A stretch of 63,058 bases of DNA, from assembly GCA_964575555.1 (NCBI GenBank), contig CAZNRP010000002.1:1-63058 (forward strand), in the 5' to 3' direction. This document shows positions 1-63,058 of the stretch, piece after piece; the stretch's first letter is position 1, and each line of letters opens with the position of its first letter. Origin of the DNA: an uncultured Thiohalophilus sp. (lineage in GTDB: Bacteria > Pseudomonadota > Gammaproteobacteria > UBA6429 > Thiohalophilaceae). A program made the translations under genes and the position numbers. The notes under the pieces are model-generated. The model was not told the origin of the DNA, did not search any database, and saw nothing but the letters and a program-made list of their open reading frames with translations.

Positions 1-1661
1 ACAACAGGCTTGCGAACAATCTCAAATTCAAATTGATGAAAGCTCTTCGTGCAAAGTAGCAGCCGAACAAGTTTCAGATAAAATATTTTGTTGCGTAAAT
101 TAATCATCAGCACTGAATTAATATCATAGACTTGAGCCGGGACGATCAGACAGCGTCGTTGTTGTAGAGAAATTTGTTTTGGAATAAGCAGGCTGCGAAA
201 ATAATCCGTACCTTCACCACAACCGGCCATCGCTTTACTGGCAACCGGCACAGCCGAATCAGCAATATTCATAATACCTAAATCAAGATGATTGTCGAGG
301 CTGCTATGTAGCCAGCGAACCGCTCCGACTTTCCAGCGTAGGGGTAATTTTTCCGGTTCACAATAAGCCACCAGCTCACCCACTGCCGTATGGAGCTTGG
401 GGCAATCAACCGAACAATTCAGGGCTGCGCCATTACGACTGAAGTTGCGCTGCCACCAGGGATTGGTTTTATAAACATGGTTATGATGCAGGCGATCTTT
501 CTGCAATGCAGAATGATAAGCTGCCGCATAAGTGGTCGGTTCGATCTTATCGGAAATGATTCGCAGTTCATCCTGCTCGGGTGAAAATTCTCGACCAAGA
601 GAAATATAGTGATGACCGGCATTTAGGCCGGTTGCCATTTCGATGTTTTCGTCACTACTATAGCGCGTTCCATTGCGGGTAAGATTTCCCTGCCAGGCAT
701 CCGCCAGACGTAGAAGCATATCGCGTTGGCAGCGTTGCCGCATGAGGGAGTGATTAGCATCATCTTCCAGCTCCAGAATGTTTGCCCGTAAGACACGTTG
801 TAGTTGCGTATCAAGGCGTTTTTGCACTTCACTGATATCCAGCAGATAACCTTTTTTAGCTACCCATTCTATTTCGCTGGAGACAAAGCGCGGTGGATTG
901 TCAGCATTGGCATCCAGACTGAACTCACCTACACAGGGCATGTTGGAGGAAGGTAGTAGCTCGCAGTTATTGGACCAGGCGGAAAGCAGGTAGTAAAACT
1001 CTCGCGCCTCGTTTTTCATTAAATGATAAGGCTCGGCGAGTGATAGCAGGACGATGCGTTTGTAAATAAGACTGATGGTATTGACTATTGGAATGCTGAT
1101 GTCAGGAAAGGGATCATCAACGGGTAAGGTTGCCATTGCCGTTTCAGTGGCATATTGAAATAGCTGATGCAATTCAAGCCAGCAATTTTTGGGCTCAGGC
1201 ATATAGACCAGATAAGCTTCGAGTAACTGGCGGGCAAGGTATTGTGAGGAAAAGTAGAGTGCCTCACGTAGCAACATATCATCATGCTCACGGTGTGGGC
1301 GGCTGATGGCTAATTGATTAACTACCAGTTTATAGCCCATTGCCATTCCAGAGAGAATATTCTGCAGGAGCTGGTTGCGTTCAAGTGCACGAGTGCTAAG
1401 GGGAATATGCGATTTGCGTACATGCTGGCTGAGCGTATTAATGAGTTGCTGAGCTAATGGCCGCAAATTATCCATTAGACAGGCGCGATCCTGTGGTGGA
1501 TAGTGGGCATTATTTAATTCACCCAGCTGTTTTATAAATTGAGTTGCCGTACGTTGGCAGTTTGCGGTGGGCAGATCATTTATCCAGCGTTTTAGCTTTT
1601 TAGCGCGGATATAGGGTTTGGGGCGGCGATTGGCCTGAATAGGTAGATTTAAAATAGGCAT
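1..1661 (-). CDS. Hypothetical protein, 3'-truncated by the window edge (>553 aa); C-terminal part weakly PilZ-like
   Basis: Absent from the ORF track because it has no in-window stop. Hand translation of the minus strand from the ATG at 1661-1659 (MPILNLPIQANRRPKPYIRAKKLKRWINDL...) stays open to base 1. RNFSR (RxxxR-like) followed by RWKVGAVRWLH...LGI resembles a degenerate PilZ barrel. No other family recognised. Confidence 0.6.
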   Translation of the reverse strand, partial: MPILNLPIQANRRPKPYIRAKKLKRWINDLPTANCQRTATQFIKQLGELNNAHYPPQDRACLMDNLRPLAQQLINTLSQHVRKSHIPLSTRALERNQLLQNILSGMAMGYKLVVNQLAISRPHREHDDMLLREALYFSSQYLARQLLEAYLVYMPEPKNCWLELHQLFQYATETAMATLPVDDPFPDISIPIVNTISLIYKRIVLLSLAEPYHLMKNEAREFYYLLSAWSNNCELLPSSNMPCVGEFSLDANADNPPRFVSSEIEWVAKKGYLLDISEVQKRLDTQLQRVLRANILELEDDANHSLMRQRCQRDMLLRLADAWQGNLTRNGTRYSSDENIEMATGLNAGHHYISLGREFSPEQDELRIISDKIEPTTYAAAYHSALQKDRLHHNHVYKTNPWWQRNFSRNGAALNCSVDCPKLHTAVGELVAYCEPEKLPLRWKVGAVRWLHSSLDNHLDLGIMNIADSAVPVASKAMAGCGEGTDYFRSLLIPKQISLQQRRCLIVPAQVYDINSVLMINLRNKIFYLKLVRLLLCTKSFHQFEFEIVRKPV

Positions 1662-1871
1662 AGGTACCGAATAATGCATAGTAGTAGAATCGAATTCAGA
1701 CGTTGACTTAGGTTCAGGCATACACCGTAAGATCGGCAAAACTTGACTAACCTTTAATCAAACAAGGGAATTTGCCGGATATTTTGTATCAGGGTCTATT
1801 TTTTTTCAGCATCTGTCAATTTTTTGTGTTTAAGCGCATCTAAGTGACCTTGTATAAACAGAGAAAAGTAT

Positions 1872-2405
1872 ATGTTCACACGACCCTCTCCCCATTTATT
1901 TTTGCTGATACCTGTTTTCATGCTTGCTGCTTGTGCCTATCAGCGGCCGGCCGGGGACTGGCACTCGATAAAAAGCGCTATACTTTATTTTTCAGAAATT
2001 GAATTACCGGCAAATGCAGTAGATCCAACCTATCCTGATTTATGCCGGGAAGCAAAAAAAGAGATGAGCCGACAGTTACTCAAACGTCTACCCGCAAGGA
2101 TAAAGCCCCTCGCCTTACAGGTGACAAAAGTTACGGGTGGGGTGGAATTTCAGATGAAAATTAGCAACTGTGCTGTTGATTTTAAGCAGTGGGATGCCTC
2201 ATTCACCTATTATCTGACTCTGAATGTTGACGTTGTTTTAAAAGATAAAAAGAAAATACTGATGGCGTACAGCATGGAAACTTACGAACAATTGCAGACC
2301 GATATTCCCAGCCCTGATTTCGATTTTACCTTTGAGGAGCCGATTGCCCGAAGTTTGAATTTGTTTGAAGCTGGAAGAGTGTGGGTGCCGGTTAAGAATA
2401 ACTAA
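1872..2405 (+). CDS. Putative lipoprotein, unknown function
   Basis: 177-aa ORF. N-terminal signal peptide ends in a lipobox (VFMLAAC). A strong hairpin terminator follows. Confidence 0.6.
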   Translation: MFTRPSPHLFLLIPVFMLAACAYQRPAGDWHSIKSAILYFSEIELPANAVDPTYPDLCREAKKEMSRQLLKRLPARIKPLALQVTKVTGGVEFQMKISNCAVDFKQWDASFTYYLTLNVDVVLKDKKKILMAYSMETYEQLQTDIPSPDFDFTFEEPIARSLNLFEAGRVWVPVKNN

Positions 2406-2426
2406 TGCACACTAATTAGCAGACAA

Positions 2427-2454
2427 TAAAAACCCTGCAAAAGCAGGGTTTTTG
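2427..2454. terminator. Bidirectional rho-independent terminator between convergent genes
   Basis: Stem aaccctgc (2431-2438), loop aaaa, stem gcagggtt (2443-2450). An A-run lies upstream and a T-run downstream. Confidence 0.7.
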
Positions 2455-2484
2455 GTATTGCTCTATTTTCCTGTTTAACGACGC

Positions 2485-2739
<255 letters not shown>

Positions 2740-2775
2740 TTATACTCCAAATCTTTATATCGCTGACCCCTTATA

Positions 2776-3279
<504 letters not shown>

Positions 3280-3320
3280 TTAGCTCGAGGCGAATTAAAA
3301 CAGCCTAATTGAGCGATAGT

Positions 3321-3920
3321 CTACCCCTGATCGATATGTCGCACCAGATAGTAGCTAACCTGCCCGGCACTTTTTTGTCGATGGATGCTCCAGGCTTCGG
3401 GCAGCAAGGGCGTGGTTTCATCCTCGCTGGCTTCAAAATATAGATAGCCGGACAGGCTTAATAATTCCTGCTGGAAGATTGCATCGATACAGGGTTGTAA
3501 TAATTCCTGATGATAGGGCGGGTCGAGAAAAATAAGATCAAATTTTGTATTCAGTGAAGACAGGGCATGCAAGGCATCAGATTGTTGCAGTTGAGTGTTT
3601 TGCTCAGCTTGCAGCAGGGCAAGGTTTTTTTGCAGGGCGGCGATCACTAGAGCCTGGCTGTCTACCAGTATCACGCTGGCAGCACCACGTGAAAGGGCTT
3701 CGAAACCCAGTGCACCGCTGCCGGCAAAAAGATCCAGACAGCGGCTGCCACGGATCATCGGATCCAGCCAGTTAAACAGGGTTTCCCGAACCCGATCTGG
3801 GGTGGGACGCAAGTCCTGTGCATCCGGAAAATCCAGTTTACGTCCGCGCCAGTGACCACCAATGATGCGCAACTGGTTGCGCGTTTTTTTAGTCGTCGTG
3901 TTTTTGCGGCGCATCACCAC
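3321..3920 (-). CDS. rsmD: 16S rRNA (guanine966-N2)-methyltransferase
   Basis: LRIIGGHWRGRKLDFPDAQDLRPTPDRVRETLFNWL, the FAGSGALGFEALSRGA SAM motif and DPPY. The start (3920 or 3914) overlaps the upstream gene end. Confidence 0.9.
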   Translation of the reverse strand: MVMRRKNTTTKKTRNQLRIIGGHWRGRKLDFPDAQDLRPTPDRVRETLFNWLDPMIRGSRCLDLFAGSGALGFEALSRGAASVILVDSQALVIAALQKNLALLQAEQNTQLQQSDALHALSSLNTKFDLIFLDPPYHQELLQPCIDAIFQQELLSLSGYLYFEASEDETTPLLPEAWSIHRQKSAGQVSYYLVRHIDQG

Positions 3921-5223
3921 CTACCATCACGGTTATAAGTTTGTCAGGATGGACGCGACGACGAAAGGCATCCTGAACTTTTTCAGCTGTGATCGCTTCA
4001 ATCTTAGCGTTAAATTTTCCAAGATAGTCCAGTGGTAAATTATAAAAACCGATCATAACGATATAGCCGATGATGTCTTTATTGCTGTCGATGCGCAGCG
4101 GAAAGCCCCCGGTGATATTTTTGATCGCATGCTGCATTTCTTTTTCAGTTGGTCCTTCTTTAATAAAGGTTTGCAAAATTTCATTTAACAGGGCCAGTGC
4201 TTCATCACGTTGAGCGTTGCTGGTTTGCAGGCCCATCTGGAATGGCCCGGGTAATCGCATGGGGATGAAGTAGCTGTAACTGCTGTAGGCCAGTCCACGC
4301 TTTTCGCGAATTTCCTGCATGATGCGTGAGCCAAAACCACTGCCGCCAAGAATGTGATTACCGACATAAAGTGCGAAGTAATCCGGATCGCCACGGTACA
4401 GTCCCGGCTGACCTACCAGTATATGCGTCTGGGTAGATGGGTGGGTTTTCTTAATGGTCTGAGCTTTACTTAACGGAGTGACGGCGGGCAGAGTTGGTGC
4501 CGGTTTTCCTTCGGGTAGTTTGGCGAGCAGCTCATTGGCAAGTTGCGTTGCCTGCTTAAGATCAACATCGCCGACGATGGCAATCAAGGCATTACTGGCA
4601 ACATAATAACGTTGATAAAAAGTCTGCAGATCTTTTCTGCTTATTGTCTTGATGCTGGTTTCCGTACCCAGTGTGGGTGATGCATAGGGGTGATCGTTAT
4701 AGAGTGCTTTATAAAATGTTTTATTGGCAATGGTGCCCGGAGATTGCAGCTGTGATTTTAAAGCAATCAGAGTTTGCTTGCGCATTCGTGTCAGTTCTTT
4801 TTTGTCGAAGCGCGGCTGGGTTAAGATTGTTTGCAGGGTGAGCAGTGCCGTGTTCAGTAATTCCTTATCATTCAGGCTGCGCAAGCTGAGACTGGCACTA
4901 TCACGCATGGCCGAGCTTGAAAAAACAGCCCCGATATCATCAAAGCGTTCGGCTAGCGTGTCGGTGTTCCAGTCCCCTGCGCCCTTACTGAGCATGGTAT
5001 TGGTTAAACGTGCTAGTCCCGGCTGTTTGCCATCACGTGCGCTGCCGGCATCAAACACAATACGCACATCAACCATCGGTAGTTGGGGTGCATAGACATA
5101 CATGACTTTTGCACCGTTAGTAGTTTGCCAGGTCTGGATTTTGACGCTGTTGTCGGCGCTGACATTTGTCTGCAACAGTAAAAAAGTAATGCTGACGGCA
5201 AATATTCGATTTACGAGGTTCAT
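3889..5223 (-). CDS. M16 (pitrilysin/insulinase) family protein, non-catalytic partner
   Basis: M16 fold-like sequence lacking HxxEH. Start moved to the internal ATG at 5223 (MNLVNRIFAVSITFLLLQTNVSA signal peptide, AGGA upstream). Confidence 0.85.
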   Translation of the reverse strand: MNLVNRIFAVSITFLLLQTNVSADNSVKIQTWQTTNGAKVMYVYAPQLPMVDVRIVFDAGSARDGKQPGLARLTNTMLSKGAGDWNTDTLAERFDDIGAVFSSSAMRDSASLSLRSLNDKELLNTALLTLQTILTQPRFDKKELTRMRKQTLIALKSQLQSPGTIANKTFYKALYNDHPYASPTLGTETSIKTISRKDLQTFYQRYYVASNALIAIVGDVDLKQATQLANELLAKLPEGKPAPTLPAVTPLSKAQTIKKTHPSTQTHILVGQPGLYRGDPDYFALYVGNHILGGSGFGSRIMQEIREKRGLAYSSYSYFIPMRLPGPFQMGLQTSNAQRDEALALLNEILQTFIKEGPTEKEMQHAIKNITGGFPLRIDSNKDIIGYIVMIGFYNLPLDYLGKFNAKIEAITAEKVQDAFRRRVHPDKLITVMVGGDAPQKHDD

Positions 5224-5278
5224 AGGGTTTCCTGAATTTCGGGTAAAAAGTATGTCTACTAAAAATTTAACTGCTGGT

Positions 5279-6634
5279 TTAATCTGCGGCTGTCGCATTA
5301 TCCAGCGGCAGGGGTTCAAGCACCGCCACCGTTAAGCTGTCGTTTATCAGGTATTTTTTAGCCACCTGCTGTACCTGTTCTGCAGTAATGGTACGCACTC
5401 TATCAGCATACTCATCCATGCGTTGCCAGCCCAGCCCCACCGTTTCCAGCGTGCCAAGTTGCATAGCCTGATAGAAAATAGAATCTCGTTCATAGACTTT
5501 ACCGGCAACCACCTGGGCTTTTATGCGCGCCAGCTCTTTCGTGGTTACTGGCGTGTCTTTTATTTGCTGCAACTGTGCCTGTATCGCCGCCTCGACTTCT
5601 TCTACCGTATGTCCGGCAGCAGGCGTTGCATCGAGTAAAAAAATTTCAGCCTGACGTGCATACAGGTTATACCCAACATCAGCACTCACGGCGATCTGTT
5701 GTTTGCGTACCAGCTCTTTGGGGAAGCGTGCACTGCTACCCCCGCTGAGGACTCCAGCAAGTACTTCCAGTGCATAGGGTTCCCAGTCATGTTCGGCGGT
5801 TTTTAAAACTGGGACTTTGTAACCCATCAACAGGTAGGGAAGCTTGGCAGGAACTCGTACGGTAATGCGCCGGGTACTTTTTTGCGTGGGTTCAATCCGT
5901 GGTTTAAGTGCCTGTAAATCAGAAGGCGGGATGTCGGCAAAATATTTTTCAGCCAGGGCTTTGACTTCATCGGCGTTGACATCACCGGCCACTACCAGGG
6001 TGGCATTATTGGGTGCATACCAGCGTGCATACCAGGGCTTAAGATCCTCAACTTTGAGGTTTTGCAGATCGTTCATCCAGCCAATAATGGGCTGGTGATA
6101 GGGGCTGCTGATCCAGGCGCTGGCATTAAATTTTTCGTAGACCAGCGAGTGCGGTTTGTCTTCGGTGCGCATCTGCCGTTCTTCGATGACGACGGCCAGT
6201 TCTTTTTTGAAATGATCCGGCGGCAGGATCAAATTACGCATGCGATCGGCTTCCATTTCAAAGCTGATAGGCAGACGACTTTTTTCCAGTTGCTGAAAGT
6301 AGGCGGTGTAGTCACGCCCGGTGAAGGCATTCTCACGGCCACCGTTTTCAGCAATAATTTTAGAAAATTCACCGGGGCCGTGTTTCTTTGTACCCTTGAA
6401 CATCATGTGTTCAAGCACATGTGAGACACCGGTAATGCCATTGTATTCGTAGCTGGCGCCGACCTTGTACCAGATTTGTGAAACCACCACCGGGGCGCGA
6501 TGATCTTCTTTGACCAGTAATTTCAGACCATTTTTCAGGGTGAATTCATGTACCGGACTTTCACTTTCGACCGCCTGTGTGGCGGAAATAAGCCCACTAA
6601 ATAGAAAAAGTCCCAGTAGCGTCATGCGCAGCAT
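5279..6634 (-). CDS. M16 family zinc peptidase, catalytic subunit
   Basis: HVLEH zinc-binding motif (GVSHVLEHMMFKGT). Signal peptide MLRMTLLGLFLFSGLISATQA. Start chosen at 6634 (GAGG upstream); 6652 is an alternative. Confidence 0.85.
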   Translation of the reverse strand: MLRMTLLGLFLFSGLISATQAVESESPVHEFTLKNGLKLLVKEDHRAPVVVSQIWYKVGASYEYNGITGVSHVLEHMMFKGTKKHGPGEFSKIIAENGGRENAFTGRDYTAYFQQLEKSRLPISFEMEADRMRNLILPPDHFKKELAVVIEERQMRTEDKPHSLVYEKFNASAWISSPYHQPIIGWMNDLQNLKVEDLKPWYARWYAPNNATLVVAGDVNADEVKALAEKYFADIPPSDLQALKPRIEPTQKSTRRITVRVPAKLPYLLMGYKVPVLKTAEHDWEPYALEVLAGVLSGGSSARFPKELVRKQQIAVSADVGYNLYARQAEIFLLDATPAAGHTVEEVEAAIQAQLQQIKDTPVTTKELARIKAQVVAGKVYERDSIFYQAMQLGTLETVGLGWQRMDEYADRVRTITAEQVQQVAKKYLINDSLTVAVLEPLPLDNATAAD

Positions 6635-6814
6635 AAAAATACCTCGTAGCATTGTTGATGATTCCCTATATTGTTGTTCGTCCGGGTGCGTAAAAATCCC
6701 TGAGCATGATAGGATACCGTATTTCGGCATATCGCCTATCTTTGATCTCTATATAGATAAAGTGATCAAATAATACAGGCAGCCTAAACTGCCTGCTCTA
6801 CGACCTCAAATAGT

Positions 6815-7906
6815 ATGTTTAGTTTCAGAAGATCAAAATCGAAAGCAAAAAACACCGAATCGAAAGAAGCGGAAAATAGCGAGGCTCTCAGCCCGGCGGC
6901 GGACAAGGCTGAGCCGGAAGTGCCAGCGGTGCCAGAACCTGTTCAGGAACCCATGCCCACGGCGACAGCGGAACCGGCCAAAACCCCCGGTCTGTTTGGC
7001 CGCCTCCGGCAGGGTCTGTCGCGCACGCGCTCAAATTTAACCGAAGGCATTGCCAGTCTGGCCCTGGGTCGTAAGGCCATTGATGATGAGTTGCTGGAGG
7101 ATATTGAGACCCAGTTGCTCACGGCGGATGTTGGGGTGGAGGCAACGCAGCGCATTATTGCTGATTTGACCCGGCGCATTTCGCGCAAGGAACTCAAAGA
7201 TGCCGATGCGTTGATGGTGGCGCTGAAAGAAGATATGGCCGCGATTCTTGAACCTTGCTCGACCCCCTTAAACATAGAGGTGTCGAGCACAACCTACGTC
7301 ATTCTTATGATTGGCATTAATGGCGCAGGCAAAACTACCACCATCGGCAAGCTGGCCAAACACCTGCAGGCCCAGGGTAAATCCGTGATGCTGGCGGCCG
7401 GGGATACTTTTCGTGCGGCCGCGGTTGAGCAATTGCAGGCCTGGGGTGAGCGCAATAATATTCCCGTTATTGCGCAGCAAAGCGGAGCAGATAGTGCCTC
7501 GGTGATTTATGACGGACTGGAAGCGGCACGTGCGCGCGGAATCGATGTTTTGATTGCGGATACCGCCGGGCGGTTGCATACGCAGAGCAATCTGATGGAA
7601 GAATTGAAAAAAATTAAACGGGTGATGGGTAAGCTGGATGCCAATGCCCCGCATGAGGTGATGCTGGTGGTGGATGGCGGAACCGGTCAGAACGCGCTGA
7701 ATCAGGCAGTAGAATTCCATCAGGCCATTGGTCTCACCGGCATTAGTTTGACCAAGCTCGACGGCACCGCGAAAGGCGGGGTAATTTTTGCGATAGCGAA
7801 TAAATTGCAGCTGCCGATTCGTTTTATCGGTGTGGGTGAAGGCATCGATGATTTACGTCCCTTCAATGCCGGTGAATTTGTCGCCGCTCTGTTCGGTGAT
7901 GATTGA
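6815..7906 (+). CDS. ftsY: Signal recognition particle receptor FtsY
   Basis: Acidic, Pro-rich N-terminal domain followed by an SRP GTPase domain (GINGAGKTTTIGKLA, DTAGRL, TKLDGTAKGG). Confidence 0.95.
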   Translation: MFSFRRSKSKAKNTESKEAENSEALSPAADKAEPEVPAVPEPVQEPMPTATAEPAKTPGLFGRLRQGLSRTRSNLTEGIASLALGRKAIDDELLEDIETQLLTADVGVEATQRIIADLTRRISRKELKDADALMVALKEDMAAILEPCSTPLNIEVSSTTYVILMIGINGAGKTTTIGKLAKHLQAQGKSVMLAAGDTFRAAAVEQLQAWGERNNIPVIAQQSGADSASVIYDGLEAARARGIDVLIADTAGRLHTQSNLMEELKKIKRVMGKLDANAPHEVMLVVDGGTGQNALNQAVEFHQAIGLTGISLTKLDGTAKGGVIFAIANKLQLPIRFIGVGEGIDDLRPFNAGEFVAALFGDD

Positions 7907-7922
7907 GTAATGTTGCGCGACT

Positions 7923-8609
7923 ATGATTCGATTTAGCCATGCCTGCAAGCGTTATCCCGGGGGCTATGACGCACTGAATCGGGTGAATTTTCATATGCCG
8001 GCCGGGCAAATGGCTTTTTTGACCGGGCATTCCGGTGCGGGTAAAAGTACGCTGTTGAAATTAATTGCTCTGCTGGAACGTAGCAGTCGGGGTCAGGTGT
8101 TTGTTAACGGGCAGAATTTGGCTAAAGTCAGTCGTAAACGGATTCCATTTTTTCGCCGCAATATTGGCATTATTTTTCAGGATCACCAGTTATTATTTGA
8201 CCGCACGGTGTTTGATAATGTGGCCCTGCCGCTGATTATCGCCGGCCTGCCCCGGCGGGATATTGGCAAACGGGTACGGGCGGCACTGGATAAAGTCGGC
8301 CTGTTGAAAAAAGAAAAAGTGTATCCGGTAACGCTGTCCGGCGGTGAACAGCAGCGAGTGGGCATTGCCCGCGCAGTGGTCAACAAGCCGCCCCTTCTGC
8401 TGGCGGATGAACCTACCGGGAATCTCGATCCGGAACTGTCCCGTGAGATCATGCATATTTTTGAAGATTTCAGTCAGGTCGGAGTGACCGTGCTGGTAGC
8501 CAGTCATGATCTGGAGTTAATTTCTCAACTACCCTACCGGCAGCTGATTCTCAAAGGCGGGCAGCTGGTGGGCGATACCGATCCCTCCCCGCAGGAAGCA
8601 GGCGTATGA
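7923..8609 (+). CDS. ftsE: Cell division ATP-binding protein FtsE
   Basis: ABC ATPase with Walker A (GHSGAGKST), signature LSGGEQQR and Walker B (LLLADEPT). Lies in ftsYEX order. Confidence 0.95.
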
Positions 8610-9547
8610 GCAAGCTGGACATTGTCACTCGCAGCCAGGTATTGCTGCTGCGGCATCTGCAGGTTTTTTTCTACAGTCTGGGGCAGCTCAGCCGCCAGCC
8701 CATGTCTTTATTTATGACCGCTGCGGTGATCGGCATTGCTCTAGCCCTGCCTACCGGCCTGCATGTGCTGTTGCAAAATGCACAGCAGATCAGCGGGGGC
8801 TGGGATGGTGCCGCGCAAATTTCCCTGTTCCTAAAAAAATCAGTTACTGATAAGCAGGCGAAAAATATGGCAAACAAGCTGCGCCAGCGCAAAGAGATTG
8901 CCAAGGTTAGCTATGTCTCACGTGAGCAGGCGTTGAAAGAATTTCAGCAACAATCGGGTTTTGGTGATGCGCTCAAAGCACTGGTTAAAAATCCCCTGCC
9001 TTCAGTATTGATAGTGCAGCCGGTGCTGGCAAACAGCCAGCCGCAACAGACCGCCATGCTGCTGGAGGAGTTGCGGAAAAATGTGCGGGTGGATGTGGCG
9101 CAACTGGATATGCAATGGGTAAAGCGCCTGTATGCAATTATGGATATCGTGCGTCGTGGGGTGGTGGTGCTCGCGGGCCTGCTTGCACTGGCGGTGCTGC
9201 TGGTGGTGGGCAACACCATTCGTCTGGCAATTCAGAATCGTCGTGCGGAAATTGTGGTGATGAAACTGATTGGTGGTACGGATGCTTTTATCCGACGGCC
9301 TTTTTTGTACACCGGATTTTGGTACGGTTTTTTCGGGGCACTAATGGCCTTTATAATGGTTTATATTGCCCTACTATTGCTCAGTGGCCCGGTGGAGAAA
9401 TTAACTGCTCTGTATCATAATAATTTTGAATTATCACGGCTGGATCTCAGTACCGTGCTGGTGTTGCTGCTGACAGGTGTTATGCTGGGTCTGGTGGGAT
9501 CCTGGCTGGCGGTGGGACGGCACTTGCGTGATATCGAACCTGTGTGA
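8606..9547 (+). CDS. ftsX: Cell division permease-like protein FtsX
   Basis: Overlaps the ftsE stop (ATGA). 313 aa with four hydrophobic segments and a periplasmic loop, in the FtsX position. Confidence 0.9.
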   Translation: MSKLDIVTRSQVLLLRHLQVFFYSLGQLSRQPMSLFMTAAVIGIALALPTGLHVLLQNAQQISGGWDGAAQISLFLKKSVTDKQAKNMANKLRQRKEIAKVSYVSREQALKEFQQQSGFGDALKALVKNPLPSVLIVQPVLANSQPQQTAMLLEELRKNVRVDVAQLDMQWVKRLYAIMDIVRRGVVVLAGLLALAVLLVVGNTIRLAIQNRRAEIVVMKLIGGTDAFIRRPFLYTGFWYGFFGALMAFIMVYIALLLLSGPVEKLTALYHNNFELSRLDLSTVLVLLLTGVMLGLVGSWLAVGRHLRDIEPV

Positions 9548-9658
9548 GATGAATCTGGTTGAGATCTTCCCCCTATATTTCTGGAACAGCTCTAAAAATG
9601 CAGATAAAAGTTCAAAATTCCATTCACCTGCCGATATAAGCGTTTACACATTTTTATT

Positions 9659-11065
9659 ATGTATAAGAAGCTCATGTCGAACCAGAAAACCTGTATTCTC
9701 GTCGTTGACGGCTCCTCTGTGTCCCGGGAAATTCTGTCCCGGATCCTGCGGGAGGAATTAGCGGATAGCGAAATCGTCAGTTGTAAATCCGGTGCTGAAG
9801 CGATGACTTTGCTAAGCACAAGAAAGGTCGATCTGGTCACCACAGCTCTGTTGCTGGCCGATATGGATGGTCTGGCATTGAGCCGTAAAATTCGTGATAC
9901 TTTTCAGCACCCCTTTATTCCCTTGGTCGTGGTTTCCGGTGATGCCGATAGCCGCCTGCTGCGTGAAGGCTATGAGGCTGGAGTAACCGATTACTTCGAT
10001 AAATCAAATGGTTATAAAGCTTTTGGCGCTTTCATTCATGGGTTTTTACAACGCAATTCTGGTCTGGTGGGCAATATTCTGTTCATTGAGGACAGCCGCA
10101 CGACCGCCGCTGTGTTGTTGAAAATCATGACTAAAAATGGACTTGAAGTCACCCATGTGAGCTCAGCCGAAGGCGCATTGGAGATGATTGAAGCCTCGAT
10201 CAGAGAAAATGGAGATAGCGAAGCAGAAGCTATCCTCACCTTTGATCTGGTAATTACCGATTTTTATCTTGAAGGTGAAATGACCGGCGGTGATCTGTTG
10301 CACGCTATTCGTGCCAAGCACCATCTTTCGCAGCAGGAATTGCCGGTGCTGGTACTCACCGGCAGTGATGATCCCAGTACTCAGGTGGAGATTTTTCATG
10401 CTGGGGGCAATGATTTCGTGCATAAACCCATTATTGAAGAAATTCTCATTGCCCGGGTGCGGGCGCTGTTATTGATCAAGCATCAGTTTGATGCCTTGAG
10501 AAAACAGACCGAAACCATGCGCTGGATAGCCGCCACTGATAGTCTCACCGGCGTGCGCAGCAAGCGCTATCTAGTTGATAATGGTGAGGAATTTATTCGT
10601 TTACCCGAAAATCAGGGCGTCTGGGCGATCATCATTGATATCGATCATTTCAAAAATATTAATGATAACCTCGGCCACATCACCGGCGATCACGTGCTGG
10701 CGGAACTGGGTGAATTTCTTAATAGCCATTTTTCGGATGATATGGCGGTACGTTTTGGTGGTGAGGAGTTTTGCCTGCTGGTTAAAAATTGCGATCGGGA
10801 AGCGATTCTCCAGCGCAGTGAGGAATTGCGTGAGCAGATAGAGAATCTGAAACCCGCCGGGGTGGAAGTGAGAATCAGCCTTGGCGTGGCCGGGGTCGAG
10901 GAGCATCCCGAGGCTAATTTGACCCAGTTGATCTCACTGGCAGACAAGGGCCTGTACTATTCTAAGGAAGCCGGACGTAATCGGGTCAGTGTATACGGCC
11001 CCAATGGCCCTGAATTATATCCGGCTTCTAAAATTCCCGGCCTGCAGCAGCCTCGTCAGGCCTGA
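9659..11065 (+). CDS. Response regulator with two receiver domains and a GGDEF diguanylate cyclase domain
   Basis: REC1 (ILVVDGSS...LLLADMDGLAL), REC2 (ILFIEDSR...DLVITDFYLEGEMTGGDLL) and a GGDEF domain with RFGGEEF. Confidence 0.85.
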   Translation: MYKKLMSNQKTCILVVDGSSVSREILSRILREELADSEIVSCKSGAEAMTLLSTRKVDLVTTALLLADMDGLALSRKIRDTFQHPFIPLVVVSGDADSRLLREGYEAGVTDYFDKSNGYKAFGAFIHGFLQRNSGLVGNILFIEDSRTTAAVLLKIMTKNGLEVTHVSSAEGALEMIEASIRENGDSEAEAILTFDLVITDFYLEGEMTGGDLLHAIRAKHHLSQQELPVLVLTGSDDPSTQVEIFHAGGNDFVHKPIIEEILIARVRALLLIKHQFDALRKQTETMRWIAATDSLTGVRSKRYLVDNGEEFIRLPENQGVWAIIIDIDHFKNINDNLGHITGDHVLAELGEFLNSHFSDDMAVRFGGEEFCLLVKNCDREAILQRSEELREQIENLKPAGVEVRISLGVAGVEEHPEANLTQLISLADKGLYYSKEAGRNRVSVYGPNGPELYPASKIPGLQQPRQA

Positions 11066-11180
11066 TGTTTAAACCCTTCTAAAACATAAGACTTCACTAA
11101 TATTGAACTTTTTTGTATATTGGCACTCACAGGTGGTGAGTGCTAATATTCATTATATCTTTGAACGAGGATTACGAATC

Positions 11181-12044
11181 ATGAACAAGAATTTGGCAAT
11201 GCAACTGGCGGTTCCCGTTGGTCATTCAGCTGGGAGTCTGGAATCTTATATTCAGGCAGCCCGCAGCATTCCTATTCTCAGTGTTGAAAAAGAAAGGGAA
11301 CTGGCGCAGTTGTTACACGAGCATGGTGATCTCAATGCCGCTCAGGAACTGATTATGTCCCATCTGCGCTTCGTCGTGCATATCGCCAAGAGTTATAGCG
11401 GTTACGGCCTGGCGCAGGCCGATCTGGTACAGGAAGGCAATATTGGTTTGATGAAGGCGGTAAAACGCTTTGATCCTAGCTTTGGTGTACGTCTGGTTTC
11501 TTTTGCCGTGTACTGGATTCGTGCTGAAATTCATGAGTACGTATTGCGTAACTGGCGCATCGTTAAAGTGGCTACCACCAAGGCGCAGCGCAAATTATTC
11601 TTTAATTTACGCAGTAAGAAAAAAGCCCTGGGCTGGTTGAATCACAAAGAAGTCGGTGCCATTGCCGAAGAGCTAGGGGTGACGCGCAAGGATGTGGTGG
11701 AAATGGAATCCCGCTTGAGCGGGATTGATATGGGTTTTGATGAGCCTGATAGCGATGACGATGAAAGTCACACGGTTGCGCCCGTAGCCTATTTGCAGGA
11801 TATGAGTCATGAACCTTCAGCGCAGGCCGAAGCCAATGACTGGGAAGCCTACAACCATTCACGTTTGAGCAATGCGCTGGCCGATCTGGATGATCGCAGT
11901 CGTGACATTATTCAGCAACGTTGGCTGGCGGATAACAAGTCTACCCTGCATCAGCTGGCGGATATATACTCGGTTTCTGCCGAACGTATCCGACAACTGG
12001 AAAACAATGCGATTAAGAAGTTGAAAAATGCATTAGTCGTATAA
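11181..12044 (+). CDS. rpoH: RNA polymerase sigma-32 (heat shock sigma factor)
   Basis: RpoH box QRKLFFNLR, sigma region 2 ([19 protein letters not shown]) and the position after ftsYEX. Start moved to ATG 11181 (GAGGA at 11167-11171). Confidence 0.95.
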
Positions 12045-12050
12045 AAATAT

Positions 12051-12078
12051 AAGGGCTCCATCAGGAGCCCTTATTTCT
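12051..12078 (+). terminator. Rho-independent terminator after rpoH
   Basis: aagggctcc / atca / ggagccctt, a 9-bp perfect stem, followed by a T-rich tail. Confidence 0.7.
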
Positions 12079-12145
12079 ATACGGAAAGCGGGTTTTCGAT
12101 TTTATAAAAAGAAAAGATCTTGAACCGCAGAGAATGTATTCGGTT

Positions 12146-12197
12146 ATAACCTCGTTCCCATGCTCTGCGTGGGAATGCATACCGTGGTGGCAAAGTA
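12146..12197 (+). repeat. REP-like palindromic repeat, copy 1
   Basis: ataacctcgttcccatgctctgcgtgggaatgcataccgtggtggcaaagta. About 85-90 percent identical by eye to 21555-21605. Core inverted repeat ttccca...tgggaa. Confidence 0.75.
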
Positions 12198-12443
12198 ATG
12201 CGAGATATGGTTTCCACACCGACCCTGGAAATTAGAAACCAGAAAAAGTGAATTTTTCATCAGTTTGTTATCGATCTGATCCTAACTACCAGAAAAAGTT
12301 CAATATATTAAGAGACAGCCCGATGGGAGAGGGGGCTATGATGCGAATGCCTGGCGAGGCATTCACGATAACGACATTTTCTTATTTTTACCTAAAATTT
12401 CTGTAATAATTCCCCATCTCTGTTTAAAAGGTCGTTAACATTC

Positions 12444-13775
12444 ATGTCCTCCCCTATTCAACAAGCGGCTCCTAAGGTTGGATTTATCAGTCTGGGCTGC
12501 CCCAAGGCACTGGTAGATTCGGAACAAATTTTGACCCGTCTACGCGCCGAAGGTTACGACATTACCCCGGAATATGAAGATGCCGAGCTGGTGGTGGTGA
12601 ACACCTGCGGGTTCATCGACAGTGCCGTGGAAGAGTCGTTGGAGACTATCGGCGAGGCACTGCATGAAAATGGCAAAGTGATCGTGACCGGTTGCTTAGG
12701 TGCCAGAGGTAACACCGTACTTGAGCATCACCCGCAGGTGCTTGCGGTTACCGGCCCCCATGCTTTAAGTGAAGTCATGGATGCGATTCACACCCATATT
12801 CCTAAACCGCATGATCCCTTCACCGATCTGGTACCGGCTGCCGGAATCAAATTGACACCGCAGCATTATGCCTACTTAAAAATATCAGAAGGCTGTAACC
12901 ACCGTTGCAGTTTTTGCATTATCCCAGCTCTGCGCGGTGATCTGGTGAGCCGTCCGATTGCGGAGGTGATGCGTGAAGCTGAGGCATTGGCACAAAGCGG
13001 GGTCAAAGAATTACTGGTGGTGTCACAGGATACCAGCGCCTATGGTGTAGATTTAAAATACCGGACTGAATTTTGGGGCGGCCGCCCACTTAAAACGCGC
13101 TTAACCGCACTGGCACAGGCCTTGGGTGAACTGGGGATCTGGGTTCGCCTGCATTATGTCTATCCCTATCCACATGTGGACAAGGTGATCCCGCTGATGG
13201 CAGAAGGAAAAATTCTGCCCTATCTGGATGTACCGCTGCAACATGCGAGCCCGCGCATTCTTAAAGCGATGAAGCGACCGGCAAATATTGAAAATACTTT
13301 ACAACGAATACAGGGCTGGCGTGAGATCTGTCCCGAGATTACTCTGCGTAGTACCTTCATCACTGGCTTTCCCGGTGAAACAGAACAGGATTTTGATGAG
13401 TTGCTGCAATTTATAATGGAAGCCCGGCTGGATCGGGTGGGTGCTTTTACCTACTCTGCCGTTGAGGGTGCCGATGCCAATCAACTGGCTGATCCTGTGG
13501 CTGAAGAAATAAAGCAGGACAGGCTGGAACGATTAATGGCGGTACAGGAAAAAATCAGTACCGAAAAACTTGCCGCCAAAGTCGGTCAGGAAATGACGGT
13601 GCTGGTGGATGGCATTAGTGAAGATGGCTTATTGCTCGCACGCTCTGCCGCCGATGCGCCGGAAGTGGATGGTGTGGTGATTCTGGATGGTGTGGAAGAA
13701 GCAAAGGCCGGTGAGTTTCTTAAAATAAAAGTGACGGCGGCAACCGAACATGACTTAATTGCCGTTGAGTGTTAA
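12444..13775 (+). CDS. rimO: Ribosomal protein S12 methylthiotransferase
   Basis: N-terminal UPF0004 cysteines ([16 protein letters not shown]), radical [11 protein letters not shown] and a C-terminal TRAM-like region. Confidence 0.95.
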
Positions 13776-13810
13776 AAAATTTCAGCCGTTTTAAGCTCTG
13801 GAAAAATATA

Positions 13811-13865
13811 CTTCGTTAACTTCGTTCCCACGCAAAGTGTAGCCACCAGAAACCAGAAAAATATA
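13811..13865 (+). repeat. REP-like repeat, truncated or mosaic copy
   Basis: cttcgttaacttcgttcccacgcaaagtgtagccaccagaaaccagaaaaatat. Shares aac(c/t)tcgttccca(t/c)gc with copy 1, and aaccagaaaaatat with the reverse complement of 50487-50527. Confidence 0.55.
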
Positions 13866-13950
13866 TGTTAATCCTTGCATCCGTATTTGTCCCCTCGTCT
13901 TTTGGGAGAGGGAATTAACACCATGCAGATCTTCATGCAAAATAAATACT

Positions 13951-15684
13951 ATGAGCAAGATCCACAACAAAATGAATAATCATCCCACCGGCTTGTCATT
14001 GCGCCTGCATGACTTCGTGCTCTTTACCATCATGGGCATCCTGGCTGGCTGTGGTTTAATTTATGAATACCTGCTCTCACATTATGCCGGTCGAGTCTTA
14101 GGCGCGGTCGAGCAGGTTATTTTTGCCATGATTGGTATTATGGTTGTGTCGATGGGGCTGGGTGCCTTTGCCGCGCGAGTGTTCAAATCCTATTTTAATG
14201 CCTTTGCCTGGCTGGAAGTCTCGATTGCGTTAATCGGTGCCACTTCGGTATTAGTGTTGGCCGCAACTATGGCCCTGGCCAATTTATTTCCTCAAATTTT
14301 AATGCAAACATTTTCTCTGCCGCCCGATCTCATTCCCCGTGGCGGCATGATTATCTGGGCCAATAATATTGCCTCGGCTATGCCTTATGTAGCCGGTTTT
14401 ATTTTAGGTTTTTTTATCGGCATGGAAATCCCCCTCATCGCCAATATTCGTGAACAAATTTATGGCGAGCATGTTGAACATAATACTGGCTCAATCTATG
14501 GTGTAGATTACATCGGTGCGGGTATCGGTGCCGCTATCTGGGTGATGTTTATGCTGAGCCTGCCGCCGACACAGGCCGCCGTGATCACGGCAACGGCGAA
14601 TCTGCTGGTGGGATTATTATTCTATGTGGTATATCGAAAATATATTCGCTTTGGGGTGTTGGTGGTTTTAGCCCATGTTCTGGTGGGTGTGGTTATCGTG
14701 GTGATCGCCTTATATGGAACCGACTGGGATAACGCCATGGAAGATTTGCTCTATAAAGATAAGGTTATCTTTAGCTATAACTCAAAATACCAGCACATTA
14801 CTGTTACTGAGCGAATTATGGATCCGGCTAAGCCGAAAATTATTTCCCTGTTTATTAATGGTCGTTCACAATTCGCCAGCAATGATGAGCAGATATATCA
14901 TTCCATGCTGGTGGCCCCGGTGATGAATGCCTCAGCCCGCCATGAGAAAATCTTGATCATCGGTGGCGGTGATGGGCTGGCCCTGCGTGAAGTCTTGCGC
15001 TGGCAACCGCAATCCGTCGATCTGGTCGATATCGATCAAACGATTGTTGAATTTTTTACCCTGCCCTATCAAAAAGATGGCCGCATCATTAACCAGCCTT
15101 TACTTGAGTTGAACCAGCATTCCTTCAGCGATCCACGGGTGCATACCCATTTTGGTGATGCTTTTATAAAAGTGGATGAGCTGATTCGAGAGGGGCGACT
15201 GTATGACAGCATCATTGTGGATCTGCCCGATCCCAGTCATCCGGACTTAAACAAACTCTATTCCGCACGATTTTATGCCAAACTCAAAATCCTGTTGACC
15301 GGTGACGGGGCTATGGTGGTGCAATCCACCTCACCCTATCATGCGAAAAATACCTTTTTATCTATTGGCAAAACCGTGCATTACGCCGGTTTTATGCATG
15401 TTGAGCAATATCATCACAATGTCCCCAGTTTTGGCGAATGGGGCTGGACCATTGCCACTAAAAATGGGCTTTCCGCCCGTGCCCGAATCGCTCAGAAAGA
15501 TAAGCTGGAAGTTGATGATAACTGGTCAACTAAGGGCGTTATACTGGCAGCCTTCGAATTTAATCAACATTATTTTGAACATCTTGATGATATACACGTC
15601 AATAGAATCAATAATCAGGCGGCCTATAAATATCATCAGGCTGACTGGGAAAAACAGCAGGGCATTTATTTAATAGAAAAATAG
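13951..15684 (+). CDS. Membrane-anchored spermidine-synthase-like aminopropyltransferase (polytopic N-terminal domain fused to a SpeE fold)
   Basis: About 260 aa of hydrophobic helices, then the SpeE-like motifs YQHITVTE, ILIIGGGDGLALREV, VDLVDID and VDLPDPSHP. Confidence 0.8.
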   Translation: MSKIHNKMNNHPTGLSLRLHDFVLFTIMGILAGCGLIYEYLLSHYAGRVLGAVEQVIFAMIGIMVVSMGLGAFAARVFKSYFNAFAWLEVSIALIGATSVLVLAATMALANLFPQILMQTFSLPPDLIPRGGMIIWANNIASAMPYVAGFILGFFIGMEIPLIANIREQIYGEHVEHNTGSIYGVDYIGAGIGAAIWVMFMLSLPPTQAAVITATANLLVGLLFYVVYRKYIRFGVLVVLAHVLVGVVIVVIALYGTDWDNAMEDLLYKDKVIFSYNSKYQHITVTERIMDPAKPKIISLFINGRSQFASNDEQIYHSMLVAPVMNASARHEKILIIGGGDGLALREVLRWQPQSVDLVDIDQTIVEFFTLPYQKDGRIINQPLLELNQHSFSDPRVHTHFGDAFIKVDELIREGRLYDSIIVDLPDPSHPDLNKLYSARFYAKLKILLTGDGAMVVQSTSPYHAKNTFLSIGKTVHYAGFMHVEQYHHNVPSFGEWGWTIATKNGLSARARIAQKDKLEVDDNWSTKGVILAAFEFNQHYFEHLDDIHVNRINNQAAYKYHQADWEKQQGIYLIEK

Positions 15685-15717
15685 TTGACATAATATGTCG
15701 TGCTGACATATTATGTC
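15685..15717 (+). promoter_or_regulatory. Candidate internal promoter/operator: TTGACA plus a 13-bp inverted repeat
   Basis: ttgaca at 15685-15690. gacataatatgtc (15687-15699), spacer gtgct, gacatattatgtc (15705-15717) are exact reverse complements. An A/T-rich -10-like hexamer lies about 17 nt after TTGACA. The site is 26 nt upstream of the yjfI-like ATG. Confidence 0.35.
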
Positions 15718-15742
15718 CTGGTGCTGGATATTTGGAGGAAAC

Positions 15743-16168
15743 ATGAGTAACGAAAAGCTGGAACAATTAATGACAAATTTGGCGGATAGTCAATTATCCG
15801 ATGGCGCAAACCTTTCCCTGGAAATGTTTGATGGCGAAAATGCCGTGGCCTGTATCACAGTCGAAGATCGGGATGAATTTCCTATTTACATGACGGTTGA
15901 TGAAGGACAGATCCTCTGCATCACTTATTTATTTGGTGATGAACAGGTGGCGCAGGCTAAACGCGCACAGCTGGCAGAAGGTATGTTGTTGATGAATGTT
16001 TCCATTCCGCTATCCGCATTTTCCAAAATTGGCAGTCAGTATATTATGTTTGGAGCCCTGTCTCCGCAATCAAGTACGGACGAACTATTAAACGAAATAG
16101 AGATGTTAAGTGACAATGTGCTTGAAGCCATTGATGCCCTGGCAGACTATTTAACGGAGGCTGCATAA
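15743..16168 (+). CDS. YjfI-like (DUF2170) protein
   Basis: Start moved to ATG 15743 (GGAGGA upstream). About 140 aa, acidic. Family recognised from memory (…QILCITYLF…IPLSAFSKIG..YIMFGALS…). Sits immediately upstream of the pspA-like gene, as in E. coli yjfI-yjfJ. Confidence 0.6.
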   Translation: MSNEKLEQLMTNLADSQLSDGANLSLEMFDGENAVACITVEDRDEFPIYMTVDEGQILCITYLFGDEQVAQAKRAQLAEGMLLMNVSIPLSAFSKIGSQYIMFGALSPQSSTDELLNEIEMLSDNVLEAIDALADYLTEAA

Positions 16169-16171
16169 GCT

Positions 16172-16867
16172 ATGAGTATTTTTAAAAAATTAATTACCGC
16201 CGTACGGGGTGGAGCCACGGAAGTGGGTGAAGCCATCGTCGATACACAGGCGATCCGAATCCTGGAGCAGGAATTGCGAGATGCAAAAAAAGCACTGAAT
16301 GATGCGAAAACCAATCTCACCGCGATTATGGCTGAAAAAATGGCCATTAGCCGCAAAGTGAAGGAATTCACGGATAAGGTTAGCGAGCATGAAGCCTATG
16401 TGATGCAAGCACTGGATAAAGGTGATGAGAGCCTGGCTAGTGATATTGCCGAGAAAATTGCTGAATTCGAATATGAGCAAAATATTCAGCAGGGCATACT
16501 CGATGGCTATGAAACGAAAGTTTCCAGCTTGAAGAAAATGATTCGTCAGACTGAACGAAACATTCAGGCCATGGATCGTGAAATCTCGGTGGTGAAAACC
16601 ACGGAGAAAGTGCAAAAGGCTAACGAGTTGGCGGCGGCTAAATTTTCCGGCTCGAATTCATCCTTGCGTAGTGCCACGGATTCACTAGAGCGAATTAAGG
16701 CGCGTCAGCAAAAACGTGAAGATCAGGCGGCTGCCGCAGTGGAACTTGAATCTGAAGACAAGGGCGATGATTTGCAGGCACGCTTAAAAAATGCAGGTAT
16801 CGTTAATTCTGGCAGCTCGGGCTCATCGGTTCTGGATCGATTAAAGAAACAAAAAGAGAAGTCTTAA
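16172..16867 (+). CDS. PspA/IM30 family protein (YjfJ-like)
   Basis: 231 aa, almost entirely coiled-coil. N-terminus MSIFKKLITAVRGGATEVGEAIVDTQAIRILEQELRDAKKAL is typical of PspA/IM30. Confidence 0.85.
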   Translation: MSIFKKLITAVRGGATEVGEAIVDTQAIRILEQELRDAKKALNDAKTNLTAIMAEKMAISRKVKEFTDKVSEHEAYVMQALDKGDESLASDIAEKIAEFEYEQNIQQGILDGYETKVSSLKKMIRQTERNIQAMDREISVVKTTEKVQKANELAAAKFSGSNSSLRSATDSLERIKARQQKREDQAAAAVELESEDKGDDLQARLKNAGIVNSGSSGSSVLDRLKKQKEKS

Positions 16868-17512
16868 ATGGGTTTGTTTAAATCGGTGTTTGGTGGTGGC
16901 AATTCGCCACCACCCTCGAGTAAAATCGAATCACCCGGAGATCTTAAGCCTGGTGATATGCTGAAAATGGAATTTTCCGATCAGGCTTTGATCTCAGGAC
17001 AAACATTAAAAGTCACCGAGCAGCTATTCTATGATTTAAATGCGGTTGAAAAATGTAAAACGATATCAATTTTACAAGGGGTGGAGCAACGGGTGTTGAT
17101 ATCCACCAGCACGGTTAATCCGGAGCGACCGTTGGAGTTGGCGGTGGCGGTATTACCCGAGACTGTATTTAAGATCTTTAAACGCAAACAATTTGTCGCT
17201 ATTTTTGAGGAGCCTGATAATAACGATCATCGGATTAATCGTAAAAATACAGCGACTGAGCAGGCATCATTGCAGGGCTTTATTGCCGAGTCCTATTTTC
17301 AGGAACGCACCAATGAAGCCTATCGGAGTAATAAAGATTGTCGTCATGAAACCTTGTTAGATTCCGACTGGAGTGCCTTTGATTATAAATTAATGGTTTC
17401 TGATGATCGGCAGCATGCCGTTCGTATTGAAGTCTTCGATGGGGGTCGTACTGATGTCTATTTAATTGCTTATTTAAAATTAAATAAAGTAGAAGAATAT
17501 TGGCCTGCCTAG
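16868..17512 (+). CDS. YjfK-like (DUF2491?) protein
   Basis: Starts directly after the pspA-like stop. Length (214 aa) and position match E. coli yjfK. The family assignment rests on position and memory only. Confidence 0.45.
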   Translation: MGLFKSVFGGGNSPPPSSKIESPGDLKPGDMLKMEFSDQALISGQTLKVTEQLFYDLNAVEKCKTISILQGVEQRVLISTSTVNPERPLELAVAVLPETVFKIFKRKQFVAIFEEPDNNDHRINRKNTATEQASLQGFIAESYFQERTNEAYRSNKDCRHETLLDSDWSAFDYKLMVSDDRQHAVRIEVFDGGRTDVYLIAYLKLNKVEEYWPA

Positions 17513-17513
17513 T

Positions 17514-17834
17514 ATGCCTGTAAAGAAAAAAATCCCCCAGTCCTGGACTAAATCTGACAAAAGTATTCGTGCCGTTCAGGTAATATTTGAGTTAGAGCAA
17601 GCACAATCCCGAGCGTTAAGAATTAAAGCCATTGAAAAAGATTTAAGCCCCTCAGATTATATTCGAGCCATAATTGGCCTGCCACAAAAAAAACCGGTTC
17701 GACCCCGCTTAAGCATTAGCCTGTCTACCGAGGATTACCTGAACCTGGCTAAGCGTTATAAACTAAATGCGGATGATAAAAGTAAAATCCGGGAACGCAT
17801 TAAAAGTGAGCTTATAAAAACCACTGAAAAATGA
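17514..17834 (+). CDS. Putative tandem ribbon-helix-helix DNA-binding protein
   Basis: Two consecutive strand-helix-turn-helix patterns: RAVQVIFELEQAQSRALRIKAIEKDLSPSDYIRAIIG and RLSISLSTEDYLNLAKRYKLNADDKSKIRERIKSELI. Confidence 0.45.
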   Translation: MPVKKKIPQSWTKSDKSIRAVQVIFELEQAQSRALRIKAIEKDLSPSDYIRAIIGLPQKKPVRPRLSISLSTEDYLNLAKRYKLNADDKSKIRERIKSELIKTTEK

Positions 17835-17909
17835 TTCTGATGCTATAGTGCTGGATACCCGTCGGTCAGATTATGTAAGCTTTGATGAAAATAGATAAAG
17901 ACGATTCTT

Positions 17910-19025
17910 ATGCATTTTATATTACGATATCTATCTAGAGGACGCGGCCGACTCAAGCACAATATCGGCAATGATTTAATCCAGTCGATAATAAAGTCGA
18001 GCATACTATTAATTATTCTGTTTGCCCTGCATATTGGATTTATGCTGTATTATGAAAACTTAAGCCTCGGCGATGCAGTCTGGCTTACCTTCACCACCGC
18101 CACCACGGTTGGCTATGGCGACCTCTCGGCCAGTACCACGCAGGGGCGGATTGCAACCATTGTATTATTATATCTTGGTGGTATTTTTATATTGGCCAAG
18201 GTGGTAGGTGATTATTTCAATTATCGACTTGAAGTTCGTGACAAAAAAAACAAGGGTCTATGGAGCTGGGACATGCAGGAACATATTGTTATATTAAATA
18301 CGCCGTCGTTTTCCGGAGAGCGTTATCTACAAAGACTGATTAAACAATTTCGTGCGTCACAGGACTATAAAGATACACCGATATACTTATTGACACGGCA
18401 GTTCCCTAACGGCTTACCTGGATTCATTACAAAACTCGATAAGGTAATGTATTACAATGGCAATCCGGGTAACCCGGAGGATTTAGAAGCAGTTTATGTG
18501 GATAATGCCCGTGATATTATTATTCTGACCAAGGATGAGAATGATGAAAGCTCCGATGGACGAACATTTGATATTCTGCACCGCTTAAAAGACAGAAATA
18601 TCAAGGCTAATATTCTGGTTGAATGTGTTGAAGACATTAATCGCAGGCGACTAGAAGAAGCCGGTGCGGACATTGTGCTGCGCCCGATACGCGCCTACCC
18701 TGAAATGATCGTGCGCGCATTTGATGCGCCGGGATCCGAGCGTATTATAGAAAACATGTTCAATAGCGAGGGTGATGGCTATCACCGCTATGAGGTACAA
18801 ATAAAGGGTATGAACTGGTGTGAGATTGTGAGCCGTTTGATTCGAGATAATGCCGGCATCGCCGTGGCCTATATTGATCTGCACAGCAATGAGATGGTAT
18901 ATAATCCTTCAGCCGAGGCGTGTCCAGATATTCAGGCCTTAATTACCATTAGCAAGGACAACAATATGTACAGTAATGACGATGTGAAAGCGTTGTTAGC
19001 GCAGGATAAAACATGCAAACACTAG
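17910..19025 (+). CDS. Two-TM potassium channel with a C-terminal RCK/TrkA-like domain
   Basis: Selectivity filter TTATTVGYGDLS between two hydrophobic helices. A cytoplasmic Rossmann-like domain follows (HIVILNTPSF...). Confidence 0.85.
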   Translation: MHFILRYLSRGRGRLKHNIGNDLIQSIIKSSILLIILFALHIGFMLYYENLSLGDAVWLTFTTATTVGYGDLSASTTQGRIATIVLLYLGGIFILAKVVGDYFNYRLEVRDKKNKGLWSWDMQEHIVILNTPSFSGERYLQRLIKQFRASQDYKDTPIYLLTRQFPNGLPGFITKLDKVMYYNGNPGNPEDLEAVYVDNARDIIILTKDENDESSDGRTFDILHRLKDRNIKANILVECVEDINRRRLEEAGADIVLRPIRAYPEMIVRAFDAPGSERIIENMFNSEGDGYHRYEVQIKGMNWCEIVSRLIRDNAGIAVAYIDLHSNEMVYNPSAEACPDIQALITISKDNNMYSNDDVKALLAQDKTCKH

Positions 19026-19927
19026 GCTCAAAAAACTTCAGGCATCTAATATGGCTATGGCTATTGAGTGCATTATTATTATCTGCCTGCGGTAATCGCT
19101 TCGAAGATCAGTTACGTGAAACGTCTAAAATAGTTGCCGCCAATTTAGAATATTTAAAAAGTCAGCTGGATGGCAAGCAGTTAACAAATTCATTACTTAT
19201 CATTAAATACGCCAATACGCTGAGTCGGCAAAAACCCGATTATGCAGATATTACCAGTCTAATGGTGAAAGAAGCGACATCCGAGGGTAAGGCATTCACA
19301 GCATTAAGCAAACGTCTGGCCAGTGTGAATCTGGCACCCACCAATAATGAGCAGGCCGCTTCTGGATTACAGGAGTTGCAGTTAATTAATGCGGCGGCCG
19401 ATGTGGTCGAATTTAATAATAGCCTCGCCGATGTGGTCAATACTCTGGCCTCCCTGTCAGACGGCAGCCTGCCATTGGTCAATGTACCCGCATCGCAAAA
19501 AGCGTCAGCGCAACAGGCCAATGCCTTAATTGGTAACCCTGCCTATGGTAATTGGCAACAGAATAGTAGTGGCAATTCCTTCTGGGCCTGGTATGGCATG
19601 TATTCCATGTTCAATAATGTTTTTGGGCGATCATATTATGGTTCATGGTCGGGTCGTCCGCATTATAGTTATTACAATAACTATGGTCGCAGTCGCTGGG
19701 GTTCGAGTTCTGATATCAATCGTAACCATGATTTAAGCCGACGTTACCCCAGCCGCTATAATAAACCCAGCGCCGCATCTAAATCACGTTATGCCTCCAG
19801 TCCCAGTCGTTCATCCAGTTATGGCAGTTCAAAGTCTGGTGGCAGTCAGTCATCGCCTTCACGTTATGGCTCGAGCAGTCGCAGTTCATCCTTCACAAGT
19901 TCTCGTGGCTTTAGCTCAGGTAAATAA
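19013..19927 (+). CDS. Lipoprotein with a Ser/Arg/Tyr-rich low-complexity C-terminus (possibly YjfM/DUF1190-like)
   Basis: Lipobox LLLSAC. The last ~130 aa are SYYNNYGRSRWGSSS...SSYGSSKSGGSQSSPSRYGSSSRSSSFTSSRGFSSGK. Overlaps the channel gene by 13 nt. Confidence 0.6.
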   Translation: MQTLGSKNFRHLIWLWLLSALLLSACGNRFEDQLRETSKIVAANLEYLKSQLDGKQLTNSLLIIKYANTLSRQKPDYADITSLMVKEATSEGKAFTALSKRLASVNLAPTNNEQAASGLQELQLINAAADVVEFNNSLADVVNTLASLSDGSLPLVNVPASQKASAQQANALIGNPAYGNWQQNSSGNSFWAWYGMYSMFNNVFGRSYYGSWSGRPHYSYYNNYGRSRWGSSSDINRNHDLSRRYPSRYNKPSAASKSRYASSPSRSSSYGSSKSGGSQSSPSRYGSSSRSSSFTSSRGFSSGK

Positions 19928-19938
19928 GGACATCTAAA

Positions 19939-20838
19939 ATGCTGACAGATTTTATTAATATCGATGTGGACCTGGGACTTTATTACCTGGTGGATTTTTT
20001 AATTGCACTAATACTGCTGACCGGAATGCGTTTTCTTTCCGGGCTGGTGAGTAATGTCTCGGCCACCCATGAAATTTCAAGTAAAGATAATACCGCTTTT
20101 GGTGTATCCCTGAGCGGAGCCATGATAGCCATCAGCATCATGTTAATCGGCGTTATTTCGGGCGATGCAGGCTATAGCCTTGCCAATGAAGCCTTCACCG
20201 TGATTTTATTTGGCGTCATTGGTATCGTCTTAATGTGGTTGACCCGAATTGCCTTTGACCGGATTTCATTTCCTGCATTATCCATTCAGCAACAAATCAT
20301 GCAAGGCAATATGGCGGCCAGTATCATTGATGCCTGTAATATGATTGCAACCGCGATTATTATCAAAGGTGCCATGTCCTGGGTAGATGGAAACTTGAGC
20401 ATGGCCCTGATTGCGGTGGTGGTGAGCTTTATTGCCGCGCAAATTATCATGGCCCTGGCAACTTTGTATCGGGTAAAAGTCTACGAGAAACGTCATCAGG
20501 GGCTGCGCTTACACTCGGCCATTGAAAATAATAATATCGCCCTGGCACTGCGCTTTAGTGCCTATAGAATTGGTATTGCCATTGCTGTCAGTGCGGCCTT
20601 CACCGCAGTTGAATATGATAGTGATGCCTTTGCCAGTGTTTTCATACTATGGTTTGCGATTGCCCTGCTCCTGTTTGTGCTCCTGACCCTGATCGCCATT
20701 GTCATCCGTTATGGTGTGTTACATCGAGTTAATGTAGGTGAAGAAGTGGGTCAGCAGGCCAACATTGCCGTTGGTGCAATCGAGGGCAGTATTTATATCG
20801 TCGTGGGTTTATTGCTGGCGGGCTTGATCGGTGCGTAA
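19939..20838 (+). CDS. Integral membrane protein with two DUF350 (YjfL-like) repeats
   Basis: 299 aa and polytopic. Two similar halves, each about the size of a single DUF350 unit. Sits in the YjfL position of the yjf cluster. Confidence 0.65.
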   Translation: MLTDFINIDVDLGLYYLVDFLIALILLTGMRFLSGLVSNVSATHEISSKDNTAFGVSLSGAMIAISIMLIGVISGDAGYSLANEAFTVILFGVIGIVLMWLTRIAFDRISFPALSIQQQIMQGNMAASIIDACNMIATAIIIKGAMSWVDGNLSMALIAVVVSFIAAQIIMALATLYRVKVYEKRHQGLRLHSAIENNNIALALRFSAYRIGIAIAVSAAFTAVEYDSDAFASVFILWFAIALLLFVLLTLIAIVIRYGVLHRVNVGEEVGQQANIAVGAIEGSIYIVVGLLLAGLIGA

Positions 20839-20889
20839 ATTAAATCGGCTCACAGATAAACTATTTTCAAATTTGTTTAAATTTCAAAC

Positions 20890-21543
20890 ATGAGCTTAAC
20901 ATCAAGGCAGCGCTTGCTTGTTTTTATAGTCGCTGCTTTTATTATCGATTATCTACCAATTATTAATTTGCCCTTTTTATGGAGCCAGACTTTTTTCCAT
21001 GAAATCAGTCATGGCCTCATGGCGATAATAACGGGTGGCCAAATCCATAAAATCAGCCTGAACTTTAATGGCTCCGGTGTCTGTACCAGTAGCGGCGGTA
21101 TTCGCTTTCTGGTTAGCTTTTCAGGTTATGCAGGCAGCGCCCTCTGGGGGCTTCTGATCTATGCACTAGCCGACAGCCTGTCTAAAACTCGGGCAAAATT
21201 CATCGTCGCAAGCATCGCCATCATGTTAGGTATAACTTTGTTGCTATGGGCGCGTGATCTATCCACGATTATTATTCTGATGGTTTTGTTACTCATGTAC
21301 CTTATTCCTTTGTATAGATCTCTCTGGCTCAGCGTGAAATTTTTCATTCAGCTGGTGGGTGTTTTTGTAATGTTGGATGCCATCCGTAGCCCATTATATT
21401 TACTGGATGGCCGTGATCTGGGTGATGGTGCCAGCCTGGCACAAATAAGTATATTTCCGGAAATTTTCTGGGTGGCATTGTGGTTTGTGATAGCCGTGGG
21501 TTGCGTATATTTGCTGTGGACGCAATCTTTAAATAAAGACTGA
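20890..21543 (+). CDS. M50B-like membrane metalloprotease family protein
   Basis: HEISH (HExxH) lies inside the first hydrophobic helices (FFHEISHGLMAIITGG). 217 aa, polytopic. Confidence 0.6.
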   Translation: MSLTSRQRLLVFIVAAFIIDYLPIINLPFLWSQTFFHEISHGLMAIITGGQIHKISLNFNGSGVCTSSGGIRFLVSFSGYAGSALWGLLIYALADSLSKTRAKFIVASIAIMLGITLLLWARDLSTIIILMVLLLMYLIPLYRSLWLSVKFFIQLVGVFVMLDAIRSPLYLLDGRDLGDGASLAQISIFPEIFWVALWFVIAVGCVYLLWTQSLNKD

Positions 21544-21554
21544 GGTGTTCAATC

Positions 21555-21605
21555 ATAACCTCGTTCTCATGCTCTGTGTGGGAATGCATATGGTGGTGAC
21601 AAGTA
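21555..21605 (+). repeat. REP-like palindromic repeat, copy 2
   Basis: ataacctcgttctcatgctctgtgtgggaatgcatatggtggtgacaagta. Same orientation as 12146-12197 and near-identical to it. Confidence 0.75.
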
Positions 21606-21855
21606 TATAGTTAGGGTGGCATGGGTATATGTCTACCAACCGTTACGAATGTGACTGCCAGGGGGAACACTGCGTGGGCACAAAAACGTGTGCACCCTCT
21701 ACCTCTATTTAGATTTGTTCAAGAGACCGCTCTGTGAAAGGGGTGGGGATACAACAGATGTAAATATTTATGCAACGATTAATACTAACAAGTTGCTGAG
21801 TTTGAGCTAGTATTTATTGATATGTCTGTATAAATGATGAATATGTGGGTTATGG

Positions 21856-23664
21856 ATGCTACGTAAACTATTATTGCCGGTAATTTTTATTATCCTGGTA
21901 TGGGGGTTTTGGCTCAGTCCAGATTTTAAAGTCATAGCTGCCGGGGTCTCGATCTTTTTATTTGGTATGTTGTCTCTTGAAAATGGTTTCAAGGTATTTA
22001 CGGGCGGCACGCTGGAAAAAATTCTCAAATTAAGTACCAATCGTCTCTGGAAAAGTCTGTCATTTGGCATTGTCTCCACCACGATTATGCAATCCAGCTC
22101 TTTAGTCTCGGTAATTACCATCTCATTTCTCAGTGCTGGCCTTTTGGGCTTATATGAAGGCATAGGAATAATTTTTGGATCGAATATTGGCACCACAACC
22201 GGAGCCTGGCTGGTGGCAGGTTTTGGTCTGAAAGTTAAAATCTCAGCCTATGCCATGCCTATGCTGGTGTTTGGTGTGTTACTGGTATTTCAAAAATCAA
22301 AAACTCTAAAAGGTTTTGGATATATTCTTACTGGACTTGGCTTTCTTTTTCTTGGCATTCATTATATGAAAGAGGGTTTTGATGCCTTTAAGGAAAGCTT
22401 TGACCTGGCCCGTTTTGCAATTGCTGGTTATCCGGGAGTGTTTCTTTTTTCTGCTATTGGCATTGCCGCAACGGTAGTGATGCAGTCCAGCCATGCGACA
22501 CTGGTGTTGACGATCACGGCTCTGGCTGCAGGGCAGATAAGTTATGAAAATGGTCTGGCTCTGGCCATTGGTGCTAATGTAGGGACAACGATTACGGCCA
22601 TTATTGGTGCAATGAGTGCCAACGAACAGGGTAAACGGCTGGCCGTTGCACATCTGATTTTTAATCTGGTTACAGGGTTAATTGCCATTGTATTTATATA
22701 TAAAATGATGGTGGCCGTTGATTGGATCAGTGTTGAGCTGGGGATCGCAGCTGATGATTACACGCTCAAACTGGCAGTTTTTCATACCCTGTTTAATTTG
22801 TTGGGGGTATTGGTGATGTTGCCCTTTATTAAACGCCTGGTGAAATTTCTTGAAGGGCTGTTTAAAGTTAAAAAAATCGCACGGACTCAACCACAGTTTT
22901 TGACTGATTCTGCGATTGATTTTCCTGATACGGCAAATGAAGCGGTACGCAATGAAACGCTGAGGATCTGGGGTAATGCTATTGATATTTTCTCCGGAGT
23001 TTTTGGTTTTAAGCGTGCAGACATTTTGGGTGATATCGATCTTGATAAAATTGCAAATGAGCAAAAAAATCTCCAGCCCTATGATATTGATACGGCCTAT
23101 ATGTTAAATATTAAAGTATTGTATAGTGAAATAGTGACCTTTATCAGTCGCGCAGGTTTTTCCTGGGAAATGGAACAGTCAGGTGAAATTCATTGGCTGC
23201 GTAAGGCGAATCAAAATATATCTGATGCAGTAAAAGACACGAAACATCTACAAAAAAATCTGAATATATATCTGAACGGCACTAATTCACAGATGCGTAA
23301 AGCCTATAATCGAATACGGGTCGAGTTGTGCCTGTTGATTCGTGAGCTGGAAAATACTCGTCTGGAGCCGGAAGATGAAAGTACTGTGCTCTCACTGGAA
23401 CATCTAAAGTTATTGCTGGATGAGCACCTGTCAAATGTCCATGCATGGTTGTCTCATACTATTAGGGAAGAGCTGATTAGTGCTGAGATGGCCACTTCGT
23501 TAATGAATGATGTGTCCTATTCGACCAATATATTCAGAAACTTGATTGGCATGGGAGAAACCTTGTTTGTTAAGCGTAGTCATCATTTAACGGAAGTTGA
23601 GCAGGCCGTATTATTAGACGAGGTCGATATTAACGAGATCAAAGCACAGACGCTGAATAATTAA
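21856..23664 (+). CDS. Na/Pi cotransporter family protein with a PhoU-like C-terminal domain
   Basis: 602 aa. Duplicated Na_Pi_cotrans-like segments (IMQSSSLVSVITISF / VMQSSHATLVLTITAL) followed by a helical cytoplasmic tail. Confidence 0.85.
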   Translation: MLRKLLLPVIFIILVWGFWLSPDFKVIAAGVSIFLFGMLSLENGFKVFTGGTLEKILKLSTNRLWKSLSFGIVSTTIMQSSSLVSVITISFLSAGLLGLYEGIGIIFGSNIGTTTGAWLVAGFGLKVKISAYAMPMLVFGVLLVFQKSKTLKGFGYILTGLGFLFLGIHYMKEGFDAFKESFDLARFAIAGYPGVFLFSAIGIAATVVMQSSHATLVLTITALAAGQISYENGLALAIGANVGTTITAIIGAMSANEQGKRLAVAHLIFNLVTGLIAIVFIYKMMVAVDWISVELGIAADDYTLKLAVFHTLFNLLGVLVMLPFIKRLVKFLEGLFKVKKIARTQPQFLTDSAIDFPDTANEAVRNETLRIWGNAIDIFSGVFGFKRADILGDIDLDKIANEQKNLQPYDIDTAYMLNIKVLYSEIVTFISRAGFSWEMEQSGEIHWLRKANQNISDAVKDTKHLQKNLNIYLNGTNSQMRKAYNRIRVELCLLIRELENTRLEPEDESTVLSLEHLKLLLDEHLSNVHAWLSHTIREELISAEMATSLMNDVSYSTNIFRNLIGMGETLFVKRSHHLTEVEQAVLLDEVDINEIKAQTLNN

Positions 23665-23694
23665 TATATACAGACTAGCTGGGAGTTTAAAAAT

Positions 23695-23943
23695 ATGAGT
23701 CGCTGGAAGTTGTTAAAAAGATTGAGTGATTATTTCGACATGGGAAAAAAGAAGCAGGAAAAATATAGTTCAGATTTGAAGTCGCTGCTTACGGAAATCA
23801 AGGAAAAAGAAAAAAAGCTGAATAAAAAATGTGTTGCCACCGCAAATGGTGAAAAGCGCAGAATGCTTAAGCGAAAAATTATGGTACTACATGCGAAACG
23901 CAAGAAGGGTTTGAGTGCACTGAAAAAACTTAAAAATAGATAG
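23695..23943 (+). CDS. Small lysine-rich hypothetical protein
   Basis: 82-aa ORF, highly basic and probably coiled-coil. No family recognised. Coding status uncertain. Confidence 0.35.
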   Translation: MSRWKLLKRLSDYFDMGKKKQEKYSSDLKSLLTEIKEKEKKLNKKCVATANGEKRRMLKRKIMVLHAKRKKGLSALKKLKNR

Positions 23944-23964
23944 CATAACTTGCGGTGGTGATTT

Positions 23965-24189
23965 TTATTCCTTTTTATAAACTTCACTTTTGTTGCGCTG
24001 GTATTTTTCGTAGTCCTCTCTTTTTGAACAGTCAGACTCTAATTGTTCAGTGCACTGTTGTTGCCGCATGTTTTCGCCGGTTTCATAGGCGGCTCGCTTC
24101 CAGGTCTCGACATTGCAACCGCCCAGGCAGATTGCAATGCATGAAATAAAGAGGCAATATTTTATGCTATTTAAAAATTGTAATTTCAT
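23965..24189 (-). CDS. Small putative lipoprotein, translationally coupled to the LysR gene
   Basis: Start moved to ATG 24189, giving MKLQFLNSIKYCLFISCIAICLGGC with a lipobox. This ATG overlaps the LysR stop codon (ATGA). Confidence 0.5.
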   Translation of the reverse strand: MKLQFLNSIKYCLFISCIAICLGGCNVETWKRAAYETGENMRQQQCTEQLESDCSKREDYEKYQRNKSEVYKKE

Positions 24190-25067
24190 ATAAATGCTCT
24201 CAGGGTTGAATGAATAAAAGTAACAACAGCACGGACACGTTGGGTATTTCGGAGATCCTGATGGTACACCAACCATATTTCATGACCGGGTATAACGACG
24301 TCTTTAATGAGCCGTTGTAGATCGTTATTGCGGGTGGAAAATAGCTGCGGCTGGATCGAGATACCCAGCCCTAATTTTGTCGCCTTAAGACGTGTCGTTG
24401 TATTATCACTGCGTAAAATACAGCGTGAAGCTGTGATTTGTTTTTCCAGCCATTGATTTTCAGGCAAAGCAGAAAGCGTATCACCATATAAAATAACGGC
24501 ATGATGTTTAAGATCGGACAGCTTATCTACCCGATCATGTGCCTGTGAATAGCTTTTTGAGGCATACAGACCCATTTCCATATCACCAATATGAGTGACG
24601 ACAAGATTGGCATTATCAGGACGAAATAGACGGATCGCGATGTCAGCTTCACCACTGGTGAGATTGGCGGTGCTGGGTGAAACATTTAAGACTAGATTGA
24701 TGCCGGGATGTTGCTGGTAAAATTTGCCAAGTTCGGGAAGTAAGATTTCAATACACAGGCCTTCGGGGATCGCAATTTTAACGCTGCCGCTTATATCTTC
24801 CGTTTTCTCCTGCATTGTCCGTGTTGCTTTAACCACAAGTGAACGCATGGACTGTGATTGTTGCAGAATGTAAGCGCCTTCCTGAGTCAGGGTCAGCCCT
24901 TTTGCGTGACGCTGAAATAATTTAATATCCAGAGCCGCTTCAAGTGCATCAATCTGTCGGCCAATAGTGGGTTGATTCGAATCAAGAAGTTTGGCGGCTG
25001 CCGATAAACTGCCGGTTTCTGCCGCTGCGATAAAATATCGAAATCCGTCCCAGTCAATGCTATTCAT
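24186..25067 (-). CDS. LysR family transcriptional regulator
   Basis: N-terminal wHTH (FRYFIAAAETGSLSAAAKLLDSNQPTIGRQIDALE) and a LysR substrate-binding domain of typical length. Confidence 0.9.
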   Translation of the reverse strand: MNSIDWDGFRYFIAAAETGSLSAAAKLLDSNQPTIGRQIDALEAALDIKLFQRHAKGLTLTQEGAYILQQSQSMRSLVVKATRTMQEKTEDISGSVKIAIPEGLCIEILLPELGKFYQQHPGINLVLNVSPSTANLTSGEADIAIRLFRPDNANLVVTHIGDMEMGLYASKSYSQAHDRVDKLSDLKHHAVILYGDTLSALPENQWLEKQITASRCILRSDNTTTRLKATKLGLGISIQPQLFSTRNNDLQRLIKDVVIPGHEIWLVYHQDLRNTQRVRAVVTFIHSTLRAFI

Positions 25068-25088
25068 TTACATATACCTGATATTTAC

Positions 25089-25104
25089 CTATCGCAATAG
25101 ATAG
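25089..25104. promoter_or_regulatory. Candidate LysR-type binding palindrome
   Basis: ctatcGCAATAgatag, an interrupted palindrome in the 107-bp divergent intergenic region. Confidence 0.25.
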
Positions 25105-25174
25105 TCTGTGTATAAATAGCATATCATTGAGTACAGTGAAAACCCATACTGGGTCGAGCCACCGAGGGAAGTAG

Positions 25175-25549
25175 ATGAATTACGCCATTAGTTTATGCGA
25201 CAAACCAATAACCATTGAGCTTAGCCGGCATGCGGAACAGGCCTTGTCTGCCCGGAGTCAGCCGCTGATAGCAGAAATCCATCTTATCTTTGGTTGTCTG
25301 GTAGTCAAGCGTGTCTGGTTCAGAGATCAGGTGGATTGCGATACGGTTCCGGTCATCAATGGGCTGGAGGTGTGTTTTAATGTTGTGCGTTATGCGAAAA
25401 CCTGCCGTATTGCCGACATTGATAATGGCGCGAAAGCAGAAGATTTTCCCATCGTTAAAGATAAAAAAACATTTGTTCCGGATAAAATTTTTATAGATTA
25501 TAAAAAAGGAAATTTTCTTGGCAGCTATACCTATGCTCGGGATCTATAA
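25175..25549 (+). CDS. Hypothetical protein divergent from the LysR gene
   Basis: 124-aa ORF with GAGGGAAG upstream. No family recognised. Confidence 0.5.
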   Translation: MNYAISLCDKPITIELSRHAEQALSARSQPLIAEIHLIFGCLVVKRVWFRDQVDCDTVPVINGLEVCFNVVRYAKTCRIADIDNGAKAEDFPIVKDKKTFVPDKIFIDYKKGNFLGSYTYARDL

Positions 25550-25572
25550 ATACAGAAATAAGCAGCAGGGAA

Positions 25573-25986
25573 TTAAATGAGTTTGTCCTGAGGCTGAAGT
25601 ACCCAGCATCTCGGGTTATTGCTATAGCCGATATGTTCATAATATGAGTGGGCATCGGGCGCGGCAATTAAGATCAACTTACAACGTGGCCCGAGTTGGT
25701 TCTGGGTAAGGTGCTGCAGTTGTTTACCGATGCCATTTTGTTGATAGCCTTTATCAACCGCAATGTCGGAAAGATAACAGGCGTAATGAAAGTCGGTCAT
25801 TGAGCGGGCAACTCCAACCAGCTGGCCGCTATCCCAGGCACTGATCATAAGATTGCTGTTATCCACCATGCCCTGCATACATTCAGTGTCATCTACTGGC
25901 CTACGCGCAGCAAGGCTGGATTGTTTTAATAAGGCAATAAATTGTGCAGATGAAACCGGCGCATTAATTTTGTAATCAATATTCAT
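25573..25986 (-). CDS. GNAT family N-acetyltransferase (candidate short N-acetylglutamate synthase)
   Basis: GNAT motif A (IAVDKGYQQNGIGKQLQHL). 137 aa. Starts 10 nt after the argH stop. Confidence 0.85.
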   Translation of the reverse strand: MNIDYKINAPVSSAQFIALLKQSSLAARRPVDDTECMQGMVDNSNLMISAWDSGQLVGVARSMTDFHYACYLSDIAVDKGYQQNGIGKQLQHLTQNQLGPRCKLILIAAPDAHSYYEHIGYSNNPRCWVLQPQDKLI

Positions 25987-25995
25987 ATTATCAAA

Positions 25996-27432
25996 TTAAA
26001 ATAAATTATTAAGATCCGGAACCTGGATATCACTACCCCGTGTGCGTGCACGCTCAACGGCAGCACGTACCTGAGCGGGGGCAGTGCCGCCGATATGATT
26101 GCGTGCCGCAACCGAGCCTTCCAGAGTGAGTACTTCAAATACATCTTCGTCAATGACTTCTGAAAATATTTTGAGTTCTTGCAAACTCATTTCAGAGAGA
26201 TCTTTTTTATTGTCCACACCAAAACGTACAGCCTTGCCAACTACTTCATGGGCATCACGAAAGGCTACATTTTTACGCACCAGGTAATCGGCCAGATCGG
26301 TTGCGGTGGAAAATCCTCGGCGTGCAGCTTCACGCATGTTGTCACGTTTAACTTCAATTTGCGGCATCATGTCCGCATACAGCCGTAGACAGCCTTTTAA
26401 GTTATCAATTGAATCAAATAGGGGTTCCTTGTCTTCCTGATTATCTTTGTTGTAAGCCAGAGGTTGACCTTTCATTAGGGTGAGCAGGCTCATAAGATGA
26501 CCATAAATGCGACCGGTTTTACCACGCACCAGTTCGGGCACATCCGGATTTTTCTTCTGCGGCATAATGGAGGAGCCAGTGCAAAAGCTGTCGCCTAGAT
26601 CAACGAAATCAAATTGCGCGGATGACCACAACACCAGCTCTTCTGAGAAACGCGAAAGGTGCATCATCAGCGTGGCGGCAAAGGCAAGAAACTCGATGCC
26701 AAAGTCACGGTCGCTAACAGCATCGAGTGAATTTTCGGCAATGCCATCGAAGCTTAAAAGTTTGGCGGTGTAGTTTCGATCAATCGGATAGGTTGTTCCT
26801 GCCAGTGCCGCTGCACCTAGCGGCATGATATTGACGCGTTTATAACAGTCGGCAAGGCGAGCCTGATCGCGCAATAACATTTCACACCAGGCCAGCAAGT
26901 GATGGCCGAGGGTCACCGGTTGAGCAGTTTGTAAATGGGTAAACCCGGGCATAATGGTATCAGACTCGGCTTCCGCCAGATCTAACAGGCCATCGATGAG
27001 CCGTTGTAGAGTAGTATTGATGTTAGCGATCTGGCCACGCAAATATAGTCGGATATCGGTGGCCACCTGATCGTTGCGTGAACGCCCGGTGTGCAGTTTT
27101 TTGCCGGTAACGCCGATGCGATCAGTGAGCCGTGCTTCGATATTCATGTGCACATCTTCCAGTTCCGTGCTCCAGGCAAATTCGTCGCGCTCAATCTCAA
27201 TACAGATGTCTTTTAAGCCATTAATTATGGCGTCGCGCTCATGCTTGGTGAGTACGCCGACGTGGGCAAGCATGGTGGCGTGGGCGATGGAGCCGGCAAT
27301 ATCTTCCCGATACATGCGTTTGTCGAAACCCACTGAGGCGGTAAAGGCCTCAACAAAAGCATCCGTGGGGGCGGTAAAACGGCCTGCCCAGGGTTTGTTG
27401 GTGATGGTATCGGGTTTATTGGTATCGCTCAT
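25996..27432 (-). CDS. argH: Argininosuccinate lyase
   Basis: Fumarate lyase signature region ([16 protein letters not shown]) and an ArgH-typical N-terminus (WAGRF...). Confidence 0.97.
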
Positions 27433-27561
27433 GAGAATGTCTTCATCAAATAAAAAAGGTTGAACAGTATAGCGTTTTTGCTCCCCCGGCGCAGACTGCG
27501 CATATCATTTCGAGTGATTTTGGACAATAATTCATAGACTTAATATGGGATATACAGAAGA

Positions 27562-28653
27562 TTGAAAACACCGGAACCCGCAACTCAAATAAACACGGCA
27601 GAAGAAGATCCCCTTTTTCTGCCCGATTTTTGTGCGATTCGCATGGTTTTTGTGGTGGTGATGGTTGCGGAGCTGGCGGCGTTTGTACTGGCGCTAGCTC
27701 CGCTGAACTTGCCGCTGACCGAACGCCTGAATAATCTGGGTACGATTTCCTTTTTTGTGCAGTGGTGTGCGCTGGCCGCCAGTGCGCTACTGTGTTTGTC
27801 GCGTCGCTGGTTGCGAGGCTATGGCACCGCGCTGGTCAGCCTGTTTAGTTTTTGTCTTATTCTGGGGGTGATCACCCTGGTGTCCGAAGGTGCCTGGTAT
27901 TTCTTCCATCGACCTTTTTCACTGGGTGACAACCAGTGGCACACTAATTTTTTGTTACGTAACCTTTTTATCGGCACGCTTATAAGTGGCCCGCTATTAC
28001 GTTATTTCTATGTTCAACACCAGTGGCGGCAAAAGGTGAGGACAGAATCAAAGGCGCGTTTACAGGCCCTGCAATCCCGTATCCGTCCGCATTTTTTATT
28101 CAATAGCATGAACACTATTGCCAGCCTTACCCGCAGCGATCCCGGTAAAGCAGAAATGGCGACCGAAAATCTGGCCGATTTGTTTCGTGCCAGTCTGCTT
28201 GATTCGAAACAGTACCAGACCATGGAAGAAGAGCTGGAACTTTGCCGACGCTACCTGGAAATTGAGGTGCTGCGTTTGGGTGATCGCTTGCAGGTACACT
28301 GGGACGTTGATGAGTTACCCTTGCAGGCCTTAATCCCCCCCCTGTTGTTACAGCCTTTACTTGAAAATGCCATCTATCATGGCATCGAGCCATTAACTGG
28401 CGGTGGACGCATCGACATCACAGGAAGTTCGAATAAACAGTATCTGCAAATCCTGATCGACAATCCTTTACCGGTTACTCCGGGCCATGCGAAGAGCAGT
28501 GGTAACCAAATTGCCCTGGCTAATATTCGTGAACGTCTGCATACGCTTTACGGTGCGCGTGCCGGGCTGGAAACCGAGCAAAATGAACAGCGTTATCGCA
28601 CCCGCTTATTTTTCCCATATATAACGAATCAGCATGAACATCCTTATCACTGA
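27562..28653 (+). CDS. algZ: LytS/AlgZ(FimS)-type sensor histidine kinase
   Basis: His_kinase motif IRPHFLFNSMNTIASL, an N-terminal polytopic domain with LPDFC, and a TTG start. Lies in argH-algZ-algR-hemC order as in P. aeruginosa. Confidence 0.85.
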   Translation: MKTPEPATQINTAEEDPLFLPDFCAIRMVFVVVMVAELAAFVLALAPLNLPLTERLNNLGTISFFVQWCALAASALLCLSRRWLRGYGTALVSLFSFCLILGVITLVSEGAWYFFHRPFSLGDNQWHTNFLLRNLFIGTLISGPLLRYFYVQHQWRQKVRTESKARLQALQSRIRPHFLFNSMNTIASLTRSDPGKAEMATENLADLFRASLLDSKQYQTMEEELELCRRYLEIEVLRLGDRLQVHWDVDELPLQALIPPLLLQPLLENAIYHGIEPLTGGGRIDITGSSNKQYLQILIDNPLPVTPGHAKSSGNQIALANIRERLHTLYGARAGLETEQNEQRYRTRLFFPYITNQHEHPYH

Positions 28654-29368
28654 TGACGAACATCTTGCACGTGCACGCTTGCACAGTATGCTGGAAGAAC
28701 TCGGGCATACAATTATCGGCGAAGCCGGCAACGGTGAGCAGGCCATAGAAATGTGCCAGCAGTTACCGGTTGATCTTATTCTGCTTGATATTCGCATGCC
28801 GGGTATGGACGGGCTGGAGGCGGCCAACCACCTTTCACAATTGACCCCGGCTCCGGCTATTATTTTCACCACCGCCTTTGATGAATACGCGCTCAAGGCA
28901 TTTAAGACTCATGCGGTCGATTATTTACTGAAGCCGGTGCGTCTGCGTGAACTTGAAGCCGCGTTGCTTGCCGCGACCCGACTGAGCGTGGCACAGCAGG
29001 GGGCGCTGGATGAGCTGAAAGCAAATACCTCCACTCCGTTATATATCAGTGCCCGCGTGAAGGGCAGCATGCAGTTGATCCTGTTTGAGGATGTTTATTA
29101 TTTTCAGGCTGATCAGAAATATGTCAGTATTGGCTACAAGGAGGGCGAAGTGCTGATCGATGATTCATTGGTGGTGATTGAACAGCGTTATCCACAACTA
29201 TTGCGGATTCACCGCAATGCGCTGGTGTCCAGCACCTATATCAGTGCACTGGAAAAAGATGCGGAAGGCCGTTGTCATGTATGCTTGCGAGGTTGTGAAA
29301 AACAACTGGAAGTGAGTCGTCGCCACTTGCCGGATGTTCGACGCTGGTTGAAGTCAGTGGCTGACTGA
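28634..29368 (+). CDS. algR: LytTR-family response regulator
   Basis: REC domain (ILITDDE...LDIRMPGMDGLE) plus a C-terminal LytTR domain. Confidence 0.9.
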   Translation: MNILITDDEHLARARLHSMLEELGHTIIGEAGNGEQAIEMCQQLPVDLILLDIRMPGMDGLEAANHLSQLTPAPAIIFTTAFDEYALKAFKTHAVDYLLKPVRLRELEAALLAATRLSVAQQGALDELKANTSTPLYISARVKGSMQLILFEDVYYFQADQKYVSIGYKEGEVLIDDSLVVIEQRYPQLLRIHRNALVSSTYISALEKDAEGRCHVCLRGCEKQLEVSRRHLPDVRRWLKSVAD

Positions 29369-29409
29369 GGTTTTCAATAAACGAGGTACGACTTCAGTTA
29401 TACACCACT

Positions 29410-29928
29410 CTACCGGTCCCACTGAGTTTGATCTTGCACCAGGGTCAGGGGTTGTTGCAGACGCTGTAAAGACCGCTCAATTGCGGCATCCAGATAGCCG
29501 CCGTAAAAATCTGGTGTGGTGATGCCAAGCAAGCGTTCCGTCAACATCCGGCCCTGATGATCCAGCAGGACGACGGTGGGAGCCACTGCCGCACCGTAGC
29601 GCAAAGTGAGATCATCCACGGCAATGCGCTGACCATCAAAATCGGTGATATAAGCCTCATCCATTTTTAAAATACGCATCAACACCTTGCTATCGTAATC
29701 ACGATTGCGCTGCATGGGATCAAGGAATTCCTCCTGTACCACCATACAATACGGACAATTATCGAGGCTGAACATGAGCAGCAGGGGCACACCTCTGGCC
29801 TTCGCAATGGCAGCATCAGCCTGTAAATTTGTGCTCAGCGAGACCCGCACGTCCATGACGTTCTGCGCGGAAATAGCCGGTGTCAATGCAGAGAGTATGA
29901 GTAAAATAATCAGCAGGGGTAATTTCAT
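29410..29928 (-). CDS. Secreted thioredoxin-fold protein
   Basis: Signal peptide MKLPLLIILLILSALTPAISA and a CPYC motif in FSLDNCPYCMVVQEEF. Confidence 0.7.
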   Translation of the reverse strand: MKLPLLIILLILSALTPAISAQNVMDVRVSLSTNLQADAAIAKARGVPLLLMFSLDNCPYCMVVQEEFLDPMQRNRDYDSKVLMRILKMDEAYITDFDGQRIAVDDLTLRYGAAVAPTVVLLDHQGRMLTERLLGITTPDFYGGYLDAAIERSLQRLQQPLTLVQDQTQWDR

Positions 29929-30064
29929 AAATATTGTCGATCCACTAAATTAGGCCATCAGCCTGTTTATCTTAATTTGGTGTATTATAGGACGTATGGC
30001 AGTCTAAATTTGTTCCCCGTATTAGCAAACATTTACAACAACCCCAGTCAGGAAGTACTTACTC

Positions 30065-30991
30065 ATGACCGACACCTTGCGCATCGCTACCCGAAAGAGC
30101 CAGTTGGCCCTCTGGCAGGCTGAATATGTCCGCGACATGTTACAGCTACACCACCCCGATTTAAACGTCGAGCTGGTCAAAATGAGCACTCAGGGTGATA
30201 AAATTCTCGACACCCCGCTGGCTAAAGTCGGTGGCAAAGGGCTGTTCGTCAAGGAGCTGGAGCGCAGTCTGTTAGATGAGAAAACCGACATTGCCGTACA
30301 TTCCATGAAAGATGTGCCGGTGGAGCTGCCGGAAGATCTGCATCTGGCGGTGATCTGTCCGCGTGAAGATCCCCGTGATGCCTTTGTTTCCAATAAATAC
30401 ACAAACTTTGAAAGCCTGCCTCAAGGTGCACGTCTGGGTACCTCCAGTCTGCGTCGCCAGTGCCAGCTGGCGAGCCTGCGTCCGGATCTGAATATTGTTG
30501 ATTTACGCGGTAACGTCAATACCCGTCTGCAAAAGCTGGATGATGGTGAGTATGATGCGATTATTCTCGCTGCCGCTGGGTTGAAGCGGCTTAAATTCGA
30601 AGATCGAATCACTGAATTTCTGGAGACGAATATCAGCTTGCCCGCCATCGGTCAGGGGGCGGTGGGGATCGAGTGCCGCCGCAATGATGATTGGGTGAAT
30701 GAACTACTTGCCCCTTTAAATGATCCGGACACGGCTACCCGGCTTGCTGCCGAGCGCGCCATGAACCTGCGTCTGCAGGGGGGCTGTCAGGTGCCGATTG
30801 CCGGTTATGCCGAGCTGGAACACGGCATATTGCTGATGCGCGGACTGGTGGGACGGGTCGATGGCACAGAAATTATTCGTGGTGAGATTGCCGGCCCCCC
30901 CACCGATGCTGCCCATCTCGGTCAGGTGCTGGCCGAGGATTTGCTGGCCCGTGGTGCGGATGAGATTCTTGCCGAACTGTATGCGCAATAA
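30065..30991 (+). CDS. hemC: Hydroxymethylbilane synthase (porphobilinogen deaminase)
   Basis: [35 protein letters not shown] and the cofactor Cys region GGCQVPIA. Confidence 0.97.
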
Positions 30992-31034
30992 GCCTGCGCT
31001 AGTGAGTGCCAGTCATAATAATACCCTGTCGGGA

Positions 31035-31790
31035 ATGAAGGTCATGATCACTCGGCCCGCCCATCAGGCCGGGCCGTTGCAGCAGCTAATCAGCGATGCC
31101 GGGGGGGAAGCCTATTTGTATCCGCTGTTGATGGTTCAGCCGGCTACCGATACCTGGTCATTTGCCGCTATTTTGAATCATCTTGATCAGTATCAGCTGG
31201 CTATCTTTATCAGTCCCAATGCAGTGAATTTCGGCCTGGAGCTGATTCACGCCCACGGTGGTCTGCCCCTTGAGATGCGTATTGCCACGGTGGGACAAAG
31301 CAGTGCAAAACGATTTCAGGAACTCAGTGGTCTCGAAGTGGACTATTGTCCAGAGAGTGATTTCAGTAGCGAAGGTTTATTAGCACTGCCGGCTTTACAG
31401 CAGGTGCGCGGTCAGCGCATTCTGATCATTCGTGGTCAGTCAGGGCGGGAAATGCTGGCCGATAGCCTGCATCAGCGCGGCGCGGAAGTTCACTACCTGC
31501 CGGTGTATCAGCGTCGGCCTGCCGAGTGCGATGCAGATCGACTGGCAGAGGCGATAAAGCAGAAGAAAATTGATATTATCAGTCTCACCAGTGGTGAGGC
31601 CATCGAGCATTTGTTTGTATTGATGGAACCGGCATTGCTGCAAGTCATGCCTTTTATCGTGGTTAATCAGCGACTGGCTCAACAACTGCAGGCGCAGGGA
31701 GTTAGCGGGCCAATTCTGGTTAGTGATGAGGCCAGTGATGCAGGTATTCTCAACACGCTACAACAATGGCAAGTGAATAACGGAAACTAG
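31035..31790 (+). CDS. hemD: Uroporphyrinogen-III synthase
   Basis: Follows hemC. Start trimmed to ATG 31035 (MKVMITRPAHQAG) rather than the track's 30861, which overlaps hemC by 131 nt. 30981 is an alternative start. Confidence 0.85.
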   Translation: MKVMITRPAHQAGPLQQLISDAGGEAYLYPLLMVQPATDTWSFAAILNHLDQYQLAIFISPNAVNFGLELIHAHGGLPLEMRIATVGQSSAKRFQELSGLEVDYCPESDFSSEGLLALPALQQVRGQRILIIRGQSGREMLADSLHQRGAEVHYLPVYQRRPAECDADRLAEAIKQKKIDIISLTSGEAIEHLFVLMEPALLQVMPFIVVNQRLAQQLQAQGVSGPILVSDEASDAGILNTLQQWQVNNGN

Positions 31791-31802
31791 CGGAATTTCA
31801 AA

Positions 31803-32975
31803 ATGACCGATAAGCAATCCAACCAGAGCTCGACAGAAAAAAACAGTCGTGAGATTAAAAAATCTTCAGCTGAAAAACAAAGCTCCCCGGCAAAAGAGAG
31901 CACAGTGGATTCAGGAAAAGATGCAGGCAAGACAAAATCATCTGCGCCAGCTGCAAGTCGGTCGCGCTCGTCCCGGAGCAAGACTCCCCTGGGTGGATTT
32001 TCCAGCCTGATTATTTTTGTACTTTTTGTCGCCGTGATCGGCAGTCTGGTGTACTGGATTGAAAAGCAGCAAAAAGAACTGGCGATTAGCAGCCGCTATC
32101 AGATTGAACAACTGCGCAAGGAGTTGACTCCCGCCCTTGAAGATTTAAAATCCAGCACCCAGGATCTGCAGCCGCGACTGGCTGCCCAGGAAAAAAACCA
32201 GCAGGATCTAAATGAAGCTTTCAGTAATCTGTTGAAGACCCGTCGGCATCTGCGTAATGACTGGTTACTGGCCGAAGCCGATTACCTGCTCAGAATTGCC
32301 AATCATCGTCTGTTGCTGGCTGCTGACACCGGTAGCGCACTGGCGGCTATGCAAACTGCGGATGAACGCCTGCATGATATGTCGGATCCGGCGGTGATAC
32401 CGGTGCGCAATATGCTGGCCGAAGATATTGCCAAACTCAAAGCCGTTTCCCTCCCTGATATTGCCGGACTTTCCGCGAGCCTTAGTGCGCTTGCTCATGG
32501 GGTTGATGGTCTGCCCCTGCTCTCAGAATATGTAAACAGCAAAACGGACACAGAGCAGAAGCCGAAAAAGACTCAGGTAGAAAACTGGAAGCAACTTCCT
32601 GATGCCATCTGGAATGACATGAAAAAACTGCTGGTCATTCGTGAGCGTCATGGCCGTGTTATTCCCCTGCTCTCACCGGAGCAACATTTCTTTTTGTTGC
32701 AGAATTTAAAGTTAAAACTGGAACAGGCGCGACTGGCCTTGCTTAATGCTGAGCAGGCGGTTTATGAAGAGCGTTTGCAAACCGCCAGCGAATGGATAAA
32801 AGATTTTTTCAAAGCAGATGATCCGGCCACGATTGCCATGCAGGAACAACTCCAGCAACTGGCTACTGAAAATATTAAACCAACCTTACCCGATATCAGT
32901 GCCAGCTATCGGGCCTTGCAGGATTTTCGTGAACAACAAATGCAAAGCAATAATAGTGCTGGGGAAGCTTCATGA
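31803..32975 (+). CDS. hemX: HemX family protein
   Basis: Position after hemD. Disordered N-terminus, one TM segment, then a coiled-coil periplasmic domain. Confidence 0.8.
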   Translation: MTDKQSNQSSTEKNSREIKKSSAEKQSSPAKESTVDSGKDAGKTKSSAPAASRSRSSRSKTPLGGFSSLIIFVLFVAVIGSLVYWIEKQQKELAISSRYQIEQLRKELTPALEDLKSSTQDLQPRLAAQEKNQQDLNEAFSNLLKTRRHLRNDWLLAEADYLLRIANHRLLLAADTGSALAAMQTADERLHDMSDPAVIPVRNMLAEDIAKLKAVSLPDIAGLSASLSALAHGVDGLPLLSEYVNSKTDTEQKPKKTQVENWKQLPDAIWNDMKKLLVIRERHGRVIPLLSPEQHFFLLQNLKLKLEQARLALLNAEQAVYEERLQTASEWIKDFFKADDPATIAMQEQLQQLATENIKPTLPDISASYRALQDFREQQMQSNNSAGEAS

Positions 32976-34162
32976 GAATGTTGTTTTTCTCCCTGTTCAC
33001 CCTGCTGATTGCCGTGGTGCTGGGTTTGCTGGCCTATCAGGATCCCGGTTACGTGCTCATCAGTCGAGGTGAGGTGAGTTACGAACTTAGTCTGACTTTA
33101 TTACTACTAATTCTTGTGGCCGGTTTTACTGGCTTGTATCTATTTATTCGGGTTTCTCTGCAGACTTTGCGTATGCCGGGACATTTACGTCAGTGGCGTC
33201 GTCACCGGCGAATTAAAAAAGCGCACCGCATTAGCGTTCGCGGTTTGATTGATCTAGCCCAGGGGCACTGGCCACAGGCTGAAAAGAATCTAATAAAGTA
33301 CGCGCATTATTCTGAAGAGCCCTTACTGAATTATCTTTCAGCTGCGCGTGCCGCCCAAAAGCAACTGGCGCATGAGCGGCGCGATTATTATCTGGCCGAG
33401 GCACACAAAAGTACGCCCGATGCGGATTTTGCCGTGCAATTGACGCAGGCGGAATTACAATTGGTGCACGGGCAGCTTGAGCAGTCACTGGCGACCCTGG
33501 TTCATCTGCAATCGATTTCGCCAAAACATACCCATGTGCTTTTATTGTTAATGCAGTTGTATGAAAAATTGCAAAGCTGGGGGGATCTCAAAGACTTGCT
33601 ACCGGCACTGAAAAAGCAGAAAGTTATCACCGACGAGCAGCACCGTGAGCTGTCAATTAAGGTTTTTACTGAGTTGCTTGAGATTACCGCAAAGAAAAAT
33701 CAGGCCGATAAACTGGAAATCTTCTGGAAAAATCTGCCGCGCAATTTGCGTCAGGATATACACCTGATCAAACGTTACAGTCACCACCTTATTAATATGA
33801 AACAGTTTGATACGGCAACGGCAATATTACGCCAGGCAGTTAATCAGAACTGGGATCAGGATCTGGTTTATCTTTTTGGCAAGTCACACAGCAACAAGGT
33901 AGATAAACAACTGGCACAGGCGGAAGGCTGGCTCAAAGGCCATGAAAATAATGCCATTCTGTTACTGACGCTTGGACGGCTTTGTCTTTATAATCAGCTC
34001 TGGGGTAAGGCGCGTTCGTATCTGGAAGCCAGTATCGGTAGTGACGCCTTTCCTGAAACCTACCGTGAACTCGGTCTGCTACTGGAACAACTGGAAGAAA
34101 AAGACAAAGCCGCAGATTGTTATCGCAAAGGCATCATGCTGGGTGAGAAATTGCCTTGTTGA
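32972..34162 (+). CDS. hemY: HemY family protein (TPR)
   Basis: Overlaps the hemX stop. Two N-terminal TM segments and TPR-like repeats, in the HemY position. Confidence 0.85.
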   Translation: MRMLFFSLFTLLIAVVLGLLAYQDPGYVLISRGEVSYELSLTLLLLILVAGFTGLYLFIRVSLQTLRMPGHLRQWRRHRRIKKAHRISVRGLIDLAQGHWPQAEKNLIKYAHYSEEPLLNYLSAARAAQKQLAHERRDYYLAEAHKSTPDADFAVQLTQAELQLVHGQLEQSLATLVHLQSISPKHTHVLLLLMQLYEKLQSWGDLKDLLPALKKQKVITDEQHRELSIKVFTELLEITAKKNQADKLEIFWKNLPRNLRQDIHLIKRYSHHLINMKQFDTATAILRQAVNQNWDQDLVYLFGKSHSNKVDKQLAQAEGWLKGHENNAILLLTLGRLCLYNQLWGKARSYLEASIGSDAFPETYRELGLLLEQLEEKDKAADCYRKGIMLGEKLPC

Positions 34163-34238
34163 TAAAGCTTATTTGTACTCGCTCACCCATTAACGCAGAG
34201 GACGCGGCCTGAATTTTCTGCGTTAGTTACAAAGTAAT

Positions 34239-35891
34239 ATGATAAAACTAAGCCAACTTTTACGACTGCTTAAAATTAGCTGGGTGCTGGTTCGCCACGG
34301 CCTTGATGAACTCATCCTCGCCACCCACCTGTTTCGACCTGTGCGCTTTATCGGGTTCTTTCTACCCTGGCACTGGTTACCCAGGCGCGAGCAGAATCGC
34401 GGGGTGCGTATTCGAAGGGCGCTGGAAGATCTTGGTCCTATTTTTGTTAAGTTCGGACAAATTCTGTCTACCCGCCGCGATTTATTACCGGATGATCTCG
34501 CCATTGAGTTGGCAAAATTACAGGATCAGGTGGCCCCTTTTCCGGGTGAACAGGCTCGCGCAATTATTGAAAAAGCTTATGGTTGTCCGCTTGACGAGAT
34601 ATTTACTAAATTTGAGGTGACACCACTGGCTTCTGCTTCCATTGCCCAGGTGCATGCGGCAACCCTGAAAAACGGGGATGAAGTGGTGATTAAAGTTCTG
34701 CGTCCTGACATCCTGCCCGTGATCCAGCGGGATATTGGTTTGCTCTATATCATTGCCAGCAAAGTTGAACGCTTCTGGTCGATGGGCAAACAGCTGCGTC
34801 CGGTGGATGTGGTGCATGAAATCGAAAAAACCCTGCTCGATGAGCTCGATCTGATGCGTGAAGCCGCCAATGCCTCGCAGCTGCGACGCAACTTTGAAAA
34901 TTCGGAGTTGATTTATATTCCCGAAGTTTATTGGCCGCACACGCGTAAGAATGTCATGGTGCTGGAACGCATCTCCGGCATACCAGTGAGCAATATTGAT
35001 GAGCTTCGAAAACATGATATTGATTTAAAATCTTTATCAGAACGCGGGGTGATCATTTTCTTTACCCAGGTTTTTCATCATAGTTTTTTCCATGCCGATA
35101 TGCATCCGGGCAATATTTTTGTTGCCGAACATGGACAGTATATTGCGGTGGATTTCGGCATCATGGGCACCCTGAATACGGTTGATCAACGATATCTTGC
35201 AGAAAATTTTCTGGCCTTTTTTAATCGGGATTATCACCGGGTTGCGGAGCTGCATGTAGAATCTGGCTGGGTGGATGAAGATACCCGGGTAGAGGAATTT
35301 GAGTCGGCCATTCGTACCGTGTGTGAGCCGATATTTGACAAGCCCCTGAAGGATATTTCCTTCGGTCAGTTATTGTTGCGCCTGTTTCAGACCGCACGAC
35401 GCTTTAATATGGAAGTACAGCCACAGTTGATTCTGCTGCAAAAAACCCTGCTCAACATCGAAGGCCTGGGGCGGCAGTTGTATCCCGAGCTTGATTTATG
35501 GCAGACCGCGAAACCTTTTCTTGAAGACTGGATTAAAGATCAGATTGGCCCGCGCGCAGTAGCCCGGCAGTTAAAAAAGAATCTTCCCGGCTGGCTGGAA
35601 AAAGCACCACAAATGCCCGGCCTTTTCTTTGATGTATTTGAACAGGCACGTGATGGTAAATTAAAAGTCGAGATGCAGTCCCGGCAGCTTGAAGCCCTTC
35701 GCTATGAAATACGCCGCTCCAGTCGTCGCAGTGTATTTTCAATCATAGGCGGTAGTTTAATCATTTCAGCCGCAGTTATTTTTTCGCTGGATGGTTATAG
35801 TAAAGTAATGGCCGCCGGTGCCCCGCTCTACACCTGGGTACTTGGCGCATTGGGGATTGTTTTCTTGCTCGCCGCCTGGCCGGATGATTGA
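34239..35891 (+). CDS. ubiB: Ubiquinone biosynthesis regulatory kinase-like protein UbiB
   Basis: ABC1/UbiB motifs ([35 protein letters not shown]) and C-terminal TM helices. Confidence 0.95.
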
Positions 35892-35920
35892 TAGGAATGA
35901 AGTAAAGATATTAAATGATA

Positions 35921-36060
35921 TTTCACCACAAAGGACGCAGAGAAACTTAAGAAACAATCCGGCAATACTAGGTGGTATTAATTTGCAGGAGCAGTTTTTT
36001 CAGAAAAAACGATGTATAAAACATCAAGCCTGTTTTTCTTTGCGTCCTCTGCGGTGAAAA
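35921..36060. repeat. MITE-like element with 26-bp terminal inverted repeats
   Basis: tttcaccacaaaggacgcagagaaac (35921-35946) matches the reverse complement of 36032-60 (ttttcaccgcagaggacgcaaagaaaaac) at about 23 of 26 positions. An internal palindrome gttttttcagaaaaaac lies near 35994-36010. Located between convergent ubiB and the CapK-like gene. Confidence 0.6.
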
Positions 36061-36099
36061 TCCTGTTACTAAAATACACCCGCGGCTAACGATGGTAAT

Positions 36100-37398
36100 T
36101 TATTCAAACTCACAAATAACAAAGCGGTGCTTACCTGAACGGCTGCGCTCAATTTTATCGACATAATTGATGGCAACTTGCATGTCCTCTCCAAGATCAT
36201 TTTTTATGGTTTCCTTAAGCGTTTTTAATATCGCAGCATCAAGTCGGGTTTTGGCATTAATATTAATATTAAGTTGATTTATCTGAGTCTGTACAAATTG
36301 ATATTGTTTAATTTCAGTCAGCCCATCAAGTAGACGATTAAAATACGACGGCGCAATTTTATTACCATTAGCGGTTTTGATAAAATCATTGCTCCGGCAG
36401 ACTCCCATTTCCATCATCGGAAAAGTTGAGCCACAGGCACATTGGCCGAGCTTGAGTTTACCATTGTCACCATTTTCATAACGAATCATGGGCATCAGAT
36501 AATTGGTGAGTGAAGTGATGATCAACTTATTCTCGCCATTATTATTGATTGATTCAAGGTAAACCATGTCAGTAAAAACATGAATATTACCCTGTGAACA
36601 TTCCACTCCGATATTTGGAATCTCACGGCAACCGTACTGATTGTAGACCTTGCAATTGAATGCCCGTTGCATCAATTCGCGTTGCCAGTCATAAAGGACT
36701 TCAGCGGTTGAGTAAATTCCTTTCAGGCTGCGTGGCATGCTGATTTTATTTTCAAGAATATATGCCGCTACATCTGCAAGAATTGAGGCGTAGCCCTGTA
36801 ATAAAACAGGTTTATAATTTTTTATAAAACACACCCATTGATATAATTCTGCTTCAGCGTATTCCCAGGCCGCAATGGTCTTTTCAGCGGCGGTAAATTC
36901 GCGGTATGTGTTTTTCAGTTTGTGAGCCTTAATATCCTGTTTAGCCCCCCAGAAGTTGAGGATCTTTTCTCCCGGTTGCCAGCCTGACCAGATGTAACTT
37001 CGACTCATGCCGGCGCGCATCAATTCCGTTTTGTAATCGTCATAATAAAATGAAAGTGGATTTCCGGTTGAACCACCGGTGTGGCCAAGGCGAATATTTT
37101 CCCGGTTAACGATATCGGAAACCATATTTTCACGATGCTGAATCAGATCATGCTTGTGGAGTATCGGCAGCTGCGTAATCTCGAAATTGTTTAAATCACC
37201 CGCTGACAAACCGGCATATTTATTTTTATAATAGTCAGTGTGTTCGATTGAAAAACGAATAATCTTATTTAGATCCTGTTTTTGACGACTAAGTAATTCA
37301 GTTCGACTTAAAGATTGCTGCTGTAATAAGGCGGGTAAAATACGATAGCGGGCAGGATGCCTTCTTTTATGTAAGCTGCATCGCAATCGTTTAAACAT
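36100..37398 (-). CDS. CapK/PaaK-like adenylate-forming enzyme (phenylacetate-CoA ligase / F390 synthetase family)
   Basis: 432 aa with the GHTGGSTGNPLSFYYD adenylation P-loop-like motif. The overall architecture is typical of the PaaK/CapK family. Confidence 0.75.
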   Translation of the reverse strand: MFKRLRCSLHKRRHPARYRILPALLQQQSLSRTELLSRQKQDLNKIIRFSIEHTDYYKNKYAGLSAGDLNNFEITQLPILHKHDLIQHRENMVSDIVNRENIRLGHTGGSTGNPLSFYYDDYKTELMRAGMSRSYIWSGWQPGEKILNFWGAKQDIKAHKLKNTYREFTAAEKTIAAWEYAEAELYQWVCFIKNYKPVLLQGYASILADVAAYILENKISMPRSLKGIYSTAEVLYDWQRELMQRAFNCKVYNQYGCREIPNIGVECSQGNIHVFTDMVYLESINNNGENKLIITSLTNYLMPMIRYENGDNGKLKLGQCACGSTFPMMEMGVCRSNDFIKTANGNKIAPSYFNRLLDGLTEIKQYQFVQTQINQLNININAKTRLDAAILKTLKETIKNDLGEDMQVAINYVDKIERSRSGKHRFVICEFE

Positions 37399-37401
37399 GG
37401 G

Positions 37402-39234
37402 CTAGTGGGTACCGGCGGCATGTGCGGCCAGTGTTTGCTCCCATAAAATTTTCTCTGCAGGATAATTAAGAATTGCCTCCACTATCTGATTGAGGCGAGT
37501 TTCTTTTTCTGAGGCTGAATTGATTAAGCGGTATGAGTATGAGTCATCATCGAAGTTAGCATTGATATTGGCAATGAAGGCATCGTACTGCGCTATGGCG
37601 GATTTATATTCAGAGTGTTGGTTCCACCAGGCATCAGGATCTTGCAATAGAGTACTTAATTGATCCCGTTTTTGCAGCAGCAGTTGGTGTTTGTTGATAT
37701 ATTTCTGCTGCATTTTCTTTTCAGTTTGGGTAACAATACTGCTGACAGTCTCATGCTCAAGTTGAGTTTCAGGATAACCCTGCTCGATGAGAACCTCCAT
37801 GCTGAATAACATCACATCCCCGAAATACTGACGTTCAAATTCGCCGGAAAGATCAATCTGCTCTGATTGTTGCATAATGTCCGGTCGATATTCTGATTGA
37901 CCCGTATCGGCAACGGTGCGCTTATGCAACATGGGCAGGTTCGCAGAAAGAAATTTCTGTTTTAATTCTGATTTAATGATTCGCCCCATCACCGGGCCAT
38001 TCATTCTTAATTTAAGCGGTGCAAATGGAATGAAATATTTCAAGCCTTCAAGATTAAAAATATAATTTCCGGGATAGACTGTTCTTGCAGGTGACAGGCT
38101 TTCAAATGCAGGCTGATACTGGTAGTAAGTTTTACGGGTTGGATGTTCGCCGTAGAAAAAACTGTTTAATTTATTTGCGAAATGTTTCAAACTCTCGCCG
38201 TTATCATGTGGCGTAGGCAAACTACAACGGTAGTCACAGGAATTCTGCTTATGCTTAAAGCCAAATAGCTCAGGCATATCATGATAGGCGGCATCATCGG
38301 CAAGCTGAATCTTGGTCGCGTGAAAACCACAGGCTAGATTATTATCAAGCTCAACTATTTTGCTGAGAAAACTGATAATATCCTGCAAAAAATTGACCAC
38401 CATCACTGCAGGTGAGACAGGTGGATCACCGACTACTTTTCCGGTGATGATAGTGGCATCTGTCTGGCTGAATATTTGATCCAGATAATAGAAATAATTA
38501 ACCGTATAAAGATCGCGATCGCCGTTTCGGGTATTCAGCTTAACCTTAAATTCCTGATCACTGTCCAGTGAATAGAATAATACCTTTTTATATTGTTGTT
38601 GTAACTCATTCAGTTTCAGACTGATGATGTTACGCATTTTCGGTGAACCCTTGTGATAAAAATTTAGTGCATCGCTGTGGCCGACTACACCCGTAAGTTT
38701 TTCTTTTTGTTCTTCGCTTAGGTTTCGTAACTGTTGACGTTGCTGCTGTTGGCCAAAATAGAGGCAGGGCAAACCCCGTTGATTGAATTTCTCAACGAGT
38801 TTTTTGTGCTGAGTAATGCTATTCTCATTTTTACTATCATCGGCAACCATGACACTTACTTTTTTAAAATATTGCCCCTGTTTTCCGCCATAATTAAATA
38901 ACTTGCAGAGCTGAAAAATACTGTTGAGACAATCATCGAGTTGACGGGGCCGGTCTGCTACAGGAATAAATAATAAAAAGTGGTGTCGGTCATCCTGTTT
39001 CTTATTTGTAATCAGTGCTTCTAACTCACGGAAGATCTGTTGATAACTCCTGAGTGAAATTTCATTGGGTTCGTCCAACCAAAGTGCTTTTTCAGCTAAA
39101 GAGATTGTGTTTTTATAAATTGAAATCAGATCATGCTCGGAGGCATTATCCAGTTGGACGGCTAGTTTATGGGCGGCGCTATCGTTGCTAGTGCTAAGAA
39201 AGTTGTAGAGTGCGGTTTCACTTGCTGCAGCCAT
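37402..39234 (-). CDS. Orphan 610-aa protein with GT-A (nucleotide-diphospho-sugar transferase)-like motifs
   Basis: FLLFIPVADRPRQLDDCLNSI, VMVADDSKN and LDSDQEF resemble the GT2/GT-A N-terminal strand, the DD motif and DxD. The C-terminal ~250 aa is helical and unassignable. Sits 3 nt from the CapK-like gene and 15 nt from the TPP enzyme gene. Confidence 0.4.
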   Translation of the reverse strand: MAAASETALYNFLSTSNDSAAHKLAVQLDNASEHDLISIYKNTISLAEKALWLDEPNEISLRSYQQIFRELEALITNKKQDDRHHFLLFIPVADRPRQLDDCLNSIFQLCKLFNYGGKQGQYFKKVSVMVADDSKNENSITQHKKLVEKFNQRGLPCLYFGQQQQRQQLRNLSEEQKEKLTGVVGHSDALNFYHKGSPKMRNIISLKLNELQQQYKKVLFYSLDSDQEFKVKLNTRNGDRDLYTVNYFYYLDQIFSQTDATIITGKVVGDPPVSPAVMVVNFLQDIISFLSKIVELDNNLACGFHATKIQLADDAAYHDMPELFGFKHKQNSCDYRCSLPTPHDNGESLKHFANKLNSFFYGEHPTRKTYYQYQPAFESLSPARTVYPGNYIFNLEGLKYFIPFAPLKLRMNGPVMGRIIKSELKQKFLSANLPMLHKRTVADTGQSEYRPDIMQQSEQIDLSGEFERQYFGDVMLFSMEVLIEQGYPETQLEHETVSSIVTQTEKKMQQKYINKHQLLLQKRDQLSTLLQDPDAWWNQHSEYKSAIAQYDAFIANINANFDDDSYSYRLINSASEKETRLNQIVEAILNYPAEKILWEQTLAAHAAGTH

Positions 39235-39249
39235 GATCTGAGTGGGAAA

Positions 39250-40923
39250 TTATCGTTTGCTGATGTAATTAGGAAAGGTGTCTTTATCGATCATAATTTC
39301 AATCAGATTGATGTCATTGTGGAAATCCGTATTGGCGAAGACGCTATCGAGATCAGAGATTTCAGTGATCCTGCTGTAATTAATCGAAAAGGATGCTGCC
39401 AGCGTGGCATAATCGGGGTTAATGAAATCGCAGTTGATGTAACGATCCTGATACTGTTGTGACTGGTTTTTTCGAATTAAGCCCATGGTAGAATTATTAA
39501 ATAGAATAATGTTTAAGGGCAGTTTGTAATTTACCGCCGTCATAATTTCCATGCAGCACATTTGAAAACCGCCATCACCGAGTATGGCAAAGCTGGGTTT
39601 GTGCTCGATAAAGCGTGCGCCGATGGCGGCTGGAATGGATTGGCCTAGTGAGGAGATGCCAGAGTTAGGGTAATAGCGGTTGTGGCTGGAGACATTAAAA
39701 AAATTCTGCGCAAAAATAATATTATCGTCGAAGACCTGAATATTTTCTGGAAAGTCTTTTTCCAGTCGGGAGAAAAAGGCTTCTATTAAGGGGAAGCGGG
39801 ATTGGAACTCGCCTGCATTACGTTCGTTTTGATCTGTTTGTGCGAGGGTTTTCAGGTTTGAAACTAAATTGGAAGATTCTTTTATCGACTCCCCTCGTTC
39901 ACGTATAAGATTTAGCAAATCTAACAATACATCTTTGATGTCTGCATAAATTGCCACATCGGCTTTAAATACTTTTTCCAGTTGTTCCTCATCAATGTCC
40001 ACCTGGACGATGCGCTTGTTCTGCATCAGCTCTTTGTCCCAGAGGTAGCTGGTGCGTTCGTTGAAGCCGGTGCCGAGAAAGATTAGTAGATCGGCTTTTT
40101 CTCGAATGTACTGATAGGCACTGCTGTATGAGGTGACTCCGAGGCTGCCGAGTGAATAGGTCGAGTCTTCACTGATGATACCCTTGCCTTTGAGGCTGGT
40201 GGTCACCGGGATATGCATTAATTCGCTGAGTTCGGCAACGGCATTTTGTGCCTCGGCGCGAATGCAGCCATAGCCGGCAATAATGACGGGATGTTTTGCA
40301 TCTTGCAGATGCTCAAGCATTTGCGTGAGTTGTTGTGATTTAGCCGTTACCGTACTGACTCTTCGTTCAGCTTTAATTTGATCAAGAACCTCATCATTAA
40401 CTATTTCTTTTTGCACATTGAATGGAAAGCTCAGCAGTACGGGCCCGGAATTGGCCGACAATAAAATATTGCTGGTTCGGTTAAGCACATTAGCCAGATA
40501 ATCGGTGCGCTCAACTATTTTGTTATACTTTGTGATGCCTTTAAATAAAGCGTCCTGATCGATACTGCCACCTTCGCCTGAACTTTCCTGCAGCCCGCCT
40601 TTGCCAAAAATATGGGTGGAGGTTTCACCGGTGATCACCAGTAGCGGTTGCTTGTCCGCGTAGGCATTGGCAATGCCGGTAACCAGATTAGTCGCTCCTG
40701 GTCCTGCGGTGGTAATACAGGCCCCGATTTTTCCCGAGGCACGAGCATAGCCCCCGGCCATGAAGGAGGCACCCTGTTCATGCTTGGCTAAAATGGCTTT
40801 GATGTTTGAATCATACAGACTGTCATAGACGGGCAGAATGTGCGCGCCCGGCATACCGAAGATGTATTCGATGCCCAGACGTTCCATATATTTTACGATT
40901 AATTCACTGACTTGTATTTGCAT
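39250..40923 (-). CDS. Thiamine-diphosphate-dependent enzyme, acetolactate synthase large-subunit-like
   Basis: N-terminal PYR domain (GMPGAHILPVYD, catalytic-Glu context KHEQGASFMAGGYA, TTAGPGATNLVTG) and a C-terminal TPP motif (GDGGFQM...NNS). Confidence 0.85.
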   Translation of the reverse strand: MQIQVSELIVKYMERLGIEYIFGMPGAHILPVYDSLYDSNIKAILAKHEQGASFMAGGYARASGKIGACITTAGPGATNLVTGIANAYADKQPLLVITGETSTHIFGKGGLQESSGEGGSIDQDALFKGITKYNKIVERTDYLANVLNRTSNILLSANSGPVLLSFPFNVQKEIVNDEVLDQIKAERRVSTVTAKSQQLTQMLEHLQDAKHPVIIAGYGCIRAEAQNAVAELSELMHIPVTTSLKGKGIISEDSTYSLGSLGVTSYSSAYQYIREKADLLIFLGTGFNERTSYLWDKELMQNKRIVQVDIDEEQLEKVFKADVAIYADIKDVLLDLLNLIRERGESIKESSNLVSNLKTLAQTDQNERNAGEFQSRFPLIEAFFSRLEKDFPENIQVFDDNIIFAQNFFNVSSHNRYYPNSGISSLGQSIPAAIGARFIEHKPSFAILGDGGFQMCCMEIMTAVNYKLPLNIILFNNSTMGLIRKNQSQQYQDRYINCDFINPDYATLAASFSINYSRITEISDLDSVFANTDFHNDINLIEIMIDKDTFPNYISKR

Positions 40924-40985
40924 GTCTAGATATCAATGGTGGGAAGGAATCACATGTTGGCTAGTAATTCATTTAAAAGTATTCT

Positions 40986-41540
40986 CTAAGCAGGACGTTG
41001 TAATGGTGCTTCGACTTGAGCACGCTTTTCCGGCCCCAGTAACTGCTCGATCAGGCATAAGGTAAAATCCATCGCGGTGCCCGGCCCGCGTGAGGTAATG
41101 ATCTGACCGTCAATCACCACGGCCTGTTCGAGGTAGTTCATATTGCTAATATTACTGCCATCCAGACTCCCGGGAAAGCTGGTGGCTTGACGACCATCAA
41201 GCAGACCGGCTTTTGCCAGAACTTTGGGTGCCGCACAAACGGCCGCGATATATTTTTTTTCCGCGTGCATTTTTTTCAACAGAGAGTGAATGCGGGAATC
41301 CTGATTCAGATTATCGGCACCGGGGAGTCCACCGGGGAGGACAATCATGTCATAGTTTTTTTGCATCGCCTGAGTAAGTGTCATGTCGGCTATCAGCACC
41401 ATGCCACGGCTGGCTGTTATCGGTTTTTCGTCGAGCCCGGCGGTGATGACTTCGATACCGGCGCGGCGCAGCAGATCGACGATGGTGACGGCTTCCAGCT
41501 CTTCACAGCCCTGAGCTAGTGGGACGAGGACAGTTGCCAT
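40986..41540 (-). CDS. DJ-1/PfpI family protein (YajL-like)
   Basis: Nucleophile elbow AAVCAAP and an N-terminal LVPLAQGCEELEAV. Confidence 0.85.
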   Translation of the reverse strand: MATVLVPLAQGCEELEAVTIVDLLRRAGIEVITAGLDEKPITASRGMVLIADMTLTQAMQKNYDMIVLPGGLPGADNLNQDSRIHSLLKKMHAEKKYIAAVCAAPKVLAKAGLLDGRQATSFPGSLDGSNISNMNYLEQAVVIDGQIITSRGPGTAMDFTLCLIEQLLGPEKRAQVEAPLQRPA

Positions 41541-42340
41541 CTTTGATGACTCCGGGCTTTGCGAATAGAAATTAAATCTGATACTGGTACTAGTTTAATG
41601 CCCTGCTTTTTCAGGGTGGGCAACCAGGCCTCCAGTACTTTCAAGGTACCTTTATAAGGATGACCAATGGCCAGTGCGGTGCCCTTCTTTTTTGCGCGTG
41701 CGATCAGGGCATCCAGCTGTTGTCTGACAATGTCTTCTTTATCTTTTTCATAGTCGAGAAAAATGTCGCGTTTGGCTCCACGAATGCCCCGCTTCTGTGC
41801 TTCTTGCAGGGCAACGGTTTTGGGGGTGGTACGGCTATCAACAAAATAAAGATCATCACGGAACATGGCGGCCTGCATGGTCCATTTCATTTGCTCTGAA
41901 TGTTTTGTCAGCAGGCTGCCCATGTGATTATTAAATCCGCGTATATGGGGCACGGCATTAATACTTTTACGAAGTTCATTTTTGAATTCTTGTTCATTCA
42001 TAACCTGGGTGAGGCCACCAGGGCCCAGAGATTTACCGCTATCAGCTTCCATTGGCAGATGGAGCATAACCTCTTTATGTTGGGTATTAGCTAATTCAGC
42101 CAGGCGTGGAGAGTATGGAAGGTAGGGCAGGAAGGCATAGGTTAGTGCACCGGGTAATTCAACGGCGCGCTTACCAGAGGCCAGATGATTGCCAAGATCA
42201 TCAATGATAATGCTGATAACGATGTCATCGCTGTGGATGACATCGTCCGTTTGCGGTAGCTCTGCGCTGGCTGCGAATGATGCAAACAGCAGGGTCATTA
42301 TTAGCGTAAGCGGTAATAGCCGGCTATTCAGCTTTTGCAC
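41516..42340 (-). CDS. Divergent polysaccharide deacetylase family protein (YibQ-like)
   Basis: Signal peptide and an IIIDDLG motif. Positioned downstream of envC (after ctpA here); in E. coli yibQ directly follows envC. Confidence 0.8.
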   Translation of the reverse strand: MQKLNSRLLPLTLIMTLLFASFAASAELPQTDDVIHSDDIVISIIIDDLGNHLASGKRAVELPGALTYAFLPYLPYSPRLAELANTQHKEVMLHLPMEADSGKSLGPGGLTQVMNEQEFKNELRKSINAVPHIRGFNNHMGSLLTKHSEQMKWTMQAAMFRDDLYFVDSRTTPKTVALQEAQKRGIRGAKRDIFLDYEKDKEDIVRQQLDALIARAKKKGTALAIGHPYKGTLKVLEAWLPTLKKQGIKLVPVSDLISIRKARSHQRWQLSSSH

Positions 42341-42363
42341 AATAAAGATCTCATTCGCCTGTT

Positions 42364-43707
42364 TTATTTAGCACTTAGTAGATGCAGCCCCTTTAATAGG
42401 TTCAGAGCCTCATAGACTGGGTAGTCATTACTGGCCAGACTGCCTTTATCTTTAGCATCCTTACCCTTTTTGCCCTTCTTATCTTTCTTGCTGTTTTTCT
42501 TAAGGCCATTTTTATCGTTGTCATTTTTCAGATGACCGCTGAGATCAGCTTCGGTCAATTGTTTGAAACCACGATCTTCAATGGCAGCAATTTTCAGGTG
42601 ATCCAGAATAATGTCAGGCTTGATACCTTCAGCCTGAATCGAACGCTTGGAGGGGGTGTAATAACGGGCAGTGGTGAGTTTGATTGCCCGCGTATTACCC
42701 AGCGGCACGACAGTTTGAACTGAGCCCTTACCAAAGGTCTGGAAGCCCATGATCACGGCACGTTTATTATCCTGTAAAGCCCCGGCTACAATTTCTGAGG
42801 CGGAAGCGGAACCGCCGTTGACCAGCACCACCATGGGCACACCGTCGATGTAATCATCAGGTTTTGCCTGACGCACGATACGGTTGCTGGCGGAGCGACC
42901 TTCAACTGAGACAATGACACCCTTTGTGAGGAAAGTGTCAGAAACGGAAATGGCTGAATCCAGCAGGCCACCGGGATTATTGCGCAGATCCAGAATCAGG
43001 CCTTTGAGTTTGCCATCATTTTCTTTTTTCAATTCGGTGATGGCCTTGCGCAGATCTTCACCGGTGCGCTCCTGAAATTGTGAAATGCGGATATAACCAT
43101 AGCCAGCTTCCAGTGGCTTATGTTTGACACTTTTAACGCGGATAATATCGCGTTCGATGGTGATGGTCAGGGGTTTGTCAGCACCTTCGCGGGCAATGGT
43201 TAATTTGATTTCAGAGCCCGGTTTGCCGCGCATTAACTTGACCGCATCATCCAGCCCCATGCCTTTAACTGGTTTGTCATCCAGACGAATGATCAGATCA
43301 CCCGATTCCACTCCCGCACGTTCGGCCGGGGTGTCATCGATAGGTGAGATGACTTTGACAAAGCCGTCTTCCATGCCGACGACAATGCCGAGGCCGCCAA
43401 ACTGGCCACTGGTGCCGACTCGCAATTCATCGAAGGCTTTGGCATCGAGATAAGTGGAGTGCGGGTCGAGGCCGGTCAACATGCCGCGAATGGCATTCTC
43501 CAGCAGCTCGGTATCATCGACATTTTCAACGTAGTTTTCTTTAATTTTGCCAAAAACTTCACTGAGTGCGCGGATGGTTTCCAGCGGTAGCGCACCCTGC
43601 GCGGATGAGGCTTCACGATCTGCAAGCACGCCCCGACCAATCGCCAGCGAGACACCAATAATCAGGCCCAGCATCAGAATAAGAAAATTTTTGTTGAATA
43701 GCTTCAT
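42364..43707 (-). CDS. ctpA: S41 carboxy-terminal processing protease
   Basis: PDZ domain (GDLIIRLDDKPV), the S41 catalytic region (VLVNGGSASASEI) and an N-terminal TM anchor. Confidence 0.9.
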   Translation of the reverse strand: MKLFNKNFLILMLGLIIGVSLAIGRGVLADREASSAQGALPLETIRALSEVFGKIKENYVENVDDTELLENAIRGMLTGLDPHSTYLDAKAFDELRVGTSGQFGGLGIVVGMEDGFVKVISPIDDTPAERAGVESGDLIIRLDDKPVKGMGLDDAVKLMRGKPGSEIKLTIAREGADKPLTITIERDIIRVKSVKHKPLEAGYGYIRISQFQERTGEDLRKAITELKKENDGKLKGLILDLRNNPGGLLDSAISVSDTFLTKGVIVSVEGRSASNRIVRQAKPDDYIDGVPMVVLVNGGSASASEIVAGALQDNKRAVIMGFQTFGKGSVQTVVPLGNTRAIKLTTARYYTPSKRSIQAEGIKPDIILDHLKIAAIEDRGFKQLTEADLSGHLKNDNDKNGLKKNSKKDKKGKKGKDAKDKGSLASNDYPVYEALNLLKGLHLLSAK

Positions 43708-43826
43708 GAATTCAAATCTCCAGGCCGGTGGCCGACCTTAATCTATAATAGTATTTCCATCACTGACTGATACTACAATAAAGTTAAAAAACAGACACTC
43801 TTTTTATATGCAATTGGCAGGATAAA

Positions 43827-45005
43827 TCAACCTCGTCGGGTGCGTTTGCACCAGCGGCTAGGATTCGTTGGCCGACCTTTGTAGCGAATCTCAAAATACA
43901 GACCGCTGCTCTTTTGCCCGCCACTATCCCCCACCTCACCAATCACTTCATTGGCTTCTACCCAGTCACCGGTCTCTTTATACAGGCCCTGGTTGTGGCC
44001 GTAGAGGCTCATATAGCCATCGCCATGATCGATAATTAGCAATAAGCCATAGCCGCGCAACCAGTCAGCATAGGCGACACGGCCATGAGAGATGGCATGG
44101 ACTTCACGTCCTTTTGAGGCCACGATCATCACTCCGTTCCATTTTAATTTGCTTTCTTTGCGGCGTTTTCCGTAAAGTTTTTTAACTTTACCGCGAACCG
44201 GCCAGATCAGTTTGCCCTTGTAGGCACGGAAGGATTTATGATTACCGGTGTCGGCAAAAATATCCGGCAGAACCTTTTTAATGGCATTTAGTAGATCCTG
44301 CAAGCGTTTTTCATCGGCACTCATTTGTGCCAGCTGCTGATCCTTGCTTTTAATTTCTTTATTTAAGCGTGCCAGCACCAGTGCCCGCTCACGGTAGGTT
44401 TTCTCCAGCGATTTTTTCCTGGTCTGTAGAGTGGCACGAGTCTGGCGTAGCTTCTCTGTCTCGGCCTTAATTTTGATGCCGAGACTCTCAATGTTTTCCA
44501 GCACCCGTTGTACTTGCTGGATTTGTTCGCTCCGGACCCGGTTGAAATAATCGTAATAGACCAGGGTGCGGCCAACGAGGGCGGGATCTTCCTGATTAAG
44601 GATTAATTTCAGGTATTCCTGGCGGCCGATCATATACGCTGAGCGTACCTGCCGGGATAAGAGATTTTGCTGGGCGATGAGTTTTTTATCTTCTTTGTGG
44701 CGTTCTTTTTTTAGGCCGATGAGTTTTTTCTTACGGTTTTTTAACTTACGTGAAAGCGTATGCAGGCTGCGTGACTGGCGGCTAATGCGGGTTTCGATCT
44801 TGCTTAGGGTGTGCTGCACTGAATTGTGCAGGCTGCGGGTTTTGCTGAGATCATCACGCAGGGATTGAATTTGTGTGCGTAGTCGAGAAAGCTCCTCAGC
44901 CTTGAGCTGGCGTTCTGATTCACTCAGTGTGTCAGCCTGCAGGCTGCTGCCTGCAAATAGAGACAGAATATTAACCAGCAGCAGACTGACGAGCAGCGGT
45001 TTCAG
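43827..45005 (-). CDS. envC: Murein hydrolase activator EnvC (coiled-coil plus LytM/M23 domain)
   Basis: Long coiled coil then an M23 domain ([16 protein letters not shown]). The ORF is open up to ATG 45155, but that start overlaps gpmI by 154 nt. The signal peptide ([25 protein letters not shown]) begins at a CTG at 45005. The start is uncertain. Confidence 0.8.
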
Positions 45006-46549
45006 TCTTCCAGCTCCAGTAGGGAGTGACCGGACATGGAACCGGGTTTCTCCAGCCCCATGAGATACAGCATTGTCGGGGTGATGTCCGAGAGCGCACC
45101 ACGTGCCTCGAATTTTGCCGGTCGGCCAATATAAATGAGCGGCACTACATTGCATGTGTGGGCCGTATGTGCCTGATGGGTCTCGGAATTCATCATTTTC
45201 TCGGCATTGCCGTGATCGGCGGTGATTAGCATTTCGCCACCGGCCTTGAGTACTGCCTCTTTAACCTGACCGACACAGTGATCTACAAATTCGATGGCTT
45301 TAACTGTGGCTTCAAAATTACCAGTATGGCCCACCATGTCAGGGTTGGCGTAGTTGCAGATAATCACATCGTATTTGCTGCTTTCAATCGCCTCCACCAG
45401 TTTTTCGGTGACTTCTGCTGCACTCATTTCAGGTTTGAGATCGTAGGTCGCTACATCCGGTGAGGGAATCAGGATCCGATCTTCAAAATCAAAGGGTTCT
45501 TCGCGGCCGCCATTAAAAAAGAAGGTTACATGGGCATATTTTTCAGTTTCCGCTATGCGCAGCTGGTGCATTCCCAGCCGGGAGATATATTCCCCAAAAA
45601 CATTACGCAGGCGATCCGGTGGGTAGGCAACCGGTACGTCGTATTCTGAATTGTATTCGGTGAGGCTGACAAACTGGGCAAGTTTGGGAGTGAGTTCACG
45701 TTCGAAAGCATCAAAATCGGCTTCAATGAAGGGTCGGGTAATCTGTCTGGCCCGGTCGGAGCGGAAGTTCATGAACACCAGGACATCGCCATCTTCCATT
45801 TGCACCGGCTGGCTGTTTGCAGGAACGATGGCGGTTGCCTGAACAAACTCGTCATTTTCACCACGTTCATAGGCCTGCTGCAGACCTTCGAGGGCGGTTT
45901 GGGTCTGGAATTTAGCTTTGCCCTGGGTAATTAAATTATAGGCACTTTGAATCCGCGGCCAGCGGTGATCCCGATCCATGGCGTAATAGCGACCGATAAT
46001 GGAAGCAAATTGACCGCCACCGAGGCGGTCAAAGACCGCCTGCATTTTTTCAATGGATTCCTGGGCACTTTTGGGCGCGGTATCCCGGCCATCTAAAAAG
46101 GCGTGCAGATACACTTTTTCCACACCCTGATGGATACCCAGCTCAACCATGGCGTGTATATGTTCTTCGTGGCTATGCACTCCTCCTGGCGACAGCAGGC
46201 CGAGGATGTGCAGGGCCTTACCGTTGTCCCGGGCAAGATCGGCGGCATCTACCAGTGTCTGGTTGCTGAAAAAGGAACCGGTTTTCACCGAGCGACTGAC
46301 CCGGGTAAATTCCTGGTAAACCACTCGGCCGGCACCCAGATTAAGGTGTCCTACCTCGGAATTACCCATTTGCTCGGAGGGTAGACCCACTTCTGCGCCG
46401 GAGCCGTGAACAAAGGAATGCGGGTTGTTTTCCCACATAGAATTCCACACGGGTTTTTTTGCATGTAGAATCGCGTTACCCTCGGGATCTTCGGAATACC
46501 CCCATCCATCAAGGATGAGCAGAACCATTGGTTTAGGAATCAGTGACAT
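45002..46549 (-). CDS. gpmI: 2,3-bisphosphoglycerate-independent phosphoglycerate mutase
   Basis: [21 protein letters not shown] and TADHGNAE motifs. 515 aa. Confidence 0.97.
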
Positions 46550-46824
46550 AGGTGTATTAAGCTGCTAGTAAAATAGTTGTGTGAGTTTGGAATAATTCTA
46601 GAAAAAGGAACCAGATAGAATTCTCCCAAATACCCTTAGGCGAAGCAAATTAGACTGTAAAATGGATTATCGGATAAAAAACGGGTTTTTTATACAAATA
46701 AACCTTCTCAAAGGCACCATTATTGTATAATGTTTTGATAATAAAGGGCAGTATTAAGCTTTATAATGTTTTTCAAATATTTACACTGCTGATGGTGATT
46801 AATGTGTATACCAGAATCGATGCT

Positions 46825-47178
46825 ATGAATGCTGATGAGACAACGACGGCAACGCTCATAACCCGTGATGAGGATATTGATCGTGCTTCACGGTCGCTGA
46901 AAGCCATGTCTCACCCTTTGCGGCTAAAAATACTTTGTACCCTGGGTGATCAGGAAATCAGCGTGCAGGACATAGTGGAAAGCGTGGGTACCTCGCAGAG
47001 TAATATTTCTCAGCACCTTGCCATCCTGCGTGACAAGGGTATCCTCGACTCTCGTAAGGATGCCAATCGGGTTTTCTATCGTGTAGGTGATGAGCGCACC
47101 TTGCGCCTGATTGACATGATGCGACAGGTTTTTTGCACCACTCCCGCCGAATCTGCAGTGGAGACTACACAGGAATAG
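46825..47178 (+). CDS. ArsR/SmtB family regulator, SqrR/BigR-like two-cysteine type
   Basis: Start trimmed to ATG 46825. wHTH (VQDIVESVGTSQSNISQHLAILRDKGIL). Exactly two Cys, in LKILCTL (C38) and QVFCTT (C104). Confidence 0.75.
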   Translation: MNADETTTATLITRDEDIDRASRSLKAMSHPLRLKILCTLGDQEISVQDIVESVGTSQSNISQHLAILRDKGILDSRKDANRVFYRVGDERTLRLIDMMRQVFCTTPAESAVETTQE

Positions 47179-47308
47179 GTACGTCTCCCCATCGGCACAT
47201 CGTGGCGGGTGGTTTATTTTTCTCCAGACCTTGAAACGCCGGTATTTAAGCCCTATTCAGAGCACTGCTTTCTTTTTAATTTTCAATATTTTCTGTAAGG
47301 TAATTCAC

Positions 47309-47530
47309 ATGACTATCGAACGTATCATCCGCATTATGGCGGGCAGCTTTATTCTTATTTCCGTGGCGCTGGGCATGGAAGCCAGCCCCCTTTATCAAAG
47401 CAGTCACTGGCTCTGGTTTACCGCATTTATTGGCTTTAACCTGCTGCAGAGTGGTATCACCCGCTTCTGTCCACCCGAATTGCTGCTCAAAAAGGTGGGT
47501 GTTAAACATTCCGGTTCCTGTGGCGTCTAG
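47309..47530 (+). CDS. DUF2892 (YgaP C-terminal-like) small membrane protein
   Basis: Start trimmed to ATG 47309. MTIERIIRIMAGSFILISVALG...FIGFNLLQSGITRFCP is typical of DUF2892. Confidence 0.7.
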   Translation: MTIERIIRIMAGSFILISVALGMEASPLYQSSHWLWFTAFIGFNLLQSGITRFCPPELLLKKVGVKHSGSCGV

Positions 47531-47569
47531 CCCCAATCTTTCTGCTGTCAAGAACTATCCGGAGACATT

Positions 47570-47995
47570 GTGGATCAGACATTAAATTTTATTTCTAATA
47601 ACCTGCCCTTATTCGGTGCTCTGGTCGTGATTCTGGGGATGCTGGGCTACAACCTGTTTGGCAGTCGTTTGCGCGGTTATAGCAGCGCTTCACCGACGGA
47701 GGCCATTCGCATGATTAATCATGATAGTGCGGTGGTTCTAGATGTGCGTGAAGACGGCGAATACCAGAATGGTCACATTATTAATGCCCTACATATTCCG
47801 CAGGGCCGGGTGAAGGATCGTTTGCAGGAGCTGGATAAACACAAGGACAAGGCGATTATTGTCAGTTGCCGTTCGGGTAGCCGCTCAGGCCAGGTTTGCG
47901 CGCAACTGAAAAAGCAGGGTTTTGAGTCGGTTTATAATCTGGCTGGCGGGGTGATGGCCTGGCAAAGTGCTAGCCTGCCCCTGGTAAAGAAATGA
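47570..47995 (+). CDS. Membrane-anchored single-domain rhodanese (YibN-like)
   Basis: GTG start with GGAGA upstream. One N-terminal TM helix. Active-site loop CRSGSRS. Confidence 0.85.
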   Translation: MDQTLNFISNNLPLFGALVVILGMLGYNLFGSRLRGYSSASPTEAIRMINHDSAVVLDVREDGEYQNGHIINALHIPQGRVKDRLQELDKHKDKAIIVSCRSGSRSGQVCAQLKKQGFESVYNLAGGVMAWQSASLPLVKK

Positions 47996-48075
47996 CCCCG
48001 GTAAAGAAATAACAAAATACACGTAACGATAAAAATAGTTTATGGCTTAATATAGTGCAGCATGAGGTTTTCCCG

Positions 48076-48330
48076 ATGATGAATGTCACCATTTACACCA
48101 CCCGCTTCTGTCCCTATTGCGTTCGCGCCAAATCATTGTTAGACAAGAAAAATGTCAAATATGTGGAAATTGCTGTGGACAGTGATCATGAGCAGCGCAG
48201 AATTATGGAACAACGCAGTCGGCAGACCAGCGTGCCGCAAATTTTCATTGGCGAGCAGCACATTGGCGGCTGTGATGAACTGCATGCCCTTGAAGCGGCT
48301 GGTGAGCTGGATACGAGACTGGCCGGTTAA
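48076..48330 (+). CDS. grxC: Glutaredoxin 3
   Basis: CPYC active site (TTRFCPYCVRAK), TSVPQIFI and GGCDEL. Confidence 0.93.
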   Translation: MMNVTIYTTRFCPYCVRAKSLLDKKNVKYVEIAVDSDHEQRRIMEQRSRQTSVPQIFIGEQHIGGCDELHALEAAGELDTRLAG

Positions 48331-48335
48331 CGCGC

Positions 48336-48770
48336 ATGAGTGACGCACTGCATATTGTCTGTCCGCAATGCGGGGGGATCAACCGGGTTCCGGCTGCCAA
48401 ATTGGCTGACGGGGGTCAATGTGGCAAGTGTCATCAGCCCCTGTTTGCGGGGCTGCCGGTGAACCTGAATGGCGGGAATTTTGCCCGCACGATCAGTAAA
48501 AATGATATTCCGGTATTGGTTGATTTTTGGGCTCCGTGGTGCGGCCCCTGCAAAATGATGGCCCCGGTATTTGCACAGGCCGCACAACAACTGGAGCCTC
48601 GGATTCGACTGGCAAAAGTGGATACCGAAGCCGAGCAGGCACTAGCGGCACAGCATAATATTCGCAGTATTCCTACCCTTGCGATATTTCGTCAGGGGCA
48701 GGAAATTACACGCATGGCCGGTGCGCTGGAACTTTCCGGCCTGATTAACTGGGTAAATCAGCATATATAA
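48336..48770 (+). CDS. trxC: Thioredoxin 2 (zinc-finger N-terminal extension)
   Basis: N-terminal CPQC...CGKC pairs plus a WCGPC active site. Confidence 0.93.
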   Translation: MSDALHIVCPQCGGINRVPAAKLADGGQCGKCHQPLFAGLPVNLNGGNFARTISKNDIPVLVDFWAPWCGPCKMMAPVFAQAAQQLEPRIRLAKVDTEAEQALAAQHNIRSIPTLAIFRQGQEITRMAGALELSGLINWVNQHI

Positions 48771-48935
48771 ACCTGTGTCATGCCCCAGTGAGAGGTTTCT
48801 GGTAATATTCTCGCCACGATAATAATGAATACTTAATGATGCTCTGATCTATTTTTAGTTTTTATTTAGTCAAAAACAGATGCAGAGTTTGCTTAATTTT
48901 TTTCCACTCAACTTACACTAAAAGAAGATATTAAT

Positions 48936-49415
48936 ATGGCTGACACTGACACTGAAACTCAGGGCGCTGCACAGGATTCTGCCCAGCAATTCGCAATCCA
49001 GAAAGTTTATGTAAAAGACTTATCCTTTGAGTCACCGAATGCACCGGGTGTATTCACCGCAGATTTTAAACCTCAGGTAAATGTAGAGTTAAATACCAAC
49101 GGTCAGGGCATTGGTGAAAATGTTTATGAAGTGGTGCTCTCTATTACCGTAACAGTCAAGCAGGATGATAACACGGCCTATCTGGTTGAAGTTCAGCAGG
49201 CCGGTATTTTCAATATTCAGGGCATGCCTGAAGATCAGCTGGCCGGTATGCTGGCCGTATTCTGTCCTTCGATTATTTTTCCGTATGCGCGTGAAGCCAT
49301 TTCGGATGTCGTCACTCGTGGTGGTTTCCCGCAGTTGTTACTGGCTCCGGTTGATTTCAATGCTATGTACACCCAGCATCTGGAACAGCAAAAGCCACAA
49401 CAGGCAACGCACTAA
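48936..49415 (+). CDS. secB: Protein-export chaperone SecB
   Basis: FAIQKVYVKDLSFESPNAP... and CPSIIFPYAREAISD are SecB hallmarks. Precedes gpsA as in E. coli. Confidence 0.95.
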   Translation: MADTDTETQGAAQDSAQQFAIQKVYVKDLSFESPNAPGVFTADFKPQVNVELNTNGQGIGENVYEVVLSITVTVKQDDNTAYLVEVQQAGIFNIQGMPEDQLAGMLAVFCPSIIFPYAREAISDVVTRGGFPQLLLAPVDFNAMYTQHLEQQKPQQATH

Positions 49416-49421
49416 ACGACC

Positions 49422-50432
49422 ATGACTCGCCCTTGTCACCGCATTAGCGTACTGGGTGCGGGTTCCTGGGGAACTGCGCTCGCCATGTTACTGGCAAGCA
49501 ACGGCCATGCCGTCCAGCTCTGGACACATCGTGCGGCACGTGCCGATGAAATGTTGCAGGCAGGGGAAAACCGTGCGTATTTGCCGGGTCTGGCCTTTCC
49601 CGATGCTCTGCAGGTGAGTGCCGATTTGGCAGCGGTAGTCACACATGCTGAGATCCTGCTCATTGTTGTGCCCAGCCATGTCTTTCGACAGACACTCTCG
49701 GCGATCAAGCCCTTCGTTTTAGCACAGCACAAACTTGCCTGGGCCACCAAAGGCCTGGAGCCGGATAGTCGAAAACTGCTGAGCCAGCAGGTAAAAGAAG
49801 AGCTGGGTGAGAACATCGCCACTGCGGTTGTTTCCGGCCCCACCTTTGCTCGAGAAGTCGCCCAGAAACTGCCCGGCGCGGTTACCGTTGCCGCAAGCAA
49901 TCCGGCCTTTGCCAGTGAGCTGGCCGAAGCTCTGCATGCGGATTATTTTCGTGCTTATACCGGCAGTGATGTGGTGGGCGTGGAAGTAGGCGGGGCGGTA
50001 AAAAACGTATTGGCCATCGCGGCCGGTGCAGTTGATGGTCTTGGCTTTGGTGCAAATGCACGTGCAGCGCTGATTGCCAGGGGGCTGGCCGAAGTCACCC
50101 GTCTGGGGGTGGCGCTGGGAGCGGAAACGGAAACCTTTACCGGCCTCACCGGTCTGGGTGATCTGGTACTGACCTGTACCGATAACCAGTCCCGTAATCG
50201 TCGTCTGGGTCTGGCCGTGGGTCAGGGCAAAGAGATAGCGCAGGCGATCAAGGACATTGGTCAGGTGGTGGAAGGCTTTAACACTTCTCGGGAAGTGCAC
50301 GCGCTGGCTCAAAGTTTGGGAGTGGATATGCCCATTACCGAACAAATTTGTAAGGTGCTACATCATGGCCGCTCACCCAAAGAGGCCGTGCAGGCCTTGA
50401 TGGGACGCAGCATTCGCGCCGAGCATGATTGA
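49422..50432 (+). CDS. gpsA: NAD(P)H-dependent glycerol-3-phosphate dehydrogenase
   Basis: GAGSWGTALA Rossmann motif and GAVKNVLAIAAG. Confidence 0.97.
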   Translation: MTRPCHRISVLGAGSWGTALAMLLASNGHAVQLWTHRAARADEMLQAGENRAYLPGLAFPDALQVSADLAAVVTHAEILLIVVPSHVFRQTLSAIKPFVLAQHKLAWATKGLEPDSRKLLSQQVKEELGENIATAVVSGPTFAREVAQKLPGAVTVAASNPAFASELAEALHADYFRAYTGSDVVGVEVGGAVKNVLAIAAGAVDGLGFGANARAALIARGLAEVTRLGVALGAETETFTGLTGLGDLVLTCTDNQSRNRRLGLAVGQGKEIAQAIKDIGQVVEGFNTSREVHALAQSLGVDMPITEQICKVLHHGRSPKEAVQALMGRSIRAEHD

Positions 50433-50486
50433 GTGCAGCCTATGAACAATAAAAACAATATTTTAACCGTAGAAGGTGCAGAGATA

Positions 50487-50527
50487 TTTTTCTGGTTCCC
50501 ACGCAAAGCGTGGGAACGAGGGGATTA
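50487..50527 (-). repeat. REP-like palindromic repeat, copy 4 (inverted orientation)
   Basis: Perfect 10-bp stem gttcccacgc (50495-50504), loop aaa, gcgtgggaac (50508-50517). The reverse complement reads cctcgttcccacgc...aaccagaaaaatat, matching copies 1 to 3. Confidence 0.7.
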
Positions 50528-50556
50528 TTGATCTTTACGCTAGTGGGGATAACTCA

Positions 50557-50700
50557 GCTTTGAAAAGCCTTGTAGGTTGGGCAGAGCAACACGAAGCCCA
50601 ACAGAATGCCGCACATTGTTGGGTTTCATGAAAATCATTCAACCCAGCCTACCGTACTGCGATTAGAGTTTTTGATTTTTGAAAAGTCCCGTAGGTACTC
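50557..50700. repeat. Second intergenic repeat element with nested palindromes and flanking direct repeats
   Basis: gtaggttggg (50572-81) pairs imperfectly with cccagcctac (50643-52). cccaaca pairs with tgttggg internally. Flanked by tttgaaaagccttgtaggt and tttgaaaagtcccgtaggt. Confidence 0.5.
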
Positions 50701-50713
50701 TGATTAAAATCGG

Positions 50714-51100
50714 TTAATTTTTTATTAGACGCTGCTCAACATGTTGCAGTAATTTCGCCATGGGTCCTTGCGACAGTAATAGCCCAATAAAAACCCCGGT
50801 TGTGTTCGCGGCCATATCGGCATAGGAATAAGTCCGTACTGCTGTCATTCCCTGTAAGGCTTCCAGTAGCACGCCCATCAGAATAAAGCCCAGCATCAGC
50901 CATAGGCGGGGTTTCATTTGAATATAAATTTGTGCGAACCAGCCCATTAGCAGGCCATAAGCAAGAAAATGTCCAGCCTTGTCACCGTTCTCAATGCCCG
51001 TATCGGGTGGATTTGATGTCAGGGACAGATACCAGATCAGGGCAATCAGCAGTCCGCCCAGGACTAACCAGAGCCGGGTATATTTTAGCTGCGGGTTCAT
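50714..51100 (-). CDS. VanZ family membrane protein
   Basis: 128 aa with four hydrophobic helices and a D-K-x-x-H-F context (GDKAGHFLAYGLL) typical of VanZ-like proteins. Confidence 0.7.
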   Translation of the reverse strand: MNPQLKYTRLWLVLGGLLIALIWYLSLTSNPPDTGIENGDKAGHFLAYGLLMGWFAQIYIQMKPRLWLMLGFILMGVLLEALQGMTAVRTYSYADMAANTTGVFIGLLLSQGPMAKLLQHVEQRLIKN

Positions 51101-51146
51101 ATCGTTGAGGATGGTGCAGTTGATGAGAAATCGTTGGTGGGGGCCA

Positions 51147-51911
51147 TTACATTATCCATAATAAAATCGTACCAAATATAATTCGGTATACTCCAAATCC
51201 GACAAAGGTGAAATGTTGCAGGAAACGTAAAAATAATTTAATGGTTAAATAGGCTACGATGAAAGAAGTTACAAATCCAGCCAGTAAGGCAATGAGATTA
51301 CCATCACTAAATTCCTTATAATTTTTCAACATGTCAAAACCGGCAGCGGCAGCCAGTACGGGTAGAGCCAGCAGAAAGGAAAACTCTGCGCTGGCTTTTC
51401 GATTTAAGCCAACTAGCATGGCCCCAATTATCGAGGCTCCTGCGCGACTGGTGCCCGGCACCAGGGCAAAGACCTGGGCGATGCCGATCAGAAAGGCCTG
51501 TTTATAGGTCAGTTGTTCGACTTCCTCAACATGGGCAGAACTTTCCTGGTAAAAATATTCAACAATTAAAAACACAATACCGCCAATAATGAACATGGTG
51601 CCGACGATGGATACGGTAAAAAATTCTTTGATTTGATGGTGAAACAGAAAGCCAACCAGCCCCAGCGGTATAAAAGCCAATGCTACCTTCATCCATAAGG
51701 CACGATGTGCGAAGGTAAATTTGTCTTTGTAATTGGCAACCACTGCAAGGATGGCAGAAAATTGAATAATAACTTCAAATGCTTTATTAGCTTCGGTTTG
51801 CTCTATTGATAGCCAGCTACTGGCCACTATTAGATGCCCAGTGGATGATACGGGTAGAAATTCGGTAATACCTTCGATAATGCCTAAAATTATCGCCTGT
51901 AAAATATCCAT
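51147..51911 (-). CDS. uppP: Undecaprenyl-diphosphate phosphatase
   Basis: [27 protein letters not shown] and [10 protein letters not shown] motifs of BacA/UppP. Confidence 0.95.
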
Positions 51912-52078
51912 GTATCTTTATTCCTCATTAATTAGCTCAATTAGGGGCAGGCAATCATTCGTTAACGTTCGGTATCTCGGTGGGAGGATAACAAGTTCTA
52001 TTAACAATATTATTGCGACTTCCTTTTTATTATTAAGTGGCTCAACACGTTGAGCACGGTTACCTAAACTTATCAGGC

Positions 52079-52113
52079 AAAAAAAACCGTCCAACCATCA
52101 GCGGTCGAACGGC
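52079..52113 (-). terminator. Rho-independent terminator after the PEP-CTERM gene
   Basis: On the minus strand, ccgttcgacc / gctgat / ggttggacgg (10-bp stem, two mismatches) is followed by eight T. Confidence 0.6.
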
Positions 52114-52146
52114 CTGTATTATAGCCAGAAAGTTTTAAACAATGGG

Positions 52147-52875
52147 TTAAGGTTTTTGTGCAATTCTAAGCATGCCAAGTAAACCAACACCAAACAGCAA
52201 AAAGGTTCCCGGCTCCGGCACAGATTCATGGTGGTAGACACCTTCAATTGTGTCATTGGCGCAGGTCATGCCCCACTTTAGGCCAATATCACCGTTAATC
52301 GCACCCAGGCTGCTCAGTAATATATTGTACTCAACATAACCGCCATAGCCGGCATTGCTAAGTTCCACGGAACTACCTGACAGTGCTGTCCCGCCGGTGC
52401 CACGTTGTACTTCCTGTCCATTGCGGAAAATATAGCGACTGGCATCAAGAAGATCATTCGAGTTGAGGATGGTAAATTCGCCACCGTACAGGGTCTTTTT
52501 GCTGGTATCGAATACAAACTCCCAGGCTTCACCGGTTAATGCATTATCTCCTGTATACGGAGCACTGCCGTAAGGATTCCAGCCGTTAGTGCTGATAAAC
52601 AGATCACCAAAATCGATACCATAGGGATCGACAGCGGCGTTGAAGTTTGTATTAACGCGAACATTCAGATAGCTGCCGGTGACATTGACATTCATGCTAT
52701 ATACTTCATAGCGTGAATTACCAATCCGATCACCATAGCCGTGATCTTCCGAGCCCCAGTAGGTATCTTCGATTACCAGTGCCGAAGCATCTTCAATAAT
52801 CAGCGCATTAGCCACACTAAAACTACATAATAAGATGAGTGTATTAAGAATGAAATGGGAGTAAATACGTAACAT
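52147..52875 (-). CDS. PEP-CTERM sorting-domain secreted protein
   Basis: N-terminal signal peptide. C-terminal VPEPGTFLLFGVGLLGMLRIAQKP gives PEP, a TM helix and a basic tail. Confidence 0.85.
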   Translation of the reverse strand: MLRIYSHFILNTLILLCSFSVANALIIEDASALVIEDTYWGSEDHGYGDRIGNSRYEVYSMNVNVTGSYLNVRVNTNFNAAVDPYGIDFGDLFISTNGWNPYGSAPYTGDNALTGEAWEFVFDTSKKTLYGGEFTILNSNDLLDASRYIFRNGQEVQRGTGGTALSGSSVELSNAGYGGYVEYNILLSSLGAINGDIGLKWGMTCANDTIEGVYHHESVPEPGTFLLFGVGLLGMLRIAQKP

Positions 52876-52985
52876 AACGCTGAATCTCTACTGACGACTA
52901 CCTGTTCAGTATGGTTGTTAGTTGACCCCCTGCCATACAACCTTAGTCGTATGGCAGGCTACTTTATGTTTAGTATTTAATTTTT

Positions 52986-53009
52986 ATGGATTTATGGATT
53001 TATGGATTT
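52986..53009. repeat. Three perfect tandem copies of the 8-mer atggattt
   Basis: Read directly at 52986-53009, about 110 nt upstream of the PEP-CTERM gene start. Confidence 0.8.
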
Positions 53010-53088
53010 CAATTGTTTGGGTGTGGTATTGGTCGTACTGATACGGCTGAAGCACAGCCTATTTGAAGTTAAGTCTTCAGCGATTATT

Positions 53089-54309
53089 TTATAATCGGTC
53101 GCGCATATCCTGCAGCATGAAGCCTGCTAACATAACATCACAGTTTTTAGTCAGCCCCATGACCTTGAAGGTTTCTCCCATTTCCTGAGGCAGGGTCAGT
53201 TTTTTAATCTGACTGCTGTATTCAAGCTGCCGCGCGGGATTGGTTTCTGCATCCAGGCCGTGGGTGATACCACTACCGAGTAAAAAATGTGCCTGAGTGG
53301 TGTAACCGTTAATATCAAGCCCAGCTTCTAATGCGGCATCGGCAATCGCGGTAAAATCAACATGTGCGGTAATGTCCTGTAGTCCCGGATAACAAAAAGG
53401 ATCATCATGCATGCGATGCCGGTAGTGACAACTCAGGCTGCCCTGATTGCGCTGTGGATGATAGTAAATCGATCGCGGTTGACCATAATCCAGTAGCAGG
53501 ATTAGCCCTGTGTTTAAATGTTTAGCGGCGTTGCTAACCCAGTCTTCTGCGGTGAATAAAATTTCAGAAACATAGCCATTTGAAAAAGGCTGGCCGGTTT
53601 GTGCTTCGATCTGTTGCACCCGCTGCATGAGTCGTGGGTTATCTGTGTTGTCGGGCTGCCAGATAAAGCGATCACCATCTAGAGTGACACAGAGTTCCTT
53701 GATATGGTTTGAGTCTATGACAAAGCGATGGGCAGGCAGGGCATCCAGTAATTCATTGGCAAGAATCACGCCGTTGAAATTATCAGGAAAGTGATCACAC
53801 CAGTGAACTCGTGCTGCCAGTTCCGGGATGCGTTCGTGAATGGTTTGTTGTTGGCGCTGACGTAACTCGGCACTGATTTCCAGAATATTATATTTTTCCG
53901 GCAGGCTTTTATTTGCCGCCAGTTGCAGCAGAATATCGGCTGCCATTACCCCGCTACCCGCGCCCACTTCCAGAATTTGGCTGTTTTCTATGTTGCTGAG
54001 AACCGGCTGTATAGCCTGCGCCAGGGTCTGTGAAAACAGAGGTGAAATTTCGGGCGCGGTAATGAAATCGCCTTCTGCTCCAAATTTGTGACTGCCCGCA
54101 CTGTAATAACCCAGTCCCGGTTCATGCAGAGCCATTTCCATATAGCGCCAGAAAGGTAGAGAGCCTCCCGCAGCCGCAATCGCACCTGCAATAGTGGCTG
54201 ATAATTTCATACTAAGGTGCTGAGCATCAGTCGAAGGTATTGGTAATGATGATAATGATTTTTGTGATGCGCGCGAGTGCGCGGGAAAATCATTCTTTTG
54301 CTGACTCAT
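53089..54309 (-). CDS. Class I SAM-dependent methyltransferase, DUF185/NDUFAF7 (MidA)-like
   Basis: FITAPEISPLF, the EVGAGSGVMAADIL SAM motif and ANELLDALP. Confidence 0.8.
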   Translation of the reverse strand: MSQQKNDFPAHSRASQKSLSSLPIPSTDAQHLSMKLSATIAGAIAAAGGSLPFWRYMEMALHEPGLGYYSAGSHKFGAEGDFITAPEISPLFSQTLAQAIQPVLSNIENSQILEVGAGSGVMAADILLQLAANKSLPEKYNILEISAELRQRQQQTIHERIPELAARVHWCDHFPDNFNGVILANELLDALPAHRFVIDSNHIKELCVTLDGDRFIWQPDNTDNPRLMQRVQQIEAQTGQPFSNGYVSEILFTAEDWVSNAAKHLNTGLILLLDYGQPRSIYYHPQRNQGSLSCHYRHRMHDDPFCYPGLQDITAHVDFTAIADAALEAGLDINGYTTQAHFLLGSGITHGLDAETNPARQLEYSSQIKKLTLPQEMGETFKVMGLTKNCDVMLAGFMLQDMRDRL

Positions 54310-54372
54310 TTAAGTGTTTTGTCCGCGTAATCTGGGTTACAGTGTGGGTCTTGGCAGGAGGATACCACAGGC

Positions 54373-55107
54373 ATGCTTAGCAACAAGGTTGCATTGATTA
54401 CTGGCGCGGCTCATCGCATTGGCGCTACCACCGCCCGACTGTTGCATGCAGAGGGGATGAACCTGGTATTGCACTATCGCAGTTCGCGTGATGCCGCGCA
54501 GGCACTGCAAAAGCAAATGCTGGCAGAGCGGCCGGGCTCCGTAATTCTGGTGCAAACCGATTTGCACAAAATTGACAACCTGCCGGCGCTGGTGAAAGAA
54601 GCCATAGACGGCTGGGGACGGCTCGATGCGTTGATTAATAATGCTTCCAGTTTTTATCCAACGCCAATCAACAAAGCCAGTGAGAAAGATTGGGATGAAT
54701 TGATGGGCACCAATCTTAAAGCGCCCTTTTTTCTTTCCAAAGCAGCTGCTGCACAACTAAAAAGAAATCATGGCTGTATCGTGAATATGGTCGATATTCA
54801 CGCGGATCGTCCGCTTAAAGCCCATCCGATTTACAGCATGGCCAAAGCCGGCCTGGTCATGATGACACGCGCACTGGCCAGCGAGCTCGGCCCGGAAGTT
54901 CGGGTTAACGGGGTGGCTCCGGGTGCGATTATGTGGCCGGAGAATATTGATGATCTGACCAAGCAGCGCATTGTTTCTCGCACCTTTCTTAAGCGCAAGG
55001 GTGAGCCGGATGACATTGCTCGCGCAATTTTATATTTAATTAAAGATGCCCAGTATACCAGTGGGCAGATTCTTACCGTTGATGGTGGCCGTAGTCTGCA
55101 TTCCTGA
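54373..55107 (+). CDS. Pteridine reductase / short-chain dehydrogenase (FolM-like)
   Basis: TGAAHRIG nucleotide motif, an NNAS segment and YSMAK catalytic residues. Neighbours folK and folB. Confidence 0.8.
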   Translation: MLSNKVALITGAAHRIGATTARLLHAEGMNLVLHYRSSRDAAQALQKQMLAERPGSVILVQTDLHKIDNLPALVKEAIDGWGRLDALINNASSFYPTPINKASEKDWDELMGTNLKAPFFLSKAAAAQLKRNHGCIVNMVDIHADRPLKAHPIYSMAKAGLVMMTRALASELGPEVRVNGVAPGAIMWPENIDDLTKQRIVSRTFLKRKGEPDDIARAILYLIKDAQYTSGQILTVDGGRSLHS

Positions 55108-55158
55108 TTTTTCAATCGTAGCAATTGGCGTATGTCTTTAACTCTGAGGAAAAGAGCC

Positions 55159-55629
55159 ATGAAATATTTTTCTGTAATTCTATCTGTTTTCATTCTATTG
55201 TTTGTTTCTACCTTATCGCATGCTCAAAGAGTCAAAGTTGGAGACTGGACCGTAGATCATGGGGTCAACTATAACGAGGCGTATATTGAAAATAGCCGGG
55301 GTCAGTCCATCGGCTTCTGGTGCAGCACGGAAGAAGATAACTGTTTTTTCTATTTGCGCATGAACAGTCATTGTGATGAAAACAGTCAGTCAGTGGTTCA
55401 GGTAAAAACCGAAGTAGGTGTGACCCCGCTGCAGCTGCTGTGCCATAAGGTTGCACATGAGGGTGACTACCATTACCTTCAATTTTTTGCGGATACGGCG
55501 CAAACTAAAATATTACTGGAAGAGCGTCATTATATAGAAATGACCCTGCCGGAAACGGGCCAGTCCAGATTCAGTCTCAAAGGTTCAAAAATCGCAATTC
55601 GCACGGTGGCTGATTTAGCCGGAAAATAA
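55159..55629 (+). CDS. Secreted hypothetical protein
   Basis: Start trimmed to ATG 55159 (MKYFSVILSVFILLFVSTLSHAQ signal peptide). No family recognised. Confidence 0.5.
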   Translation: MKYFSVILSVFILLFVSTLSHAQRVKVGDWTVDHGVNYNEAYIENSRGQSIGFWCSTEEDNCFFYLRMNSHCDENSQSVVQVKTEVGVTPLQLLCHKVAHEGDYHYLQFFADTAQTKILLEERHYIEMTLPETGQSRFSLKGSKIAIRTVADLAGK

Positions 55630-56109
55630 TAGCTCGATGGGCCATAGACGCTGAGAAGTCCGGTCATAATTGTCCCAGAGTTCCGCCATACTTTGTCCGC
55701 CCACCGGATGCCGGTAGTGTGGGTCAAGTTCCGCTAATGGCCAGAGCACAAAGGCATTTTTTGTGATTTCATCACGCGGGATTTGTAGACCGTCTTCATG
55801 GCATATCATGTCATCGTAGAGGAGCAGATCCAGATCCAGTGTCCGCGCTGAAAAGCGCGGGCCATTTCGCAGGCGGCCATGCTGATCTTCTATTGCATGC
55901 AGCACCGCAGAGACGGTTTGCACGCTTTCATCGGTATCGACACCGGCAACCATATTGAGAAAGTTATCACCTTTAAAGCCCACGGCTTCACTTTCATAGA
56001 CCGATGACAGGCGCACCTCAGTGTAGTGCCGGCGCAGTTCGGTCACGGCAAGGCGGACATGTTTTTCAGCCTCAATATTACTGCCGATGCTGATATAGAC
56101 TCGGGACAT
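55615..56109 (-). CDS. folK: 2-amino-4-hydroxy-6-hydroxymethyldihydropteridine diphosphokinase
   Basis: VYISIGSNI, PRTLDLDLLLY-like (ARTLDLDLLLY) and HPPK length. Confidence 0.93.
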   Translation of the reverse strand: MSRVYISIGSNIEAEKHVRLAVTELRRHYTEVRLSSVYESEAVGFKGDNFLNMVAGVDTDESVQTVSAVLHAIEDQHGRLRNGPRFSARTLDLDLLLYDDMICHEDGLQIPRDEITKNAFVLWPLAELDPHYRHPVGGQSMAELWDNYDRTSQRLWPIELLFSG

Positions 56110-56113
56110 ATAA

Positions 56114-56473
56114 TTAATCAGGTTTGCTGCCGCGTTCGATAATCACTCCGACATCGCGCGCACCACGTACGGCTCCTTGCTTGTTCAGACGCAGTCGCAT
56201 CCAGGGCACATGGAACTCATTCAGAATAATGTCGCAAATTCGTTCCGACAGGGTTTCGACTAACTGAAATTCACTTTCACTGACAAAGCTGATAAGACGT
56301 TTGGCCACGGCCTTGTAGTTCAGCGTGTCGACAATATCATCACTGGCCGCCGCTTTGGCAATATCGGTGGCCATTTCAATATCTAAACTGACGATCTGTT
56401 TGACTCGGCGTTCCCAGTCATAGATGCCAATAATAGTTTCAATGCGTAAATCGCTAAGGTAAATAATATCCAT
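56114..56473 (-). CDS. folB: Dihydroneopterin aldolase
   Basis: Start trimmed to ATG 56473 (MDIIYLSDLRIETIIGIYDWER). Contains a TLNYKAV segment typical of FolB. Confidence 0.9.
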   Translation of the reverse strand: MDIIYLSDLRIETIIGIYDWERRVKQIVSLDIEMATDIAKAAASDDIVDTLNYKAVAKRLISFVSESEFQLVETLSERICDIILNEFHVPWMRLRLNKQGAVRGARDVGVIIERGSKPD

Positions 56474-56564
56474 GGGGGAAAGGTACAAGATACAAGATAC
56501 AAGATACAAGGCGAGATGCTAATTTTTCTTGTATCTTTCCCCTTTTCCCTTGTACCTTTCCCTT
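56474..56564. repeat. Repeat-only divergent intergenic region: 14-bp perfect inverted repeat plus heptamer tandem array
   Basis: gggaaaggtacaag (56476-89) is the exact reverse complement of cttgtacctttccc (56549-62). A second arm, cttgtatctttcccc, lies at 56528-42. Tandem heptamers gtacaag/atacaag x4 span 56483-56510. Confidence 0.85.
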
Positions 56565-57143
56565 ATGGAAATAATTGATTACAGTCTGATCGTCTGCGCC
56601 TACCTGTTTGGATCGATCTCGGCGGCGATCATTGTCTGCCGGTTGATGGGGCTGGCCGATCCGCGCACGCAGGGATCGGGTAATCCTGGGGCGACCAATG
56701 TGTTGCGGGTAGGCGGTAAGAAGGCGGCCGCAATTACCCTTGCCGGTGATTTTATCAAGGGGTTGATTCCAGTATTGCTTGCCCAGTGGCTAGGGGTGTC
56801 CAGTTTAACGTTGGCACTGGTAGGTCTGGCCGCATTCCTGGGCCATCTGTATCCGGTTTTTTTCGGTTTTAAAGGTGGCAAAGGGGTGGCGACTCTATTT
56901 GGCGTACTGCTCGGATTGCACTGGGGAGTCGGGCTGGCTACCATTGGTAGCTGGTTGTTTGTTGCTAAAGTTCTGAAGATATCATCGTTGGCGGCACTGG
57001 TCGCCAGCCCGCTTGCGCTGCTATATATCTGGTTGCTGATTCCTTCACAGGAATTTATGTTTGCCACGGCGATCATGACCGTGTTGCTTTACTGGCGGCA
57101 TCGCAGCAATATCCAGCGGCTGCTGCAGGGTGAGGAAATATAA
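56565..57143 (+). CDS. plsY: Glycerol-3-phosphate acyltransferase PlsY
   Basis: Start trimmed to ATG 56565. YLFGSISAAIIV, GSGNPGATNVLR and FKGGKGVAT motifs. Confidence 0.93.
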   Translation: MEIIDYSLIVCAYLFGSISAAIIVCRLMGLADPRTQGSGNPGATNVLRVGGKKAAAITLAGDFIKGLIPVLLAQWLGVSSLTLALVGLAAFLGHLYPVFFGFKGGKGVATLFGVLLGLHWGVGLATIGSWLFVAKVLKISSLAALVASPLALLYIWLLIPSQEFMFATAIMTVLLYWRHRSNIQRLLQGEEI

Positions 57144-57249
57144 TGATTCCTGCCGCAGACAGGCACGGCTGAATAACACCGTTGTCGGTGCAGAATTTCA
57201 TAATAATAGGTAGGGTGGGCGACCAAAGGCTGAAGCCGTATCTACAGCG

Positions 57250-58278
57250 TTACACCGCTGGCAGGTTTTCCAGCTCCCAGCGTGGTTGCGCGCTGAAGCC
57301 GAGTGCCTCCTGTTGACCGGCGAGTAGACGCTGGCATCCAGCAAAGGCGATCATCGCGCCATTATCAGTACAAAATTCCAGTCTGGGATAGTAAATGCTG
57401 GCTCCTTGAGCGGCGGTCATGGCCTGTAGCTTTTCCCGCAGACGGGTATTGGCACTGACCCCACCGGCAATGACCAGACGATCCAGCCCGGTTTGCAGCA
57501 GAGCCCGTTTGCATTTTATTGCCAGGGTATCCACCACCGCCTGTTCGAAGGCCAGCGCCACATCGGCGCGGGTTTGTGGATCCTGAGCAGGATCATCCTG
57601 AAGTTGAGTCTGCAGGGTATTCAGCGTGAAGGTTTTCAGGCCGCTGAAACTGAAGTCCAGCCCCGGCCGGTCGACCATGGGTCGGGGAAATTTAAAGCGT
57701 CCGGGCTGGCCCTCTAGTGCCAGCTTTGAGATAAGTGGCCCGCCCGGATAACCCAGCCCCATCATTTTTGCCGTCTTGTCGAAGGCCTCACCTGCCGCAT
57801 CATCGAGGGTATCCCCGAGTAACTGGTATCGTCCCACGCCTTTAACCTGTACCAGCTGGGTGTGACCACCGGAAACCAGCAGTGCGACAAAGGGAAAGGC
57901 AGGTGGATTATTTTCCAGCATGGGTGCCAGCAGATGGCCTTCCATGTGATGCACACCCACGGCGGGGATATTCCAGGCCCAGGCCAGACTACGGCCTACC
58001 GCTGCGCCCACCAGTAAGGCTCCCATCAATCCCGGCCCGGCGGTATAGGCGATACCTTCGATATCCGCTCGCTGAATCCGGGATTTATCCATTGCCTGCT
58101 GAATCAGTGGCAATATTTTACGCACATGATCCCGCGAGGCGAGTTCAGGTACTACTCCCCCGTATTCGGCATGCAACTCAATCTGGCTGTAGAGCACATC
58201 GGCACGTAGGCCCTGCTCGCTGTCGTAGAGGGCGATGCCTGTTTCGTCACAGGAGGTTTCGATTCCAAGTATTAACAT
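57250..58278 (-). CDS. tsaD: tRNA N6-adenosine threonylcarbamoyltransferase
   Basis: [18 protein letters not shown], the [10 protein letters not shown] metal motif and GGVSAN. Confidence 0.97.
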
Positions 58279-58501
58279 GGCGGCTATTTTCCTGCATTTG
58301 GCGTATTTTTTCCTTTAAATTTTGCCTGCTGCTGCATTTTGTCCCCTATTTTTTAAAAAATGTTGCCGTTTCGCCCTTGTCTTCGTATTTTTTTTGCATT
58401 TGCCGGTCGGGGGGATTAAACTTGCGCGCCCTGCCTTTAACAGGCTGGGATGGATTATTTTTTATATAACTTCTCTATTATATGACTGAGGTAAATGGTA
58501 G

Positions 58502-58717
58502 ATGCCATTTGTACGCGTAAAAGAAAACGAACCCTTTGATGTCGCACTGCGCCGCTTTAAGCGCGCCTGCGAAAAAGCCGGTGTCCTGTCTGAAGTTCGC
58601 CGCCGCGAATTTTATGAAAAGCCAACTTCCATTCGTAAGCGCAAAATGGCGGCTGCTGTAAAGCGTCACCAGAAAAAAGTGTCTCGCGAACGCGCCCGCA
58701 CCAAACGCCTCTATTGA
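58502..58717 (+). CDS. rpsU: 30S ribosomal protein S21
   Basis: [28 protein letters not shown]... is near-canonical S21. 71 aa. Confidence 0.97.
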
Positions 58718-58774
58718 TTTCTGTGTTCCTGCTATGATGGCAGGATACATGTATTCCCTGGTATGAGTAGCATT

Positions 58775-59221
58775 ATGACTCTCACGACTCGCATAACTGA
58801 CGATGTTAAAACCGCGATGCGCAGCAAAGACAAAGATCGTCTTGGTGTGCTGCGCCTGATTACCGCTGCGATTAAACAAATCGAAGTGGATCAGCGCATT
58901 ACGCTGGATGATGATCAGGTCATTGCGGTGTTGGAGAAAATGCTCAAGCAGCGCAAAGATTCCATCGAACAATTCAGTAAAGCCGGACGCGATGAACTGG
59001 TCGCGCAGGAAGCCTCTGAAATTGTCATCATTCAGGAATACCTGCCTGAACAATTGTCCGAAGATGAGCTTGGCAGCATGATTGACGAGGCCATCAGCGC
59101 CACCGGTGCTGCCAGCATGAAAGACATGGGCAAGGTGATGGGCATGCTCAAACCTAAACTGGCTGGTCGCGCCGATATGGGGTTGGTCAGCAAGATCATT
59201 AAAAATCAGTTATCCGGCTGA
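58775..59221 (+). CDS. GatB/YqeY domain-containing protein
   Basis: Start trimmed to ATG 58775 (MTLTTRITDDVKTAMRSKDKDRLGVLRL). Typical YqeY N-terminus and length. Confidence 0.85.
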   Translation: MTLTTRITDDVKTAMRSKDKDRLGVLRLITAAIKQIEVDQRITLDDDQVIAVLEKMLKQRKDSIEQFSKAGRDELVAQEASEIVIIQEYLPEQLSEDELGSMIDEAISATGAASMKDMGKVMGMLKPKLAGRADMGLVSKIIKNQLSG

Positions 59222-59231
59222 CAGGGCCAAA

Positions 59232-59280
59232 GGACGAGTAACGAGGGACAAAGGCTTTTTTCCTTGTCACTCGTCCCTCG
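59232..59280 (+). other. Compound stem-loop between the yqeY-like gene and dnaG (possible attenuator or processing site)
   Basis: ggacgagt (59232-39) pairs perfectly with actcgtcc (59269-76). An inner stem gacaa(a)gg / ccttgtc encloses a T-rich loop. Confidence 0.4.
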
Positions 59281-59298
59281 CCACTGGATACTTGTTTT

Positions 59299-61104
59299 AT
59301 GGCTGGTCGCATTCCCCAATCTTTCATCGACGATCTAATCAACCGGGTTGATATCGTTGAACTGGTGGATAACCGTGTACCGCTAAAAAAAGCCGGGCGC
59401 GAATACACCGCCTGTTGTCCCTTTCATAGCGAAAAAACCCCCTCGTTCACCGTGAGTCCGGCCAAGCAGTTTTTCCATTGCTTCGGCTGTGGTGCGCATG
59501 GCACTGCGGTGGGCTTTTTAATGGAATATGATCATCTGAGTTATCCCGAGGCTATCGAGGAACTGGCTCGGCAGGCCGGGCTGGAAGTGCCCTATGAAGG
59601 GGGGGCCCGGGCCAGTGTCGATCCTGCCCGGCAACAGCAAAGTCAGGATTTTTACCTCATTCTCGAACGGGTGGATCAATTTTACCAGCAGCAACTGCGT
59701 CAGCACTCTCAGGCACAACGGGCAGTGGAGTACTTAAAGCAGCGGGGCTTGAGTGGTGAGATAGCGGCTGAATTCGGGATTGGCTTTGCACCGCCCGGCT
59801 GGGACAGCCTGATTCAGAGTATGGCTAATAGTGATGCACTGCAGGAACAACTGGTGACCACCGGGATGCTCATCCGTAAAGATGATGGGCGTTGTTATGA
59901 TCGTTTTCGGGATCGCATCATGTTCCCGATTCGAGATCGGCGCGGTCGCTGTATTGGCTTTGGCGGGCGGATTCTGCCGGATGCCGAGGAAGTTCAAAAG
60001 GCGCAGGATAATGCCGGTAAAAAGCCGGCAAAATACCTGAACTCCCCAGAAACGCCGTTATTCCATAAAGGTCAGGAGCTTTATGGTCTGTTTGAGGCTC
60101 GTCAGGCCTTGCGTGATATTCCCCGCCTGCTGGTGGTGGAAGGCTACATGGATGTGGTGGCGCTGGCAGAGGCAGGCATCCGTTATGCGGTTGCCACCCT
60201 GGGGACTGCTACCACGGATCAGCATCTTAACCGCCTGTTTCGTCTATGCAATGAAGTTGTATTTTGCTTTGACGGGGATCGTGCCGGGCGTGAAGCGGCC
60301 TGGCGGGCGTTGGAGAATGCCCTGCCTGCGATGCAGGATGGACGGCAAGTCCGCTTCATGTTTCTGCCGGATGGGGAAGATCCGGATACCCAGGTAAAGA
60401 AAATTGGCCGGCAACAATTTGAAATAGATGTGGATGCGGCCATGCCTTTTTCCGAATTCTTTTTTGAGCGGCTGAAAAATCCCCTGAATATGAAGAGTCT
60501 GGACGGGCGTGCGCAACTGGTGAGCCTGGCAAAGCCTCTGTTAAGCAAGCTGCCTGATGGAGTGATGAAGCAGATGTTGAACCAGCATCTGGATAAACTT
60601 AGCGGCCTGCAGACTCAGAACCCTGCTCGCCAGACTTCGATTGGCCGGACTTCACGTTTTGCGGGTCGTTCCCGGTTTCAGCAAAATCTGCCGCCGTCGC
60701 CAATTCGATATATCTTACAGCGACTATTGCATCAACCGTCATTGGCACAGCAGGCAGTTGATCCGGAACGTTTTGCCAGCGGGGACATACCGGGCTTGAA
60801 TTTACTTCTCGAAGTGCTTGAAGTTTTTCAGAAAAATACCACACTTACCACTGGTAGCCTGATCGAGCAATATCGTGAAACTGAGAAAGCTTCACACCTG
60901 CAAAAATTGGCAAGCTGGTCTCCGGTCGTTGACGATGAGGCCATATTGGCGGAAGAATTTAGTACCGCCCTGAACAAACTGGAACGTGTTTGCCTGCAGC
61001 AGCGGCATGATGCTCTTTTAGTGCAGTCAGATCTTGGGCAGCTTTCGCCGGATGAAGAAATGGAATATCGTCAGTTGTTCGAAAAATTGAAACAATATAA
61101 ATAG
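59299..61104 (+). CDS. dnaG: DNA primase
   Basis: Zinc ribbon CCPFHSEKTPSFTVS...FHCFGCGAHG, a TOPRIM region (VVEGYMDVVAL ... CFDGDRAGREAA) and a C-terminal helicase-binding domain. Confidence 0.97.
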   Translation: MAGRIPQSFIDDLINRVDIVELVDNRVPLKKAGREYTACCPFHSEKTPSFTVSPAKQFFHCFGCGAHGTAVGFLMEYDHLSYPEAIEELARQAGLEVPYEGGARASVDPARQQQSQDFYLILERVDQFYQQQLRQHSQAQRAVEYLKQRGLSGEIAAEFGIGFAPPGWDSLIQSMANSDALQEQLVTTGMLIRKDDGRCYDRFRDRIMFPIRDRRGRCIGFGGRILPDAEEVQKAQDNAGKKPAKYLNSPETPLFHKGQELYGLFEARQALRDIPRLLVVEGYMDVVALAEAGIRYAVATLGTATTDQHLNRLFRLCNEVVFCFDGDRAGREAAWRALENALPAMQDGRQVRFMFLPDGEDPDTQVKKIGRQQFEIDVDAAMPFSEFFFERLKNPLNMKSLDGRAQLVSLAKPLLSKLPDGVMKQMLNQHLDKLSGLQTQNPARQTSIGRTSRFAGRSRFQQNLPPSPIRYILQRLLHQPSLAQQAVDPERFASGDIPGLNLLLEVLEVFQKNTTLTTGSLIEQYRETEKASHLQKLASWSPVVDDEAILAEEFSTALNKLERVCLQQRHDALLVQSDLGQLSPDEEMEYRQLFEKLKQYK

Positions 61105-61317
61105 AAGCGGCTACAAAGGTGAGGAAAACCTTGAAATCAGGGCTTCATGCCCACACAAAGCTTGTCCGTAGCAATGAATACGCGTGGCGAAGCTATGTGA
61201 AAAAATCGCCAAATCAAGCATTAGAGCTGGAATAAATTAGACTTTCGTGTAAACTTGGTTAGTTTTTCGTCGCCATTTATGGAACCGACTCATATGAATC
61301 CTGTCAGAGTGCAAGTA

Positions 61318-63058
61318 ATGGATCAGAATCAGCAGCAATCACAGCTTAAATTATTGATCGCAAAAGGAAAGGAGCAAGGCTACCTGACCTATGGCGAGGT
61401 CAATGATCATCTTCCCAACGACATCGTCGATCCCGAACAGATCGAAGACATTGTCGCAATGATTAATGACATGGGCATTCGGGTGTATGAAACCGCCCCC
61501 GACAATGACACCATACTTGAAGCTAATAATACGGTGGATGAAGATGCGGCGGAAGAAGCCGCCGCCGCATTAGCCAATGTCGACAGTGAATTTGGTCGCA
61601 CTACTGATCCGGTACGTATGTATATGCGTGAAATGGGCGCGGTTGAATTGCTGACCCGTGCGGGCGAAATTGAAATAGCCAAACGCATTGAAGAAGGTCT
61701 GGGTCACATGATGTCCGCACTGGCGATTTATCCGGCGACAGTTGATGAATTACTGGTCAGCTACGATAAAATTGCCAAAGAAGAGATGAAGCTAACGGAT
61801 ATTATTTCTGACTTCATCGATCCCAATGCGCCGGATAATATTCCCACTCCCGCTGAAGTGGCGGCTAGCCGTGAAGCTGCGGCCAATAGCGATGATGATG
61901 AAGTTGTCGATACCGGCCCGGATCCGGAAGAAGCCCGTGAGCGCTTTGAGAAAATTCGTAAATTGCAAAAGCGTGTTATTAGCGCGATCAGCAAGCACGG
62001 TCACACCGACAATAAGTGCGAAAAAATCCGTCAGGAACTGATTGCCGAAGTGATGCAGCTGAAGTTGACACCGAAGACGGTCGAACGTCTGCTCAACAAT
62101 ATGCGTAACCTGATCAGAAATATCCGCAGACATGAAAAAGTCATCATGACGTTCTGCGTTGATGAAGCACAGATGCCACGCAAGGAGTTCATAACTTCCT
62201 TCCCGCAAAATGAAACTGATTTGAGCTGGTTGCAAAAGCATATTGATGCCGGTGCAAAATATTCTAGCGTACTTGAAGAGCACAGCGAAGAAATTTTACG
62301 GGCTCAGCAAAAGCTCCGCGCACTGGAATCCAACAGTGGTATTACCATCACCGACATCAAGGACATCAACCGTAAAATGTCCATTGGTGAGGCCAAGGCA
62401 CGCCGTGCGAAAAAGGAAATGGTTGAAGCCAACCTGCGGTTGGTGATCAGTATCGCCAAAAAATATACTAACCGTGGATTGCAGTTCCTCGATCTCATTC
62501 AGGAAGGCAATATCGGCCTGATGAAAGCAGTGGACAAATTTGAATATCGTCGTGGTTATAAATTTTCAACCTATGCCACCTGGTGGATTCGTCAGGCCAT
62601 AACCCGCTCGATTGCGGATCAGGCGCGTACTATTCGTATTCCTGTGCACATGATCGAAACCATCAATAAACTCAACCGTATTTCACGGCAGATGTTGCAG
62701 GAGATGGGCCGTGAAGCCACACCGGAAGAGCTTTCTGAACGCATGGAAATGCCGGAAGACAAGGTTCGTAAAGTGTTGAAAATTGCCAAAGAACCGATTT
62801 CCATGGAAACCCCCATTGGTGATGATGAAGACTCGCACCTGGGTGACTTCATTGAAGATCAGAATGTGATTTCACCGGTTAACTCGGCGACTTCATCGGG
62901 TCTTTCTGAAACCACCCAGCATGTGCTGGAAGGACTGACTGCACGTGAAGCGAAAGTTCTACGTATGCGCTTTGGTATCGACATGAATACCGATCATACT
63001 CTGGAAGAAGTGGGCAAACAGTTTGATGTTACCCGCGAGCGTATTCGTCAAATTGAAG
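61318..63058 (+). CDS. rpoD: RNA polymerase sigma-70, 3'-truncated by the window edge
   Basis: Absent from the ORF track. Hand translation gives [33 protein letters not shown]...[12 protein letters not shown]...[56 protein letters not shown]. An in-frame ATG at 61294 is an alternative start. Confidence 0.95.

Follow-up and report, generated by a model that had tools for sequence, protein, structure and literature searches.

Nine plus-strand genes at positions 13951-21543 of a 63,058-nucleotide stretch of DNA (the window) from an uncultured Thiohalophilus sp. raise the question of whether they constitute one system and, if so, whether that system is already known. A preliminary description made from the sequence had regarded them as an enlarged form of the E. 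coli yjfIJKLMC core. As detailed below, the genes (g1 to g9, in order) form a genuine cluster, widely conserved in bacteria and putatively devoted to membrane maintenance, which has already been described in a seven-gene form by comparative genomics and is present in the window in an extended nine-gene form.

Layout and conservation of the cluster

The ORF listing contains nine co-directional reading frames on the + strand, with coordinates and range of gaps (-13 to +75 nt) exactly as given in the preliminary description. From g1 to g9 the intergenic gaps are 28, 3, 0, 1, 75, -13, 11 and 51 nt, the first of them becoming 58 nt once the start of g2 is moved to the ATG at 15743, and a scan found no + strand terminator-like site in any of them.

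A neighbourhood census, as had been proposed earlier, revealed repeated co-occurrence of the supposedly extra genes: 22 other loci hold all nine families in the order of the window, and since this identical order is found amongst unrelated flanking genes, the arrangement is far beyond chance. One further locus (L041) has all nine in a permuted order, namely M50B-lipoprotein-DUF350-SpeE-DUF2170-PspA-g4-RHH-K+ channel, and eight of the nine, without M50B, are held by L037, L039, L040 and L043. Because they are co-inherited through this permutation of gene order, the K+ channel, the lipoprotein and the 8TM DUF350 protein are shown, as far as comparison of loci goes, to belong to one system, as is the M50B intramembrane protease in a subset of loci. 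The nine-gene set is nevertheless not obligatory and its modules are separable, as g1 is missing from L019, L020, L023 and L029, and g6-g9 from L015 and L030. The widest of the gaps, g5-g6, accommodates insertions of 0.7-2 kb in some loci, so that g6-g9 may be transcribed separately.

Protein families of the cluster

Eight of the nine family assignments made in the preliminary description were supported, those of g1, g2, g3, g6, g8 and g9 by profile matches above curated cut-offs, the exception being g4. The first gene, g1 (13951..15684, +), encodes seven predicted TM helices (~residues 1-256) followed by a SpeE-fold aminopropyltransferase domain (~266-570). It scored 575 bits against NCBIfam PRK03612, the membrane polyamine aminopropyltransferase (an equivalog named 'polyamine aminopropyltransferase', cut-off 472 bits), and matched Pfam Spermine_synth at E 1.5e-32, with residues ~266-536 being the sole stretch matched by PDB aminopropyltransferases. 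The SpeE motifs GGGDG, VDLVDID, GDAF and D-L-P-D-P are found, those for dcAdoMet binding and the catalytic Asp being retained, and the orthologues of all distant loci are 46-64% identical. In 10 loci g1 has an AdoMetDC gene upstream (for L010 with Pfam confirmation), and such genes are also present in L046 and in the Marinicella-type loci L037 and L039; in many relatives the gene stands directly upstream of the membrane-SpeE fusion (class 1b), but none was found anywhere in the 63-kb window. A crude positive-inside count, along with manual reading, would place the SpeE domain outside the cytoplasm, which fits poorly with a cytoplasmic supply of dcAdoMet.

The product of g2 (15743..16168, +) is a DUF2170/YjfI/BacA-type protein with a CesT-like fold, scoring 112 bits against Pfam DUF2170 and matched by a DUF2170 family protein of known structure (PDB 8q8o) at E 1.7e-9. 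Its true start is almost certainly the ATG at 15743 and not the 15713 of the ORF caller, judging from a GGAGG Shine-Dalgarno at 15734-15738 and from the alignment of this ATG with the start codons across all relatives. Adjacent to it, g3 (16172..16867, +) encodes a YjfJ-type PspA/IM30 protein of the ESCRT-III superfamily, with 136 bits against Pfam PspA_IM30 over its full length and 33% full-length identity to E. coli YjfJ (E 2e-32), in agreement with the earlier view of one conserved unit around a YjfJ-type PspA.

The assignment of g4 (16868..17512, +) as YjfK-like (DUF2491) did not hold. The protein had no Pfam match, a profile of its close homologues aligned with E. coli YjfK by hhalign at 1% probability, and only the N-terminal ~60 residues, which include a conserved MGxFKxxFG peptide, resemble YjfK (hhalign 80%, E 1.3e-5). 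Pfam DUF4178 is matched by 23 of 74 representatives of the g4 family (best E 1.5e-6), and the Shewanella acanthi orthologue is 28% identical (E 1e-21). On these family profiles, g4 is a divergent member of a small DUF4178-related family (160 representatives in all when clustered at 50%) of soluble, beta-rich proteins; its AF2 model (pLDDT 88.7) had no fold match in the PDB.

Beyond the RHH gene g5 (see below), g6 (17910..19025, +) encodes a 2TM K+ channel with matches to Pfam Ion_trans_2, Slo-like_RCK and TrkA_N, in which the RCK-like C-terminal domain is without GxGxxG; its TVGYGD filter is conserved among orthologues, those in L037, L040, L041 and L042 being 36-48% identical. The lipoprotein g7 (19013..19927, +; lipobox LLLSAC|G) carries a basic tail of 119 residues with 33% Ser and ~11% each of Arg, Tyr and Gly. 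Six orthologues share the ending ...R-G-(G)-K, which reads ...R-G-F-S-S-G-K in the window. The identity of g7 with the lipoprotein encoded in the Shewanella, Marinicella and other loci is 30-40%, and this lipoprotein is the one that Ravi et al. 2024 annotate as 'LipoSIG+Ctha_1186+Low-comp'. Two DUF350 (YjfL-like) repeats constitute the 8TM protein g8 (19939..20838, +; Pfam DUF350 127 bits, E 5.8e-37, two matched stretches; orthologues 31-49% identical). The last gene, g9 (20890..21543, +), encodes an M50B-like polytopic zinc metalloprotease (Pfam Peptidase_M50B, 133 bits) whose catalytic motifs HEISHG and xDGR..GDGA are invariant in eight orthologues; orthologues are present in L033/L045, L041, L042 and L046. 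The presence of a polyamine-type enzyme, a K+ channel, an RHH protein and an M50B protease is thus as first described.

A candidate operator pair and its probable RHH repressor

Two RHH-like repeats are visible in alignments of the family of g5 (17514..17834, +; 106 residues), a probable repressor. The profile support is weak (Pfam NikA-like RHH, E 0.027), with hhalign placing CopG and Arc on it in the correct register, and g5 is 38% identical to a Shewanella acanthi gene (L036) in the position annotated as RHH for S. oneidensis by Ravi et al.

Between g1 and g2, the best-scoring site of a promoter scan is a sigma-70-type promoter-like sequence (15685..15714, +; TTGACA-18 nt-TATTAT, 11/12 matches). 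Two operator-like 13-bp palindromes overlap it, GACATAATATGTC (15687..15699, no strand assigned) at the -35 hexamer and GACATATTATGTC (15705..15717, likewise) at the -10 hexamer, and the positions of both hexamers under the palindromes are invariant in an eight-locus alignment. These are the only exact matches in the 63-kb window. The same pair upstream of the DUF2170 gene is kept in 37 of 42 evaluable loci, from Shewanella to Marinicella, so that in nearly all lineages the DUF2170-PspA-DUF4178-like-RHH core unit is preceded by two 13-bp palindromes overlapping a strong sigma-70 promoter; in 683 kb there are 92 copies of the palindrome core CATAWTATG, mostly just upstream of g2, for an expectation of ~5. 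Lineages differ in the spacing of the palindromes (15 to 34 bp) but not in the palindromic nature of each 13-mer, which points to sites for protein binding and away from an RNA hairpin. In Shewanella acanthi (L036) and in the Marinicella-type loci L037 and L039, a further single copy heads the operon, ahead of the lipoprotein or the AdoMetDC gene.

Where the outer bases change symmetrically (GAC..GTC to GCC..GGC or GGC..GCC), both RHH strands differ as well (RAVQ to KKVQ/KKMQ, SIS/TVS to GVS/GLS), and the Kentrum locus L044, the sole one without an RHH homologue, is also without the palindromes. From this co-occurrence, and from co-variation in two lineages, the palindromes are probably an operator pair bound by g5. 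The tandem-RHH protein would then autorepress the unit, and such autorepression at the g2 promoter would imply at least two nested transcription units, with g1 on its own promoter and g2 onward transcribed from the regulated one.

Relation to known systems and possible role

Clusters of AdoMetDC, membrane-SpdSyn and DUF350 were reportedly described by Li et al. 2019, where the same membrane(MFS-like)-SpdSyn fusion is said to be linked to AdoMetDC and DUF350. The link between the membrane-SpeE fusion and DUF350 is common to them and the class of the window; however, those clusters have AdoMetDC, whereas the window has none in 63 kb, and the study is said to have centred on the enzymes rather than on PspA, the channel or the protease. 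The cluster has its counterpart in what Ravi et al. 2024 (mSystems) define as a 'second group' among operons with DUF2170 and PspA. The archetype of this group is Shewanella oneidensis SO_3765/SO_3766, and its members include a 7TM-spermine-synthase fusion, an 8TM DUF350 protein, a lipoprotein whose tail is of low complexity, DUF4178 and RHH (PMC11237479, text and Table S3), which bears out the earlier suspicion that comparative genomics of Psp systems covers this neighbourhood. Seven families are common to both (lipoprotein, 8TM DUF350, TM+Spermine_synth, DUF2170, PspA, DUF4178-like and RHH). Orthologous proteins of the window and of Shewanella acanthi share 28-51% identity, and the internal order SpeE-DUF2170-PspA-DUF4178-RHH is the same, although the lipoprotein and DUF350 genes lie upstream of SpeE there and downstream of RHH here. 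Amongst the genes thought to have been added, the SpeE fusion and RHH are therefore already part of the published group, while the RCK-type K+ channel and the M50B protease go beyond it, neither being mentioned in the paper, which also does not describe the conserved operator pair and internal promoter (PMC11237479). The window cluster very probably belongs to this class of operons combining DUF2170-PspA with a membrane SpeE-like aminopropyltransferase, and is not a yjf core with additions.

The yjfIJKLMC operon and P. aeruginosa bacABCDEF (the 'third group') resemble the window in that the DUF2170-PspA dyad precedes a protein of ~215 residues whose N-terminus is MGFFxxLFG; DUF350, a lipoprotein whose tail is rich in Ser, Gly and Arg, and an enzyme related to polyamines are also common to them. 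Like the window, some members have a K+ channel, which Ravi et al. list for this ATP-grasp group (PMC11237479). However, their enzyme is an ATP-grasp peptide-spermidine ligase and not SpeE-like, a DUF2491 protein stands in place of the DUF4178-like g4, g7 is not DUF1190 (E 0.39 against YjfM), and their DUF350 protein is single (4TM) whereas g8 is doubled (8TM). A sigma-54 site is proposed for bac (PMC10948618), in contrast to the sigma-70-like promoter with RHH-type palindromes. For bacABCDEF, phenotypes, proteomics and the BacA (DUF2170) crystal structure are published (PMC10948618; PDB 8q8o), so the earlier statement that no experimental description exists needs to be narrowed; for members of the operon class of the window, no transcript, binding or phenotype work was found in the literature. 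With the classical pspF-pspABCDE system the window shares the PspA/IM30 effector and, as proposed here, autoregulation by a cluster-encoded factor, but the partners are entirely different, and no PspF, PspB, PspC or sigma-54 promoter signature was found in the window.

The explanation we favour, with somewhat more than even confidence, is that the locus is an extended, nine-gene copy of this known gammaproteobacterial class of membrane-homeostasis operons (Ravi 'group 2' and the Li et al. cluster). A polyamine biosynthesis or export operon is rather unlikely. Under such a reading, g1 would be a true spermidine, norspermidine or long-chain polyamine synthase with AdoMetDC encoded elsewhere, its transporter-like domain would export the product or couple synthesis to the membrane, and PspA, the K+ channel and the rest would buffer the consequences. 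The score of g1 above the equivalog cut-off, its SpeE catalytic motifs and the AdoMetDC linkage in many relatives speak for it, as does the peptide-spermidine ligase YjfC of the sister 'group 3' operons (PMC11237479); but several relatives keep g2-g9 without g1, so that the rest of the system is independent of it. Moreover, Li et al. reportedly tested homologous fusions and did not find spermidine synthesis, bacteria with the fusion being said to be without spermidine and an E. coli speE mutant not to be complemented by it. Ravi et al. cite that work for 'aminopropylation of other substrates' (PMC11237479).

Adjacency by lineage history only, of two or three functionally independent neighbours (the enzyme of polyamine type, the four Psp-like genes and a set of unrelated membrane proteins), is improbable. 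The seven-family set was found independently in Shewanella by Ravi et al. (PMC11237479), the families stay together across 46-64% identity of g1 and the change of order between L041 and the window, and flanking genes are unconserved. The promoter-like site internal to the cluster ahead of g2, the large, insertion-tolerant g5-g6 gap and the natural variants without g1 or g6-g9 would fit such independence, but through the extra operator copies in L036, L037 and L039 the outer genes are linked to the same regulator. Some defence systems contain membrane-depolarising channels and proteases, and an anti-phage or abortive-infection system, with the 'phage shock' protein, ion channel and protease as effectors, would be in keeping with the variable genomic position of the cluster and its GC of 0.43-0.46, slightly under that of the upstream flank. 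This is highly improbable, given that PADLOC matches are only generic (methyltransferase-fold and coiled-coil), that no defence-typical nuclease, NTPase or sensor and no adjoining defence or mobile genes are present, and that entire gammaproteobacterial orders keep the cluster stably and in single copy.

PspA proteins form ESCRT-III-like polymers on damaged or curved inner membrane, and in a membrane-homeostasis operon the polymers of g3 would be expected to act there. The CesT-like DUF2170 protein may restrain PspA or dampen expression, by analogy with P. aeruginosa, where BacB-F rise 6-13 fold on deletion of BacA (PMC10948618). The SpeE domain of g1 might aminopropylate a membrane-proximal acceptor other than putrescine, and g6-g9 could serve as envelope-side sensors or effectors, coupling the state of the envelope to K+ flux or membrane potential and to proteolytic processing.

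The present analysis adds to this operon class an RCK-type K+ channel as an orthologous, recurrent member, an M50B protease recurring in a subset, and an operator pair with an internal promoter. The envelope-stress or membrane-repair reading of the preliminary description is plausible, and, at about even confidence, the physiological role of the cluster may be envelope or membrane stress homeostasis.

Gene content of the cluster and its relation to described operons

The cluster is real and its core belongs to an operon class that has already been published; it is therefore not a new kind of system. Its nine plus-strand genes (13951-21543), numbered here g1 to g9 in the 5' to 3' direction, were found at exactly the coordinates claimed in the preliminary description, and the gaps between successive genes in the ORF listing are 28, 3, 0, 1, 75, -13, 11 and 51 nt. 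None of these gaps holds a terminator-like site on the plus strand; three such sites lie within g1, g4 and g9, and the total for both strands, four, is below the shuffle expectation of 8.6.

Profile searches upheld most of the family assignments first proposed, six of them (g1, g2, g3, g6, g8 and g9) above curated Pfam or NCBIfam cut-offs, the failure being g4 as YjfK/DUF2491, since no DUF2491 match was obtained. The product of g2 is a DUF2170 protein (112 bits, Pfam) that matches the solved DUF2170 protein 8q8o, and that of g3 matches PspA_IM30 (136 bits against a cut-off of 33.9, residues 2-229 of 231) and shows 33% identity to E. coli YjfJ along its entire length. g6 is predicted to be an RCK-type 2TM K+ channel with a canonical K+ filter: Ion_trans_2 covers residues 33-101, the filter TTVGYGD occupies residues 66-72 and Slo-like_RCK scores 42 bits (cut-off 24), the GxGxxG motif being absent from the RCK domain. 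A lipobox is present in g7, whose 119-residue tail (window 19568-19927) is one-third serine and rich in Arg, Tyr and Gly. A Ser/Arg/Tyr/Gly-rich tail is found in all orthologues, the motif W(S/A)GRxxYSYY(N/D)xxGR is kept, and six orthologues end in ...R-G-(G)-K, the window protein ending in ...R-G-F-S-S-G-K; identity with the Shewanella acanthi lipoprotein is 35% across 311 residues. g8 consists of two DUF350 repeats (Pfam). In g9 (Peptidase_M50B, 133 bits, Pfam) the HEISHG (37-42) and LLDGR (171-175) motifs are invariant in eight orthologues and the xDGR..GDGA motif is kept, as expected for an active site-2-protease-like enzyme, and the protein is a predicted protease.

The preliminary suspicion that comparative-genomics papers on Psp systems might already mention related neighbourhoods was borne out by Ravi et al. 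2024 (PMC11237479), who describe three operon groups built on a CesT/Tir(DUF2170)-PspA dyad. The window shares with their group 2 the dyad itself (g2 and g3 are co-directional and 3 nt apart), the multi-TM-Spermine_synth fusion, a DUF4178-like gene after PspA, an 8TM DUF350 protein and a lipoprotein with a low-complexity tail. The context listed for S. oneidensis SO_3765 in their Table S3 runs lipoprotein (with low complexity), DUF350, TM+Spermine_synth, DUF2170, PspA, DUF4178 and RHH, the RHH transcription factor of group 2 being present 'in some cases'; the paper mentions neither M50 nor any other protease, and no channel for group 2. Group 3, which includes E. coli yjfIJKLMC, is described there with an ATP-grasp ligase, DUF2491, DUF1190, a 4TM DUF350 protein and a K+ channel. 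The earlier view of the cluster as a yjfIJKLMC core with additions does not survive this comparison, the core being that of group 2. In yjfIJKLMC and in bacABCDEF of P. aeruginosa a DUF2491 protein follows PspA, whereas g4 is without DUF2491. Their GspS-like ATP-grasp ligase (YjfC) has no match among the nine proteins, and the SpeE-fold g1 stands in that role, as had been suggested. Their lipoprotein YjfM belongs to DUF1190, whereas g7 has no DUF1190 match and shows no homology to YjfM (BLASTP E 0.39), the two tails being alike in composition alone. PspF and PspB/PspC of the classical Psp system likewise have no counterpart among the nine proteins.

The statement that the system has no experimental description holds for the SpeE-type operon, for which no experimental work was found in the literature, including searches for SO_3763-3766 and for aminopropyltransferase together with PspA. 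It does not extend to the sister bac operon, which is co-transcribed and in which deletion of bacA leads to a 6-13 fold rise in BacB-F and to poorer biofilm and rhamnolipid production, the crystal structure of BacA being CesT-like (PMC10948618).

As regards g4, no Pfam match was found for the protein itself or its close relatives. A profile of the close homologues gave an hhalign probability of 1% against E. coli YjfK, which scores 239 bits on DUF2491 where g4 and its relatives score nothing. An exhaustive HMMER search defined a small family of 160 representatives at 50% clustering, nearly all of about 210 residues; Pfam DUF4178 is matched by 23 of the 74 representatives scanned (best E 1.5e-6), UniRef labels for members read 'DUF4178' or 'DUF2491', and g4 is homologous (E 1e-21) to the Shewanella acanthi gene that occupies the SO_3766 position. 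A deeper profile aligns with YjfK over the first ~60 residues (58 columns, 80% probability, E 1.3e-5), a stretch that includes a shared MGFFxxLFG N-terminus. The peptide MG(L/F)F(K/Q)xxFG is common to residues 1-20 of g4 (window 16868-16930) and of YjfK (8303-8362 in L035, the E. coli yjf region), which points to a short motif, for binding or for membrane anchoring, that products of the post-PspA gene have in common. The YjfK/DUF2491 assignment was rejected except for these N-terminal ~60 residues; judged by its profile matches, g4 is a DUF4178-related protein in the same post-PspA position as YjfK and with YjfK's N-terminal peptide. An AF2 model from 19 close homologues was unusable (pLDDT 41), and one from a 47-sequence alignment (pLDDT 88.7) is beta-rich with a disordered N-terminal peptide. 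Foldseek retrieved nothing meaningful for it from the PDB (best E 0.037, TM 0.2), so that the fold gives no functional lead.

Recurrence of the gene set in relatives

Scanning one genome per GTDB species with the g4 profile gave 34 loci, all from uncultured or marine Gammaproteobacteria (Thiohalophilus, Chromatiales, Cycloclasticus, Thiotrichaceae, Thioalkalispiraceae, Methylomarinum and Methylococcales), and 11 more were obtained by looking up distant g4 relatives (one, L045, on the same contig as L033). The census sample comprised 46 loci, given here as L-numbers such as L046, whose gene content was determined by tblastn and blastp with all nine proteins. All nine genes occur in window order in 22 loci, including L033/L045 (at no more than 34-59% identity), L042 and the Gigantopelta endosymbiont (L046), whose genome is complete; the SpeE fusion, K+ channel, RHH and M50B genes recur together in these loci. 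L041 contains the nine families in a different order (M50B-lipoprotein-DUF350-SpeE-DUF2170-PspA-g4-RHH-K+ channel). Eight families, lacking M50B and with lipoprotein and DUF350 genes in front, are present in Marinicella sp. W31 (L037), its near-identical metagenomic locus L039, L040 and L043; seven occur in Shewanella acanthi (L036) together with a different type of K+ channel, and seven only in L038. Four Methylomarinum-type loci have g2-g9 without g1, one of which (L029) has g9 inverted and no g8 match, and two Thiotrichaceae genomes (L015; L030 and L034) have g1-g5 only. A minimal arrangement, DUF2170-PspA-g4 without SpeE, is that of Candidatus Kentrum (L044, 3665-5536). Across lineages both the RCK channel (36-48% identity) and M50B (44-46%) are represented by orthologues, and the genes have been inherited together through deep divergence and rearrangement.

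Some single loci deserve mention. In L031 (450-1585) a g4 homologue directly follows DUF2170, with no PspA between them. The position after the channel is taken in L040 (12175-12684) by a rhomboid intramembrane protease (Pfam 70.6 bits) and in other loci by M50B or nothing; the rhomboid may be a functional replacement of M50B by another intramembrane protease family. The g5-g6 junction holds insertions, with a spacer of ~0.7 kb in L003, L020 and L029 and, in the Gigantopelta endosymbiont (L046, 11399-13504), a gene for a 701-residue Pel9A-like beta-helix protein. Such tolerance of insertions suggests that this junction is a boundary between two transcription units.

The genomic neighbours of the cluster vary among relatives. 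In the window it is preceded (9659-13775) by genes for a GGDEF response regulator with a double receiver, a sigma-70-family factor that by eye resembles RpoH, and a RimO/MiaB-type radical-SAM enzyme, and followed (21856-25067) by a Na/Pi cotransporter and a LysR regulator; rpoH, rimO and the cotransporter gene are not kept beside it in relatives. A divergently oriented RimO-like gene adjoins the cluster in L043 (3518-4837), and its presence beside both clusters is probably a coincidence. GC content is 0.41-0.46 over the cluster and just downstream (window 14001-24000) and 0.47-0.51 upstream; neither an integrase nor a tRNA nor a repeat boundary was observed. A search of the whole window for riboswitches and other RNA elements gave no Rfam match, and no tRNAs were found.

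A palindrome pair upstream of the DUF2170 gene

The spacer between g1 and g2 reads TAG-TTGACATAATATGTC-GTGCT-GACATATTATGTC and holds, at window 15685-15717, two copies of the 13-bp palindrome GACATAWTATGTC, which overlap the -35 and -10 elements of the region's best sigma-70 match (11/12) and have no exact copy elsewhere in the window. The ATG chosen for g2 by the ORF caller (15713) falls within the second palindrome; the true start is almost certainly the ATG at 15743, which has a GGAGG Shine-Dalgarno sequence at 15734-15738 and lines up with the start codon of each relative. Psp and the proposed bac promoter are of the sigma-54 type, whereas the window cluster carries no such signature, no -24/-12 match being found in the intergenic stretches that precede g1 and g2. 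A terminator reading of the inverted repeat at 15687-15717 was also considered and rejected, as the repeat is followed by no T-run on the plus strand, each 13-mer is itself palindromic and the spacing varies.

In 37 of the 42 evaluable loci, among them Shewanella acanthi (L036), the Marinicella-type L037/L039, L040-L043 and L046, the pair closely precedes the DUF2170 gene, while the surrounding spacer diverges. The 9-bp core CATAWTATG occurs 92 times in the 683 kb of fetched sequence, mostly at this one position, against an expectation of ~5 that assumes uniform base composition. Across lineages the distance between the palindromes ranges from 15 to 34 bp and each 13-mer stays symmetric, a pattern more in keeping with binding sites for a protein than with an RNA hairpin. 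Where the palindrome changes symmetrically (GCCATAWTATGGC in L037/L039, GGCATAWTATGCC in L040), both predicted RHH strands of the g5 homologue change as well (RAVQ to KKVQ/KKMQ, SIS/TVS to GVS/GLS), and the Kentrum locus has neither an RHH homologue nor the palindromes. Taken with the spacing pattern, this co-variation and double absence make the cluster's own RHH protein the candidate binder.

The g5 protein has two RHH-like repeats, each of a beta strand, helix, turn and helix, with weak profile scores (NikA-like E 0.027, CopG hhalign 21%, Arc 7%). Its residues 73-101 (window 17730-17816) also gave a weak match (E 0.15) in the PDB profile search to helices 2-3 of the Vps4 MIT domain, a domain that binds ESCRT-III tails; though PspA is ESCRT-III-like, this match was put down to chance, since this stretch is read as the second RHH repeat. 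g5 is the orthologue (38% identity) of the S. acanthi gene whose counterpart position in S. oneidensis is labelled RHH by Ravi et al. (Table S3). The palindrome pair is a probable RHH operator, undescribed as far as we found, and we infer that g5 would act as an autorepressor and that g2 onward would be transcribed from a regulated internal promoter.

Further copies were observed outside this position. Single extra palindromes are present at the operon head in S. acanthi and directly before AdoMetDC in L037/L039. In L003 (15400) and L005 (14156) the M50B gene is closely followed by a third exact copy, which may regulate the next gene. The variant CCCATAATATGGG(C/T) is found within the K+ channel coding region of the four Methylomarinum-type loci without g1 (L019 8985, L020 12584, L023 7299 and L029 10904), and could be coding conservation or an internal site.

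The membrane aminopropyltransferase and the possible role of the system

g1 matches the membrane polyamine aminopropyltransferase family PRK03612 (575 bits, cut-off 472, NCBIfam), with hydrophobic segments occupying residues 22-256, a Spermine_synth domain at 313-505 and solved aminopropyltransferases aligning from about residue 266 on (E 4e-25). It carries the GGGDG, VDLVDID, GDAF and VDLPDP (D-L-P-D-P) motifs of active aminopropyltransferases, which in SpeE structures comprise the dcAdoMet-binding Rossmann motifs and the catalytic D-x-x-D-P. Li and colleagues are said to have found in 2019 that bacteria with a membrane-SpdSyn fusion contain no spermidine; the fusion reportedly fails to complement an E. 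coli speE mutant, and homologous fusions are reported to be negative for the conversion of putrescine to spermidine. In Ravi et al. 2024 (PMC11237479), Li et al. 2019 is the reference given both for the linkage to AdoMetDC and for 'aminopropylation of other substrates'.

In 10 loci (L010 at 6621-7037, L014, L016, L017, L018, L021, L022, L025, L026 and L034) g1 is preceded on its own strand by a gene for a class 1b AdoMetDC, which has the LAESHISVHTWPE motif and was confirmed for L010 by Pfam AdoMet_dc (115 bits); further cases are L046 and the operon heads of the Marinicella-type L037 and L039. Only a 49-residue remnant of AdoMetDC was seen in L028, and none was found in the 63 kb of the window by tblastn at E<=10. 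The main alternative, that the genes constitute a true polyamine synthesis and export operon, is regarded as unlikely. The permuted order in L041 and the unrelated flanks speak against chance adjacency of independent units, which we consider very improbable, even though the modules of the cluster are clearly separable. An anti-phage defence role is not supported, PADLOC having found nothing specific.

Catalytic motifs are intact in both g1 and g9, and the putative operator and promoter before the PspA core are conserved. From family knowledge, the system may be pictured as one in which PspA would form an ESCRT-III-like membrane-stabilising polymer, DUF2170 would serve as its chaperone or negative regulator, g1 would use dcAdoMet as aminopropyl donor for a membrane-located acceptor that is not putrescine, and the channel, lipoprotein, DUF350 protein and protease would be envelope-side sensors or effectors.

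The topology of g1 matters here, as an outside placement would change the list of candidate acceptors. Seven TM segments, together with 8 K/R in the N-terminal-side loops and 2 in the others (window 13951-14720, a manual positive-inside count that a hydropathy script was too noisy to confirm), faintly suggest that the SpeE domain would lie outside the cytoplasm, an unexpected location for a dcAdoMet-dependent enzyme. It is conceivable, and in our estimate quite improbable, that such a periplasmic domain, supplied with dcAdoMet by the transporter-like domain, aminopropylates an envelope macromolecule rather than a free polyamine; the acceptor may then be the co-inherited lipoprotein, with its Ser/Arg/Tyr-rich tail and ...R-G-G-K end, or a membrane lipid headgroup. 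If true, this would amount to a kind of protein or lipid modification not known before, controlled by the PspA/RHH circuit and read out through the RCK K+ channel and the intramembrane protease.

To our knowledge, YjfJ-type PspA operons are widespread and none has a defined biochemical function, and the question of which substrate the membrane-bound SpeE-like enzyme uses dates from 2019. To the published class the present comparison adds the RCK K+ channel as a regular member of the system, a recurring intramembrane protease (M50B, with the rhomboid as its possible substitute in one locus), a frequent AdoMetDC head gene that is absent from the window, the re-assignment of g4 and the conserved, probable RHH-type operator pair. 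It also defines a minimal, putatively autoregulated core of DUF2170, PspA, DUF4178-like and RHH genes with a conserved putative operator and promoter. Shewanella, Marinicella and Cycloclasticus are cultivable carriers suited to direct tests, and the operator is an experimental handle, through reporter fusions and EMSA, that could identify the inducing signal.

Follow-up and report, generated by a model that had tools for sequence, protein, structure and literature searches.

The window analysed here, a stretch of 63,058 nt from an uncultured Thiohalophilus sp., carries three closely spaced genes on its minus strand. In the order of transcription, these encode a ThDP (TPP) enzyme (positions 39250-40923; an ORF of 557 aa), a protein of 610 aa (37402-39234) and a CapK/PaaK-like protein (36100-37398; 432 aa). 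Only 15 nt (39235-39249, minus strand) separate the TPP gene from the 610-aa gene, an arrangement suggestive of operon-like coupling, and the CapK-like gene lies only 3 nt from the 610-aa gene. An earlier reading of this DNA made without database searches (the sequence-only reading) had called the same three genes with the same gaps, and the ORFs lie exactly where it placed them. The identities that it gave to the flanking genes are borne out by Pfam domains on both sides: iPGM, Peptidase_M23, Peptidase_S41, Polysacc_deac_2 and DJ-1/PfpI on one flank, and ABC1/UbiB and HemY on the other. The cassette is co-directional with the upstream housekeeping genes envC-ctpA-yibQ-DJ-1; scans for promoters and terminators stayed at background level, with no clear signal between the cassette and these genes. 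A search for riboswitches and known RNAs in or near the cassette returned a single Rfam match, to a snoRNA, at chance level. Hydrophobic segments are absent from all three cassette proteins. We rejected a reading of the cassette as a defence system.

The G+C content of the cassette is 42.4%, as against 47.5% for the whole window. Among windows of the same size the standard deviation is 2.9 points and 4.3% are as low as the cassette; a second, equally low spot is found near 20.8-25.6 kb. The six hand counts of G+C that accompanied the sequence-only reading all proved exact on recount (17, 18, 19, 26, 35 and 34 per 60 nt). First codon positions are depressed in the cassette (GC1 of 0.47-0.51, compared with 0.58-0.64 in the flanking genes). 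Third positions are low in the CapK-like gene (GC3 of 0.395) and the 610-aa gene (0.416), and GC3 of the TPP gene (0.502) equals that of the flanks. The 5′ end of the TPP gene is GC-richer, as had been noted (51% G+C over codons 1-100), but codons 200-300 are likewise GC-richer.

The CapK-like gene and ubiB converge, and between their stop codons lies an unstranded hairpin element of 139 bp (35921-36059). Its 25-nt arms (35921-35945 and 36035-36059) pair with 3 mismatches, where none would be expected by chance in the window, and it folds with an energy of -59.7 kcal/mol (z = -4.6). Each arm consists of TTTCACC and tandem 9-mers, and the hairpin is conserved at the orthologous L001 site, one 9-mer having been gained or lost symmetrically on each arm. 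At least 120 metagenome contigs carry the arm sequence around unrelated loops, and the hairpin has no match in Rfam. Its earlier description as a MITE-like inverted repeat is right in that the hairpin and its inverted arms are real. However, we rejected a classical MITE: other contigs share only the arms and not the interior, the 63-kb window holds a single copy and no target-site duplication is evident in the flanks. We conclude that the hairpin is a member of a widespread class of elements with 9-mer-repeat arms, and that it probably stands outside the pathway encoded by the neighbouring genes.

The product of the first gene has the TPP_enzyme_N, M and C domains of Pfam (E-values of 1e-30 to 1e-40), in agreement with its earlier assignment as an acetolactate synthase (ALS)-like TPP enzyme. 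Its best NCBIfam match, TIGR00118, reaches 381.7 bits where the cutoff is 538.35, and all 25 of the NCBIfam models listed score under their cutoffs. Among solved structures, its nearest relative is the Brevibacillus protein BbmA (8x3x; 294 bits); in the same PDB search, true ALS/AHAS structures score at most 235 bits, and HACL and oxalyl-CoA decarboxylase only about 120 bits. The enzyme keeps the catalytic Glu (E49, in KHEQGA) and has a ThDP motif, GDGG...NN, at residues 449-481, and its sequence lacks an RFDDR motif. No ilvN/ilvH small-subunit gene is adjacent to the TPP gene, the neighbours being the DJ-1/PfpI and 610-aa genes. The enzyme is probably a 2-oxo-acid decarboxylase or carboligase, and not a housekeeping AHAS.

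The 610-aa protein matched no entry in Pfam or NCBIfam at E≤0.1, nor in PADLOC, and a profile of the protein found no PDB sequence at E≤10. It has no name and lies outside curated families and solved structures, and to that extent the sequence-only reading is supported. An AlphaFold2 model (pLDDT 87.9, pTM 0.89) consists of an N-terminal helical region, a GT-A-like core (residues ~85-295), a conserved insertion (~296-460) and a C-terminal helical domain (~463-607). All top PDB matches of this model in Foldseek are GT-A enzymes, with a probability of 1.0: hyaluronan synthase, MGAT2, Ktr4, TarP, XXYLT1, SpsA and MpgS (E-values of 1e-4 to 1e-3, 8-16% identity, and TM-scores of 0.17-0.29 when taken over the whole protein). 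The GT-A-like call is borne out at the level of predicted structure only. Three motifs are invariant, namely PVADRP (91-96), DD (132-133) and DSD (224-226), the latter two across 35 sequences, and D224-S-D226 is a candidate DXD-like motif. The protein has no predicted transmembrane segment (maximum 19-residue hydropathy of 1.64), and about 300 of its conserved residues lie outside the GT-A core. Since the GT-A fold includes nucleotidyltransferases, the group that the protein would transfer may not be a sugar. The label of ‘orphan’ given to it in the sequence-only reading is wrong, as the family has at least 2,195 homologues. An exhaustive profile search of 1.84 billion proteins found only 374 representative clusters of the family, with a sharp boundary and no bridge to any named family. 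A distant branch of the family is flanked by a GT1 gene and an NDP-sugar-epimerase gene. If the assignment is true, the 610-aa protein would found a new family of GT-A transferases with a new acceptor-binding architecture.

The CapK-like protein had no match in our local copy of Pfam. Its top NCBIfam match, a DVU_1553-family AMP-dependent ligase, reaches 99 bits where the cutoff is 300, and it also matches PaaK and F390-synthetase-related models, with E-values of 2e-28 to 2e-8 and scores below all cutoffs. Among PDB entries, it is closest to two phenylacetate-CoA ligases, 9s3l at 86 bits and 4r1l at 73 bits, and a CapK_C domain (PF27533) is recorded on the L001 orthologue, which is 89% identical. 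These similarities bear out, weakly, the earlier PaaK/F390-synthetase-like call. Enzymes of the ANL superfamily share core adenylation motifs: a P-loop resembling T/SGGTTG, a YxxGD motif and a C-terminal catalytic Lys. The protein has HTGGSTGNP at 107, YENGD at 307 and SGK at 421, and it is a CapK/PaaK-like adenylating enzyme of the ANL superfamily, encoded by a third gene that varies between lineages and probably performing an accessory tailoring step. A literature search for CapK biochemistry matched only papers on the Staphylococcus aureus capsule.

The first two genes are tightly linked across genomes. The TPP gene lies directly upstream of the 610-aa gene, on the same strand, in 73 of the 74 loci with room for it; the median gap is 15 nt (extrapolated), and at some loci the genes overlap. 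The pair is found in more than 10 unrelated genomic contexts. After the pair, 66 loci have a CapK-like gene (19, including the window), a gene for a protein with a sulfotransferase fold (37) or neither (10), and none has both. The choice of third gene follows the clades of a neighbour-joining tree of the 610-aa protein, in which clades are weakly resolved at depth. Sequence searches gave no annotation for the alternative third gene, the UniRef name of whose product starts with ‘Sulphotransferase’. A model of this protein (pLDDT 90.4) has a sulfotransferase fold, with Foldseek matches to SULT7A1, CurM-ST, TPST, Cpz8 and SgdX2 (TM-scores of 0.55-0.63). The functional groups on which adenylating enzymes act are not those of sulfotransferases, and hence to speak of equivalent tailoring is to draw an analogy only. 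At the 10 loci with neither gene, unrelated housekeeping genes follow the pair directly, which indicates that the pair alone suffices. We conclude that the TPP and 610-aa genes are a conserved two-gene core with an exchangeable third gene. The sequence-only reading had taken all three genes as a functional unit; this holds for the pair but not for the trio as such.

Members of the 610-aa family occur in 492 species genomes. Of the loci examined, all 80 belong to sulfur- or iron-oxidising Gamma- and Betaproteobacteria, with carriers that include Sedimenticola, Thiodiazotropha, symbionts of tubeworms and of Solemya, Sulfuricella, Thiobacillus and Gallionellaceae. No export or membrane genes are conserved near the pair across 83 loci. 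Separately, we observed that many carriers are animal symbionts, those of tubeworms having no third gene, and that a convergent methyltransferase gene is often found near the loci of the sulfotransferase-fold type.

The sequence-only reading had proposed that the cassette was acquired horizontally. In its strongest form, the cassette would be a recently acquired AT-rich island, carrying a strain-specific secondary-metabolite pathway and delivered with the MITE-like element. The low G+C content, 5 points under the window mean and in the lowest 4% of windows of this size, would fit such an island. So would the faster divergence of the cassette proteins (84-94% identical to those of L001, compared with 94-99% for the flanks), and the occurrence of the pair in differing contexts in both Gamma- and Betaproteobacteria. 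However, the cassette occupies the same DJ-1/ubiB housekeeping junction in three relatives, L001, L006 and L007, whose 610-aa proteins are 84%, 61% and 60% identical to that of the window, and its G+C content follows the host, at 49-50% where the genome has 53% and at 53-58% where genomes have 58-60%. In composition, the cassette is atypical in G+C but not in dinucleotide signature (delta* of 27.8; mean of 41.1), which is closer to the norm than in 82% of windows of the same size, nor in codon usage, its genes ranking 26, 33 and 40 among 44 by distance. The window has no tRNA genes, no direct repeats were found flanking the cassette, and the flanks are housekeeping genes. The hairpin is absent from L006 and L007, both of which have the cassette, and is therefore no marker of cassette arrival. 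We consider a recent island very unlikely, and conclude that the cassette has long resided in this lineage and was not imported recently. The presence of the pair in differing contexts in two proteobacterial classes implies that transfers took place at some time, in the deep past.

The interpretation that we favour, though we hold it tentatively, is that of a conserved biosynthetic core of two genes, joined by a tailoring gene that can be exchanged, and long-standing in this lineage. It accommodates the observed linkage and distribution of the pair, the predicted folds, the catalytic motifs and the alternation of third genes. Also in its favour are the precedent of yerE and mmar_2332/2333 (PMC9306805) for a ThDP carboligase beside a glycosyltransferase, the GT1 and NDP-sugar-epimerase genes around the distant branch of the 610-aa family, and the lack both of hydrophobic segments in the three proteins and of conserved export or membrane genes nearby. 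The substrates, the order of the steps and the product would be as follows. The ThDP enzyme would decarboxylate a common 2-oxo acid, and the activated aldehyde would be released or ligated, giving an alpha-hydroxy-carbonyl compound of the acyloin or hydroxy-acid type. The soluble 610-aa GT-A-fold protein would then glycosylate this product, or transfer another nucleotide-linked group to it, from a common nucleotide-activated donor. In the lineage of the window, the CapK/PaaK-like enzyme may adenylate a carboxylate of the product on the way to an amide, ester or thioester; elsewhere, in the majority of lineages, the product would instead be sulfated by a small PAPS-type sulfotransferase, and in some, such as the tubeworm symbionts, there would be no third step. 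The pathway would thus end in a small molecule of the cytoplasm that is typical of chemolithoautotrophs oxidising sulfur and iron and that may act as a solute or signal. The compact biosynthetic pathway of the sequence-only reading survives here in its carboligase and GT-A-type transferase, for which it is the best reading, but not as a conserved trio. As that reading had supposed, the gene set does not correspond to a characterised pathway: a literature search found no described match for it, and no published cluster in which a ThDP enzyme occurs together with a sulfotransferase and a glycosyltransferase.

Three other readings of function were weighed against this one. An unlikely one is that the ThDP enzyme adds an acyl branch of C2 or longer to an NDP-4-keto-deoxyhexose, as YerE-type enzymes do, that the 610-aa protein moves the sugar to an envelope glycan, and that the product of the third gene decorates the glycan. 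Polysaccharide loci commonly contain CapK-type and sulfotransferase genes, and this counts for such a route, as do the predicted GT-A fold and the GT1 and NDP-sugar epimerase genes beside the distant branch of the 610-aa family. A ThDP carboligase beside a glycosyltransferase also has precedent (yerE; mmar_2332/2333, PMC9306805). Against it, the window has no genes for NDP-ketosugar synthesis, a YerF-type reductase, a flippase, a polymerase or other membrane proteins, and none of these is conserved across the 83 loci. Nor does an envelope glycan fit readily with a 610-aa protein lacking a membrane segment, or with the 10 loci at which the pair stands alone among housekeeping genes.

Distinctly unlikely, in our view, is a catabolic or salvage route, in which the PaaK-like enzyme would convert a hydroxy or aromatic acid into an acyl-CoA and the ThDP enzyme would cleave or decarboxylate this, as in 2-hydroxyacyl-CoA lyase pathways, with the 610-aa protein as an accessory. 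The solved relatives of the CapK-like protein are CoA ligases, including PaaK and 2-hydroxyisobutyryl-CoA synthetase (6hdw), and ThDP-dependent 2-hydroxyacyl-CoA lyases are among the PDB matches of the TPP enzyme; these lyases and oxalyl-CoA decarboxylase nevertheless score far below BbmA and ALS. Furthermore, the ligase is missing from 47 of 66 loci, a sulfotransferase-fold replacement has no place in such a route, and the invariant partner of the TPP enzyme is the GT-A-fold protein, not the ligase. It is, finally, highly improbable that the genes lie together only by chance or for convenience of regulation, sharing no pathway, the TPP enzyme being a spare acetolactate synthase to which the other two proteins have no relation. 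Their shared direction with envC-ctpA-yibQ-DJ-1, and the lack of a clear promoter or terminator between, would allow this. However, the near-universal adjacency of the pair in many contexts and two proteobacterial classes, the tiny spacers or overlaps, and a TPP enzyme that falls under every ALS equivalog cutoff and has no small-subunit partner all argue against it.

It is possible, though we think it rather unlikely, that the pair makes a new class of small metabolite: an acyloin or hydroxy-acid that is glycosylated or modified from a nucleotide donor, with sulfated and methylated, or adenylate-derived, forms in different lineages, a signature of sulfur- and iron-oxidising chemolithoautotrophs, and with the 610-aa protein as a new GT-A family. 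The carriers of such a metabolite would include symbionts of tubeworms, Solemya and lucinid clams, and in chemosynthetic ecosystems a dedicated metabolite, if the pair makes one, could be a compatible solute, a marker of physiology or a signal between host and symbiont. The pair is among the few strictly linked, wholly unnamed modules common to free-living and symbiotic sulfur and iron oxidisers. Moreover, the natural swap of an adenylating enzyme for a sulfotransferase at one operon position is a ready-made comparative experiment.

Among known systems, YerE is an ALS-like ThDP enzyme that acts on CDP-4-keto-3,6-dideoxyglucose, and in Mycobacterium marinum the ThDP carboligase gene mmar_2332 adjoins the glycosyltransferase gene mmar_2333 (PMC9306805). 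The likeness to our locus is that an ALS-like ThDP gene lies directly beside a glycosyltransferase-type gene, here with a 15-nt spacer and with a neighbour that is of glycosyltransferase type in fold only; the chemistry, in which an activated aldehyde is joined to a carbonyl before sugar transfer (PMC9306805), may also be similar. YerE-type clusters differ in that they also encode CDP-/NDP-ketosugar enzymes, a YerF reductase, an aldolase and proteins of envelope assembly; our locus has none of these, nor are any conserved across the 83 loci, and the partner here belongs to a family without any Pfam match. With GT-A enzymes such as SpsA, TarP, hyaluronan synthase and those of the MpgS type, the 610-aa protein shares a predicted Rossmann-like core, which in this protein carries an N-terminal PVADRP, a DDS and a DSD motif, the last a candidate DXD; unlike them, it is twice the minimal GT-A size and soluble, and its sequence matches no GT family of Pfam, NCBIfam or the PDB. 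The CapK-like protein shows weak but consistent similarity to CapK, PaaK and F390 synthetase, including the adenylation motifs and the CapK_C domain of its orthologue, but falls far under every curated cutoff and is replaced by a sulfotransferase-fold protein in other lineages.

The TPP enzyme shares its superfamily, domain order, catalytic Glu and ThDP motif with the AHAS large subunit (IlvB/IlvI/IlvG). It differs in its sub-cutoff score, in having no adjacent small subunit, ilv operon context or RFDDR motif, and in the invariant neighbour of its gene, which encodes a GT-A-fold protein. BbmA aligns with it from end to end, with the same three domains and cofactor motifs, although identity is only about 38% (judged by eye from the alignment) and the BbmA-type gene adjoins a KAS III-like gene and has no GT-A partner. 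A literature search found no paper on the BbmA reaction, and a review of ThDP enzymes makes no mention of BbmA. A stand-alone ALS-like carboligase of Thermosporothrix hazakensis, which we take to make sattabacin-type acyloins, is 30% identical to the TPP enzyme. As judged from sequence scores, the TPP enzyme is closer to BbmA, of the stand-alone carboligase type, than to AHAS.

The cassette consists of three minus-strand genes, encoding a CapK-like enzyme (36100-37398, 432 aa), a 610-aa protein (37402-39234) and a TPP (ThDP) enzyme (39250-40923, 557 aa), with intergenic gaps of 3 and 15 nt, exactly as the sequence-only reading had placed them. Pfam matches bear out the names given there to the flanking genes: iPGM, M23 peptidase, S41 peptidase, YibQ-type deacetylase and DJ-1/PfpI on one side, and UbiB and HemY on the other. 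All three cassette genes had been read together as one compact pathway. We counted linkage over 83 non-redundant loci, 74 with room upstream and 66 with room downstream. In 73 of the 74, the gene immediately upstream of the 610-aa gene is the co-directional TPP gene (median gap 15 nt), whereas the CapK-like gene follows this pair in only 19 of the 66. A gene for a 178-aa protein takes the third position in 37 loci, no locus has both, and 10 have neither, the pair there being followed at once by housekeeping genes. The genes around the pair vary from lineage to lineage, and third-gene type tracks the clades of a neighbour-joining tree built from 610-aa sequences. Given this variability and clade pattern, we conclude that the pair, rather than the trio, is the conserved unit, to which the third gene is an interchangeable addition.

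Several individual loci deserve mention. The one locus with upstream room in which no ThDP-enzyme gene adjoins the 610-aa gene within 8 kb is from Candidatus Venteria ishoeyi (L031, 8001-9692). Loci L083 and L077, the outgroup of the 610-aa tree, have neither the CapK-like gene nor the 178-aa gene; the two share a gene for a 231-246-aa protein (cluster c109; L083 12130-12870, and L077, minus strand and 3' of the pair), whose N-terminal sequence LLSHMRAFTSL may be a further P-loop/sulfotransferase-like motif. In the Solemya pervernicosa gill symbiont (L003/L004, about 400-21000), the module of the pair and the 178-aa gene has heterodisulfide-reductase-like genes on one side and the APS reductase genes aprBA on the other, and a gene for a TauD-family dioxygenase is found just upstream. 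No other lineage showed such a sulfur-metabolism neighbourhood.

The 557-aa protein has all three ThDP-enzyme domains by Pfam; its catalytic glutamate is in place, as is the cofactor motif GDGG...NN. Described earlier as ALS-like, it falls under every curated cutoff for acetolactate synthase (at best 382 bits against 538) and has no small-subunit partner. It scores 294 bits against BbmA, a Brevibacillus ThDP enzyme (PDB 8x3x), compared with at most 235 bits against any genuine ALS/AHAS. Our literature search found no description of the reaction of BbmA.

The 610-aa protein has no match in Pfam, NCBIfam, PADLOC or PDB sequences. An AlphaFold2 model built from a 35-sequence alignment (pLDDT 87.9, pTM 0.89) has significant structural matches to GT-A glycosyltransferases only, among them hyaluronan synthase, MGAT2, Ktr4, TarP, XXYLT1, SpsA and MpgS. 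The predicted structure thus favours the earlier GT-A-like assignment, at 8-16% identity and over the core alone (roughly residues 85-295). The alignment has invariant PVADRP, DD and DSD motifs, which would fit a GT2-like nucleotide-sugar site; for about 300 more conserved residues and for two helical domains there is no counterpart. None of the three cassette proteins has a membrane-spanning segment. The protein is not the orphan it was first thought to be, since the protein collection holds at least 2,195 homologues, and a search of about 186,000 species genomes turned up relatives in 492. The source names found were all "hypothetical protein", save for one generic JGI label. The family is sharply delimited (374 representative clusters among 1.84 billion proteins), and no bridge to any named family was found among those proteins. 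The best 80 loci belong to sulfur- or iron-oxidising Gamma- and Betaproteobacteria, including Sedimenticola, Thiodiazotropha, Thiolapillus, Thiohalomonadaceae, Sulfuricella, Thiobacillus, Hydrogenophilales, Gallionellaceae and the symbionts of Lamellibrachia, Escarpia and Solemya. A distant branch (P0374, 564 aa, 150 bits to the profile) sits in another kind of cluster (L086, 131-8242), which comprises GT1, the 610-aa-like gene, a haem-oxygenase/TENA-like gene, one unknown gene, a pair of radical SAM/SPASM genes and an NDP-sugar epimerase. The cluster has no ThDP enzyme and looks as if it were for a natural product that contains sugar.

Sequence models identify the 432-aa protein as a remote PaaK/F390-synthetase/CapK-type adenylating enzyme, in agreement with the first assignment. 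Its P-loop, YxxGD motif and C-terminal lysine are all intact, and precomputed annotation places Pfam CapK_C on an 89%-identical orthologue. The alternative third protein, which is not encoded in the window, belongs to a family of 176-198 aa with at least 2,431 homologues (L003 11839-12375 and 36 other loci), always encoded immediately 3' of the pair. It has no sequence match in Pfam, NCBIfam or PDB, and its UniRef name is sulphotransferase. The model of the 178-aa protein confidently predicts a sulfotransferase fold (pLDDT 90.4), with PAP-bound sulfotransferases as best structural matches, including the small bacterial Cpz8, SgdX2 and the CurM ST domain. The family has an N-terminal NxGRCGSTT loop and an HLxR(D/N)...S motif. 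On the strength of the model, we regard it as a sulfotransferase of unusually small size. Its gene is often followed by a convergent gene, annotated as Methyltransf_24 in precomputed Pfam data for two loci.

The cassette had been proposed to be AT-rich and horizontally acquired. A recount reproduced each of the six hand-counted G+C values for 60-nt lines, and the cassette is indeed low in G+C (42.4%, against 47.5% for the window; SD of same-size windows 2.9 points, 4.3% of them as low). However, the expected deviation does not extend to codon usage, in which the three genes rank 26, 33 and 40 of 44 in distance, or to dinucleotide signature, in which 82% of same-size windows lie further than the cassette from the remainder of the window. 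Amino-acid composition makes up part of the low G+C (GC1 0.47-0.51, against 0.58-0.64 in flanking genes), and third positions in two of the three genes another part (GC3 0.395 and 0.416); the TPP gene, at 0.50, equals the flanks. The gene order gpmI-envC-ctpA-yibQ-DJ-1, TPP-610aa-CapK, ubiB-hemY-hemX is identical in three relatives: L001 (hydrothermal-vent metagenome; 610-aa protein 84% identical), L006 (Gammaproteobacteria MAG; 61%) and L007 (Thiohalophilus MAG; 60%). In each, the cassette is 4-7 points below its own flanks in G+C, and it tracks the host (49-50% where the locus is at 53%, 53-58% where loci are at 58-60%). The cassette proteins are 84-94% identical to those of L001, compared with 94-99% for the neighbours, and are thus evolving faster; this faster divergence, together with a composition rich in N, K, I and Y, accounts for the AT-richness. 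The window contains no tRNA gene, and no direct repeats were found flanking the cassette. We conclude that recent transfer is very unlikely. That the pair is found in both Gamma- and Betaproteobacteria, and in many contexts, indicates old transfers or rearrangements, which differs from what had been proposed.

A second spot equally low in G+C lies near 21-25 kb, among membrane and regulatory genes. The stretch 13951-23664, the other part of the window that is low in G+C, deviates furthest in dinucleotide signature (delta* up to 82, mean 41) and is odder in composition than the cassette. Its products are a 577-aa protein whose C-terminal domain is of the spermidine-synthase kind, DUF2170 and DUF350 proteins, PspA/IM30, an RCK-domain K+ channel, an M50B-like peptidase and a Na/Pi cotransporter, so that it resembles a membrane-stress/polyamine cluster.

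The inverted repeat described earlier as MITE-like is a real and strong hairpin (35921-36059; z = -4.6), whose arms are at 35921-35945 and 36035-36059. It occupies the gap between ubiB and the CapK-like gene, where the stop codons of these two genes converge. L001 has the same hairpin at the same place (13184-13324), each arm longer by one 9-nt unit with pairing preserved. It is absent from L006 and L007, and so arrived later than the cassette. The arm sequence recurs in soil, sediment, freshwater and gut metagenomes, in at least 120 contigs, against about one expected by chance on our own estimate. Among 80 of these compared (L087-L166), half have an inverted partner 72-198 nt away, and fifteen contigs have more than two arms. 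Arms consist of TTTCACC plus 2-4 tandem 9-mers (GCAGAGGAC / ACAGAGGAC / GCAAAGGAC). The hairpin is a member of a widespread class, for which Rfam has no model and whose members may be terminators, protein-binding sites or mobile hairpins; we reject a classical MITE, since the arms alone recur and the loops are unrelated in sequence.

The pair can stand alone among housekeeping genes, all the proteins are soluble, and genes for export or envelope functions are not conserved around them; hence common metabolites are the most likely substrates, and a small molecule of the cytoplasm the most likely product. In the most economical scheme, which we put forward tentatively, the ThDP enzyme would convert one or two 2-oxo acids into an alpha-hydroxy-carbonyl compound, and the GT-A-fold protein would add a sugar or other nucleotide-activated group. 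Optional tailoring might follow, by adenylation-dependent ligation in this lineage and by sulfation, possibly methylation, in most others. The scheme builds on the observed linkage, folds, motifs and third-gene alternation, from which the substrates, the sequence of reactions and the product are inferred. A catabolic route, in which a CoA ligase would act with a lyase, is unlikely because the ligase is dispensable.

The enzyme superfamilies of the cassette are already known. No earlier description seems to exist of the 610-aa family, of its obligatory coupling to a ThDP enzyme or of the exchange between adenylating enzyme and sulfotransferase, and a limited literature search found no published account combining these parts. 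The pair is neither strange nor mechanistically surprising, and is a solid lead on a metabolite of chemosynthetic bacteria. A ThDP carboligase gene adjoining a glycosyltransferase gene has precedent in YerE-type systems of acyl-branched-sugar synthesis (PMC9306805), the main rival to the carboligase and GT-A transfer scheme. We consider it unlikely that the cassette is such a system, since YerE-type clusters are marked by NDP-ketosugar, reductase and envelope genes, all absent here. The comparison with BbmA also reveals a difference in partner: the gene of a near relative of BbmA adjoins a KAS III-type gene rather than a glycosyltransferase gene, whereas the 557-aa enzyme is paired with a protein of predicted GT-A fold.
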